DNA of 63,836 bases, counting the filler, from Sphacelaria rigidula (Eukaryota): assembly GCA_964200075.2 (NCBI GenBank). It is 9 parts of 9 records of this genome, joined end to end, with 100 filler letters (N's around TTAATTAATTAA, not from the genome) between each part and the next. Parts side by side here need not be neighbours in the genome. Positions count along the whole stretch, not along the records: positions 1 to 7,005 come from CAXNAA020016993.1; 8 more parts are not named here. One strand, written 5' to 3'. The notes beneath the pieces were generated by a model, which worked only from the letters and a program-made list of their open reading frames with translations, was not told the origin of the DNA and made no database searches. Made by a program: the position numbers and the translations under genes. This document shows, piece after piece, positions 1 to 63,836 of the stretch (positions are counted from its first letter, which is position 1; the number at the start of each line of letters is the position of its first letter).

Positions 1-269
1 AAATCAAATCGGACACCGTTAAGGGCTCGTATAAACATAACGGACTTTACTTATGGGACAGAGGAAGTACGAATATTCGTAGCGCGGATGCATGTTTTTG
101 TGTAGTTGTGTGTGTGTTTTGCGTATCTACGTTTTTTTGTTTTTCATGGAACTCTGTGTGTAAGTCCGCGTGATTTGACGTTTCATGCAATCGTAGCAGA
201 GAGGATGACTTTTCGTTCGTTTGTTTGATTTGGGGGGGGGGGTGGGAGGTCTAGATTGTTTCACTTCTG

Positions 270-585
270 CAGTTTTTTTTTGTTTTTCTTCCTCACACGT
301 TGAACCCGTTCCCTTCCTCGGGATGAGTCCGTGGTCTCAAGGGATTCAACTCATGTCTCCCCCGGTACGTGCCTTTCATTTTGGTCTCTCGCGGATTGGG
401 TAAGCACTTCCGCGCCGCGTCAACTCACGTCACACAACCCCAGTCGACTACTTTGTTTACTCACGTTCTCACGTTTTCCACGGTGGAAATCATACATCAC
501 GAAGAAAAAACCGACGCATCGGGAATCGAACCCCCGTTCTCTCCACCATAATGGTGGCAGTCGGACCATTACACCACCGGGGCGC
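270..585 (-). mobile_element. tRNA-derived SINE, family A
   Basis: Minus strand begins GCCCCGGTGGTGTAATGG (A box), then GGTTCGATTCCC (B box). The body is shared with 3330-3620 and 44195-44460, and it ends in an A-rich tail. Confidence 0.75.
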
Positions 586-1118
586 ACTGGCCCAGTTTTG
601 TTCCAGGGAAAATAAGAAAACGATTTTTTTGGGGGGGAGGGGGGCGGGGTTATAACACTTCACCTCGAATCAAGCGTTTGGCTTCTTCGTGGCCTCTCTG
701 TCTGCCCTTATCTCTCCATTTCACTGCACGAAATGTATAAATGTGTGTTGGGAATCACACAAGTATTGCCGTCTGGTACTGCAGTGAACAATATTGCTGT
801 ATTATAACTGCGTCTGATACTGCACACTTTCCTGTCCGCCACGGGACATGGGCGCGAACGACCAGCTGAGTCACATGCGTGCGATGTTCAGCGACCGGCG
901 TATATCTGCCTGTACAGGCAGATTCACAGAACCTGCCTGTACGATAGAACCAGTTCCACAACACGTTTGAGCAGACCCGCCAGTCTGAGAACCGACACTT
1001 TTTAAAATTCACCCACCACCCTCAATAGAGACGACGTACCGGTAGAACGATGCTCAGGAGTCAGCCTGCAGTGGTGCAGGTCTTCAACCGTTAACGTGTC
1101 TGTGGTTTCTGCACACAG

Positions 1119-1206
1119 ATATGTGTATATATATGTATGTATATGTATGTATGTATATGTATGTATGTATATGTATATATGTATGTATGTATGTATATAT
1201 ATATAT
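1119..1206. repeat. (TA/TATG)n microsatellite
   Basis: Visible simple repeat. Confidence 0.9.
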
Positions 1207-1749
1207 GGGGGTAGCAGGGAGAGGTAGCATGCGCACAAAATACCATCATGTATGATGTGGAAGATGATGAAGGAACACGAGCCTCACATGGCGTATCAAT
1301 TACTCGCTATGCATAGTACAATGTAGCATCCGAATGCCGGATGCGGTGCGCAACAGTTTGGCAGTGCTGGCAGCTACCAACACCAGTAGAGTTTACTATT
1401 TGGTGGCATGGAATTTACCCGGATGTTTGTTACTTGATTGAAGTGTGAACACCGCGATTCGGATATTTATTGTAGTAGGGCTGACAGTCCTAAATGCTCT
1501 CAGCGTGCGCAGAACGCGCTTTTGTCTCCGGCGCCGGTTTGAGGTCTACCAACGCCGCACTTTGCCTAGGGAACACTTTTGCATCCCCCTCGCCCGAGGG
1601 TTCTCGGTATGCCTTAGGTTGGGGCTAGGGTTGGGGTTAGCGCTAGTTCGAGATAACGCATTTCCGGGGAATTTCTTGTCAAACCAAGTGGTAAACCGAC
1701 GTTTCCCACACACTCCTCCCTATTTACGCACGCTGACCTGCCCGAAAAG

Positions 1750-1884
1750 GTTCGGATCCTGCGGGCGATCCAGCACCCACATGTGGTGAAGATCTACCAG
1801 TTCTACCAGGATGACCGGGATTTCGACTACGTGGTGCTGGAGAACTTGGCAGGAGGGGAGCTGTTTGACCACATCGCGGCCAAG
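1750..1884 (+). CDS. CaMK-family protein kinase, internal exon (subdomains III-V)
   Basis: AG acceptor at 1748-49, GT donor at 1885; 45 codons, phase 0. Encodes VRILRAIQHPHVVKIYQFYQDDRDFDYVVLENLAGGELFDHIAAK. N-terminal exons were not found in this contig. Confidence 0.9.
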
Positions 1885-2075
1885 GTACATGTACATATAC
1901 GCACCCACTTAAGGGGCGGGGGGGTTCTTTTGCCATACTCCACTGGCGCGAGTCTCTGTTGCTTTTGGATGTGAGGTCATGCACGCCTCATCATCACGTG
2001 ATGTGACGACTGGGAGAGGATCGTTCGGGAAGACATGTGGTGCTGCATTGTGCGTATTCTGTAGTTGATCCCTAA

Positions 2076-2537
2076 GACCACTTTGTATGGCAACCAATCC
2101 GTATTTGTACAAATATGGAGATTTCAGCCCGTTTTAATCCGATTTTTTCTCCCGTGGATTGATTTTTCGGCCCCCAGTCCGTTGAGCAATGTTTTTTGCC
2201 TAGCTGTGAGGAAACCAGATCAACTCTCCGATTCCCCGGGCGCTGACTTTTGGTCCATCACCTTTCTGCTCAGATCGGGAGACTCTCGCATCTCCCCCGA
2301 ATCTGGGGCCCAAATCGGGGGAGATGCGAGAGTCTCCCGATCTGAGCAGAAAGGTGATGGACCAAAAGTCAGCGCCCAGGGAATCGGAGAGTTGATCTGG
2401 TTTCCTCACAGCTAGGCGAAAAACATTGCCCAACGGACTGGGGGCCGAAAAATCAATCCACGGGAGAAAATCGGATTAAAACGGGCTGAAATCTCCATAT
2501 TTGTACAAATACGGATTGGTTGCCATACAAAGTGGTC
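2076..2537. mobile_element. Foldback MITE (near-perfect 462-bp palindrome) with TAA TSD, PIF/Harbinger (Tourist)-like, in a kinase intron
   Basis: Ends GACCACTTTGTATGGCAACC...GGTTGCCATACAAAGTGGTC. Arms of ~230 bp are complementary with few mismatches. TAA lies at 2073-2075 and 2538-2540. Confidence 0.88.
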
Positions 2538-3041
2538 TAACGCGCCCATATTTATATGTGTCATACTCCACTGTTATCCAGCGTATGTCATAGTCCAATG
2601 TGCGTGTGTGCTCACCCATCGGCTGATTCGGCGTCATGTTCACTTGATGAATGACTGTCAGACAGGCGTCTGTCTGCGGGGCCACTCTCAAGGGGTTGAA
2701 GTTGTCGAAAGCCACGTCTTGAGTTTCATTGAAAAAGATGTGGTGCTCCCGTTCCAAAAAGTTGGGTGCTTGCGTTGCGCCAGGCTATCGATTCACGCAT
2801 ATGTATGCGCACGCGACAGCATCGTAAAATTTTTATTTCATTTTTCGCGCTTAGCGCATTCGGTTTTTTTTTCTTCAGGCAAGAGAAAACGGCATGCTGG
2901 CTGCGTCGATCGATCTGCGATGGATGAATGAAGATTATCCTGAAACCCTGCCGTCACGCACTCATCACTAGCTCTGACACCAATACCGATCAAAATGTTC
3001 ATACCGCCGACGTGAAAATACACACAACGCTATTTTCACAG

Positions 3042-3293
3042 GAGGGCTACAACGAGCAGGAGGCCAGGGCGATCTGCCGCGCGCTGTTGACGGCCATTGA
3101 GCACTGCCACGAGCAGGACGTGATTCACCGCGACCTCAAGCCGAGCAGCATGGCGTTGTCCTCCGACAATGCTACCATCAAGCTCAGCGGCTTTGGGCTG
3201 GCCTGCAGCGTGGCTGACGGGCCTCGCTCCGAGCAGTGCGGAACTCCTCACTATGTCGCGCCTGAGGTTTTGCAAGGCGATTCTTACGGCAAG
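3042..3293 (+). CDS. CaMK-family kinase exon (subdomains VI-VIII) with atypical catalytic motifs
   Basis: cag|GAG...AAG|gt, 84 codons, phase 0. Contains VIHRDLKPSS, IKLSGFGLA and CGTPHYVAPEVL. Confidence 0.92.
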
Positions 3294-3329
3294 GTTTGTG
3301 CTCAGAAAACAAACGGCGCGGGCGACCAC

Positions 3330-3620
3330 CGTTTTTTTCTTCAGTCTCACTTTGAACCCCTCCCCTGTTCGTCAGAACATTCCCTTCCTTGGGACGACGA
3401 GTCCGTGACCTCGAGGGATCAACCCATCTCTCCCCGGTACACGCCAATGGTCAAACGACTGAGGCAAGCAACAAATGAGTACGCCCCCCCGGTACACGCC
3501 TTGCATTTTGCTCTCGCGGATGGGGGTAGCACTCCCGCACTGCGTCAGCTCCCGTCAAAGAAGCTCAGTGAACTACTTTTTTTTACCCACATACGCACGC
3601 TTTCAACGGTGGAAATCAGA
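3330..3620 (-). mobile_element. SINE family A body (head missing), interrupted by a short LINE 3'-end insertion
   Basis: Aligns by eye with 300-490 (TCCCTTCCT..GAGTCCGTG..CCCCGGTAC..CTCTCGCGGAT..CGGTGGAAATCA). Confidence 0.7.
3446..3486 (+). mobile_element. 5'-truncated 3' end of the oligo(C)-tailed LINE, with 14-bp TSD
   Basis: AATGGTCAAACGACTGAGGCAAGCAACAAATGAGTACGCCC is flanked by the direct repeat CCCCGGTACACGCC at 3432-3445 and 3487-3500. The homologous SINE copy near 360 has the empty site. Confidence 0.85.
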
Positions 3621-4629
3621 TACTTGAATTCATTCACTAGTAATATACACAGTTGGACTCTACTACTGCTACAGCACTACGAAGATCAGAATACGACCAC
3701 AAGACAGACACATTAATCACGCAGTATGCGTTGAAGAGATTGTTCCGAAAATATATAGGGAAAAGGAAGTCAACACCTGGCTCATATACCCAACAGCAGA
3801 CGGTGACAACGTGCACGTTTTACTCTCAGGAAGTTGGCTGGACAGCTGTACTGCACAAGTCCGTCAGGTGTTGTTGCGTCAACTTTCATTGGGCTGTGTT
3901 CTTTATGTTTATTTTTGATGCACGGTGCAGTCAAAGGCACACATGTAGCTCAGATTAACGTCCAGGAGTAACATGGTGTTGCCGTGGTATATACGTACTG
4001 TGGTCATCATCCGTCGTTCATGTATCCATCTGTGTGTGTTGCCAAGACGCATAGGTCATTTCGCTTGTATGATCTCTAAGGGTACTACTCCCCTCCTTCC
4101 CGTATATTTTTTCTTCTTGCCCTATGTGCGGTTCAAATTTTTGATTTCATCAATTTGTACAGTATAATTATAAATATTGGAGAACTGTCCAGTAGGCGTG
4201 TCATCCCTGTGATGAGTCTATCAAAGCCCAGTATTACGAGGTGAAAAAGTACACGGTCAGTTCGCGCGCATATTGTCCCGTACGTATTTAAACGGATAGA
4301 CAGCAAGAGTAGATACTCTGTTGAATCGACACCAATTTGTTTTTTTATAAAAGTGTGCATGTTTCAGATGGGCACCCCTCGCGGTTCACGAGTTAAGTAC
4401 ACAAAGAGCAGAGGTACAGGCGATCCAAGATACATTTGCTATGGTTTGCAAAATAGCCCGTGGAAAAACCAAAAAGTTGTTCCGCCCGACATCACGTTGC
4501 GTTTGATCGGGGCATCTTGGATAGAAAGGAAAAACACCATCCATTCAGATCTCGTCTGGATCCTCGAGAGAAGAATTTTCAGGTTTACTCAAACCGCGAG
4601 AGTATTTATTGCCCATCCGCCTTGACTGA

Positions 4630-4765
4630 TATCACCTGGCTCACTTGGTGTGTACAGCTGTTGGTGCTTTTACCAGTGTCCGGGTTCGAGTCTTGGCTGT
4701 GCCGTTGCATCGTAGTGCATTACTCAATTGTTCAATTCGTATGGTACAGTCTACCTCTGACCACA

Positions 4766-4804
<39 letters not shown>

Positions 4805-4819
4805 CACCCCCCCCCCCCT
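4630..4819 (+). mobile_element. Short tRNA-headed SINE-like element ending in a long poly(C) tract
   Basis: A box TGGCTCACTTGG at 4637-4648, B box GGTTCGAGTC at 4683-4692, short body, then a C-run at 4769-4819. Confidence 0.5.
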
Positions 4820-4939
4820 ACNNNNNNNNNNGCCGTTTGTCATTTGTTCATTTCTTTTTTTTCCACTTCTTTTGGTTCAGGTTACCTCACCCCTCATTCC
4901 CCCCCCCCCCCCCCCCGCCCACACACGCACACCGTAAGA

Positions 4940-5030
4940 CCGTCCGTTCGTCTCGAAAGCGATGCGTAGTCAATGGTCAAGCGACTAAGGCAAGCAACAA
5001 ATGAGTTCGCTCCCCTCCCCACCCCCACCC
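4940..5030 (+). mobile_element. 3' end of oligo(C)-tailed LINE
   Basis: Encodes ..SSRKRCVVNGQATKASNK*, followed by GTTCGCTCCCCTCCCCACCCCC. Homologous to the copies at 3446, 21314 and 42627. Confidence 0.75.
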
Positions 5031-5199
5031 TAAGAGCGACAATACTGTAGCAGAAGATGAAACAGCCCATTCGGGACTGTCATCCATTTTATTATTATTA
5101 TTATCCATATGCAAGATAATTAGTGCGCTTCGGGCGAAACAATCTTAGCAGGATGCAGCTCACCCTCCATGCGACTCGCCGAACACATCACGGCGCTTC

Positions 5200-5335
5200 G
5201 CGATTGGTGATTGTTTGCGAGCCTGGTCCGGCGAAACCCCGGCGTGCTCCGTCCCGGCTTTGTAGGGATGCGAGGCTAACGGTATTGTGACCATAGCATT
5301 GCAGAATCATGCGCACTACCCCCTCCCTACCCACG
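5200..5335 (+). mobile_element. 3' end of a related LINE subfamily with C-rich tail
   Basis: GGCGTGCTCCGTCCCGGCTTTGTAGGGATGCGAGG..GCAGAATCATGCGCACTACCCCCTCCC matches the reverse complement of 28217-28317 and 21143-21213. Confidence 0.7.
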
Positions 5336-5769
5336 TACAACATAAGGGGTAGATACGAGAAAAAAGAGGTCTAAGTCGCTATTCTTGTTGTGGAACCCCA
5401 ACCCTCGCCTTCTTCGACTACGCCGTGGAGGGGTCCGCGTTTATCGTAAGGTGATCGTGCTGGTTTTGCCTGGTCTGGTTGTTCATGTTGCATGACGTTT
5501 TCTTGCGTCTTGAAGAGAGCACAAGTACAGCACGAACTGATTGGCTGCATATATCGAAAAGGAGAATGTGTTCCCTTGTACTTGAGCTATTTTTTTCTTT
5601 CCTCACCGTTTCTCCACCTCTATTTTGGTTAGCTACTGTGCCATCTTTTTTCTTTGTTTCTAGTCATTTTTTTTTTTTCAGTATTAATATATATACATAT
5701 ATACATATATATATGTGTCTTCTCGTTATTTCCTGCTTTTACCCTTCTTCTTGTTCGCCGTATCCACAG

Positions 5770-5928
5770 CCTGTGGACATGTGGAGCATGGGCGTGATCA
5801 TGTACACCATCCTCTCGGGCTCTCTCCCCTTCAAGGCCATGAGACAGGCCACACTGTTCCGCAAGATCAAGGAGGGTAGTTACAACTTCAGGTCCAACAG
5901 CTGGAACAATGTGTCCTCTACGGCCAAG
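5770..5928 (+). CDS. CaMK-family kinase exon (subdomains IX-X)
   Basis: cag|CCT...AAG|gt, 53 codons, phase 0. Encodes PVDMWSMGVIMYTILSGSLPF...WNNVSSTAK. Confidence 0.92.
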
Positions 5929-6492
5929 GTACCCACGCAACTCTTTTTTTATATAATATTTTGGTCGTTATCCAGCAGAGATAGGTCCGCGAGTAGAAGG
6001 CGGTTATCACCAAGCATCGGGTACCTGTGTTTTTGGTAAGCGCATGAAGACGAGAGTAGGGAGTTCCTCTTATTCGTTTGAGATGACTGCTGTGCTTGCG
6101 TTCGTTGTAGTGTGTCATACTCTTGTGCGGTGTGTGCATTCCCAGCGTGCTTGCCTCGTGGTTTCCTTCTCTCGTGCTTTCCTCGTTCGTGTCCTGTTGT
6201 GTATACGGATTACTTACGTAAAATGTTTGCAGCATTCGTCCATGACTTGACAAAAAAATGATTTCGTGTTTCTCAATTTTATCATGATTATGTTACCAGA
6301 CGGTTCCTCCACAACGCCCAGGTGTCAATATTTCAATGTGTTTGTTCGTCTTTTGAATTGACGTTGTGATAGCTTGAGGAACCACTGCCGGGCACAGAGC
6401 TAAGAGGGGTGTACTTGTTTTGAATGTAACTTTGTTTTCGTTTTGTTTATTCCTCGCTCATGGTTACACCCGACGAAAACCGCGGAACGCAG

Positions 6493-6672
6493 GACATGAT
6501 CAGCAAGCTGTTGATCGTGGACAGCACGCAGCGATTGACCGCAAGGCAGGCGCTCTTACACCCGTGGTTCGAAGCCGCGGACAGGTCTCTGGCGGGCCAC
6601 GACCTCCGGGACAACTTGGAGGAGCTGCAGGTCTTCAACGCCAAGCGTAAGATGCGAGCCGCCATCCAGTCG
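6493..6672 (+). CDS. CaMK-family kinase exon (subdomain XI plus autoinhibitory/calmodulin-binding helix)
   Basis: cag|GAC...TCG|gtgaga, 60 codons. Encodes DMISKLL...RLTARQALLHPW...LQVFNAKRKMRAAIQS (compare CaMKII/CASK FNARRKLKGA). Confidence 0.9.
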
Positions 6673-6727
6673 GTGAGACCAAGCGGCCGAACCCTGCCTT
6701 CGTGTGTTTCGGGCATTTGTGGTCATT

Positions 6728-6785
6728 GGGGAGAGGGTTGCACTCACGATTTTGCATCTCGTCGTCATAACACCATTGGCCTTGG
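6728..6785 (-). mobile_element. Diverged 3' end of C-tailed LINE
   Basis: Minus strand reads GGCCAATGGTGTTATGACGACGAGATGCAAAATCGTGAGTGCAACCCTCTCCCC, next to a C-rich tract. Confidence 0.55.
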
Positions 6786-7005
6786 AGGGATGAGGAGGGG
6801 GGGGGAATCGATCACACGTCGGACAGCTCATGAGCTACCTAAAATAGCTAATCGTTTAGGACTCTCAGGTCTGTAGTCCAAGATCACAAACACATGATAG
6901 CAGTCCGGGAAGCCGCAGCTCTACCTCTGCGCTACTCTGCGTGCTCAGCGTTCGAGGTGACTTTACCACTCGGTAGTTGACAGATATTTCTCGGAAATGT
7001 ATGTT

Positions 7006-7105
7006 NNNNNNNNNNNNNNNNNNNNNNNNNNNNNNNNNNNNNNNNNNNNTTAATTAATTAANNNNNNNNNNNNNNNNNNNNNNNNNNNNNNNNNNNNNNN
7101 NNNNN
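7006..7105. other. Artificial contig linker (N-TTAATTAATTAA-N); also at 14110-14209, 21214-21313, 28318-28417, 35422-35521, 42526-42625, 49630-49729, 56734-56833
   Basis: Identical 100-bp spacer with stops in all six frames, recurring every 7,104 bp. Flanking contigs are 7005, 7004 (x7) and 7003 bp, consistent with length-sorted concatenation. Confidence 0.97.
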
Positions 7106-10100
7106 GGGGGGGGTTGTGGGGGGGGGTGGGCTAGTGGGGGGGTCGGGGTGGGCGGTAGGATGTTCTTGCCCTGGGGCACCCAAAATAAGGCGCTGTGCTC
7201 TAGTGCAGTGCACGCACAAACTGACGGGCTTCCAGTGGAACCGAGTTTTGAAGTGAAATGAGCTTTTCACGGGCGGTGGTGTCGAACGAACTTCACACCA
7301 CACCAGCGTGAGGCAGCGATTTGAAAAGGGCCATGTTCATGTGGATACACCAATATTTATATAGATATCGTGCGTAACTTTCAGTCGGCGGGTACGCGAG
7401 TGACACATCGACACAAAAAAAAGACAACAAACGAAGGTCATGCGTGCTCCCACGTTCGATATCTGGGACCACAACTGGCAGAACACACTCGACTTAACCC
7501 GGAATCCCGACATGCCTCGGTGAGGGATGAGCTCGCGAGAGAGTAACGCCACTAGTGATGGATGTATTTCGATTTCTTGTCATGCCTCGTCGACCGGGCG
7601 GATGAATAGATGCGAGCAAGGGTATGCAACCGGGAACAGCTGTTGAAGCCGTTGCTGTGTGCAATAATTTGTCGTTGTGGACAGGTTTCATCTCTGTATG
7701 GTACTTGAGGTGGCTTCATAAATGCGAGAACGATTTCAGAGCACACTGGCGAAGGCGATCAGGAGTGTCACCTACCTGAACTTTCAGACATGATCGTCTA
7801 CAGAAAATACACGTATTTGCTCAACCATTACACTTGGCGACCAACTCACAACTGAACCCCAATCCAGGAGGAAGAGAACGACCGACGTAATATTCACCAC
7901 CTCAGTATACATGCAGAAGTAGTTTTCCCAATCCATCAATGAGCAAGCTGGACAGGGACGAACTCCTCACTACTGATGTACTCTTGTGCACGCAGTCTAG
8001 ACTGAAACTACTACGGTAAACTGACAACTCAACACAGTACCATACATGTCTGCCGTCATTAGGGGGCGGAGAGTTTGATCAACCACGGTTGCGGATGGCT
8101 TAATCGAGGCGCTGTGTGCGGACGGGGGGGCGGTGAAGGGGTACATTTCTGCTCGTCTTTACCCCTTCCACTGTCACCGAACACATTCACCCGTGAATGC
8201 CCCTACCAACCTCGCCGACGTGCTTCGGAAACTACACCTTCACAGCGTAAGTATCCAGCTTGCACAACAGCCGGAGTGCAGCACAGGGAAAAAAATCACG
8301 TGTTCGGGTTTTACTTCGACTCTGCACACAGGGTTTTTGGGTTTCTTCCAGTCTGGAAACGAAAGATCTGGTGTTTTGAACTTTGTTCATACACATGGGT
8401 CATCATGTGTTCCGTTTTTCGTTGTTTGTGCATCCGTTTTCGTACCTCCTGCAGCCCCGGACAGTACGTTGCGTGCAGTCATGCACGCGTGTAGGACAAA
8501 ACAAGGCAAACAATGGAGATGCTGTCAACCTCGAAAATAAATAGGATTTGGGGTTTGTGTGAGGTACGGTGGCGGTGCGGCACACCTTCGGAGTACTGAA
8601 CCATTGCAGGGCCAACGACGTGGCGGTCTGTCCTCTTTTGCTGTGAGATGAAATCAAAACGACATAATAAAAGGAGAAAGAAAAAACAGCAACACCAACC
8701 CCGCGTCATCGCCCAACACATCCAAATTACGTGCTCGCAAGTGGTTGATCGCCCGTTGCGTCTCGGCTTATCCAATATTTGTGCATATGAAGATACATAT
8801 GGCAGTGGGGAGTCATCGATTCTTGTTCACGCTTGCCAAACCAGCTGTACACCAGCGGACTTCATGGACAGGCCCTTGGATAATCGGAGGACACGAGAGA
8901 GACACCAAGTCCGGGGTTCCCACCATAACACAGAGCAAGAGGTCTGTGCAGTATCGGTTCTTGTGTACAGACTACGCCAGATAGCTTAGCAGCCCCCCAA
9001 CCAAAAATCTACAAAAACACGTGCCCACATTTTGGGGGGTCTGATGTGAACCGTTCGCCCGGAATAGTCGTGCCCGAGAGCATATCCGAGACATGGGACA
9101 TTGATCTAGAGCAGCTCGCGTATCTCCGCACACTTGACCGATGTACTTTGACTGCTAGTAGAGTCCACACAGGACCGTGGTCGAAAACATCGACGGTGTA
9201 GTTGACAGTGCTTCCGCCCGGGCTATCTGTACGGAGCCGACTATAATCACGACTGTACAGGTGTATTATGTACGGTAAATCTCCTACCCACAACCTCCGT
9301 GAACAAGCAACAGGGCAAATTGAAAAACACGCGTCAACTAAATACCATAGGAAAAATTGAAACAGACGAGTTCTGTTCATCAGCTGGCGTTGGCAGCAAA
9401 ACGAACATAAAACCAGGAGTTTTTGAAAAAAAATAAAGCCTGCTTCGCAGAGGTGCGGCTGCAGTCGAGCTCACCTATTTGCCGCGGATGAAGCTGGTGT
9501 CGCGTTTGCATTACGCTCGGTCCGCATCATGATTTGGGGGGGGAACGAGCGAAAAATTCCACTTTTTTACGCCACACCTCGCCCGTGATGATCGAACTAA
9601 AAAATCAAGCGTAAAGGGTCAGCCAACGCGCCGATGTCTGCGAGAGGAAGGGGAAAACAAGCAAGCACGTAGGAGACAGAGACATACAACGACAGACAGA
9701 CGTGGGCCCCCCGACGATGAAGGACGTCAGAAATACACAGCTTGCAGCTGACAGCTGCGTATCAGAAGTGAGAATGAACCGGGATAAACGCCGAACGTAA
9801 ATACCGTACGCCTGCTGTCGTAGTGACTGGGGTAAACTACTGATTATACTACTAGTATAATAGTGACCTGCGCTATTCCTGTCTGTCAGTCAACACGTGA
9901 TGTATACAAATTGTAGTGGGCAGGGAATACTACCGATCGCGCCGTCGAGTTCAACAGCAATTCAGCAAATAGCGAATACTACTGGCCACGCAGGTTCCTG
10001 TGAGACAAAGCCGTCAACAAATATGGCGTGCATCAGATGCCTTTTTGCTACCGCGCGCGTGGGTGTAGTGCTTGGCTGTAGATTACAAACCGCAGCAGTC

Positions 10101-13100
10101 AGAAAAGAAGGAGCGCAGCCTCTATGTAGCTGGTCCGTTCCCATTCTGATACAGGCAGTGAAACACGAGCAGGAGAGAAGTTTTGTGAACACAGGTAACA
10201 TCTTAAACCAGTGAGGCGATCGCTGAGGCGAATACTCGAAAGGAACCGCCCACCGTGCACCTGGGTTACAGAGGTATCACGTACGCTTAACATTTATAAA
10301 GCATCGCAAGTCATGTGCTGAAGGCTACTTGCTCAGCGCTTCGGCAGAGACAACATCAAAGACAACAATCAGCAAGTTCCCGTGCTGTCTGTACGTCCAT
10401 ACAACAGGTTGTCCGTGTCTGTCGGTGCCCGTATTACTCGTCTTTCTCAGTCTAAAAAAATGGAAGCGAAACGAAAGCTAAAAGACCCGGTGAAAGGGAC
10501 GACGCTTAGCCATCAGAAGTACCTGCGACCACACGCACACACACACACATATACACACTCCCATCCCCCCCATTAGCGCATCCCCTTACCATCTATGCAT
10601 ACTATCTATCCCAACCTCCTCCAACCAAGCTTGAAAACATTTTCAAAGCAGACCTATGCCCCATACCTCATTTGTTGCCCAGGCAGTGCTTGATTGCCAC
10701 AGTGCAAAATAGGGTAACAAACCAAGAATGACCACTGTAGGTGCCATCTCCATCGTATATTTAAAGCCGAATATGTTATCCATATTATCATCATATGTAT
10801 CGTATATTTACGGTCAAATCGATACTAACTGTGCACGGCCTCTCTTCTTCACAGAAAGAACCGCGTGGTTACTGGTCGGCCTATTAGCCAACCGCCCCCC
10901 CCTCTGTCTCACCTATGGGCCGTATAATGGGCGCGCTTACTGCACTAGCATGCCTATTGTAAGGTGATGCCCTCCCTCAGTCTCCGCGTTTGGAGTCTTC
11001 TACGCAGGCTGCCGTGCCGAGCTCCCTGTAGCAAACACCTGTGCAGCAATACCATAATCGTAATTTTTGCACACGCGCCTTCGGAGAGACGCATATTTTT
11101 ATGTTATGTTCCAAAATCCGACTACAGTTGTTTTTGTGGATCTGTAGATTACGAGTATACTGTATGCCGTTGCGCGTCTGTGTATCGCTGTCGGGCCGTC
11201 GATCATCCACCTCGTAAGTTATATCTGGCGTTGCAAACTATATATCGTGCATGAGATGCGCCGTATTGTACTACCATTGGTTTTGAGCGCAAATGATCGA
11301 TGAAGTTATATATGCATGTGTACTCGGTGAAGACAGAGTCTCGAGCAAATGATGCTCGATGCTCGATGTGGATCTCTGTTCGACAGGATTGTCCTCCGTC
11401 AGTTCGATCTCAGAGCAGCTTGACGAAGAGACGACCGTCGTGATTGATGTTTGTCCCATTCTATACTTGTTCGGTCGTTGTACGAAAATGCGAATCAAAA
11501 GAAGATATGCGTTGCCATGCGCGTGTACATATGCCAACAGTAACAGTCAGGTATGACCTACGTGGTGCGAGGGGTAATACTAGTACTACTACTGTAGCTC
11601 GGACACATGGATACACACAACGAGCACTGGTCTACAAGGGCAGCACCTCTCGGTTGTATGGATCTTCGGATGGACCATGCACTGCACAGAGGCTTGTATT
11701 TTGGATCAAGTGCTGCCCCAAGAGATACCCGTTTTACACAGCTTGGGCACAAACGATACGATCTGGTATCAAAGTACCGTATGCCCCTGCTACTTCGTGG
11801 ACTCTCCTACTGATGTACTCCTATCACACCCCCAACGAGATTCGGATGAGGCACAAATGCCTATGCTGAACGGGTGTGGCGGTATCGAACACGGAAACTG
11901 TATCCGTTTTACTGAGCGGGCACCCATTCGATCCGGCACTGCCGGTCGGGAAATCAACAAATAAATGTCGGTATCTGCTGCCACGCTGGGGGCAGTCATA
12001 TAGAACTATCGGCGCTCCAGTTCGTTGTACAGGGCTCGGTCAAGCCTTGCGACCGCCAGAGTGGATCATTTGTTGGATAGCCATCATATATATACATGAT
12101 ACTCTATACAGATGACCCACCTGGTGAAATTTATCATGATTATTGTTTCCGCGCGCGTTAGCCCGACATCTCGAACCCGTGGTCACAGATCAGATGTAGA
12201 TTCGTTTTTCTAGTACCGTCTCTATTCCTTGGAAGAAGGGAAAATAAACCGGCCGTTTCCTACTGTATGGCAAATAGAAACAACCTTGAAATAATTAGGG
12301 GAAAAAAAAAAAAAAAACTGGAGAACTGCCGTTTTGGATCTTCTTCATCGTTTCGCGCCCTCAAAGACGGCAATAATAACAGGCGGATTTTGACACCTTG
12401 CGATGCCTGGCCACTGCAGACTGTAGTACTCATTGAGACCATTCCAGAGCACCTACCTGTGCATTTTCCCGCTGGCGTCAGTTTTTTTCTCGGCCAAACT
12501 TGCATGTGTCTCGGAGACCGCTGGTTTTTCTCGGAGACCGGTGAAGTCTACAAAAACTTGTGATTTTCCTGGACTTGACCGGTCCCTCAGAAAAATGGGC
12601 GATCTCCGAGTCTCCGAAGAAACGCGAGGTTGGCCAAGAAAAATACTGGGGCCACCACGAAACGCACAGGTGTGCTGGAACCGTCTCAACGAATACAGCA
12701 GCACGGTATTCCAAGCTGTCAAAATCCGCCGAGATACCGTATTGGGTGTAAAACAACGCAGAAGCTCCTAAAATAAAAGGCAGCTATTTTTCCAGGGTTT
12801 TTTTCCCTTGTCTGAGCAAGAAGTGGCCGCTGACGCCAGCGTATTTTCCTCACAGGCCCTATCGTTTTTATGAGACTCCAAACAAATATCTGAATGAATA
12901 AATGAATAACACCAAATAAAACAACGAATTAAAGATTCGGACGTCAAGAAAATGGGGAAGAAATAATAGCTTTTTCTGTGCCTTCAACGCATGGCCTACC
13001 GTCGCGGCCAAAGGGCTAGGGTGCGTCATCATGTACAATATGAGGATGATGTACGATCGTGCGAGTATTCATTTTTTTTTGTAAAGATGTCGATTCAACA

Positions 13101-14209
13101 GGTGACCAACCCAGCGGCCAAGCGGCCAAGAAATATAATAAGGCTGTAACCCTTTGACCGCCAGGTTGTTGAGTTATTGCAAGGTTAATTCGCACCATTT
13201 TCAATTGAAAAATGATGACTCTTGAAAGAAGAAGAACCAACTTGGCAGTCCAATCGTTCCTCACTTCTCCTGGTCATCGAGTTCGGTCTTCATGAACAAG
13301 TCATTCTAAAGTATTTATATAAAAGGGAGAAACTAGTTGTATGTGAACGCAAGAGTCTATATCAAAAAAATATTTCAGGACACACAGGTCCCGCGATCGT
13401 GAATTAGAGTTTTTGAGGGGGGGGGGATACCCAGCCTGCTGTCCCCTAGATTGTCGCCGAGGCGTTAGCGGATGCGGTCAGCTGCGGTCTACAGAGATCC
13501 TTGGCATGGAGACCGCTGAGATGACGGACACACCTCCCCTCCTCCAAGCTCATCACCTACCATGATTACATTGGTTGTTGGATCATATTCCGTGTCGTGT
13601 GCCGCTCGACTATACCCACCACTAGTTCTGAAAAAATTGGCGAGGCGTGAGATGATATTGCTACTTCGGCTATACAGGCTGTCGCTATCATGCGCTCGTG
13701 TGTTGTACATGGATGTGTGTGAGCGTTGCCGGCATCCGAGGTCATCGGGACAGGGCAGGCAAGGAGCAGAAGTAGATATACGGACCTCGCAAAGCCCGCC
13801 AGACTTCTTCTGTCAGTGTTTGTTGACCAAAATATTTCAACAATATCAGCTTTACGGACGACAACCGCCAGACATTCGGAATTGACCGCGCCCTGTGGAC
13901 GTCAGCAGCAAACAAGGAGGGGGGGGGTTGCCGTGGCACGCGGGAGTGCTGCAGGGAGCGGAGAGGTTCATGATCTCATGGCACAGGAATGAAGAGGAGG
14001 CCAGCCGACTGCGTGCGATAAGACTGGAGACCAACGAAGCCCAAATAGCACGGCAATGACGACGGTCCAGAGAAGTGGGGGGTGGGGGGTGAACCCCCCC
14101 GATGAAGGGNNNNNNNNNNNNNNNNNNNNNNNNNNNNNNNNNNNNNNNNNNNNTTAATTAATTAANNNNNNNNNNNNNNNNNNNNNNNNNNNNNNNNNNN
14201 NNNNNNNNN

Positions 14210-17200
14210 GGAATACGACCTATTGCCCATATCACGCACATCGAGAACGCCTTCTATTTAAGCGACTAATATCCGCCGTCACACAAGCGCAACGCAAGTG
14301 TGAAAGGAAGTCTGACATACTCATGAGCCTCGTTTTTCGTGCAACCAAATACCCCTCCCCCTGTCGTAGGATGACTCGTGCGCTGTTGCGGGGAGCTAGT
14401 GCTACGCTGCTCGTGGGAGCAGTAGGTGTTGTCGGTGGCGGCAGGGCGCGGGGAGGGTTAGCATGGCCCGAGAGCGCGTGTTGTCGGAAATGAGAGGAGC
14501 AACTGGAGGTGACGGAGCTGAAATATTTGCGCGAGGGCCGATAGTGCGGAAATCAACGAAATCGGCATTTGTGGGCTTTAGCCCATCCAAAACTACATCA
14601 TGCGGTAGGGGGCGAGGGTCGCCCATGTGCATACCCGTCTCTGGGTAATGAAGGTCAAGGGCGTAAATGGGCGTTGAGAAACGCCGGATAGGGTACACGC
14701 CTGGTTCATTGGGTTCGGTTAGTCGGCAAGCTGGGCTGAAGTCTACAGCCGTTGGAGGAAGGGGCAGGTGGGAGAGAAGATCAGCATTTCCATTAGTTTT
14801 GCCTGGGCGGTGTTTGACAGTAGAGCCATGCTACGATAGGGGGGAGGGGTACTTGCTTCCACGAAAAAAGGGGCTCACAGGTGTGTCAGACGATCTAACA
14901 CACTCGCGATGCACCTGTATTCATGTGAAAATGGAGTCAATCGGTAGTAATTAGCGTTATGTATCGGTAACAAGCGTGCTGGAACAACCGTTGCTGCTTT
15001 CAATGAAAATATGAAGCGAAATTTCGCGGAAGAAGTGGCCCAAAATACCGTCCCCCCGATCGTAGCATGACTCAGTATATTGCTAAGCTCTCAGGAATTT
15101 CAACCAGCGTTGCACACGCGGGTTATGTTCGCCAACCTTGGCGAGGTGTTCAAGTGCTCCGCGATCCGTGTAGATTTGGAAAGGCACGCGGAACAAACAT
15201 TGTCGAAGGCGCTTTATTGCCCAAGTGATTACTCCGCCTTCCAACTCCAGTGGGCTCCAGTTGGCCTCGTTTGGCAGGGTGGCGCGACTGATGTAGAGGA
15301 TGGGTCGAATAGAGCCATCGAGTTGAGGCTGATTCAGGACCGCGCCGAACCCGTCGGTGCTGACGTCTGTGTGCAGTTGAAAGAGGCGAGAGCCGTCTCC
15401 GACTGCATCCCAGTCTGGGAAACGAAGGACCGGTTTTTAGGTGAGTGTTTCCAGCAAATCGCGAACGATAGCTTCCATGTCTTCGGCGAAGACAAACGCG
15501 GCGCCTTTTTGAAGCAAGTCCCTAATGGTGCGAATCCGTTTGAACAGGTTAGGCAAAAAAATGCGATAGTAGGACAGTCCACCCAATAATGAACGGAGTT
15601 GAGTAATATTCGTGGGCATCGGTAATTCAGTCATTGCTCTGACTTTGTTACTTTCCGGGTGTAGACCCGCCGGTGAAATTGAATGTCCCAGGGGATCCAG
15701 TTTAGTCGCGCCAAGGCGAGCTTTGGATGGAGATAGTTTCAAGTCGAGCGTCCGAATTCGAGAAAGAAACTCGCGTGAGGTGCGCACATGCGCAAGAGGG
15801 TAGGCTCGAAGGCGATAACGTCGTTTAAGTACATGATGATGCGTTCGAGATTCTCTGTAACGCGCTGCATCAAGCGTTGCAAACAGCCCGGTGCAGTGGC
15901 GGCGCCTTGTGGGATGCGGAGCCATTCGTAGAGCCCGGAAGATGTGCAGAACGCTGTCAGTGGGACTGTGTCAGGGTGAATGGCGCTCTGGAAAAAAACA
16001 GAAGCGAGATCAAAGGTACTGAACATTTTGCCTTCGCCTAGAGAGTCGAAGACTTCATCTATGCGTGGAATTGCAGGCTTCCCCACCACAGAAACGCGAT
16101 TTAGCCGTCGATAATTCACTGTGATGCGTATGTTTCCATCTTTTTGGGGGACGATCACTAGGGGTGAGGCCCATGGAGAAGATGAATGTTGGATCAATCC
16201 GGCACCTAAGTACGCGTCTAGAATGGCCTTAACCTTTTTGGTAAAGATGGGATTCGTCCGATACGGTCTAGAAGAGGTTGGCGAAACGCCAGGTTAAAGT
16301 GTGATTTCAAAGGGCAGCGTTTTGCAATGTCCCAGATCCGTTTTGGATCAAGAAAATCGGTCTTGGTACTCGCATAAAACATCGCTCAATTCTTGGATTG
16401 CAGCGGGTTCCCAACCGGGTCCATGTGGGTCCAAATTGATGTCACGTAAATGGGATGGGAGTTCATTCCACATGTGCAAGAAACTTCTCTGAGATTCTGG
16501 TGATATGCGTTGGAGCACTTCAGCAGGAGGGTCGGGAGTTAATGGTGCAGGGTCCACGGTGTGGATACGTGATGGAGACGAAGAAGTTACGTCGAAGCAA
16601 TACTCATCGACGCAATTGACCAAACCGCCGGTCGGAGGCGCCGAGTTGGGCGTCGAGGGTTCAGTGGCACATGTCTCAAGTGGAATGTGCATGAGGGGAG
16701 TAGCAGCGATACCCAAAACATCACCAGGTTCGAAGTTAGCATGACTCGTGAGGGGTAAAAGTTGTTTTCCTGCGGAGACAAAGTACTCTGTGCTGGCAGG
16801 CGCTCCAACCCGAGAAAGCATTTCGGCGAGGTAATGTCCCGTAAGGGCAAGCATGCCATTTCGGTGAACGAGGACAACTTTCAGCACTTGAGGATCATCG
16901 GAGAGGGTAAAACCAGCACTACCATCGTATCGTAGGTGATAAGCAGCTCCGGTAGCTTGTTCATTTTTTTGGTAGGCCAAGGCGCCGTGAAGAGTACCGA
17001 AATGTTCCAGATTGAGTCCTCCTCGAGGCGCAGACTGTGGCGGTAATGGTGGTAGCGTGCGGTGGGTGCGTTGATCAAACCGCATGTAACTATATCTGCC
17101 CATTAGCAAGGCGTGAGCCATGGTGCTGTCGGGGACGACATATCACCGGACTGCAAGGCAGGCAGATCGAGTTGTGTTGTGAAAGAATTGCACACTGAGA

Positions 17201-20200
17201 CGAACTGATTTTCATGCGGTCAAAGGTGCGGCGGAGTCACCAGAACCGCCCCATACTCGAGGTTGGGTCGTCATTTCGCAGGCTGCTGAAGCAGCGCAAA
17301 TCTGTTTCATGTGTTCCCACATTGATTCACGGATAAACGTTTGTGGGCTGCCGCTATGTAGCGAAGAGACGCATTTGGCATGCGTGGTGACGTATGGCCC
17401 ACAATGGAGCGCTACGCGAGTAGTAAAAGTGACCGGATCAACGGACACTTTACCACCGACAAGATCCGGACCATGTTCAGCCAAAATAAATTGATCGGGG
17501 TCAGCAGCGCTGACGGCGAAAACGGACGGCGGGTGATCCGCCGGGGGGTCAACGTTCTCACCAAAAGGTATGGTGGATGGTGTGTGATCACCAGGGTGAG
17601 CACAACTCGGCTGGTCATTAGCAATTTCATAGATGACCGTGTTGGGAAGACAGGGATCAACATCTATAATGGGTCTATGTCGTTCAGTGTCGTCTGTAGA
17701 ATAGGCAGGAATATCCGAAAGATCGGATTTGGATTCTTCTGTGATGCCTAATACATTCATCGAGCTCAAAGTCGTCGCATTTTGGAGAGAGTGAGGTCAA
17801 ATGTTTCCGTTCGAGGGAGGTGTTCGTGTTGATGCGCGCGCTTCGGTAGGGGCATGTTCACGGGGCTTCCTCTCTCGCCGTGATAAAGGATGGGGAACTT
17901 CCAAAGTGTTTGTGGAAACCCCAACTGCGTCCAGTGGGGTGGATGTGGTCAGCATCGGGGCATGCTCGGTCGAAGCTTGTTGACTTTCCGCAGGCAAGCG
18001 TGGCTGGGGAGTCATATAGCCGAATGTGAAGTAGAACGGTTTGTGTGAAAACCAGTCACGGGTAGCTTCGCGTGGTGTAATGAACGCGAAGAACGAACTA
18101 TTTCGACCTGGGTGGGTGTTACATGGCCCGAAGTGGTCAAATTCAGACCGGCGACACTTGAACCAGTCGAATGAAGTACACTACTGTCTGTGCGTGCGGT
18201 CGCTGAGGGAAGCCCTTGCCTCAAAGACGGGCGGTTGGTGTTCCCACACCTCAGACTTACGCTCTATTCTGAAGGATCAAGTCCAGAGCTGAGTGTAGAG
18301 CTAAGCTGTGTAGTCGACGCAACTGTCACGCTGTGTGCGTGGAGGTGAAGACGGGGGTCGGTATGAGCGGCCATCATTAGTACTCCTACACAGTGCCGGA
18401 GAGGTTGAGTGAGAATATTTTGTCGCTTATCCTACGGTTAATGTTGAAATTGTCTTCGTGTGTGGTGTCGGCGGCGCCGAAGACGTAAAAACGCCGGCGT
18501 CGGCATGTCATGGATCGGTACGATCAGCCATAAAGGAGCCAGGTTTCTGGCGTTGGAGTTCGAGTTATTGTGATTCGGTCCCGTGCGCTGGTGTGTATCA
18601 GCGGAATTCTGGTGACGGTGAGAAGAACTCTCTTTTCGCCGGGAGCCAGAGTTATCGTAGTTGTCGGGGCGACGGCCGCGATTTGAGCAAGTGTTGCCGC
18701 GGTTGTTAGAAGGGCGGCGAGAATTACGGTTGGATGTGCGGTGTTCACGCATGCGTTTCTGCCATCGGCGCCATGCTGGCTCACTGTCCTGCAGCTCAGA
18801 ATTCATGAGATCGAAAGAGTTAATACAAGGGCGAGTACGATCGCGAATACTGTGCCCTTGAGTGTTACAACTGGTGCAATTGTTTGCGTGGCGGCTGAAG
18901 GCCTCATGTCTGGCAGCAGACGAGAAGAGGAGGTTCTACAAGTGTGGGTCATCTGTAGTAAACACAGAGGTAGATACAGTGTAAACATCATCCCGAATCT
19001 CCGCGGAGTGTGGCCACCCGTCAAAACTGGCGCGGAACGGATCTCTCTGGTTTGCAACGTTCATGACGGAGCCGGCGACTGAGGCGGGCACCCATGAGGA
19101 ACGAGGCGAAGTGTGAGATCGACTAGGGGACCCTGAAGGGGTCGAAGAAGGCACAGAAGCAGACTGAGAACGAGCGGAAGCATACTTGTCGCCACGAATG
19201 GTGGGCGTCAAATTACTTTCCTGATGAACAAACGCACTCCACATAGTGTCGACAGAAGGAAAGGGCACCTCACGGTGTGCCAAAGCACCGGGAAACAGTG
19301 ATGGTATAAGCGTCGGAAACTGATGGGAAACACTATTCCTGACATATGATTGGCACATTGCATCCGATGGACCAGTCTGGCGGCCTACCCCAATAGTGCC
19401 GGACATAACAAGCTTGGATTCTCGGAGGTAGTTCGCGAAGGGAACATTTGCTGCGACCCCGAAAGAACAAAGTCATTGTAAAGCACTCCCTTAAGTGCTG
19501 CGATCGAAGTAGCCGGTCAAGCGGCGCTCCAGATCACGGAGTAAAGCCGTGCATGACTTCCCCGAGGCGCGGTCCGCATCCATAGCGGCCATGAAACCAT
19601 CAAGGATTTGTGTCAGAGCAGCGGCAGTGTCGGGCGAGCGACGGTTGATGGCGCGGTGCAGAGCTTTGTGAAGAGGAGTCTGCCATCCATCAACCCAGTT
19701 GGAATCTTCGAAACGTTGAGCACCCGTAAAGTCTGTTAGCTGAAGGATGTTCCGAAGATTACGACGTACAGATGTGATGAGAGCAGAAGTGAATTGCCCC
19801 GAGTCTTCGTTACATGCTGCAGGCATGGGTTTCACATGCCAAAGTTTCATCACGTCCATTTGGATGTATTCTCTCTGGATGGCGGTGGTGCGGGCGGATT
19901 CCGCTCGAGCGGCGGCTGCTGCTGCACTAGCTGGCTTGCTCTCGGTCGGCGGCAGCGGCAGCCAGAGTGCGAGCCAAAGTGGAAGATAACGGTTTATCCG
20001 AATTGCCATCCGAAGGCCTAAAACCTGACGCGAAACATTTGCTAGACGCGGTGTAGCCCGACTTGGGTCGGGAGAAACCGACGCGGGCGAGTTCGTGACA
20101 GACCGAATTCTGGGCTTGGTGGAAGAAGAGCTCGATGAGCCGCTACTCTGGTGTGTCCTGTTCAAACCGGTGGTGGGGCGGGTCACACGGTGTGGTTGGG

Positions 20201-21142
20201 TCCTCCCAGAGGAGAAGCTTGAACCTCCGTGGTGGTTGCGAGAATCACCGCTGCGATTGCGCTCATAATCGGCAATATCATGCCTGTGGCGTCGGCGACG
20301 AGGAGTCACCGAGATCGAGCCCTCATCAACTTGGGCTGTGGTGGATTTGGAAGCGGTGCGCAATGCGTCGAAGAGCTCGGCAATGGACAGGTCGTAAGGG
20401 GTGGTGGTTTGTTGGATGTGGCGGACTAATTGGCCAATGGCAATCGAAAGGGGATCATCAGGAGGACAAACCCCGTCATGGTCCAGATATGAAGCTACTA
20501 CGCGTTGGAGTGGTCGAATGAGCGCTAGCCAAGTGTCGCGAGAGCTTTGCAAAGGGTTCGAAAGGGTGTACTTGCCCGCAAGAGTCTGCACAGAAAGCGT
20601 GAACCAAGGGATGCCATCGCGGTGGATGAAAAAGTGGCGCGGTTTGGCAGTGGTGTCGGGGCGGGCGGTCGGAGTAGGGGGAGGTTGGGATGGCATGCGG
20701 TGGGAGCGAGGAGCGGCTGCGGCGTGAGAGGCCCGTGAGCGCTCCTCCCCTAGTTTGCGGAGTGGAGCGTGATACTCCTCGGGGGAGAGTGTAGACGCCG
20801 CTGCATCTGTATTGCGTTGCTGATTGACAAGATCATTCATCATGGCTGGTGTGTGAGCAGCATACTCATGGATGGTTGTTCTTGGTCAGTGCGGCCATGG
20901 ACCATGAAAATACGTGGGAGCAGCCCGAACGGGCAGTGTTCCGGACCCAACTGTGGGCGGTCCTGCTGCGACGAAGGCGCAGGGTTGGACGGCGCGACAA
21001 TAGATGTAGGGGGGATTGAAGCGGGTGAGAGTGTACCAGAAGCCCCGGAGCCAGGGTGAGTACCACTGTCGGCGTCGGTGTCGGTGACGGTGGCGGCAGC
21101 GGGAGCTGGGGCCGGGGCAGCAGAAATGGCGGCTTTGGAGGT
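14210..21142 (-). mobile_element. Decayed Ty3/Gypsy LTR retrotransposon (gag-like region, protease, RT, RNase H; integrase beyond the contig end)
   Basis: RT motifs SPWASPLVIV, FSTFDLASVFFQ, TAFCTSSGLYEW, YLND and QLRSLLGGLSYY at ~15500-16250. RNase H at ~15090-15420. Degenerate protease SLHSGSPQTFI at ~17350. Long gag-like ORF at 19491-20843. Many stops and frameshifts. Confidence 0.9.
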
Positions 21143-21213
21143 GGGGGTGTAATCATGATCATGCATGCCACAGTCATAAGACCATTGACCTCGCATCCCT
21201 ACAATGCCGGGAC
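21143..21213 (-). mobile_element. 3' end of C-tailed LINE abutting the Gypsy gag region
   Basis: Minus strand reads GTCCCGGCATTGTAGGGATGCGAGGTCAATGG..GATTACACCCCCACC; cut by the contig end. Confidence 0.7.
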
Positions 21214-21313
21214 NNNNNNNNNNNNNNNNNNNNNNNNNNNNNNNNNNNNNNNNNNNNTTAATTAATTAANNNNNNNNNNNNNNNNNNNNNNNNNNNNNNN
21301 NNNNNNNNNNNNN

Positions 21314-21380
21314 AAGGGACGCGTGGTCAATGGTCACACGACTAAGGCAAGCAACAAATGAGTATGCCCCCCCCCTCCCA
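21314..21380 (+). mobile_element. 3' end of oligo(C)-tailed LINE (contig start)
   Basis: GGGACGCGTGGTCAATGGTCACACGACTAAGGCAAGCAACAAATGAGTATG followed by a C-run. Confidence 0.8.
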
Positions 21381-24188
21381 TATTTGGAGTACTGAGCTGG
21401 GAACCTACAAGCATACTAGCACCTATCGTACGAACAACCGTCCTTCATCACATTGTTTATTTTGTCCTCTGCAGCCGAGGGAATCCATCACTCATTGATA
21501 TTTGGCCATTTTCTACTTGACGGCGCATAACGCGGACATACAGGATGAAAAAAAGAGGGGACGAAGCACGCATATCCGTACCGTAGGGGTACCTAAATTT
21601 GTGTGAAGATTCGAGTTCACAGTCCCAAAATGGAGCGGAGACCGGGCGAAAGAGTAACGAGCTTCTTCTTATCGGGACACTCTCCTCGTCACCGCTAGTA
21701 TTTTCCACCCCCTTTTCCCCGTAATACATATAAACTCCGCCCATTTCTCTCCTGGTGCCCTCCGGACAATCTGTTTTTGGGGATTTCATCAGTGGTTCTG
21801 CGACGCGACGCGTCGGCTCTCGTCGAGTTTTCCCTGCTATTTATACTCATTTCCATGCCCTTTCAACGCTGGGGAGCACATTGGGAGCACATTCTGTTGA
21901 AAGTTGCCGTGTCTATCGGGATTTAAACGCGAAATGTCACACCCTAACTGGCTGACATTGATTTTACCAGCCGGACCACCAAGGTGCAGCGGCATCTTCG
22001 ATCCACTGATTGGCTGTAGAAATCCGGTCGCGGTGACAACACAGACGCACCTGGGGTAGACGAATTGGAAACGCCCGCTGAGGTAAAGTCCAAGAAAGGA
22101 GAAGAGGACAGACGACGGAAGACGAAAGGGATGAAACGGAGTCAGCGATTATTGTAGACAGGACAAAAACGCTGAAAATAACAATAACAGAAATGAACGC
22201 GAAAGTAAGAAGAGGAAGAAAAGGAGAGAGAGGAAAAGGAAAAGGAAAGGAAGAACGCCAATGCGGTCTGTATATATGTATATATATATATATATATGTA
22301 TATACGTATACATTACCGCCCCCCCCGTAAAAAATAATCAAAAGTCCGACCCCTGCCCCGTAGCTTCAGGTAAGAAGGCCTTACGAAAAACCAACAAGAC
22401 GAAGTCAAACGGGAAAATGCCGTGGAAGCAGCTCACGGCTCATGTGGAACGGGAAATATCCCAGGGGTGCTGTAGCTCCACTCTGGGGTTGAAGCAGATA
22501 CTCAAATCGGTTTTTTCACGAGCCCGTGCTGATCTTTTGTTGTTCGTGGTGAATGCGTTCTACAGCATGTGATACACGAAATATCGCACCATTAGGATCG
22601 AAATCGTATGCCCCGCACTGTACAGTTTCGACGCCATCCTTTTTTTTTTCGTGTCAACTACGTTCTACAGTATGTGCTGCACGAAATATCGCACCAACCG
22701 AAATTGTTCGCCCCGCACTCTACAGGTTCCATGTCACGGCGGAATATGGGTGTAATCCTGGAAAATAATACCACGGGATGATTCTTGTCACGCCATTGTG
22801 TCGATCGTGATCCCACCGGCAATCGCCAAGTAGCCATGTGGTGCGCTAAATCTACCCCCTCTACACCCCAAGGAAAGTAGCGGTGGAGGGATCATGCTCT
22901 TCGTGGTCAGAACAGCTTGCATATGTACCAGAGAATGACGTCGGGATCGCCTCTCTTCCGGTGGCCCTTCTCAAGGACACTGTTTCTTTGTAGCATGTCA
23001 TGTCAAGCCATGAACATTTCCCCCCTTCCAGGTTTGTAAATAGAGCCCAATGTTTTTTCCCAGCGATGTTTTTTTTTTCTTTCAAATTTCCTGATCCCTG
23101 GACGGGAACGTAGTCTGACACAGGCCAACGTCGGAAATTCAGTCAGAAACTTGAAATGACACCATCGGAAACGTTGGGAGACCAAGCGGTCCTTTCAGCA
23201 TAGGCCTGCCCCCGCGTCAAGATATCAATGAAGTTTTCCCCTCTTTATGTCAACCTGAAATTGATGCCATCTCCCAGGACGGGGTCGGCGTTGACGCCCA
23301 GGAGTCGGGTATGTTTCCACGGCCCTACGGCTCCCCACCGACACATCCGGTGGCACGTATTAGCCTGGGTGATGAAGGTCCGGAGGGCGTTATGCTGGCC
23401 TCCAGAGATCCTGCTCCCCAATCTGGCCACGACTCATCTCTACAGATCGCCGGAGTATCCAGGGTGGCCCACAGTCTAGTGGTGGGGAATGGAGGCGGGG
23501 GCATGCAGCGGTTCGTGAGTCGCGCAGTCAAAGTGAGTCAACAGGCGAAAAATAATGCATGTTGCGCTGAGATTACCTCCCTCGTGGAAAAGCCCCCCCC
23601 GCTTCTCCCCGCACCTTAATGTCGGCTGACCGACGTCCGTACGTTAAAATCTCCTCGATGAGATCGATAAATCGAAGCGCGAAATTACTCAGGTTGCAGG
23701 ATTGTGCATACACGAGCGATGCGTCATTCCCTCCCCCAGGACCGAGCTGTTTATTTCGCACCCTTTCAGTCCCCGAAGGGTATTCCGACACAATCTCCGG
23801 TGGCCGTACTACCAAACGGAGGTTTGCAGCACGCCTTGACACGACTATTGAAGTGCAATGGCTGGGTGTACGCAAGATGCAGATTGTAATATACTGCAAA
23901 TGTGTACCGGGGTCGCTCTCACCCGATGCGGCGTAGCTCGAACGGCGCAGGTACTCTCAACACGCCGGCAAATGGTTTCTACTGGCACAATAGAGGGTGT
24001 CGTTGACCAAGCGAAGACATGCTCTGAATCATGTCTAATGAGTCGTTCGGTCTGTTGCCGCCTACGACAATGAGGCTCCAGATAGTCTTGTAATGATCAA
24101 ACTATATGTAGTCCGAGAGGTTGTCGACAGTCGTCAACGGTGTTTCCTGAAATCAAAATAGAGCCTTTTCACTTTCATCTTCCCTCGG

Positions 24189-26306
24189 GTGGATTCTCCT
24201 GATGCTACCATCATCTCACACGCTTCGTGCATGCCTGAATTGCCGCGTACGAACCATCTGCTCAATATCTACACACAGGGTGCACAGCATCTGCGAGTAC
24301 GGACGGAATCCTCTGCGAGATGGATCCATCAAGCCGCAACGTCAGAAGATGGAAGCCTCCATCGTTCACCCTCCCACGGCACGAATGAGTCTTCTGGGAC
24401 GGGACGAGATGAGAGCTATAAGTTTTCAATCGCTCGTGGTGCGAACAAGCCTCCGGCGATCAAATCTCAGTCTTCGTCTCTCGCCCATCACTCGTGGCCT
24501 CAATCCCCGCGCTTGCCGCGCTCACCCTGCAGCATACCCACAGCACGCGACAATCCCAATATTGGATGGTCGTCTTTTCTGGTGTTGCCGGCGAACGGAT
24601 GCTCTGAGGTAGTTGAGGAAGACCGTGTACTTGGAACAGCCGATCATCGCAATATGACAGCAAGTCCCCAGCAGGCGACACTATGGCCGTATCTTCCGGC
24701 CCAAGACGATTTTCCGCGGCGAAGGCCCATCCGTGTCGCACGGGCTATCGGCCATTTATATTCATCTGGACAGCCGCAGCCTCCAACGAATGAAGATCAT
24801 CAGCGTTCACGTAATGAAAACAGCCGGCGCTTGCAGAACGAAGAAAGCCAGCGCTCACAAGAACCTTCGGACATGGCCGTCACGGGGGAGACGTGCACGA
24901 GCCACGGATTGCATCAGCCAATAAATCCATCATCTCTGCCTCATTTCAAGCATTCCAACGACCACCAGCGGGCTGCGCAGCAGAGTGATCATGCCGTCGA
25001 CAAGTATGGCGTTGACGATGCCGAGAAATTGGGTGCTCCTTGTACGACTTCTCCCGCAGCAATCCAGCAGTGCTCGTCATCACCATCCTCCGCACTTCAT
25101 CATGTCATCGATGAACACGATAACGTTGGTGGTGGCGAGGGGTTGGGTGATCCTGGTACGACGTTCCCCGCGGCAATCCAACGGTGCTCATCATCATCAT
25201 CCCCTGCAAATCATCAAACCATGGACGAGTATGGCGTTGGCGATGACGGGAAGTTAGGTTCTCCAAGCACGACTTTCCCCGCGGCAATCCGACGGTGCTC
25301 ATCATCACAATCCTGTGCACCTCATCATGCAATGGACGAGTATGATAACGTTGGTGATGGCGAGGGGTTGAGTGCTCCTAGTCCTAGTCTGTTCACGTCA
25401 CTCATGTCAAAAAACATATCTCCACAACCCCCACCGCGTTCGAAAGACATTACTCGGCTTCATCAGCAGTATCAAAAAGGCGCCTTGGTTGGATCGCCAC
25501 GTTCGAAGGGCAGCAGCGTCGGCCGGCTGGACGTTGACCACGTGCTTGCGTCGGGCGCTCCAAACGGCTATCGGTCTCCACGAGAAACGCACCGATCATC
25601 GCAACAATTTCCCGAGTCGCGTGCGCGGTGGTCTACGTCCCCTTCCCACCGTAGCGATGTTGAGGTGGCGGCGAATCCTATCGTGATCCCGAACACTGAT
25701 TCGTCACCTCATGGCGGTTGTGCTGTGAACACAGTGGCAGCAGCTATCGTACGTGCTCTGGGTGGCACCGATATCAGACTGGGGGTGTCGGGGGTGGGAG
25801 TGGTAACACCACCTGAGCCGTATCGGTATTATGGCAGCAGAGATAAGGGGAAGAGCAGCAGTACTCCAGTGATGGTCATGTCGCCGGGCAGAGCGGGTGG
25901 GGATGGACGGCGACGCGTTATTCGTGGCGGAATCAATATCAGCAGCCAAGTTGATCACCCCACCGACATGAATGATGGTGTTCCTATTTGCCCGTCATCT
26001 GCTGAGCGTACAAGGTTGCAAGCTTGCACGACTAACGATACGGAGTTGATCCACAGGTGTGAGCGCTATATTGACGCAAGAGTCAGCGGAAGCGCCGCCA
26101 GCATGGGTTTGATCGATAATTCGGTGCGGTCTACCCAGAGGCATGGCGATACCGATACCTCCAAGTCAGGCACGGACAACACGACCGCCGCCACGGGTTA
26201 TCGTGCGCGCCCAGGGGGAGGCAGTGTTTCTCCACCGAAAAGACGAGTTCGAGGACCCGGTGATGTAGCAACGCGTCCGGAGACTACTTCAGCACTTCCG
26301 ACAAAG
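24189..26306 (+). CDS. Large exon of an uncharacterised Ser/Pro-rich, probably disordered protein (5' boundary uncertain)
   Basis: More than 700 open codons with in-frame internal 37/38-aa repeats. A candidate donor AAG|GT at 26306/26307 is phase 0 and compatible with the acceptor at 26643. Confidence 0.55.
24990..25385 (+). repeat. Coding tandem repeat with 111/114/111-bp units
   Basis: Units start at 24990, 25101, 25215 and 25326. Motif (M/I)DEY..V...E.LG.P.TTFPAAI.RCSSS. Confidence 0.85.
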
Positions 26307-26643
26307 GTGTTGCAGCACTTCGTATTTTAGTCACGTATCAAATAAAGTGGTCGTTGCGATCCCCGCTGCGCACTTTTTTGCGGTGAAGGCGTCAAGATTG
26401 ACCGCGCCATAACCCAACTCGTCAGCAGGGGCATATACTATGTGTGCTTTCCACGTCGTGATATGTATCGTCGGCACCAGGACTCGACCCGCTTATCCAC
26501 TACGGCCGCTTATCTTGTGAATCTATTTGCATACATTAATACGGAGTCACCGGTTTCGGCCCCTGCTGCAATTTGACTCATCCCACCGCCCTTACCTGCT
26601 GATTCTTTTTTGTCAAATTACCGACGTTGTGATGCCCTCCCAG

Positions 26644-27600
26644 GCTACAAATTTGGCCAGTCTTCTGCCCATTTGGTCCGCGCGGATACTGTCACCACGC
26701 GTGATGGATGAAGCACACACCGACCAGGCTGCCCTGGCTGCTGCAGGCTCGAGCTCTACCTCCGATATACTTCGCAGCGAGGCTTCCTCCGCGACTTCTC
26801 TGCAGTCTCTGCTGGTGCGTTCAACCGCAACCCCTGAGAAAATAGACGTACCTCCTCCGACCCTCCTGGCCTTCAACGACGGTAGAATCTCCGATGGCGG
26901 CGTCATGTTTATTCCCGCACGCCCATTACCGCCATCGACACAATTGGAAGCACGCGCGCAAGGCTTGCTGGCAATGGAAGGAAGACCCTCGACCTATCCA
27001 CTCGAGGATGATACCGCCGGCAACTACAGTAATCCGATACGGCAATTGGAGCAACATCTGCAGCGACAGCAGCATCAAAAACAACAACAGCGCCACCGAA
27101 GACGACAAACACAACAACGGCAGCGACAGCGACAACGACAACGACAACGACCGCAACAGCAGCAATCACCGAGAACAACGGATCTACAGATGCTAGGCAC
27201 CAAGTTGAACAGAGAAACAAATTACCCCGTCAACATCAGCCCCGTTGTTGCTGCAGGAGGCACAGTGCTAAAATCTCAAAGTACTCGCACTGAAGGATCT
27301 CGCACTGAAAGATCTCTGGTGAAGAGAAAACCGCTCAGCAGTGGTAGCGAAATGTCTAACACTAGGTTTCCTTCCACGCCTGTTTTGTCCCAACGGACCG
27401 AACGAAATGTCGGTAAAACTTCGGTCACACCGACTCCTTCGCTACTAGTCTACGAACACAAACAAGAAGATCAAATAGCGACGGTCACGGAAGGCGAGAT
27501 CAGGGGCGGTGATACGTCCCTCAAAGGGGGCTTTTCTGCGATGGGACCATGGGGTGACATGATGATCACACCGGCTACTATTAACCGGAAGACGAACTGA
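26644..27600 (+). CDS. Probable following exon of the same uncharacterised protein (contains a Q/R-rich tract)
   Basis: Pyrimidine-rich cccag|GCT acceptor is in frame with the 357-aa ORF; stop TGA at 27598-27600. Confidence 0.45.
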   Translation, partial: ATNLASLLPIWSARILSPRVMDEAHTDQAALAAAGSSSTSDILRSEASSATSLQSLLVRSTATPEKIDVPPPTLLAFNDGRISDGGVMFIPARPLPPSTQLEARAQGLLAMEGRPSTYPLEDDTAGNYSNPIRQLEQHLQRQQHQKQQQRHRRRQTQQRQRQRQRQRQRPQQQQSPRTTDLQMLGTKLNRETNYPVNISPVVAAGGTVLKSQSTRTEGSRTERSLVKRKPLSSGSEMSNTRFPSTPVLSQRTERNVGKTSVTPTPSLLVYEHKQEDQIATVTEGEIRGGDTSLKGGFSAMGPWGDMMITPATINRKTN

Positions 27601-28216
27601 TAAATCGTCGTCTATTCCCCTGCAACATCGACGCCTGCAGGAACCAAAATACCCGCTATGTCTTGGAGGTGTGATGTTGCGGAAGGAAGACGAGAATTTG
27701 GCGGCTTGAGAGAAAAATGTCTAGTAGTAACCCTGCCGATACGCGCGTACACCGGTATCCATATAATACTAACCGCGAGAGCGATGGTGGGAATGTCATC
27801 GCGGCGGTAAAGGCCAACATTATTCCGGATGCGATCAGCACAACGGGGGGCGGCGGGCGGCAAATACTAACACCTCTGACTGCCGCTGCGCTGTGCATGG
27901 AGCTTCGCTCACGGCCCTATCTGTAGCAATAGTGGCTGATTCGCGTCCACCTCGCGCTAGGAGTATGTAGTCCTGGGCCCATCAAGTTGGACAGGGCTGA
28001 CACTAAAAAACAAGAGACTATATGCAACGCTTGTCGCAGCAAGGGGCTGAATTTTCCACGGTTACTACTGTGAATCAGACGGTCGGTGTCTGAAGCGAAT
28101 ATAACTATATGTTCACGAGGCAATGGATACGTGATTTGATTCTCACGTACTGAGACAGGGGTTCATCTATTCATTTTCCAGGGGCACAGTCCCCCACAGC
28201 GCCTGAAGTCGAAACG

Positions 28217-28317
28217 GGGGGAGGGGGGGGGTGCTCATAATCTTGCATGCCGTAGTCATATGACCATTGACCTCACATCCCTACAAAGCCGGGACGGAGC
28301 ACGCCAGGTTCTCGCCG
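28217..28317 (-). mobile_element. 3' end of C-tailed LINE (contig end)
   Basis: Minus strand reads ..GGGATGTGAGGTCAATGGTCATATGACTACGGCATGCAAGATTATGAGCA followed by a C-run. Confidence 0.75.
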
Positions 28318-30519
28318 NNNNNNNNNNNNNNNNNNNNNNNNNNNNNNNNNNNNNNNNNNNNTTAATTAATTAANNNNNNNNNNNNNNNNNNNNNNNNNNN
28401 NNNNNNNNNNNNNNNNNCAGGACCCCCGAAGATCGGTCAAGCCCGTAAGTCACCCATGATTGATCGCAGATGATTTTTCTTTCAGTAGTTGTCAAGAGGA
28501 TTAAAATATCTCCAGATGCGCATTTTTTTCCAACAGTCACCGTGGTGAGCGGTGGCAAGCAAAACAAATTTGGACAATCTTTGAAAAACTAAGAAATTTA
28601 CGGATTCTGCATACTTCTGACGCTGACTACTGTATCTATTGGATTAGTACGTAAGTGCGAATTCCCCCGCCGCAGTGATTCTTTAAACCATTTACTCCCC
28701 CGACGATACGGGGGGATGTCTGGCTCTATGGTAACCGACGGTGTTCCATCACGCGATATGACACACACTCGTAGCGCGCTTGTATGTTTTTCGACCGCGC
28801 ATATATGCCGCATACTCGACGAAACAGCAGGTGACTGAACACAGTTATACCACACCAATTGTCTGTGTATTCGCACCAGGGGCCGAGTTGTACGCACAAT
28901 TGTCCGATATTCCTCCTCCAAGACCCGCGAGGACTCCTCCACCACTGCCACTCACGACTCCAACCTGTTTCTCTCGCGGCCGCTCAATACTTCCTTTCCA
29001 AGCCCGCCAACAAAGTTTCCTCAATGGGGTGACAGGCGAGTCGGGCACCCACAGGATGGATTCCTGGTGACGCTGTCAATTCTTCTTTCGCGAAGCGAAG
29101 CCTCGGTAACGCCATTTCAGAAGAAGTTTCCGCCGCTTGCAACAACCACAGACACTATGCTTTGTCTTCATGCGACCTGTCGCTCCTGTGAGTAGAGCGC
29201 AGTGACGACTGGTGATGATAACCCAGTGCCCCGACTTCTCCTGCCCCCAGTAAGCGTAGTGCAGATCGCTCGACCCGCTCGTGCGCCAAAATCTTGGTGT
29301 TCCTCTCGGCTCAAGATATATTTATCCTTGGCGTTTGAGTGGTACTCGACCCATGTTTGGTCGCATGAGTATCTGCGGCGATTCATGCTAACAGGAAGAA
29401 CATGCCGCAATACTGCTACATACCGAAGCACTCCCGCTCCTCTTTCTTTGGCGTATGCGTTGGTCACGATTGGCAGCAGGAAGCAGCATCGCGAGCGAGA
29501 GTGCAAGGGCCCCATCTCCTTGATCGTAGTTGTAGTAGCATACACGCAGGAACACGCAGCCGTCGCGAAGCGAGAGCAAACTGAAACACGACTAAAGGGA
29601 CCCTGCCTATCACGAGCCGTCCGCCCCCGACAACCATGTGGAATGTGTGAGCCCGGAGACCTGTAGAAGACAAGGTATGCGCTTCATGCTTGGAACTGTG
29701 GTGGATCTGCATCGGTAGGTGTCCTCACAACTGTCGCGAGCCATACTTTTATGTATTCGAATGTGTATTTGCGTGACGTGCGTAGTATATGCCATGATTA
29801 CCCCCAGCTCTCTCACGTTCCTCGCCAGCATGTATGTGTAAATGATATCTAGCAATGGTGGCATCAAATGTACCATGACATCAGCTCATTGGGCTCTTCA
29901 CTGAGGGGAAGATGGTCGCAGTTGCCATCCACACGCGCTTATGCTGCTTCATGTCGGTATCCGCGCAAGAACCTCGCCCTTTTGCATCCAAAAAGCAAAA
30001 CAAAGTACGAAAACATTGCTCCGCCTCACGCGCAATCGTAGGCTTCACCACGGCGCTTGAACCCGTTAGAATGCTGCCTCGGATACGTGCAAACACAAGC
30101 TTACACACATGAAATATGACTCACGAAGATGTCCCACCTGCCGTGTAGGGCAGGGGCCAGATTTAGGGCGAGGGGGCAGCGTATGTCGGGGCGATTCCCG
30201 GAGCGACACGACAATTTTTCTTGAGCCCACCAAGAATCGATAGTGCGCCAATACCTAGAGCGACACAACAGCATTTGTTGAGCCCGCCAATAATCTGTCA
30301 CTGCCCATACAGCCACGCTGTGCATAGTGTCTGTCCGTACTTGCAGCGATTCTAACGCTGACAAATGTTTTCAAATGTTTCTATATCAAGAGCCAGAGCC
30401 TACCCCTGGTAGCAGGAACAGCACCAGTACTGCGTGCGCTCGTGTACTCTACAGCGAAGGTTGCACTCATGCTTGTGGGAGTCTGAAGGGGAATTCGCAC
30501 GCCACCTTCCTCTCGACGA

Positions 30520-30770
30520 GAGCATTTCTACGACAGCCCCTCAAAAAAACGTGGATGGTTAGGGCAGGCAGAAACCCACACGGAAATCAAAATGAAAAAA
30601 TCCGAGCACAAGGAGCAGCTGGGAATTCCCACGCTTGGTTTTGTTTTCGCCAATGTCTCCCATATGAGGCGCTTCATGCAGCCTCATACCAAACATCAGG
30701 CGCTGTATGGCCATTTTCTTCGTGACAAGTTTGGGCTGGTTTGGAGGCAGGCTATCGTAAAAAGAGTATC
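30520..30770 (+). mobile_element. Older diverged copy of the ~250-bp MITE
   Basis: Internal sequence (CCGAGCACAAGGAG..GGGAATTCC..GGCGCTTCATGCAGCC..GGCTATCGTA) matches 39910-40157; TIRs are eroded. Confidence 0.75.
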
Positions 30771-32203
30771 GAGTGAAATAGGACCCACAAGTCTCTTGTG
30801 AAGCAGCAGCAGAAGCTTATTTCCTCACTCACCCCACTGTATTCCTACTTCCTGTGGGCAGCAGCGTTTCAAGTACTCGATCAGAACGATTTCTCCTTTC
30901 GCCGCAATATGCCGTTACAACTGAGCAGCTTCGCTTCGGCAACCCGCGTTCTACTCGTGCAGGTGCAGCAGCTGCCGCGACGGTAGATCGGAGGAAACGT
31001 CCCCATCTTTCGCGAAGGCATCATATCGCCACCAATGAAGTGGTCGCATGGGGGGTCCAACGACGGCCCTATTACAAACAGGGAGCTAGACGTGGGCAGC
31101 ATATTTGAGCGTGTGAAGAAGTACTCCGCCTTACGGCTCGACGGTTTCGATCCGTGCCGGCCCTCAAAGGGAGTCGGGGCGCGACATGGATCCCGTTCTC
31201 GTCGCACGCAGGGCACCGTGCGCATGGGATGGGGGATTCTAGTAAGACAAGAGTAGAAATCAGCGCATTGGTCGATTGGCGTACACGCTTGGCTCAAATA
31301 ACGATGGGGGATGCATTGAATGAGCACTTATCAGACCGGCTGGGCTTTATTGAACAGCAGGAGCAGTTCGAGAAATGATGGTTGGCAAACAACAATCTGC
31401 ATTTTCGGCCAAAGAATGAACCTCTGGCGCCGCCAAGGGTCGATTACTTGCGTATACTACCCCATAATGCATCATGTTTCGCTGGGAAGTGAACTGGTGG
31501 TACAGCTCTGTGGTCGGAGTGATACACCATTGACCACTTGGGGCCAATTCGTGGGGTCTTTCCCGACATTATCGGCGCATTCGTCGATTTTCTTTCCGCC
31601 TTCATTGACAGCGTAGACAAGGCGAGGAAATTTTTCCTAATAGCAGAACGGAAGGCGATAAGTATCACAGCACGACCTCGAACACCTGTCATTCTTGCAC
31701 GTAAGTGAATGGGATATCAATCCTTGTACATACTTGTATGTTGATAACAAGGACATTTCCAAGGAATTCGCTGCTTTTAACGACGCCTCAAAGTGTCTCA
31801 TTTGCGTAAGAGGCCCAAAATACCCGACGCCCAAAAATAGAAATACTCCGAAGTGGCCCCTTTGCGGAACAAGTGGCCCAAAATGCCCCCCCCTATCGCA
31901 GGATGGCTCAACGACACCCCCCGAGTTACGGTTAAATATTCTTTTTTGTACTGCCGCAACACGGTCCTTTCTGGCATGCGTGTGAGTAAGAACAGTAGCG
32001 GTGACGGAAGCATCGCCCTGCTTAAAGACGATGTGTTCTGCAGCGCACAGAAGCGCGTTCCGTCCAAAGAGAGGCGGGGAGGATTCGATCTTCGCATTGG
32101 TAAGCACCACAGATAACAGCAAATTACATTCGCCAAGATGCCACACCTCTCGGCACCTCAATCTTCTTTGGAGGGCTGTGCAGCAATAATCCGCCTGCCG
32201 GCA

Positions 32204-32400
32204 CATGGTAAATTGGGTATGTGCTGGTCACATGATGCCAATTTCTCCAGCGATTGAGAATCGCCGAACGAGGACACACAAAGGAAACGGGCGAGGAGCT
32301 CCCTCTCCGCCGTTGATCCTGCGGTGGTATCGTCATCGACACGTGCGTAAACCGCATTCTTTTGGAGCACATAGGCACACCTACTTATCTGCTACACTTT
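32204..32400 (+). repeat. Dispersed repeat, also at ~56871-57070
   Basis: Shared AAATTGGGTATGTGCTGG..GCGATTGAGAATCGCCGAACGA..GGTGGTATCGTCATCGACAC. Confidence 0.8.
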
Positions 32401-32768
32401 CTTGTTTGCGAAGATCCTTTCCCTTGGCATACTTTTTTGGTACAATAGCTGCATTTTAGTTACGCCACTTGAACCTAACGTTTGCGTTCGACCCCATTTT
32501 CGAGGACCCCCTGTGATATGCTCTTTCTTGACATTTCCCATTCCTCGCGTTTTGCTCCTTGATCGGTGGTCTTGCGGCATCCCCTTGTGTGTGCTTCTAC
32601 CTGCCCTACTGTACTGTGTCACCTGTTTCCCCCCCCATATATCGCTCACTCTCTTTGTGGGTTCTTTCCTTCCGGTGTATGTAAGTCGCAGTTTAGTGCC
32701 TCGCTTTCATGGGGTTCAACGGATGAGAGGCTTACAACTAAAGTTGTGGACTCGAAACGGATTAGCCA

Positions 32769-35231
32769 TGTGCACTCGTGAGATGCTTCACGTGGCCGTG
32801 GCGCGCTTCCTCGCAGTGCACCGTTCATAGCGGAGCAAGACGATTGCCATGCGATATCTTGATGGGTTAAGCAGACGACAGACCCGCGTGGGGCGCTGCA
32901 TCGGTGTGCTTCCATTATTTGTTCAGATGTCACCCTCTTGCCTAGTGAACGGCTCTATCTGAACCTCCTCTCTGAACTTCAACCCACAATCCCAACTATA
33001 AAGCTCACAATATAGGCCACGGGAGCGTTGTGATTTCGCCGAATCACCCTGACTACAGTACTGGTTCTCAAGCTCTTCGTGTTGATACCTCGTCCTTGAC
33101 CGTACTGGGTACGGTTCCTGGACCGTTCCTGCCGGTGCCTTGTTCTGAACCTTACTGGCCCCTACCAGGCTGGTTGATTGCACGCCCGAGAATCTACGTA
33201 TGGGATCTATGTTCAATACATTATTCACAAACTCCCCCATGATTGTATAGCAGTAACACCAGAGAGCTGATACGATCACACCCATTGTGCGAGATGCAAG
33301 GTAAAGGCATATTTCCATTGAATACCGATGGAGCCACGTGGCGGACCTGGACCCTACGGACGGGTGACCAATCGCGGTACCAAGTGGCGCTTCTCACCGC
33401 CGAGGACACCGTGAAGTGATAGAATGGCAGAAAGCGCAATTTCACAGCTGATGAGGATAGCACGCCGCCAACTGGTGAAAGCGGGACGCGAAAAGGACTG
33501 CTGGTTATTTGCTGTTGCGGACGCGCCAGCCAACACCACAGGGATGCCCCACGAGTACCTTGGGGGCGAGCCCCCATATGAGAGTCTGACAGGGAAGCGT
33601 TTCGAGTACGACCGGCTTCGTACTTGGGGACCCGAGTGTTTCGTGCACCAGCACAAGCAGCAGCGTGGTGCCGCTACCAAGTTCCACCCATCTGCGAAGC
33701 GGGGCATCATGGTGGGGCACGATCGGCACTCGCTCTGCTGGTATGTGTGGCTAACACAGAAATCCAAGCTCGTAAAGTCTTCACATAATATCATGTTTGA
33801 ATCAGAGACCAAGATCCTAAAGATCGTGGGGGAACTGAAGGCGGTCGAACTCAGTGGCGGCGAGGACGAACCGTAGCAGAAGAGACAGAAGCATCAATCG
33901 ACGGCGATGATGGCCCGGGTGGACAGCCACCACACGACCCGACATCATCGAAGCGCTCTTCTCCGAACAGTGGACTGCGCAGGTCCAGTCGACTGACGCA
34001 ACGGCACCGAGCCTACAACACACAACCACGCTTTAGGAGTTATGGCGACAGCAGCTCCGATGACGGAATTCCTCGCCGCCTTTCTTCAAGATCGGGACCA
34101 CGGTGCATTCTGCACGCTCGAGGGCGGAATCGCCACTGGGCCACAGGAACCGTCGACAGCGAAAGAAACCCTGGCGGGACCCGATGCTAACAGATGGAAA
34201 GTGGGTATGCAAGAGAAATCCAATGGAAGGACATCGAGCCTCAGAGCCGAGAGGCAGGTGAACCGCTAGGACCACAGGTAGCACCGGCGGCGCCTGTAGC
34301 GCATTCGACTCCAAGCGCGGACGAGCGTTCCGAAGGCAGACAAGAAAGAACACCAGGTCGGACAAGAGGATCCCGCTGTCTCAAGCGGAGATGACCATGA
34401 ACAGGGCTGAATCAACAACACCGGAGACGGTGGGCGATTAGCGAAGAAACGAGGCTAGAAAATGAATGCGTGCCGAGTGCGGACTGTTCTACTCTTGACG
34501 AATAAGCGAAGGAGCAGCCCTCGGCGTTTGAAACGACAAAGGCGGGGGAGGGATCACCCCAAGGGTGCGGGATGTATGCCAAGCAAGGATAGCCTCACAC
34601 AAAGTCAACAAACGTTCAAGTCGCCATTCCCGACGAGGGATGTCGAAACTGAAAAGGCGGCGGAAGTCGGGGCGAGTCCGTAGGATCCAGGTCCGCCACG
34701 TGGCTCCAACGGTATTCAATGGAAATATGCCTTTACCTTGCATCTCGCACAATGGGTGTGATCGTATCAGCTCTCTGGTGTTACCGCTATACAATCATGG
34801 GGGAGTTTGTATATAATGTATTGAACATAGATCCCATACGTAGATTCTCGGGCGTGCAATCAACCAGCCTGGTAGGGGCCAGTAAGGTTCAGAACAAGGC
34901 ACCGATAGGAACGGTCCGAGAACCAGTACTGTAGCCAGTGTGATTCAGCCGAGCCAGATCGGCTCCGTGACGCTATATTATGAGCTCTATGGCTGGGGCT
35001 TCGGGCTGAGGTTCAGAGAGAGAAGGTTCAGAGAGAGAAGGTTCAGATAGAGCTGTACACAAGCGGGTAACACCTGAAGAAATATTTCAAGCATGGCGAT
35101 GCAGCACCCCACGCGGGTCTGTCGTTAGCTTAATCCATGAAGATCTCTCGAGACATTTATCCTGCTCCGCTATAAACGGTGCACTGTGAGGAAGTGCGCC
35201 ACGGCCACGTCAAATATCTCACAAGTGCACA
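32769..35231. mobile_element. 2.46-kb composite: long inverted arms (32769-33361 and 34676-35231) around a Copia pol fragment
   Basis: The arms are reverse complements of each other. Outer termini read TGTGCAC...GTGCACA. No TSD seen. Confidence 0.75.
33370..34230 (+). pseudogene. Ty1/Copia pol fragment (integrase C-terminus, SH3-like region, start of RT)
   Basis: AESAISQL..WLFAV..PYESLTGK..LRTWGPECFVH..KFHPSAKRGIMVGHD, then EPSTAKETLAGPDANRWKVGMQE (Copia EPxTxxEA..W..AM motif). Confidence 0.85.
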
Positions 35232-35358
35232 ATACTTGGGCTTCGGACATTCTCATCTTTCCTGAGAGTGGATGTAGAGAGCTCTTGTCACCACCGCTCG
35301 ATGTTTTATGACCAGGCTCGGTTCCCGCTTTCACTAGTGGTGAACGGGGGCAGGGGCG

Positions 35359-35421
35359 GACACTTTCTACGATAGCCCCCCCCAAAACCAGCTAAAGTGT
35401 CACGAAAACAATGGCCTTACA
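35359..35421 (-). mobile_element. End of the ~250-bp MITE, truncated by the contig end
   Basis: TIR GACACTTTCTACGATAGCCCCC, same orientation as the copy at 51892. Confidence 0.8.
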
Positions 35422-35521
35422 NNNNNNNNNNNNNNNNNNNNNNNNNNNNNNNNNNNNNNNNNNNNTTAATTAATTAANNNNNNNNNNNNNNNNNNNNNNN
35501 NNNNNNNNNNNNNNNNNNNNN

Positions 35522-38500
35522 ATCCCAGCAGTTCGCAAGTCGGGTTGCCCACTTGAGCCTCAATTCAGAGTTGAACCTCAATTCGCACAATTTGCTGTTG
35601 TGTGTTCGTCACCAGGCAGACAAAGTATTACACAAGACGACTCGTCTCCTAACTCGCCCACGTTGGCCCCTTTACCAGACGCCGGGTTCAACAATACAGC
35701 TTTACCAACCGTGCGTCCTGACGAATCGTCTCCTAAACCTCCCATGTTGGCCCTAACTAATGATGGTACTGAGTTGATTGGCGTTCAAACTCAACATCGC
35801 GCCTCGATGAATCGTCCCCTGTTGCGACCAAGCTGGATAATGTAATTGATCCCGCTTTGCACAATGACGATCCGCCCCCTCTGTTGGCCAAGAAGGATGA
35901 AACATGACGCACAGATCAGTCGTCGGGTCCAACCACGACAACTGCCCTTCCCCGACATCGCCCCTCCATTCCAGTATATGACATTCATCCCTCGACTGAT
36001 GAGACAAATATTCCAGGCACAAACGCTGACACTTCATGCACGCACCATCCTTCCGACCAAAAGCTTGTCCCACGGGATCATCGACGGGTGTACTTTAGCA
36101 CCTTTGTTCAAAACGTGAAGCAGGATGTGTCAGATGTCTTACCCGAATTCGGGCCCGATCTCGTCAGGGTACTGCAACTATGGATGATGCTTCTTTTACG
36201 ACCAAGATAGGTTTACATGGTGCAGCACATGCAAATTGTCATTTGATATCTCTTGCACTGCCAGACTCTGGTTCACTTCAAACCTTCATTACAGCCAGCT
36301 GCTGGCAACAGATGATCAACGCGGGTGCGGCGATCAAGCATTGTCTGTCCACCGTGCGCCCTCGTGTTTTTGATGGCTTTGGTTCCTTCACATCTCTTAC
36401 GGTCAATCAATCGGTGAGACTAAGTGTACAATTCTACCAGGATACTACTCCGACTGCTCGGTTGTCCGTATGGGCACTAAGTGTGCCCGACGGTTCCATG
36501 TCTTTTGATGTTTTGTTGGGTCGAGATAGTTGGCTTCGTTTTTCCACACACACGTCTACGACGGACACACCTGTCCCGAACCGTCTTGTCACTGGGTCAC
36601 TTCGACACTGATTCGGGAGCTCATGCTTATGAGGATGACCCCACGCAAACAGGTAATGCTTTCCGGCTGTACTATGTTGGTGAACCTGTAGTCTCGCTTT
36701 CTCGTGAACCCCAACTATTCCAAGTGAACCTCGCGAGACGCAATGGATCGCCCGCCCTCACCGGACATTATTTCGTCGAACTGCTCAAACATGACCAAGC
36801 ACAGGTTGGTCCGTTTGAACGGACCGAAGTCTTTGTCCACGAAGGTAGGCAAGTCATTTACCTCACGTCCCCTGCATGTTTCGGTATACTCAACGGTCAG
36901 TTGTTGGGTTATGCTAAAGCGCCTTTCATACGAACCGCCCTGTCAGATGTGTGCCCCCCGGCGAACAACAACTCGCCGACCGACCCCACGAAATCCACGG
37001 GCCCCCTCCCGCTACACATGCCTGATCCCATGGTGGTGACAAATCCACCGGATGCGCCTGACCCTCAACCCCCAAATGCGTTACAGGATAGATTTTCTTC
37101 AGAACAACGCGCCAATTTTCAAAAGTTGTGGGATGGCATTCCCCCTCACTTACGGCATATTGTTTTTGATGTATTTGGCGATGGTTGGACACCCACTGTA
37201 ATCGATAAATTGATATCCATCTTGATTAGATACTCTGAACGGTTTTCTACTGCACCCTTGGATTTGGTTCGATATACGACGACACCGTTTAAGATCATCA
37301 TTTCTGATGGCACTTCGCCTATCGCTATGCGTCCGTGTCGTACGAACCCCCTCTTGGCGGATAATTTCCAGGTAATTCTCGATGGTTACTTATCCGCTGG
37401 TTTAATTCGGCACTCGACGTCTCCGTGGGCCTCGCCTTTAGTGGTCGTCCGTAAGAAGAATGGCAAAATCAGACTGACGGGCAATTATCAGCGATTGAAT
37501 GCTGTCACCAAACTCGCCCTACTATCACTCTCACGGGTTGATGAAATTATTGACTCTCTTGGCGGGGGTAAAGTATTTTCGAACTTTGACATGCAGTCCG
37601 GCTACCACCAGCTCGTGATGGATCCAAATTCCATTGAACTGACAGCGTTTTGCACGCCATCAGGTTTGTAAGAGTGGTTAGTTAGACCACAAGGTGCCGC
37701 CGGAGCTCCAGGTGCGTTTCAACGTGTGATGTTCCGTGTAACTGATGGATTGCCCAAATGCCATATGTACCTTGATGATGCCGTGTGCCACGACTGCATC
37801 CCGGCTGAACACGTCGAACAGTTGGCATCATTCTTCAATCGGTTTAAACAACACAACTTGAAACTCGCACCCTCCAAATCCCGCATTGACGCCACGAAGA
37901 TTGAGTTCTTGATTCATTGCATTACCCCCGAAGGTCGTAGCCCAGACCTCGACAAGGTCGCCGCACTCTCCGATATGCCCATGCCACGGGACATTTCTCA
38001 ACTTCGTTCCTTTGGTTTAATCTACTACAGACAGTACTTGCCAAACCTTGCCCAGAAGCTAAAGCCCCTCACCACCCTCCTCACAAAATGGGTGAAATTT
38101 GTGTTCACATTGGGAATGGAAAAAATCGTCCGCCGCCTCCTTGACACCCTTTCGCGCCCGCCGATTCTCGTCTTCCCCGACTGCTCGGCCGCGGAGCAGG
38201 GTTCCCGCCCTTTCCGGCTCCATACAGATTCTTTCAAAATTGGGTTGGCTGCACATTAGAACAGGAGCACGTCGATGCTACTGCTCGTCCCATTGTCTAT
38301 CGAGTCGTACCACTTTTCCGAATAAACAGAACTGGTCTGTCATGCAACAAGAGGCCGGCGCAGTTGTTTGGGGCGTGCAACGTCTGCGTCAGTATTTGTA
38401 TCACATCCCGTTTTTGATTTATACCAACCACGAGTCTTTGGAAAGCCTTGCCAAAATGGCGGAACACAACGCTAGGGTCCAACGCTGATTCAAAATCCTG

Positions 38501-41500
38501 TCGCCTTCACACTTTCAACTGAAGTACCGCACAGGTCCCCAGAATGCAAACACCGACTTCCTGTCACGCTTGCCCACGCCAGCTCAACCTATCGATGAAT
38601 CTACCATGGGACGTATCACCGATCCCACCGAAGACATTGTATATTTCATAAGCAGGAATGGAGATAGAGGTCTCTACACACCACTTTCACCGAGAGAAAC
38701 GCTGGCTTTAGGCATGGGTGGGTTGGCGACCACAGCCCACGCATCAGTCCTGGGCAGCTTGCAACCTCAATCGCTGTACTCAGTCTGGAATGGACTGTCT
38801 ATGAATACTGTTGGCTATGGTCATTTTCGTGCAACTGGCCAGCGCATGGTTTTCGCAGCAGGTGTAGAACCGTCCTTTGCTGACTCCGTCTTACCAGTTC
38901 AAGTTCGAGATTTGATTTCGAGTAGGACTCTTGGACGGCGAACCGCCGAGACGGCCACCAAATTAGCCGTATCCGGTCCTGACCTTCCCCTCCCTGCCCC
39001 TACCCCGGTCCCCGATAGTTTCCTTGCGCCCCCGCAGCCTACGCGACGCAAGGCTCCCAAAACATCGACCCCGACCGCGCCGCCCCTGCCAACCATAGCC
39101 GAAACCACGGCTGTGCCCCCCTCCAGTGGTGATGATATTGCAAACACCACCACAACGCCGACCACGCTCATCGACGCAGGAGTAGACGTTAAGGTTCCGT
39201 CTGAGAGTACACCAACTGGTAGGCTCACCCTTGATTCCGAAATCACCGCTTCGTGCCAACCCCGCCCCGAACCGACCTCACACGAAGTGAACGCTTCAAC
39301 AGATGGTGTATTCAAGGAACGTTTGACTCTCTTCTCCCACGCCGATTAGGCCCGGGAACAACAGGCAGAACTTGCTTGTAAATCAGCTATCCATTATCTA
39401 TCTAAAGGTTGTCCATGTCCATTCTCAGAAACTGAATTCCTTTTGCCAGTCGGGAATCTCAAAGCGCCCACACAGGATTAAGTTACTGAACTTTCAAGGA
39501 AAGGTATGCTACATACAGATGATGATGATATGGTTCTGTTAGTTTGCCGGCCCACAGCCTCCCCAGGGAGAAGCCTACAAGTCGATATGCCCGCTTGCTA
39601 GGTGATGAACCCATCCGCGTCTATGTCCCGATGCTCCTGCGCCCATGGGTTCTACACGAATGCCGTTCACAGGCATCGACTCATTTAGGCGCCATTAGGA
39701 CCTCCAGATGTTGGGAGTGTTTTTATAGGTGGATTTGTATGAATCAGTGTTGTCGTTGGTGGGTGAGGCGTTGTCTTTTGTGTCAGGCGCGAAACACTTT
39801 CCGTCAAACAGTTCGTTGTCCGATTGTTTCCATGCCATTCCCAAACGGGCCCGGTGAAGTAGTTTCATGGGACTATTTTGGTCCTTTGCCCCTGACGGAT
39901 AGTGGGAATGACACTTTCTACGGTAGCTCCCCCCCCAAAAAGTGCATGGTTTTGGGAGGCAAAATCTTCACGTAATTCGAAATGGGAAAAGCCGAGCACA
40001 AGGAGAAGCTGGGAATTCCTATGCTTGGGTTCGTTCAAGTCAATGTTGCCAATATGAGGCGCTTCATGCAGCCTAAACCCGCGCATCAGGTACTATATGG
40101 CCATTTTTTCGTGACACTTTCAGCTGGTTTTTGGGGGGGGCTATCGTAGAACGTGTCGAATAAGTATATTTTGTTGTTTACGGATATATTTAGTCGACAT
40201 ACGGTGATGCACGCCGTCCCCCCCAGTAGTTATACCGCGGAAGGTAACGCCAACATTCTCGTCTACATGTACATCCCACTGTGGGGTGTGCCCAAACACT
40301 TATTATCTGACAACGGCCCGCATTTTTCAGGCAAACTTTCTGCCGCCGTCAGTGACCTTTTGGGTGCCCATCGCATTTTTACTAGTTCATATCACCTTTC
40401 CACCTATGGTGGAACGGAACGAGTGAACCATACGATGGCACCGATGCTTGCTGCTGTAGCGAATGAGAGACAGGTGGACTGGGATCTGCACCTGCCCCTT
40501 GTCCAGATGAACTGCAACAATTCAGTCAATGCCGCTATGGGATTCTTGCCGAATGAAATTCATGTCGGACGCATGCCTCGGTTACCTTTAACGGTATTCG
40601 AACGCAAAAATACAGGTGGACATCAGAGTCTGGATCGTGATGTTGTAGAGTATCATTTGTCGGTTAGCACTCGTCTTCGTCTTGCATATGAAGTGGTACG
40701 AGAACAGAACCAAATCAATTTGGCCAAGGTGGCCAGGGCGAACTCGATGTTGGATGATGTGGTGCATAACCGCCCGGTGTGGAAGGTAGGCCAATAGACA
40801 GAGATGTATAACGATGTGAAGACCATCAATCAAGGGGCTAGCTCGAAATCATCATCTTTGGATGAAGTGTTGAAGGCGAAACTATCCTTGAATTGGACTG
40901 GTCCTTGGGAAATTTTACCTGTTGGTCCAAGCGCTACCGCACCCGACAAGAGTCCGGTGGGAGCGAAACTTTTGTATTTAGATTTTCCCACGGATGAACC
41001 TGGTTTGAAACCGAAAAATCGCGTCTCGATGCTACGATGCAAACCGTGTATCCCCCCTCATGACTCCTCTGACATGCCCAAACAACTGCCGGTAGGGCTT
41101 AGCCAGTATGTGTTCACCAAGTATGCAATCAAAACTCCGTCGTATCATATGACGGTCGAGGATGCGGACGCACCCCTGGAACGTGTTGAGGTAGATAGGA
41201 TTTCGGGTCATCAACTGGTTCGTGGTCGTGGAGGTAAAATAGCGGTAATGTATCAGACACATTGGAAGGGTATCATGCGTGTGACATGGGAGCGTGAGGT
41301 TGATTTGCGTCATTGTCGTCGGGAAATATTGCTGTACTGGGTAGGAGATACCGTCCAACACCGCCCGTTGAATAAGAGATATCGGTCCATGCGCAAGGGA
41401 GCTGCCGCTCGAGAACTGGCACGTGAACACTCAGCGCGGTTTGTTGTGGCAGGATATAGCGTTCTTTCGCGTTCACAATACATGCAGTGTTTTCACGGAA

Positions 41501-41778
41501 TACGATTGCCCAAAGGGGCGTTTTTTTGGTATATGGCTTTGGATTCACTGTGGTGGTTGGGAAAAATTCATTTTGTCGATCCTGCATCTGACCACTCCTA
41601 CTTTATCCGTTTCTTTGATGACCCGAGCCCCCTTAAGATTAGCTTGGATGATGCGTACTACACCGAGGAGCCGACCGCTCGGAGGGGATCCTGGTGCCTC
41701 CAACGACACGACCAAGTCGAACTCGAAACAGCCGTTCTACGGAACACGGACACCGCTTGGGATGCAGATGACTCATGA
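35522..41778 (+). mobile_element. Decayed chromodomain-bearing Ty3/Gypsy retrotransposon pol (PR-RT-RH-IN-chromo-Tudor/PWWP-like)
   Basis: Protease LPDSGS at ~36255. RT SPWASPLVVV, FDMQSGYHQ and YLDD at 37420-37780. RNase H FRLHTD at ~38210. Integrase H..H/C..C, DYFGPLP, SDNGPHF, TERVNHT. WTGPWEI, then chromodomain YQTHWKG..TWE. Contains stops, frameshifts and a MITE insertion. Confidence 0.93.
39910..40157 (+). mobile_element. 248-bp MITE with 4-bp TSD (GAAT), inserted in the integrase
   Basis: TIRs GACACTTTCTACGGTAGC / GCTATCGTAGAACGTGTC. GAAT at 39906-09 and 40158-61. Removing it restores ..PLPLTDSGN-KYILLFTD... Confidence 0.92.
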
Positions 41779-42626
41779 TGCCACATCCGAGTCTGCTTCC
41801 CCATTCACCTCGCGTAGTGTACCGCATTCGAGTCGCTTGTCTTGCATTGCAGCGTCGTTGGAAAACCATGTGCTCCCCCCCCCCTTTCCCCCTTCATTTT
41901 TTTCCCACTGGTTAGCCCCGTACTTGTAGTGGTTGATGTCGTGTTTTGTGTTTGGTATTTTGTCTTTTGTTTTCATATTTTGAATTTTTCTGTGTGTTGT
42001 GTTTTGTTTTTTGTTGTTTTGGCCTTGATTTTGTGTTTCGGTTTGTTTTGCCTTTGCGTCAACTGTTTTGATTTTTGTTCTGGTCTGTTTTCTTGTTTTT
42101 GTCTTCTTTTCTTCTCTTTTCGCCTCGTGCTTTGTGTTCGATTTTTTGTGTTCAATGGGTACTTCTCTTGAGTTCATCTGGCGAAGTACACGTGACGCCC
42201 GTTCCATTCCTGACCACGAGTCTGGAGCCTTGAACCTCCGTCCTCCGCGCCGTACATTCACAACTATTCCGTCCACCGGAACAGTCACCACGAGTTATTT
42301 ATTTCTTCATTTTTTTCTCGTTGTATGCACATCTTGTCTTGCTTTGTTTATTACATAACAGCCGATCCTGATTTTTGAGGTTGAAACATAAAATGAGGTT
42401 GAAGTCCCATTTCTCCATTACAGGGAAGATACGAAAGACTAACACAGAGCGAAAGTATCTTACCCCCCCAAACTCCGCGGGAGACCGCGAGAGTAGGTCA
42501 CCTGCTGAATCGACATCAATATTCANNNNNNNNNNNNNNNNNNNNNNNNNNNNNNNNNNNNNNNNNNNNTTAATTAATTAANNNNNNNNNNNNNNNNNNN
42601 NNNNNNNNNNNNNNNNNNNNNNNNNC

Positions 42627-42672
42627 GTATCACATGGGCAAACAACAAATGCGTACCCCCCCCCCCCCCCCC
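42627..42672 (+). mobile_element. 3' end of oligo(C)-tailed LINE (contig start)
   Basis: GGCAAACAACAAATGCGTA followed by a long C-run. Confidence 0.6.
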
Positions 42673-43357
42673 ATATCGTAAGATGACTCTAAACGAAATA
42701 TAGTCCGGTCGGGAGTGGGTGTGGTTGGTGCTGAACCAGTGGGTAACTGGTACAAATGTGCCTCTATCACTACAGTTCATGCGCCTCTCAGGTGGAAGGT
42801 GGACGGTACTACACCAATATACTCTATCCAACAGCCGAGGACGTTCCGATTTAGTTTACTGGGGACCGTGCTCAAGCGACAGAGTCAGTCCGTCACAAAC
42901 AAAAATATGCAAGGGATAGCATTGAAAGTAGAACAATCTCGTAAACTGGCCTTGCTCCCAACCGCACATCTCCGACGAATCCCACGCTTTTCTTTGCATT
43001 TTCGGTAGTCATCAAAGGCCGGGAGACCGCTGAAAATTGGAAAACCTCGTCTCCCCCCTAGCAAGTCCATGTTCACCGTCTATAAAGGTAAGTGACTGCT
43101 GGAGGGGACCTTATGGTTCATTTTTTCAATTTGATAGTTGAGTCTGTCGTGAGTAAGCGGGGTCTCTTGACGTACGTAAAACTAAGTGGCGATACCGTCA
43201 AGCGCGTGTCTTTGCAGCTTTCGCCCGAATTTTCAAGCCCTCCCCCACCAGGCATATGTTATCCAATGAGATATCCCCTCGGTGAAAACTGACGATGGCG
43301 TCAGTGAATGATTGCTCTGAGCAACTCCAATACCTCTCTGATGTGCGGTGATGACAG

Positions 43358-43437
43358 GCGAGTTTTGGATGATTTTACACCGGACATTCTGCAAGTACAT
43401 CGAGTCTTCCCCAGACAACGTCGCTCGCTCCCTTCAG
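43358..43437 (+). CDS. GT14 (core-2/I-branching / xylosyltransferase-like) glycosyltransferase exon
   Basis: acag|GC GAG..CAG|gtgaac. Encodes (G)EFWMILHRTFCKYIESSPDNVARSLQ, resembling GT14 GSxWxxLSRxFxEY..DNLPRxL. Not in the ORF track. Confidence 0.8.
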
Positions 43438-43963
43438 GTGAACCATAAGTATGTATCACTCGCGTTGACAACAGTGCGGAGGTGATATACCAACAGTAGT
43501 GCTTTCACCAACGTGGTTTACATGACGATAGCTGTCCATGTCGGCGTTCGTTGTTGCTTCGTAACTGGGTGCATCTGGATTCAACATTTACCGTAGGCGA
43601 CAGTGATGCCTTGAGTGCAGTAAGCGACGAGTAAGCTCAAGATGGTCCTGGAATACTAGGGATCGAGACGCCCAAATGCCATTGAACCCGCGTACTATTG
43701 CTCCACTGCACCACCTGCGGCGAAAAAATCTATGCGATCAAGATATGGCGGCCACTGGACGATTAATTCACTGTGCGGGCCACGTCGCGCCGGAATGGAT
43801 TTAGCTTTTGTGCGTTACAGTTATAGCAGTACCATTTTGTGCCACCGATTCCATCCCGGGTCATTCCTGCGCCGAGAACACACCTACGTGCGGCTACGAT
43901 CATTCTCACCACTTCTGCTGCTAACAGCTGTTAACTATATGCCGCTGCATGTGCTTTCCTCAG

Positions 43964-44053
43964 GCGTACTTCTCAAGGTTTCGCATTTCCGATGAAAGCT
44001 ACTTCCAGACCGTGCTATGCCACCCACAGGCACCCAGCTTCCCTGTGTATGCG
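43964..44053 (+). CDS. GT14 glycosyltransferase exon carrying the conserved acidic DExYFQT motif
   Basis: cctcag|GCG..GCG|gtgcgt, 30 codons, phase 0. Encodes AYFSRFRISDESYFQTVLCHPQAPSFPVYA. Confidence 0.85.
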
Positions 44054-44194
44054 GTGCGTAGTGAACATGCACCCTCGCGAAAGCTTGATATTCGCTCGAT
44101 AGATATCTAGAATGTTGACATCAACTTTAACCCCTGGGTACGCCTCGGATGTTGCGCTTATGAGAATACCGCTGTAATGTCGTGGAGCCGCCGT

Positions 44195-44460
44195 GCCCCG
44201 GTGGGGTAACTGGTGCACCAAGAGTCTCTCAGACAGAAGGCTAAGGTTGCGGATTCGCATCCCGCCAGACTCAGTGTTTTCGAGAAGGACGCGGTTTCCG
44301 CAGCTGAAAACGCGGGGCCGTGAGTAGCATAAAAAATGTAAGGAGTGTTGACGCTGCGCAGGAGTGCTGATCCAACCCGCTGTGCCGAAATGCTCAGGCA
44401 TATACCTGGGTGAGACGGATTGGCCGCTTGAGACGTTAGACTCGTCCCGAGAAAGGGTAT
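44195..44460 (+). mobile_element. tRNA-derived SINE family A (diverged), intronic
   Basis: GCCCCGGTGGGGTAACTGG head; body matches the reverse complement of 300-480. Confidence 0.65.
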
Positions 44461-44690
44461 GATATGCAGGGCTGCGTGTTGGAACCCATACATTTTGGTC
44501 GTAGTTCAATGTACTTTGAAGGCAAAAAGGCAGTGTGTGTGTAACACGCTGCCTGTGGGCGGTCAACAACGAAGTCGACCATGAAGAGAGCTGAAGGTAA
44601 AACATGTGCCTTTCCTGCCTCCGCCGGTGCGGCCCCCTCACCAGCGAGGGAGGGCCGTTTCGGCCCGGGCTTCGCCCTTAACTGGTGTCT

Positions 44691-44980
44691 GACGGCGCAA
44701 CGATCCCGATACATCACAACTTATTGGCGCCAATACGCTTGTCAAAGAGCCCCTGATTCCATCGGGTCAACATATGAAACTACAGTATAACAGGATTGCT
44801 GGATAACTTGCGCGTACTGTCCAAAAGATATTTCGGTCCGACGGGCGCAACAATCCCCGATACATCATAATGTACTGGCGCCAATATGCTTGCCAACGAG
44901 TAACTGATTCCATTCTGTTACCACCTGAAACAAGCGTATATAACGGAATTGCTAGATAAACTGCGAGTACTGTACAAGCG
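44691..44980 (+). repeat. Diverged tandem duplication of ~150 bp
   Basis: GGCGCAAC.ATCCCGATACATCA..TGGCGCCAATA.GCTTG..GTACTGT.CAA occurs twice. Confidence 0.7.
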
Positions 44981-45699
44981 ATGTTCTGGAGGATAGTGGT
45001 GCCGTTATCGCCTGAATCTTGAGTCCTATGTGCCATATGCTACTGTACAGTGTTGTGTTACGCACATCACAATGCAGCATATATATATCTTCAACCATCC
45101 GGCGATACTGCTCACGTGAGATGTATTGGTACACATGTTGAATCAACCTTGCAACTTTTTGTGATGAAAACAGACCAAAATACAGCCCTGAAGATTTCCA
45201 TTTTTTGTAGTAGTTTTTTACCAGCCAACTACTCGGTGTTCCTACTATGGCAGTGCTGTCTGTATTGTTCACCTCAGCTAAAACGTTGTCGCGTAGCTGT
45301 CAGATTTGAAGTGACACCACCATGCAAGCCAAGCCCACCCGTCAAAGTTAAGAACCATACATGAATTTAAGAACCGTGAAATGACTAATGATGAGTGATG
45401 CTACGATAGGAGGGGGACGGGGTGGGATAGCTCGGGCCATTTATTCCACGATATTCCACGTCAACTCGTCGTTGAATGCAGGAACGTTTGTTCAAACGCG
45501 CTTGTTAACAAGAAGACACTGTTACCCCTACCACTTGACACCGTTTTCGCCCGAACACAAAAACACCGCGAGTAGTGAGGCCGTCTGACACACCTATGAG
45601 CCCCTGTCTTTCAGGGAATCAAACACGCCCCCACCCCTATCATGACATGACTCGGATGTACTCGCTATTTACCTAAACATTGAATTGCGTGTTATCCAG

Positions 45700-45834
45700 G
45701 ACAACATGAGGTTTGTGTCTTGGCCCGACGTGGGCGAAGAGTTCTACGTTCTCCACCCTGATCCCATCACTGCCGCCAACGTGGGGCCAGCGCTGGGAAG
45801 CGGTGCTCTTTTCGCAAGGAAGTTCGATTATAAG
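45700..45834 (+). CDS. GT14 glycosyltransferase exon
   Basis: ccag|GAC..AAG|gtaact, 45 codons. Encodes DNMRFVSW..HPDPIT..SGALFARKFDYK (GT14 LRY..W..HP...FARKFD motif). Confidence 0.88.
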
Positions 45835-48800
45835 GTAACTCCAGCGTGCAGGTTCTCCCTTTGCACTGCACGAAGATTTGGTCGTAGGGTTTTGAAAGCA
45901 TGATTACGGGTACAGTACGTCACACAGAGATGAAAATGCTAGTTGCGAGGGCGGGGTGTCACATGTCTCACCTGGCGGCAGAGACTCCACCGTACAACTG
46001 CTCAACGGCACGAATAAAATATGAAGATGGCATCGTATAGTACGACTAACGCATGCACGTGCCAATGATCGCGGTTATACAAAGTATCCGTAGCGTCAAT
46101 CGGGGAAGACGCGACCAGCAAAGGAACACGTGGTGAAAGAGAAAACTAGATCTGAAGATAGCGCAGCTGCGGCCATCGCTGAAGCCGTTCGTAAGATTCG
46201 TAAGATACGTCTTCCGCAGCAGGCAGAGCGCGCTGAAATGTCCGACGAAAACGGTGCCGCCACCTACGAGGCTAAATGTCTGGTCATCCTGCGCTCAGTT
46301 TTCGATTCAAGTACCCCAAAGTGTGAGTAATGCTGAAAGGGAATATTCATATTCTTCGTTTTAAAAGGTTTGCTACGAGCGCCTGAGCATGAAAAAGCAT
46401 GGGAAGAAAAATGACGAAAGTGCGTATCCTATCCCCAACATTGGTCAGGTGTCTCAAAACGCGTACCTCATGATTGAACATGACTTGAGTCGCACCAGCC
46501 CCGAACGCGTGAGACGGACCTCGCTGCGTCTTTCCCCAGCTAGCGGTGTGGTTGACAGGAAAACGTTCTGTGAAGTACCGGAAGGCTACAGCATCCAGGA
46601 GGTCAGTCTGCCCATGTCTCAACCAGCGGGACACCAGATCACAGTCGTTTGTCTTGCTTTTGCTATAGGTTTGGGCCCGCTTGTTTCGTTGTCGGATTCG
46701 GTATTTGTTTCACTTCGGCTTGTTTGTTCTCACACCCTGGACAAGAGATTCAACCATAAAAAAATGTACTGCGTACAGTATGGAGTCTGCTGTCTATTGC
46801 AATAGGCGCAATAGTCGATACTGTCGCAGCACACTTTTTGACTGTGTATTATATTGTCCAGGGTGTCCTTGTTCTGACGCAACAATTTCTATAATTGTTG
46901 TTTTTTATTCATGTGTTTATGTTCCACTTCTTTCACCCGATCGTTTTGACTAGTTATCGATCGGCGTTGAAAACTTCATTGTCTATTTTTTTCTTGTCTT
47001 TTTGCTGAGAAAGAAAGACAGCACTTGGGAGTAGATATATGTGACCTCGCCAATTTCCTGCACATCATGAAGGAACTACGCTTCGAAGAACTTGTGTACC
47101 GCTTGTTCAACTATCTTGCCTTATCCACAAATGCTTAGCAGAAGCCCCCGAAAATCATCGAACTTGTGGTTCGATTGATGACTGACACTAGTGGCGGGCT
47201 GCTTTTTGCCGTCCAACCTTGTGCGGACCATGAACTGTGCCGTGCCCAGGTACTCTCTCGCCCCCCAAAATCTTCTTTCGAGAGAAAGAAGACCCGCCTC
47301 AATGCAGGAAATGCTGTCAAGCAACAGGTGACCAGTAGAGAAGCTACGGAGGGAAAAGCGGGCACCAATCCCTGACGACTATACCGGAATATCGTCTAGT
47401 ACTTCAAGAACTGTTCATCTACCACGATTTTGCGGACAGTTATTGTTGCTACATTTTGCACTTTTTGCGATGATTCTGGAATTCTTGAAGAAGAAACGCA
47501 TGAGTCTGTTCGGAGCATATAATAAAGATACGCGGGTACCTACGAGTATGTATAGAGGTAACATTGACCGCAACCGTTTTCCGCGAATGCGGGTGGGATA
47601 AGAAACTATCCTTCGCGATGATCCCTTATGTCCAAATGCGGAAAAGTTTACCTTTTTGTACTTGGACTTCACGGAGGTGGGCCGGTTTATGGGCGGGCGG
47701 AGCGGCGCCGCGGTAGGGGGCAGCGCAGCTTGTTTTTCTGACGCAACGAGCGCAATGACGATACTGCATGTAGCATGTACCTCTGTCGTGTCTGGGAACA
47801 TTCAAGGGTGGCTCGTGCCCGCGTAAGTGGTGGGGTATGTGTTTGTGGGAAGGTAGTAAATATGTTGTGGTGGGCGAAGTGGGTATGCGTACGTTGGTGC
47901 GCGGAAATGCAGAAGGTCGCACAAATCGCCCCTGGAGGCGTACTGGTATGTATTTCGGTGAAGAGAAGAGCTGCGCGTTCGAAGTCGAACGGCCGAATTG
48001 CGAGGCTGCCGAAACCGACGTTGTTCCCTCCGCTCTAGTTGGACATCGTGGTAAGATTTGACGCCAACACTTGACATCCGCTCGCCTTTTTCTGAGGGAC
48101 AATGGCAACAGCTGTGAAGTGAAATATTTGGCATAGCGTGTGTCAATGCGCCCAGTATTTGTTGATGAGAGACGTACGAGGGCGTGAGAAGTTGACCGTT
48201 GGTTGTGCCGACGCTTGGATGCGTGTGACTCTACTCTGTTTCGTACACGCTGTTTGTGAGTGCATGGATTTCCCTAATGCTGATAGATGTTCCTGATGTT
48301 CCAGTTGAACAAGTGGCGTGTCTGCATTTTGACGCATTGACGCACGCTATAGATATTCCTATTTGCCATGGTTCAGGATTGTAAACGTAAGTCAAATAAT
48401 CGTTTCGTTGTGCTTGCCCCAGGCACGCCGTCACTTTTTCATGTCGACGTCTCTATAACTCGTAGTACTGCATCGCCCGAACGGTTCGGGTTTTCAAGCT
48501 CACCACGAATGCTACCTAGGAAATATACGGGCCGGGAATTGCCGCCGCTACGTCATCTGCCGAGAACTGTCAATGGTCTGCTCCTTCCTTTTCGTGCCGT
48601 AAGGAAGCTGATGTGTGGTTATCAATAATTCAAATCAAATCACGTTGATATTCGGCTTAGGCGTGGCATTGCATGGGGTTTTGCTCGAGTCCTCTTTATC
48701 GGAGCGCCATTTTTGCCGTGTCAACGTGGTTTTGGACGACACATTCTCTTTCTGTGTTTTTCCTGGCTCTCTAGTTCTCTAATTGACCGGCTTTGTAGGT

Positions 48801-49102
48801 GCGCAAGCAATGATAACGGCATGATGATATCTCTTGACACCTTACTCGCTGGTCAGGTGGAGTCAAAGTGAACGGCATAAAACAGTGACATACCCTTCCG
48901 GTGGAGTTACCGACTTTTTCAAGGAGGGTATGAGAGTGCGTGGCGCAGGGCTAGATCCAAGACTTCCCACAAAAACTGGCAGTAAGATGCGAGCAATGTA
49001 GCAGGTAACCGGACACTGGTTTTGTCCACGCAAACCCGCGCTGCACCAAACAGGGAGATATCTAGGCGGACGAATTGCCGAAACGCAACACGTCCACGTG
49101 AC

Positions 49103-49620
49103 TTGTGACGGTTTGAGAGATAACCAACTAGACTACTGACCTGTCAGCGCTGACTTGTCAGTAGTCTAGTTGGTTATCTCTCAAACCGTCACAAAAGTTA
49201 GTCGCTGTTTCGATTCCCGTCGGACGCACTTTCTTTGAGGAAAAAAGAGGAGAGAAAACCTCTGCGAAAAATTGGCCCAAAGAAAAGGGTGGGGTATAGC
49301 CTGTTGGCTATGTTTGGAGTGTACTGCTAAGGACCCCAGTGCACACCCCCTGGAAATGAGTGGGGGAGACGATTGACTCAAGAGTTTGGGTCAGTAGTCT
49401 AGTTGGTTGTCTCTCAAACCGTCACAGAAGTTAGTCGCTGTTTCGATTCCCGTCGAACGCACTTTCTTTGAAGAAAAAAGAGGACAGAAAACCGCTGTAA
49501 AAAATTGGCCCAGAAGAAAAAGGGTGGGATATAGCCTGGTGGCTATGTTTGGAGTGTACTGCTAAGGATCCCAATGCACACACTCTTGGAATGAGTGGGG
49601 GAGACGAGTAACTCTAGGAT
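49103..49620. repeat. Perfect 38-bp inverted repeat fused to two tandem ~233-bp units
   Basis: Arms at 49103-49140 and 49157-49194. Tandem units start at 49157 and 49390. Confidence 0.88.
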
Positions 49621-49899
49621 ACGGTGAAANNNNNNNNNNNNNNNNNNNNNNNNNNNNNNNNNNNNNNNNNNNNTTAATTAATTAANNNNNNNNNNNNNNN
49701 NNNNNNNNNNNNNNNNNNNNNNNNNNNNNCTCGGAAGTGCTCTCCCTCCCTTTCTACTTTTCCTGTTACCAAACAGTATAACCCAACTTCATCGCATTTC
49801 TTTTTAAACTTCATTCTCGTCATGTCGCTACGTACTCCGAATACCAGCACTACTAGTAGTACCTTACCCGACCACTCTTCACTCCTCCATCCGCCCTTC

Positions 49900-50717
49900 C
49901 TTACTGTTTTGATGGAGGGGGGGTGTCTGTACGAAGAGCACCGGAGAAGCTCACGGAGTCAACCATGTGTGTTTGGAAGTTTCCCGCAGAAAATTATGAG
50001 CCGTGCACGAGGCCCGAAAGGCACCGGGTGACCATTCTTCTGACCAATCACGGTCGTCAAAATGAGCACTTTTATTACGGTAGAGGTAGACAACAGGTAA
50101 ATACATTCGCTGTCTACCCTCATAACCCATTTTGATCATTCCTAATCAACCATAGATTATATATATAACCAACACGCAGGTGTTTGAGTATCTTTGGTAC
50201 ACTGTTGTGTCTGTCTATTCAGTACTGCCTGAGCGCCGTACTAGCTCCACACCTCCATCTGGTATCAAACGTCATGGTTCGACACGCGAGTGGCGGCCAC
50301 GAGTACCCGACGCACGTAGATATAGACAAGTACTTCGACGGTGAGGCGACCGCCATCGCCGAGCAATTGCTCTACGGTAGCCAGGGGCGTTTGCAGCGGT
50401 AGTCAGGGTGCAATATCCAAACGCATGCTGCGTACACTCGGAACGTTCAACAGTGTAAGATCTAGTACGCTGCAGACCGCATGTGCAGCTGCGGCACGAT
50501 ACACTATAGACTGCACAGCAAAAATATGAGGCGTAATAATCAGATGGTCGACAACCACACGACCGTCTGTGTTATGACGCTACTATGTACCTCGTATGCA
50601 CTCCCGGTCCCTTCCGTCGTAGAGTAGGCGTCCTGAGTTGCGACAAAGGAATGAATCTGAACCCAAAAAGTGTAGTGTCTATCTCAGTCTACCAGCGGGG
50701 GGGTCGCTGTCTAAGGG
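49900..50717 (+). mobile_element. Non-autonomous TTAA-type (piggyBac-like) element, right end intact
   Basis: Ends TCGCTGTCTAAGGG|TTAA. Internal 49960-50140 resembles 54610-54790. Confidence 0.6.
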
Positions 50718-51891
50718 TTAACTTTCGACGTACAAAAATAGGGGCAGCAAAACAAGAAAGACGCAGAAAAACATGAAAGTGGCACAAAAAAGCAAAAATA
50801 CAAAAACGCGCAAGAAATGCGCAGAAAAGCAAAATAAATGCAGGAAAAAAAATGAAAGGGGCGCAGAAAACGAGCAAAAAAAGAGCAGATGGAATCAAAG
50901 CGTAGCGCAAACAAGGGTATACTAAAACCGCCAAACGGACCGGAATGGGCCTCCGAAAGTCCGGGGGCCGAAGTTAGGTTTCGGGCCGCAGAGCGGCGTG
51001 CCTGATCTCCATTGCCGGTAGCACTGCGGCTGTGCCTAGAGTGGACACCCTGTGCTCGACAGTATATGATCTCCATTCCGTTGGGTTGAGGATCAGGGTC
51101 AGGGTTAGGGTTAAGTCGGGTCCGGTTGGGTTGACGGGATGATCAATAGTAGCACAAGGAATCACTCTGTAGACAAGTACGAAAACACCACCTCGGATTC
51201 CAGACGTGTGGGGAGCCGCACCGGTGGGTCCACCAGCCTTTCTGAGGGGACATGCCTCCACGACCAGGATCACTCACTCTGCCTGCACGGACCAAGAATT
51301 ACGTTGGACCCGACGTTTATTATGGGGTCGTGTAGCGGCGCGTGACCCCTGTTGCCCCAGAAGCAGATTCCCGTTCCTTGGCGCTCTCACTGTCTCTTGC
51401 GTGAACGTCCATGTGCGCCAGGGTTTATGATCTCCATTCGGTTGGAGTTAGGGACAGAGTTAAGGTTGGCGTCAGGCAGGGATTCGGTTCAGGTTTTGGG
51501 GTGGTTGAGGCGGGTTCTTGTCGAAGAGAGAATATCCCGTTTTGAAAACCTCCCTTTTCAAATGACCACTGATTGGTCGCTGTGGTAGCATCCCCCGAAA
51601 TGTGCCGAAATATTCCCCCTCAACAGGGGACTTTGAGCTATTTTGACATCCACGCGGCCGCTATTCGTCCAATACGGGACGAAATTCTGTCAACAAAGAC
51701 TGCCGTGTGTGGATCAGCACGGGTGAGCGCTGGAAATAATGCGCGTGAGTGTTGGATGTCTGTGTGTTTGTGTATTTTGGGGCTCGGTATGTAGGTGTTG
51801 TGTTGCCTCGTTGCGTCTTGTCTGTAGCATTACAGAGATGTTGGACTATCGATCACTTCCAAAACAGCCGCATTTCCGAGTGTATCGGTAT

Positions 51892-52141
51892 GACACTTTC
51901 TACGATAGTCCCCCCCCCCAAACCAGCCCAAAAGTGACACGAAACAAATGGCCATACAGCGCCTGATGTTTGGGTTCAGGCTGCATGAAACACCTCATAT
52001 TGGCAACATTGGCGATAACGAGCCCAAGCGTGGGAATTCCCAGCTGCTTGTTGTGCTCGGCTTTTCCCATTTCGATTTACATGAAGATTTTGCCTGCCAA
52101 AACCATGCAGTTCTTTGGGGGGGGCTATCGTAGAAAGTGTT
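51892..52141 (-). mobile_element. 250-bp MITE with 4-bp TSD (GTAT)
   Basis: Same family as 39910-40157 in the opposite orientation. GTAT at 51888-91 and 52142-45. Confidence 0.9.
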
Positions 52142-52564
52142 GTATGGAGATCTGGGCTTCGATCTATAAAAACCTGCTTGTCGATGAGACTGAAAACTGG
52201 TCGTTGTGAGTGAAGTCCCGCTGCTAAAGGGGGTCTTCAAAAAGGGGGACAATCCCCCTCGATAAGAACCCGCCTAACCCTTCGGGGGTGTCTTTGCACA
52301 CCATTTTTCAATCGAAAATATGCGGTGGAAAATGAAAACTCCGCTCTGATAGGTCGTTACTTCGACTGTCGTGATTTGTGTCGACGATAGTTGTATTTAG
52401 AACAAAAAATAGCCCCAAAGAGCCCTTGACTGGTTTTGACCCTGCAGCCTATCGCGTGCAGTCGGTACGTGTGCGGTATACCTTCGTCGGATACAGCGGC
52501 AAGTGTAGGAACTACCACATAGGAGGGAAACGCTATCACAAGTGTCCGTCGAGGAACCACCTTC

Positions 52565-52860
52565 CCACATTGGCGACACCATGAGATAATAACTCCTACG
52601 CTTCACGAACCGAACATCCCGGGTTCGAATCCCGGCTCCAACCAAAAAGCGACTTGAGGTTAAGTTGGAACAAAAGAGTAATAAAAATGGTGTGGTACCA
52701 CACATCCGGCGGATGACTTCGAAGCAGAGTCCACAGACTCACGGGAAAACCTTCTCTAGAGATTGTCGGGTTGGGGACCCGATGCACACACGTAAAATAT
52801 ATACGCAAATAGTGGTGTGTATCCTCACCGCTACTCGGCGAAAAAGGTTACGCCTTCAAA
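52565..52860 (+). mobile_element. Probable tRNA-derived SINE
   Basis: Strong B box GGTTCGAATCCCGG at ~52622 without a tRNA cloverleaf; boundaries approximate. Confidence 0.45.
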
Positions 52861-54452
52861 CTGCTTCTCGGTAAAAAACGAAGGAAGCTAGACGCTCATA
52901 AAAGAAGGGTGTCATGAGGGAACCACGACATAGAAGGGGATAGTTCTCACAAGCGTCCGTCAAGGAATAAATTTTTCGCATGAAGAAACGTCCGGAGTGT
53001 CGTTGCTCTTCCGTGAACGTCGTCTACTGCATGCTGCTGATATTTCGTTAGGGTGCTTGTTGGGGTTAGGGTCAGGGGCGCGGTCCATGGAGGGATGGGC
53101 CCGAGCGGGACAAAAAAAACGGCGGTCCCGGGGTGTTTGATCTCTGATGCGGTTGAAAAAACACGCGGGCCGCACACGCATTACACTGGCCCAGCGCAGA
53201 AACGGATTGAAGCTCTCAGAGCACCATCTCGTCGACAAACGTTGGGTCGTGATCCGCGTATCGTGTTCAACGTCTAGTCAACGGAAAAATGACCATCTGC
53301 TCAAAAGTGAGGGCCATTTGTTTCTCGTTGACGAACACCATGTCGAGTAATTCCTACACCGGACGGAGATAGGGTCCATACTAAAGTCTATATGAAGCCC
53401 CGAACTATAATTACGCGGATGATGACGGTTTTTGGCGTGGAAATTCCCTGGAGCGTGAGGAAACGATCGATAACCTCACGTTCACCCAACTCGTTATCAA
53501 AGTAGAGGTGCGGGGCAAATAAGATTCTATACTAAACTCAATATATTACGAACAGAGTCAATATACTAGATGCATTAAATGTGGATTTCGCGCCTTAGTT
53601 TTGAGGAGCTGCGCTTTGAAGTTTGGTAAGGAGAACCGCTAGGGTGTGATAGAGAACTTCAGTTTCTTGATATATATATATATATATACATTTAATATCT
53701 TCTTTGTGTTTTAGGGGCGTTCTAAAAAGAAAATGAACATTGGTCTTAACCCTCATCTTGATTTTCCAGCTCAATTTTCGGCCTTTATCGTTTGAAACTT
53801 AGCATGGAGAATCTCAAAGGCATGCTGGAAAAAAGAACAGGTTCCATCATCTTTATTTTGGTAAGTCGAGGACGTTCTCGCGAAAACAAATGGTCTTTGG
53901 TAATCAAAAACCCCATTAAGTCATGGAAAAAAGAAGAAGAAGAAGAACGACCTGTCCCGCTTTTTGGTTCATTATTCCCTAGCGAATTCCAACGTTTCAG
54001 AGCACAAGTACCACACATCGGCCGGTCAGTGGCCTGCAAAATACTGTTTCGCCCGTCTGTTGTCTAGATTGCCCCCCCCCCCTCACCTCAATTTTGAGAG
54101 TTGGACTTTCAAAATTGTGGAGAACGAGTACTCGTGAGGCATGACGAAAAAATTATGGGACGACGAGTTTTCTTTTCTTTTTCCACATAAATCAAGGGTA
54201 ATAACCAATAGCCAGCTTTCAGCAGGCTGGATCAGCTCGCACTTTTCGCCCATTCATTGCCGGATGTTTTTCGTTGTTTGAACTTGGTTGAAACGCTACC
54301 TGTCCACGTGTTTGGTTCAGGCCCCGCGACATAGTAACGTGCAGTATGCCATGCAGCAGAACCAGCATAATTCCACCCGTGCGGATTCACAACTTCGTTG
54401 GATCCGGAGTGTTGTTACTTATATAAAAAGTGGTTCCCGGTGCGACTGTTAA

Positions 54453-54800
54453 CCCTTAGACAGCGAACATCGCCTCGGAACAGTTTCGAAGGCTGACAGT
54501 CCAGGGACATCCGGAGGTTTCCAGGAGACGGGGAGGTGCTTTTTGACAGGGGGTGGGGGACTGCTCGCAGAACAGCCGAAAAGCTCATCCAGCCAACCGT
54601 GTATGTTCGGACGAGGTTTCCCACGGGAAATTATGACCCAGGCAGGAACCAGGCCCGAGAGGAGCGGAGTAACCGTTCTGACCAATCACAGCTATCAAAA
54701 TAGCCATAGTTCCCTTACAGTCGGATTACAGGTTGACTACTTCGCTCTCTAGCCGTATTTCTCGTTTTCGTCACGGCAATTTCAACCACAGAAAACATGG
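54453..54800 (+). mobile_element. Left end of a TTAA-type (piggyBac-like) element
   Basis: TTAA|CCCTTAGACAGCGA is the exact 14-bp reverse complement of the end at 50704-50717. Confidence 0.6.
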
Positions 54801-55460
54801 GCACAAGCAACGTGCTTTTTTGCTCTGCTCGTGATTTTTGCCGCCTGGCGGACTGATCCCACTTGCGTTACCAGCATAGCTTCACCCTGTCTGCAGTATG
54901 CGCGTGGAACACTAAACCTAACCCTAACCATAGATACGGGTGTTTAACTCCGATGCGACCGAAAAAGCACGCGGTCCGCACACGCATCACACCAGCTGGT
55001 ACTTGGGGAACGAGTGTAAAAAAACCATGGAAGTATTCATTATCGGAACGCAGTGTGCAGTAGTACAGTAGTTCGTGAGGAAGGGGGTAAAAAAGGAAGG
55101 AAATCTTTATCGTCGGAAAGCAACGCGCGTTCGAGACCGCACTGGTCAGTACCCCAGAATGCGTTTTCATTGAATGACGTGATTTTAGTACAGCGCTTAG
55201 CGCACAAATCATCGACCTCAACTCGCCTCCCCTCCTAGGAGGAACGTCGTTATACACACAAGAGCACAGCATGACCAGAGAAACATGCACACACCAGCCC
55301 GGCAAGGGACCAGGCAAGCACACGGAGGCCAATTGACATACCGATGGCCAAAACACCCCCCGCACCCCGAGTAGCCGGCGGTAGCAGCGTACGCGCTTGG
55401 CGGCGTGACGGCCCTCTCGATTGCCAGTAACCACCCTTGGGGCACACGAGAATTCGTTTT

Positions 55461-56733
55461 CCCCACGCATCCCTGTCGAGACGGAGCACAGTTCCTCCTC
55501 CTCACAGAGGCACCTTCGACATTCCGGCGCTCGTTACGTTTCTTCCATACATCACACTAAAACATATTACATATCTTATACCCGTCCTGTTTCGCCGTCT
55601 CTGGCCGCCATCTATCTCCTAGTACGGCCATCGTTTTCTCCCTACTGCCTAATGCATCAAACGATTCCATGCCAAATTTGCTCACGTCCCGCATTCCTCG
55701 CTCTTGTACGTCCCGTTCCTGCTTGTATAGTTCACATTCTGCCGCTATATAGCTCCTGCTCTCTATTGCTTTGCCACAGGGGCAGTTCTGTCAATCTACT
55801 TCCTCCTCTTGTCGACGACTGGTAAATCTATTTCTTCTTTCTGGCAGGTCTAGGTCCCCCACCCGAAATCGCAGTTTCGGATTTGTCGCAGCATCCATTG
55901 GGCCATGCAAAGATGCTTCCATCCCTACCCCCTCTCTCAACCCACCATGTATCTCCAGTGTTCTTCCTCGTCTACTTTGCATCTGAGTGCACCTTTTCCC
56001 CTTATTCCTGTCATATCTCTCACTTTTGTCTTGTACCCCGCGCCTTCATCTATGGACAGTATTTCGTCTTGGTTTCCTCCTGTCTCCTTCCACACCTCCT
56101 CGACTTCTCCATCTTACCTTGTAGCACACCCTTTTGCACGTTTCTTTCATACCATCCTATCAACTTTAGTTGGTAATCTCTTTCTCTGCATGTTCTTTGA
56201 GCTATATTGTCATCACAATTTCCTCATGTCTCTGTTTATTTGAAGTGAATACATTCCCAACTCTGCTCTCAAAACTGTATTACTCGTCATTTTCGAGCGC
56301 CCAAGTATTTTCTTAGCTGCTGCCATCTGTACTGCTTCCAACTTCTCCCCCAGCTTCACGTTCCCCATACTTATCCTGCACATTCCAGCTTTGGGACGAT
56401 CACGTTCATCAGGATACATTTGTTGATCCTGGTGACGAGGTGCGAGTCTCTGAGGATCACGTCCATCCTGCCTATCTGTGCCTTACCCTTCTCTATTACT
56501 TTATTATTGCGTGCATCTCGAGAGCAGTTTCTTGATATCTCTACGCCAAGGTATGTATGCTGGTCCACGATCGGCAGTTCCTCTTCTCCCCACTTCCATT
56601 TTGATATTTACCGGATTTTTCTCATCTTCGTTACAGACGAGTACCGCGCATTTGTTGACTTTCGCCGTCACTCTCCATTCCCTAGTGTATTCTAGCGCCT
56701 TGTCTATCTGTTTCTGTAATCCTTCTAGTGTTC
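55461..56733 (-). mobile_element. Decayed non-LTR retrotransposon (LINE) ORF2: RT end/thumb and C-terminal Cys/His region
   Basis: EGLQKQIDKALEYTREWRV..NKCAV; YLGVEIS; VIVPKLE; KLRFRVGDLDL; CPCGKAIESR..ECELY. The C-terminal APSRQGCV matches the C-tailed 3' ends. Confidence 0.88.
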
Positions 56734-57938
56734 NNNNNNNNNNNNNNNNNNNNNNNNNNNNNNNNNNNNNNNNNNNNTTAATTAATTAANNNNNNNNNNN
56801 NNNNNNNNNNNNNNNNNNNNNNNNNNNNNNNNNCTGTGGCAGCAAACCGCCTGCCGTGCTTGCACCAACAATGGCAAATTGGGTATGTGCTGGTAACATG
56901 GCACCAATCTCTCCGGCGATTGAGAATCGCCGAACGAAGACACACGAAGGACACGGGCGAGGAGCTTCCTCGCCGCCATTGCTCCTCCGGTGGTATCGTC
57001 ATCGACACATGTACATATACACCGCATTCATTGAGTGCACCTAGCCACACTTGCTTGACTGCAGCAGGATTGTTTTTTCGCAAGTGCTTTCGCCATTGGT
57101 GTTTCGCCGAAAGTGTAACTTTTCGGAAGGCGACTTCAATCCTATTGGAAGGTTCAACTCCATTTTTCAGGATCCTTTGTTAATCGTCGTTTGCTTGGTC
57201 GAATGATCGAACGACATTCGGTGTGTTTGGTGATTATCATATTTATTTGTTGTATGCAATAAAATGTTAAAGGTGTTGTATGAATTACTCCACAGATTTG
57301 CTTCACGTATTTTGGCAACATAAATCAAGCTCGGTGGAGAATGGCAAGGATTATGGGTTGTCAAATAACCATCAACCCGCGTCGCCAATACACCTGTGCA
57401 TAGGGAAGGTACCGAGGTAGAAGCTATGATGAATCAGTGTCATATATTCTTGCTACCTGCGAATACGATTTTTTTATTTTTTCATGTTTCCTGCACCTTT
57501 GCCACTAACGACAACAATAACATTAACCATGCCATCAGGCATCTAGCTGTTCACTGTAGTGATATGTAGGTCAAGGCCCTGATATATTTGCGTCCACCTC
57601 TGCCCGTCTGCTGTCCTCACACTCAACAACGGGATAGACGACAGTCAGTCACTCTATCACGAGGCTCAACTTCACAGAAGATGTAAGAGTAAAGACAAAA
57701 ATCGCCGCCCGAGCAGGAAGGTACAAGAAATGACCTATCAAGCTTGGAAGAAACCAAAACATCAGCCAAATCTACCGTGTACACCGTTTACTGCCAGAAC
57801 ATAAACACTCTGCGTCACTCCCCCGCCCCAACTTAGTCCGACATGTGGATCAGGGCGCATGGGCATCGTAGTAGAAACGCCTCCCTTCTCCTGCGGGGCG
57901 CTCATCCTCGGCAAATCATGCGTGGCTCTCACACGTCT

Positions 57939-58100
57939 GTAGCTCACACTGAAGAAACATGTGAGGATGAGCTACGCTCGATAGCTCACCCAGCACAAAC
58001 ATACACAGATGAGCGACGTCCGGTAGCTCACCCAGGGCAAACATGCGCGCATAAGCTACGCCCGTAGCTTACCCGCCGGCCAAACATGCGTAGCTCATCA
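57939..58100. repeat. Minisatellite, about 4 copies of a ~41-bp unit
   Basis: TAGCTCACCCAG..CAAACATG..GATGAGCTACG.. repeated. Confidence 0.8.
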
Positions 58101-58949
58101 GGGAGCTGCGCTCAATAAGATCTCGCTCGAGCTACAGAGAGCAGATCTGTTCGATGTGCGTAATATGAGGTGAGTCTGTGGAATACAGCGTCATGAAACA
58201 AACACCCACAAAATAAGGTAAATATATACAAAAGTTTCTGCGGCTTCGCCGCCACGATCAGTGGATCGACAACCAAGGTACATGAGCACCGGTGATAGCT
58301 GTGCGCGTTGTGTAATGGCAAAGGTCATACGTAGTTTGGAGAAGAAGTCGCAGCAGCTCATGGGCTGAGCACGGTAGTAAATCTGGATCATGGATACTTT
58401 TATTGAGAGACATTGATGCCACTTCAACATATTACCTAACTTTCTCGCCGTCAAATAGTTGAAGGAGAGCGGCGGGAAAACTTTGTCGTGTCTTATGATT
58501 GTTTCATGACCACGATGCCGGTTTGATTTTCATGTGAAATTGATGCCGATTTCACGAAAACTTATTTTGTTTCGTTTTCAGCCCGAAGTGCAACGGCCAT
58601 CATGGATGATGAGTAAGTACGAAGGCTCAACACAACGTATCACAATCAAAAGTGAACCTGAGGAATTGACCGCCCCCGCAAACCAAGAACCCGTATAGTG
58701 GCAACGAATTTGACCATTTGACCGCCATGGTAGGTTGTCTGTTGTTACATCTGCATCAGTCACTTGGACTCCACAAATTACAGCGTGGCCCAGATGACCT
58801 ACCCTACCGGTCAAAGAATTAACCCTTTTGGGACCGGAATCCCAGAAACACGTGGTTTGCACGCAGGGGCGTTTCCATGAAGTCGAGACCATGCGATATA
58901 CATGCATGATAGTTGTGTGCGTTACGTGTAACACAGGAGATCAACACGG

Positions 58950-59178
58950 GAAATTATGTGGTGGTCGCCTTACTTTTTTATCGCGAGAGGGGTTCAGCGA
59001 TCCCTTTCGCTCGTCGACCGTAAAATCGAATCCTGTCTACCCACGACATACTGTAGTCGCCGTCCACTGTTGAACATGGTGTGCGGTGACAGTTCAGATC
59101 GTGTGACTGCACCGAGGTTCGAACCCATGACCCGACCGTCATGAGGTTTGGGGGTTACCAACTGAGCCACCGGGGCGA
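58950..59178 (-). mobile_element. tRNA-derived SINE family B (second, head-eroded copy at ~62680-62845)
   Basis: Minus strand GCCCCGGTGGCTCAGTTGG (A box) then GGTTCGAACC (B box). Body GCGAGAGGGGTTCA..TCGACCGT..TACCCACGACAT is shared between the copies. Confidence 0.75.
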
Positions 59179-60004
59179 CCGTCTGCTTACTAAAGTATGA
59201 AAAATAGAAGCCGGCGCCTCATGACGAAAAAAACGCATGTGTGGCAGAGTAGTAGCAGCAGCAACAACAACAGCAGTCCGGAGACAGTAGAAGGAAAGTG
59301 CAGTCGAGACGATGCGACATGCGGGCAAGATCACAAGATGCTCCCCGTGTGCGCCGAGATTGAACGGAGAGTCGTTCCGCACAGCCCATCCAACTGAGCA
59401 TGGTGCCGATACCGGTTCCACGGAGGAATGCGGGGCCTGTGCACGGTAAGAGGTGGCATCTCCGACGGTCAAAGGGCCCCCCGTCCAACGAGGACGCGCA
59501 TCAAATGTCAAAATGCCAAGAAGAACACAGCGCGGAAAGGATATGCACCCCAAACCTGAGCAGGACGGGAACGCCCCCCAAGGCCCAGCGAAATGCAACC
59601 GAAGAGGCTGATACGTATAATCAGCGAAGAGTTGTAGTCTAAAATCAAGTAAGAAGCAATGCTGGCTTCTCAGAGCTTATGAGGAGAACGAAATGAGCGG
59701 AAAGATTTGTACTTTAAAAGCAAGTGAAAAAATTGCACCTGTGTGCAGGGCTCGCCAGTGGTGAAAAAGATAAACCGTACTGTCTGTACAAGGTTTTAGG
59801 CGCTTCGCGCCCCCGCTCGATGAAGCGTTACCCAAGGCAAAGGATGATGCGGAGTGTTGCAACCGACATCAGCCGTCGCCCACATACAGGAGTGCTTAGA
59901 GGCGAAGATAAGATCCAAAGATAAGTCGTTCTCTTCTTTTTGCTTCTTTGGACTTTCAAACATCGTCGACGACGATTAAACCTAACCAAAAAAGAGCCGG
60001 AAGG

Positions 60005-60320
60005 AGGCAGAAGACACTGGTCTGGCACAACTAAAAAGATAACCGTGAAGCTCCACCCATTCTCCGTCCGAGAAATCCACGCGAAATGACCGCATTCAAC
60101 CTTCAAAAAACGACAAACCCTGAACTAGAATCAAGAATCGAAGCGAGGCAGAAGGCACTGATCGTACAGAACTAAGGAGTAACCGTCATTCTCCACCCAT
60201 CCTCCGCGTCTCAGATATCTGCCCAAAATGAACTCATTTCCACCTTCGAACATGGACAAAACTCGACCGACAATAAAGAATCCCAGTGACGCAGAAGACA
60301 CTGATCCTGCAGAATCAAGA
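60005..60320 (+). repeat. Degenerate ~141-bp tandem repeat
   Basis: AGAAG(A/G)CACTG at ~60011, ~60150 and ~60293, with CTCCACCCAT..CTCCG in the first two units. Confidence 0.65.
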
Positions 60321-60999
60321 ACTACCTATGAAGGAATATGACAGCATCGACAGTAGTATGAAGAAAAAATGTAGAAATCACTGTCGCCCGTCAATGAGAC
60401 AACATGTAAGACCATCTTTTATGGCAACGAATGTCGATTTTTTCAGACGGGACCGCAAATTCGCGAACTCAAAATCGGGGGAGGGGGTCGTTTTATGGTA
60501 CAGACGGTATCATAGATTTGTGACAAAGTTCTGTACACCGACGGCCATTTTCTGCACGAGTGTGGTACTGAGTACTTGTGCATGAAGCGGAAGAGCAGGC
60601 AGGCGGTGAATAATCCTTCGAGTACAGGGCCGTACCTTGGTTCCCTAGGGTGATACAGTGCAGGACACTACATTTAATACAGTGCATAATCATGCCGTGT
60701 GGAAAAGTGCATGATGACGGCACAGTCGGTGTCGCCAGAAAAGTGCACAGTCAGTGCGAGAGAAGAATTCAGCAGTGCAGTGCCATACACCACCCCTCAA
60801 GTACAGCGACAACAGACGAGGAGAGTACAGTACCGTTTGTTATAATAGTGATGTGGCAGCGCAGCGCAGCATCAAATACTACCATCGCCGCAGGGTACGG
60901 CGCCAGCACTCATTATCCGTTTGTCAAACCCCGTGCAAAGCTGCTTCAGCAGCTGGTGCGGGCAGGCACGCCCTGCGCCGCCACGAGAAACACCGCTTG

Positions 61000-61865
61000 C
61001 GTGAGATTGAGAGTAGAGCGCTGATTGAGAGTTACTTTGATTATTCGCTGGAACTTACACATTCTTTCATTCCGTGTGTGCTTCTCTTTGCCTCCATCAT
61101 TGGCGTGTGCTTACAGATACACGTCGATATCCTACTCAGGCATATCAAAGGTCTCAGTGGCAAGCTACCACAGTAAACAGATTGAACCTCGTGGAGGGGC
61201 ATTTCGGAACTGAAACGATTCATTCACTAATTGACCGCTTTTCACTCTCACTTGTATCCTTTACTCTCAATCTCACGANNNNNNNNNATTGCGAAAGTTT
61301 CAAACGTCTCCTACCCTACCATTGTACGTCAATTCACGTACGCCATCTCCTCAAAATCGGGGGGAGTCACGATCTCGGACTGATCTCCCAATCTTTTTAA
61401 AACAAATCGGGAGAAATCGTTCTGAGATCGCAACACCCCGATATTCTCGGGTCCCCGATTTGGTCCATGAAATGCGTTCCCCGATCTTTTCCCCCCGATA
61501 TGAAAAAAATGAGATTGGTGATTGCCATGAAAAAAATGTTGGTTGATTGATTATCTCGCATTGGATTAGCTGATTGCAATAATCCAGCCCGTGGTCAGGA
61601 GCAGCAAAAAAAGAAGAGAATGATGAAAGAAAAAAAAAGGGAAGAAACAGAAAAAGACAAAAGCAACGACCTCAGAAAGGAAAAAAGAAAGGAAGCAGCG
61701 ATGGTCTGAAACCCTTGATATCCCTCAGTATGATATCGACGTGTAGCTGTAAGCACACGCCAGTGATGTAGGCAAAGAAAAGCAAACGTGGGATGAACAA
61801 TTGGCACACTTGAAGCGAATGATAGAACCCACCCTCAATCAACGCCCTACTCTCCATCTCACGAA
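61000..61865. repeat. Diverged ~165-bp inverted repeat (61000-61165 vs 61705-61865)
   Basis: CGTGAGATTGAGAGTAG..TGGCGTGTGCTTACAG.TACACGTCGATATC occurs on both strands. Confidence 0.75.
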
Positions 61866-62560
61866 ACCATTGCTACCTGCCGCTCACACACGATTGTGAG
61901 GTAGAAGGTCCCAGAAGGATTAACCCTTAGACCGCGAGGAGGGTAGTCCATCTGGATCACGCATACGTTTTCAAGTGGAATTGATATCGATTCAACAGGT
62001 GACCTATACTCTTGCCTTGGACCGCAATCAACGCCCTACTCTCAATCTCACGAAACTATCGCTACCTGCCGTTAACACGCGATTGCGAGGTTGACGGTCC
62101 CAAAAGGTTTAAGAGGAGGGTAGTGGATTTGGATCACGCATACGTTTTCAAGTGGAATTGATACCGATTCAACAGGTGATCTACTCTTGCCTTGGACCGC
62201 AATCAACGCCCTACTCTCAATCTCACGAAACTATCGCTACCTGCCGTTAACACGCGATTGCGAGGTTGACGGTCCCAAAAGGGTTATAACCCTTAGACCG
62301 CGAGGGGGATAGTCTATCTGGATCACCCATACTTTTTCAAGTGAAATTGGTGCCGATTCAGCATATGACCTACCCTCGCGGTCAACGGATCGCGGTGCGG
62401 GTAGTCCATCTGCATCATGCATTCTTTTTTCAAATGAATATTGATACCGATTCAGCAGGTGACCTATTCTCGCGGTCGAAGGGTAGTCCATCTGTATCAT
62501 GCATAGTGCTTTTTTCAAGTGACATCAATGCCGATTCAACAGATGACCTATTCTCGCCAT
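61837..62560 (+). repeat. Tandem array of ~175-190-bp units (3 copies) followed by shorter sub-repeats
   Basis: AATCAACGCCCTACTCTC at ~61837, ~62026 and ~62201. Recurrent GGGTAGTCCATCTG..TGAT(A/G)CCGATTCA motif. Confidence 0.85.
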
Positions 62561-63319
62561 GTAGTGGTCAAGGACTACACCAGCATCGACACTGTGCGTG
62601 TGTGTGTCACACAGGGAAAAGGACAGCACTGGAGATTTTCCTTCTTTATTTGTCAAAGTTCTTCACCTTCCTTCTGCGGTACTTGCCTTTTATTTTTCAT
62701 GGCGAGAGGGGTTCACAGCAGCCCCTTTCCCTCATCGACCGTTAAGTCGAGTTTTGTGTACCCACGACATCGTCTCTCTCCACTATTGGGCATTGAGTGA
62801 GAAAAAAATCGAGATTGCTTCGACATTTGAACCCACGACCCAGTGAAAGGCGATGGCACGCTGACTCTTACTTGCCGTTGTATCCAGCGGAGACATACCG
62901 CACGCATACTGACTCTGTACGCTATTGACTGCTCGGTCAAACGGGTCAGCAGTTCCCCGGAATTATTTTCTATATAGATGCCCAGCATCCACATGGTTAT
63001 GATAAAATGCGTTTTTTTGTAACGAGAAAAAGAGCTGTTCTGAACCCCAGAAGTGGCATAGTCCATCTCAGTCCACCGGCGGGGCCGCTGAGGGTTAACC
63101 CTTGGACAGCGAGAGCAGGTCATCTGTTGAATCGGCATCAATTTCACCTCAAAGAAGTACGTATATTCCAAATGGACTACGTTCGCGGTCTAAGGTTGCC
63201 TCTCACAGCGTGATGGTAGTCCATCTGGATTATGCATTCTTTTTTCGAGTAGAAATGATGCCGACTCAACAAATCGCGGTCTTCCGGTAAATCCCTCTAG
63301 CGCCGCAGGTGTTCATGTG

Positions 63320-63836
63320 CGGAATCGGCATCATGTTTACTCGAAAAGGGCTGAACATGATGCCGATTCCACAAATGAATGAACATCTCCACTGGGTCGA
63401 AGCTTTCTATCTAGGCCGTAGAACAAAGCACTCTCTTGCTACGGAGCGATAGAACAAACACCCTCGCTGCCTGAGTGTTCGAGGTCTGCCTTTCTCGGGG
63501 TAAGACTGGGGTTAGTGTTGAAGTGCATTGCCTAAGTCTGTAAAGAATGCAGATACTGAGAATAAAGCCTTGGACGGCCGGAGGTGTCCATTTGTTGATG
63601 GCATCAAAAAACTAATTTGTGAAATCGACATCATTTTCACAAAGCGTCAGAGGTGTTCACTTGTGAAATCGGCATCATTTTTACTTGAAAAGAGTCTGAA
63701 AATGATGCCGATTCTACCACTGAATGAACACTTGAACACTTCAACTGGGTCGAAGGGTTTCTATCTACGCCGTCGGACGAAGCACTCTCTGCCTACGGCG
63801 CGATAGAGCACCATCGCTGCCCGAGTGTTTGAGGTC
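63320..63836 (+). repeat. Direct repeat (63320-63487 vs 63665-63836), each copy with an AATCGGCATCA..TGATGCCGATT hairpin
   Basis: Visible alignment. Confidence 0.75.

Follow-up and report, generated by a model that had tools for sequence, protein, structure and literature searches.

What kind of retrotransposon ends its copies in C's and enters sites where C's already stand, and how would such an element be copied into the genome? The tails and target choice of LINEs inform how reverse transcription is primed, and both can be read at a 41-nt insertion in DNA of Sphacelaria rigidula, a brown alga of the order Sphacelariales. The window, by which we mean the whole stretch of 63,836 nt analysed here, consists of nine pieces of ~7,004 nt each; the 100-nt spacers between them (44 N, ttaattaattaa, 44 N) lie at 7006-7105, 14110-14209 and 21214-21313 and then every ~7,104 nt, and adjoining pieces are unplaced contigs, not genomic neighbours. 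GC content of the window is ~50%, and one kinase exon (2988-3296) matches a partial unnamed Sphacelaria rigidula protein at NCBI with 100% identity. A preliminary description of this DNA had assigned the insertion to a LINE family with oligo(C) tails that inserts at C-runs, a poly(C) counterpart of L1. Our analysis identifies the copies, almost certainly, as those of a C-tailed, C-site-preferring LINE of the RTE-X type.

Results

A filled site and its empty counterpart

The insertion lies on the plus strand between two copies of a target site duplication (TSD), CCCCGGTACACGCC, at 3432..3445 and 3487..3500 (both +), which are identical at 14 of 14 positions with no extension on either side. The enclosed 41 nt (3446..3486, +) are a heavily 5'-truncated RTE-X 3' end of the kind called A-type below; they read ..NGQTTEASNK* gtacg CCC, terminate ..AAATGAGTACGCCC and are 93-98% identical to the 3' ends of three relatives from outside the window, L026, L007 and L089. 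The insert sits in one of two copies of another repeat (250-500 and 3330-3620, minus strand) that have ~230 nt in common, and the paralogous copy reads ..CTCCCCCGGTACGTGCCTTTCATTTT.. at ~345-385, without the 41 nt. The preliminary description had the coordinates of the CCCC-led duplication exactly right, as well as the absence of the insert from the paralogous copy. Where the empty site has a C5, C4 stands upstream and C7 downstream in the filled one; C's were thus gained with the insertion. The element entered a C4-C5 site inside ordinary sequence of another repeat, which argues for a preference and not for strict site specificity. One clean filled-versus-empty site for a C-tailed element is part of what this window adds.

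The host repeat had been labeled a SINE. ARAGORN made zero tRNA calls on the window, and a tRNA-like stretch at ~500-585 (reverse complement), with box-A- and box-B-like motifs and a T6, follows copy 1 of the repeat only; we therefore do not adopt a tRNA-derived SINE as its label.

Two types of 3' end in the window

All eight 3' ends listed in the preliminary description are present, related and alignable. They comprise an A-type set (3446-3486, 4940-5025, 21314-21379 and 42626-42672) and a B-type set (5229-5332(+), 6728-6784(-), 21137-21213(-) and 28216-28317(-)), the two types being ~80% identical over ~65-70 nt. As had been stated, a C-rich tract terminates each of the eight and an A tail none. 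The tail of the insert at 3446 is C7. The A-type copy at 4940..5035 (+) comprises a ~70-nt terminal unit (4940-5009), the tail ctcccctccccaccccc and the downstream copy (5026-5035) of an imperfect, C-rich TSD, which, read from the sequence, matches at 9 of 10 positions (caccgtaaga at 4930-4939, caccctaaga at 5026-5035, +); its upstream flank (4899..4939, +) is C18 followed by gcccacacacgcacaccgtaaga. This copy is 90% identical to L089 over 72 nt, and its start point is that of the ~78-nt units common in DNA-run contigs (see below). The remaining two A-type ends, both on the plus strand, are cut by contig starts: 21314..21379, which reads ..KGRVVNGHTTKASNK*, has the tail C9tccc and is 92% identical to L089 over 66 nt, and 42626..42672, with a tail of C17.

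Among the B-type ends, that at 5229..5332 (+), with the tail ccccctccctaccc, is 78% identical to 28214-28317 over 108 nt; nothing upstream of 5229 matches L089, and this end is probably non-autonomous or of a second lineage. The copy at 6728..6784 (-) is truncated to ~47 nt (6738-6784), carries the tail ccctctcccc (6728-6737) and is adjoined on its upstream side by a further C-rich tract, C9tcctcatccctcc (6785-6805, -). The other two, at 21137..21213 (-) with the tail cccccacctcc and at 28216..28317 (-) with the tail C9tC6, are cut by contig ends. The window holds only incomplete B copies, in which the sequence upstream of the ~65-100-nt module is unrelated to L089, and each of the three B copies checked has a stop in the LINE frame. 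Four of the window copies have both flanks within their contig.

We also considered a hairpin in the 3' module, with 11 predicted pairs and 96.6% of cells paired. Its covariation is no better than that of shuffles (120 of 500), and for this reason we do not use it as evidence for structural recognition.

A full-length relative encodes endonuclease and reverse transcriptase

A 17-mer from the A-type end, run against metagenome contigs, gave 83 loci, 80 of them chance matches and three true relatives. A 20-mer run against prokaryote genome contigs gave 3 loci, 2 by chance and the third a mis-binned MAG contig, L089, and a scan of viral contigs gave 0 loci. L026 and L007 each hold an intact 671-aa frame with RVT_1 and the C-terminal part, ending ..RK(R/G)CVVNGQ(T/M)TKASNK and followed by TGA, gtacg and a C-run; the frame read earlier from the window, ..CVVNGQxTKASNK* with TGA, 5 nt and a C-run, was correct, and these intact outside ORFs end alike. 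L089 is full length, with a single 1382-aa ORF that contains Exo_endo_phos (193-415), RVT_1 (763-1012) and a C-terminal Cys/His motif and ends ..GCVVNGQMTKASNK*. An APE endonuclease and a reverse transcriptase in one ORF bear out the original call of a LINE, and PF03372/PF14529 are present in several relatives. The element measures at least ~5.1 kb in L089. Upstream of the 1382-aa frame there is no sense ORF of more than 51 aa, and ORF1 is absent; two traits of the L1 clade, such an upstream ORF and an A tail (seen at 0 of 12 intact 3' ends), are thus lacking. Among named sequences, those closest to L026 are Ectocarpus sp. proteins, with 43-71% identity, that end ..RGRVVNGLTAK(A).

Three further features of L089 deserve description. 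The part of the ORF ahead of the endonuclease (aa 1-190) has no Pfam match and contains a motif kept in the relatives P0046 and P0113 (..VLVVLVFGVP..R..F....G.. vs ..NIIVWGLHKELTTLEVRAKFADMGL..); this ~190-aa N-terminal region may be an RNA-binding domain that replaces ORF1. In the would-be 5' UTR, at ~4740-4842 on the plus strand and antisense to the LINE, lies an inverted ~100-nt unit resembling the RTE-X 3' module, which begins GGTGCTCCGTCTC and ends CCACCCCTCCCC (alignment score 19, against a shuffled maximum of 14) and which could be a nested insertion or a part of the element. The 5'-most ~150 nt (5114-5254) hold two direct repeats of ~62-80 nt with 82.5% identity, and contigs of two RNA libraries stop at 5162/5163, a weak hint that the element begins near this point.

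C-runs at tails and at targets

The outside copies end in C10 (L026), C8 (L007), cctccccccctcctccc (L059) and C13 (L089), with unrelated flanks after each. All of the 12 intact 3' ends, eight in the window and four outside, therefore carry an oligo(C) tail whose length varies, and none carries poly(A), in agreement with what had been proposed from the window; a diverged copy at 55463-56733, whose 3' end is missing or replaced, stands outside this count. The C tract begins 5 nt past the stop codon in every copy, and the simplest reading of this is that the element itself encodes the tract instead of acquiring it in the manner of poly(A). The ~65-nt module ahead of it is 90-96% identical between window copies and elements of other marine hosts.

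Insertion at C-runs, the other half of the original proposal, holds as well. In element orientation, all four visible 5' junctions have CCCC at most 45 nt upstream, and three of the four have C7 or more: C18 before 4940, C9 before 6784 (reverse complement) and C7 before 49910 (reverse complement). The background in 45-nt windows is 12.6% for CCCC and 1.0% for C7 or more (binomial P ~2.5e-4 and ~4.5e-6, respectively). A perfect TSD occurs only at 3432-3500, and the other three junctions are imperfect or one-sided: the 6784 copy lies between two C-rich tracts, and the 3' side of the 49910 copy is lost to a contig end. TSD length is variable and 5' truncation extreme, down to 41-78 nt, both in line with the analogy to L1 drawn in the preliminary description.

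In public sequencing data, 20 of the 24 runs listed, from 13 studies, hold at least half of the sampled L089 words. Four runs, all as assembled contigs, were aligned to L089: two RNA libraries and two DNA runs of one organism (X4 and X2). A G-run, on the opposite strand, adjoins the element's last base in 418+106+106 contigs of X4 and 119+50+50 of X2 among the matches listed, and the sequence beyond these G-runs is unrelated. Many copies in the DNA runs start at L089 ~171-176, a point ~78 nt short of where the C tract ends; C-runs precede units truncated there in 81+69+94 contigs of X4 and 42+54 of X2, again among the matches listed. Joints at which a contig goes back by ~78 nt, with G-rich letters between the two sides, show tandem arrays of the ~78-nt unit. 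Summed word depth in X4, which is not a copy number, stands at ~1.4-1.6 million at the 3' end and at 43-125 thousand near the 5' end, a fall compatible with 5' truncation.

RNA-library contigs cover most of L089 at >99% identity, including a 4629-nt piece in X15 over L089 537-5162 with 7 differences and pieces in X17 that reach 5163. RNA libraries may contain DNA, and contigs show neither ends nor strand; these contigs are weak hints at most of transcription of the element and of an RNA end free of poly(A). Near-identical L089 copies also occur in runs labelled as three organisms and in marine, algae, soil and sheep-gut metagenomes or metatranscriptomes. Taken with the copy in a bacterial MAG, this variety of runs indicates that algal LINE DNA contaminates diverse data sets.

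Body pieces, contig ends and homopolymers

With L089 as the probe, pieces of the LINE body were detected in the window as well. A 5'-truncated ORF piece at 49730..49910 (-), cut by a contig start, corresponds to aa 22-80 of the L089 ORF at 68% identity and is preceded, upstream in element orientation, by C7 tccatc (49911-49923, -). At 55463..56733 (-), truncated by a contig end, lies a stretch of a diverged copy that spans the reverse transcriptase and the C terminus (aa 948-1371) and is 76% identical to L089 at the nucleotide level over 1281 nt; it departs from the family ~50 nt before the expected end, so that it is without the last ~50 nt and without a C tail. The A-type ends of the window are 90-96% identical to L089 against the 76% of this body piece, a comparison between different copies and hence a hint only. 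Pfam searches of 63 long window ORFs found RVT_1 in two gypsy-like LTR elements only and none in the LINE. Both LTR retrotransposons are degraded: one at 14210-21130 (-) has RVT_1 at 15739-16293(-), and the other, at 36100-42300 (+), has RVT_1, RT_RNaseH, Integrase_H2C2, rve and a weak chromodomain at 36481-41778(+). Tandem arrays of ~90-190-nt repeats with 74-85% identity occupy 61830-62560 and 63100-63836.

The high copy number of the family breaks assemblies. The preliminary description had placed four contig ends in this repeat; the family is indeed found at contig ends, but the count is 6 of the 16 inside the window. It had also been suggested that the family seeds the many poly(C) and poly(G) tracts of this DNA, which holds here for a minority: only 7 of the 36 C/G runs of at least 7 nt touch a recognisable copy, four as tails and three at 5' junctions. 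Five of the 36 lie inside a different repeat family, unrelated to the LINE, whose members at 30525-30767, 35359-35421, 39911-40157 and 51892-52140 are 78-92% identical and contain an internal C8-C10 run (..cactttctacgatag C8 aaaacc..); head-to-head pairs of this repeat stand at 39.9-40.2 kb and 51.9-52.1 kb. At 4769-4831, C34 aaca C12 directly precedes a 10-N gap, and the sequence upstream is unlike the LINE; here the assembly breaks at a long homopolymer.

Discussion

Our analyses revealed a clean insertion with its empty counterpart, C tails at all 12 intact 3' ends in and beyond the window, an excess of C-runs at the 5' junctions, and a full-length relative with endonuclease and reverse transcriptase in a single frame. 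Is the property new, a possibility that the preliminary description had raised? It is not, for Ectocarpus RTE-X elements are already annotated as '(C)n 3'' with 'C-rich' TSDs in a 2025 Genome Biology paper (PMC12477816), which reports seven LINE/RTE-X families with 16,418 copies, or 3.41% of the genome, and places RTE-X among the most abundant Ectocarpus repeat groups. In its Supplementary Material 3, the entry for RTEX-1_Ec32 reads 'single EN-RT ORF; (C)n 3'', that for RTEX-2_Ec32 '(C)n termini/TSD', the TSD column reads 'C-rich' for all RTE-X rows, and RTEX-N1 'can be present in tandem'. The same source gives the 3' end of RTEX-N1 as common to RTEX-1 and RTEX-2, and RTEX-4_NV and RTEX-1_BF as the best blastp matches (PMC12477816). 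In the available main text, 'c-rich' has 0 occurrences, the C tail is unmentioned and no mechanism is offered (PMC12477816). A young RTEX-1 is named in the Saccharina genome paper, whose available part is silent on tails, and RTE goes unmentioned in a preprint on the comparative genomics of brown algae. Literature searches returned no printed mechanism or account of C-tailed LINEs, in searches that would miss papers spelling only 'poly(C)'. The trait is thus already catalogued in Ectocarpus, and the window extends it to the Sphacelariales and to other marine hosts, a modest addition.

The likeness to the Ectocarpus elements is close. The single EN-RT ORF of RTEX-1 and RTEX-2 recurs here, where it was tested on the outside copy L089, as do the (C)n 3' terminus (12 of 12 intact copies) and the C-rich TSDs, represented here by one perfect, two imperfect and one one-sided junction. 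Length is 5.5-5.9 kb in the available RTEX-1 and RTEX-2 entries and at least ~5.1 kb here. RTEX-N1 and RTEX-N2 are given there as abundant non-autonomous partners with the last 60-100 nt in common; the B ends of the window have ~65-70 nt in common with the LINE, and no complete B copy is present. The annotation of tandem copies in the same source matches the tandem ~78-nt units in the DNA runs, and Ectocarpus sp. proteins have the same C-terminal motif, ..R(G)RVVNG.TAK. The host order differs, however (Sphacelariales), and L026 shares only 60-71% identity with the closest named Ectocarpus protein. Architecture, tail, TSDs and an indirect similarity through Ectocarpus sp. proteins would together link the element to RTE-X.

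How does such an element compare with LINEs whose priming is better characterized? Mammalian L1 has a poly(A) tail and nicks DNA at 5'-TTTT/AA-3'. Likeness to L1 extends to a homopolymer tail complementary to the strand that is, or here would be, nicked, TSDs led by the tail base, variable TSD length and frequent 5' truncation. The element differs from L1 in that its tail is C and not A and would not come from ordinary polyadenylation, in the absence of ORF1 and in its clade; moreover, its putative partners have a 3' module in common with it and not the tail alone. The available part of PMC3747384 documents the poly(A) dependence of L1, the plant RTE tails '(TTG)n or (TTGATG)n', and LINE/SINE pairs, including those of the eel, in which the reverse transcriptase recognises the 3' module. 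Ectocarpus RTE-1/2 are entered as '(CAA)n 3'' in the available annotation (PMC12477816). With 'stringent' LINEs of the RTE/L2/CR1 type our element shares the single EN-RT ORF, a very short 3' UTR and a short 3' repeat, as well as, probably, non-autonomous partners that share its 3' end, and severe 5' truncation. Its repeat unit is a single base, C, so that tail and target tracts merge into homopolymers. A further comparison is offered by Kibi, Koshi and Waldo, R1-clade LINEs that Kojima and Fujiwara reportedly described in 2004 as microsatellite-specific. These are alike in inserting into simple repeats that match their own terminal repeat; they are of another clade, and in our element sites with only 4-5 C's are entered.

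We propose the following model as the likely explanation of the whole: a brown-algal RTE-X-type LINE with C tails and C-rich targets would use a 3' module and be copied by target-primed reverse transcription primed at G-runs. The endonuclease would nick the bottom strand at or within a G-run; by the usual logic, the TSD starting CCCC at 3432-3500 places this nick just 3' of GGGG. The 3' G's set free would base-pair with the C's that end the RNA and serve as primer for reverse transcription, with the ~65-nt 3' module probably recognised by the reverse transcriptase as well. Cleavage of the second strand at a variable distance would then yield TSDs that begin with C's, and priming more than once at the C tract, or jumping between templates there, could build the tandem arrays of '78-nt unit + C-run'. 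The 5' truncation, the variable TSDs and the terminal repeat match target-primed reverse transcription. Judging from sequence, we lean, with some reserve, towards pairing of the tail with the G-run, the idea put forward in the preliminary description, as the cause of the C-site preference.

Could the C's belong to the target and not to the element? Under strict site-specific insertion into pre-existing C-runs, the RNA would have no tail and the flanking C's would be a split or duplicated target, in the manner of microsatellite-specific LINEs; this might be suggested by the C-rich tracts that bracket the short copy at 6728-6805 and the C-runs that bracket the ~78-nt units in contigs of the DNA runs. 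Yet at 3432-3500 a C4-C5 site became C4 + C7, so that at least 3 C's arrived with the insert, and every copy set in unrelated flanks has C8-C17 immediately behind ..gagtacg; we consider this explanation quite improbable. Far less probable still is an artefact in which a fragmented assembly, through homopolymer errors or chimeric joins, mimics C tails at contig ends. The ~7-kb contigs are unplaced, several copies border on a gap, and C34..C12 precedes one of the gaps, but four copies lie inside contigs with both flanks, and the same end with its C-run recurs in three independent metagenome contigs, in the mis-binned MAG contig and in contigs from another four runs, which come from four studies.

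The preliminary description had also called the priming of this family a poly(C) analogue of that of L1. Taken in its pure form, this analogy would mean a 'relaxed' mode in which the homopolymer tail alone matters, any C-tailed RNA would be mobilised and 3' sequence would be shared by common descent. The homopolymer tail, the TSD led by the tail base and the extreme 5' truncation do mirror L1, and the 41-nt copy was inserted despite missing most of the 3' module. What this account leaves out is a ~65-100-nt 3' module common to the autonomous and the probably non-autonomous form: the B form keeps that much of the LINE 3' end at ~80% identity with unrelated, stop-containing sequence upstream, and RTEX-N1 and RTEX-N2 of Ectocarpus have, in the available annotation, only the 3' 60-100 nt in common (PMC12477816). 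The higher identity of A-type ends (90-96%) than of the body piece (76%) to L089 leans the same way, as a hint from different copies only. We therefore regard a purely L1-like mode as unlikely; by analogy with LINE/SINE pairs, the shared 3' module points to specific recognition of the 3' end and not to a mechanism that works purely through the tail.

Returning to the model of a C-tailed RTE-X-type LINE primed at G-runs, what is its relevance? It is possible, and from sequence we suggest it tentatively, that brown-algal RTE-X represents a homopolymer-primed system distinct from both known modes, combining a G-run-nicking endonuclease, a genome-encoded oligo(C) RNA end and a ~65-nt module; such a system, of which the literature searched holds only a catalogue note, would create and lengthen C/G homopolymers and build '78-nt + C-run' arrays. 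In brown-algal genomes, part of the C/G homopolymers and part of the assembly breaks are explained by the family. An element that works with C/G instead of A/T homopolymers would, in addition, be a natural test of primer-template pairing against endonuclease specificity in the choice of insertion sites.
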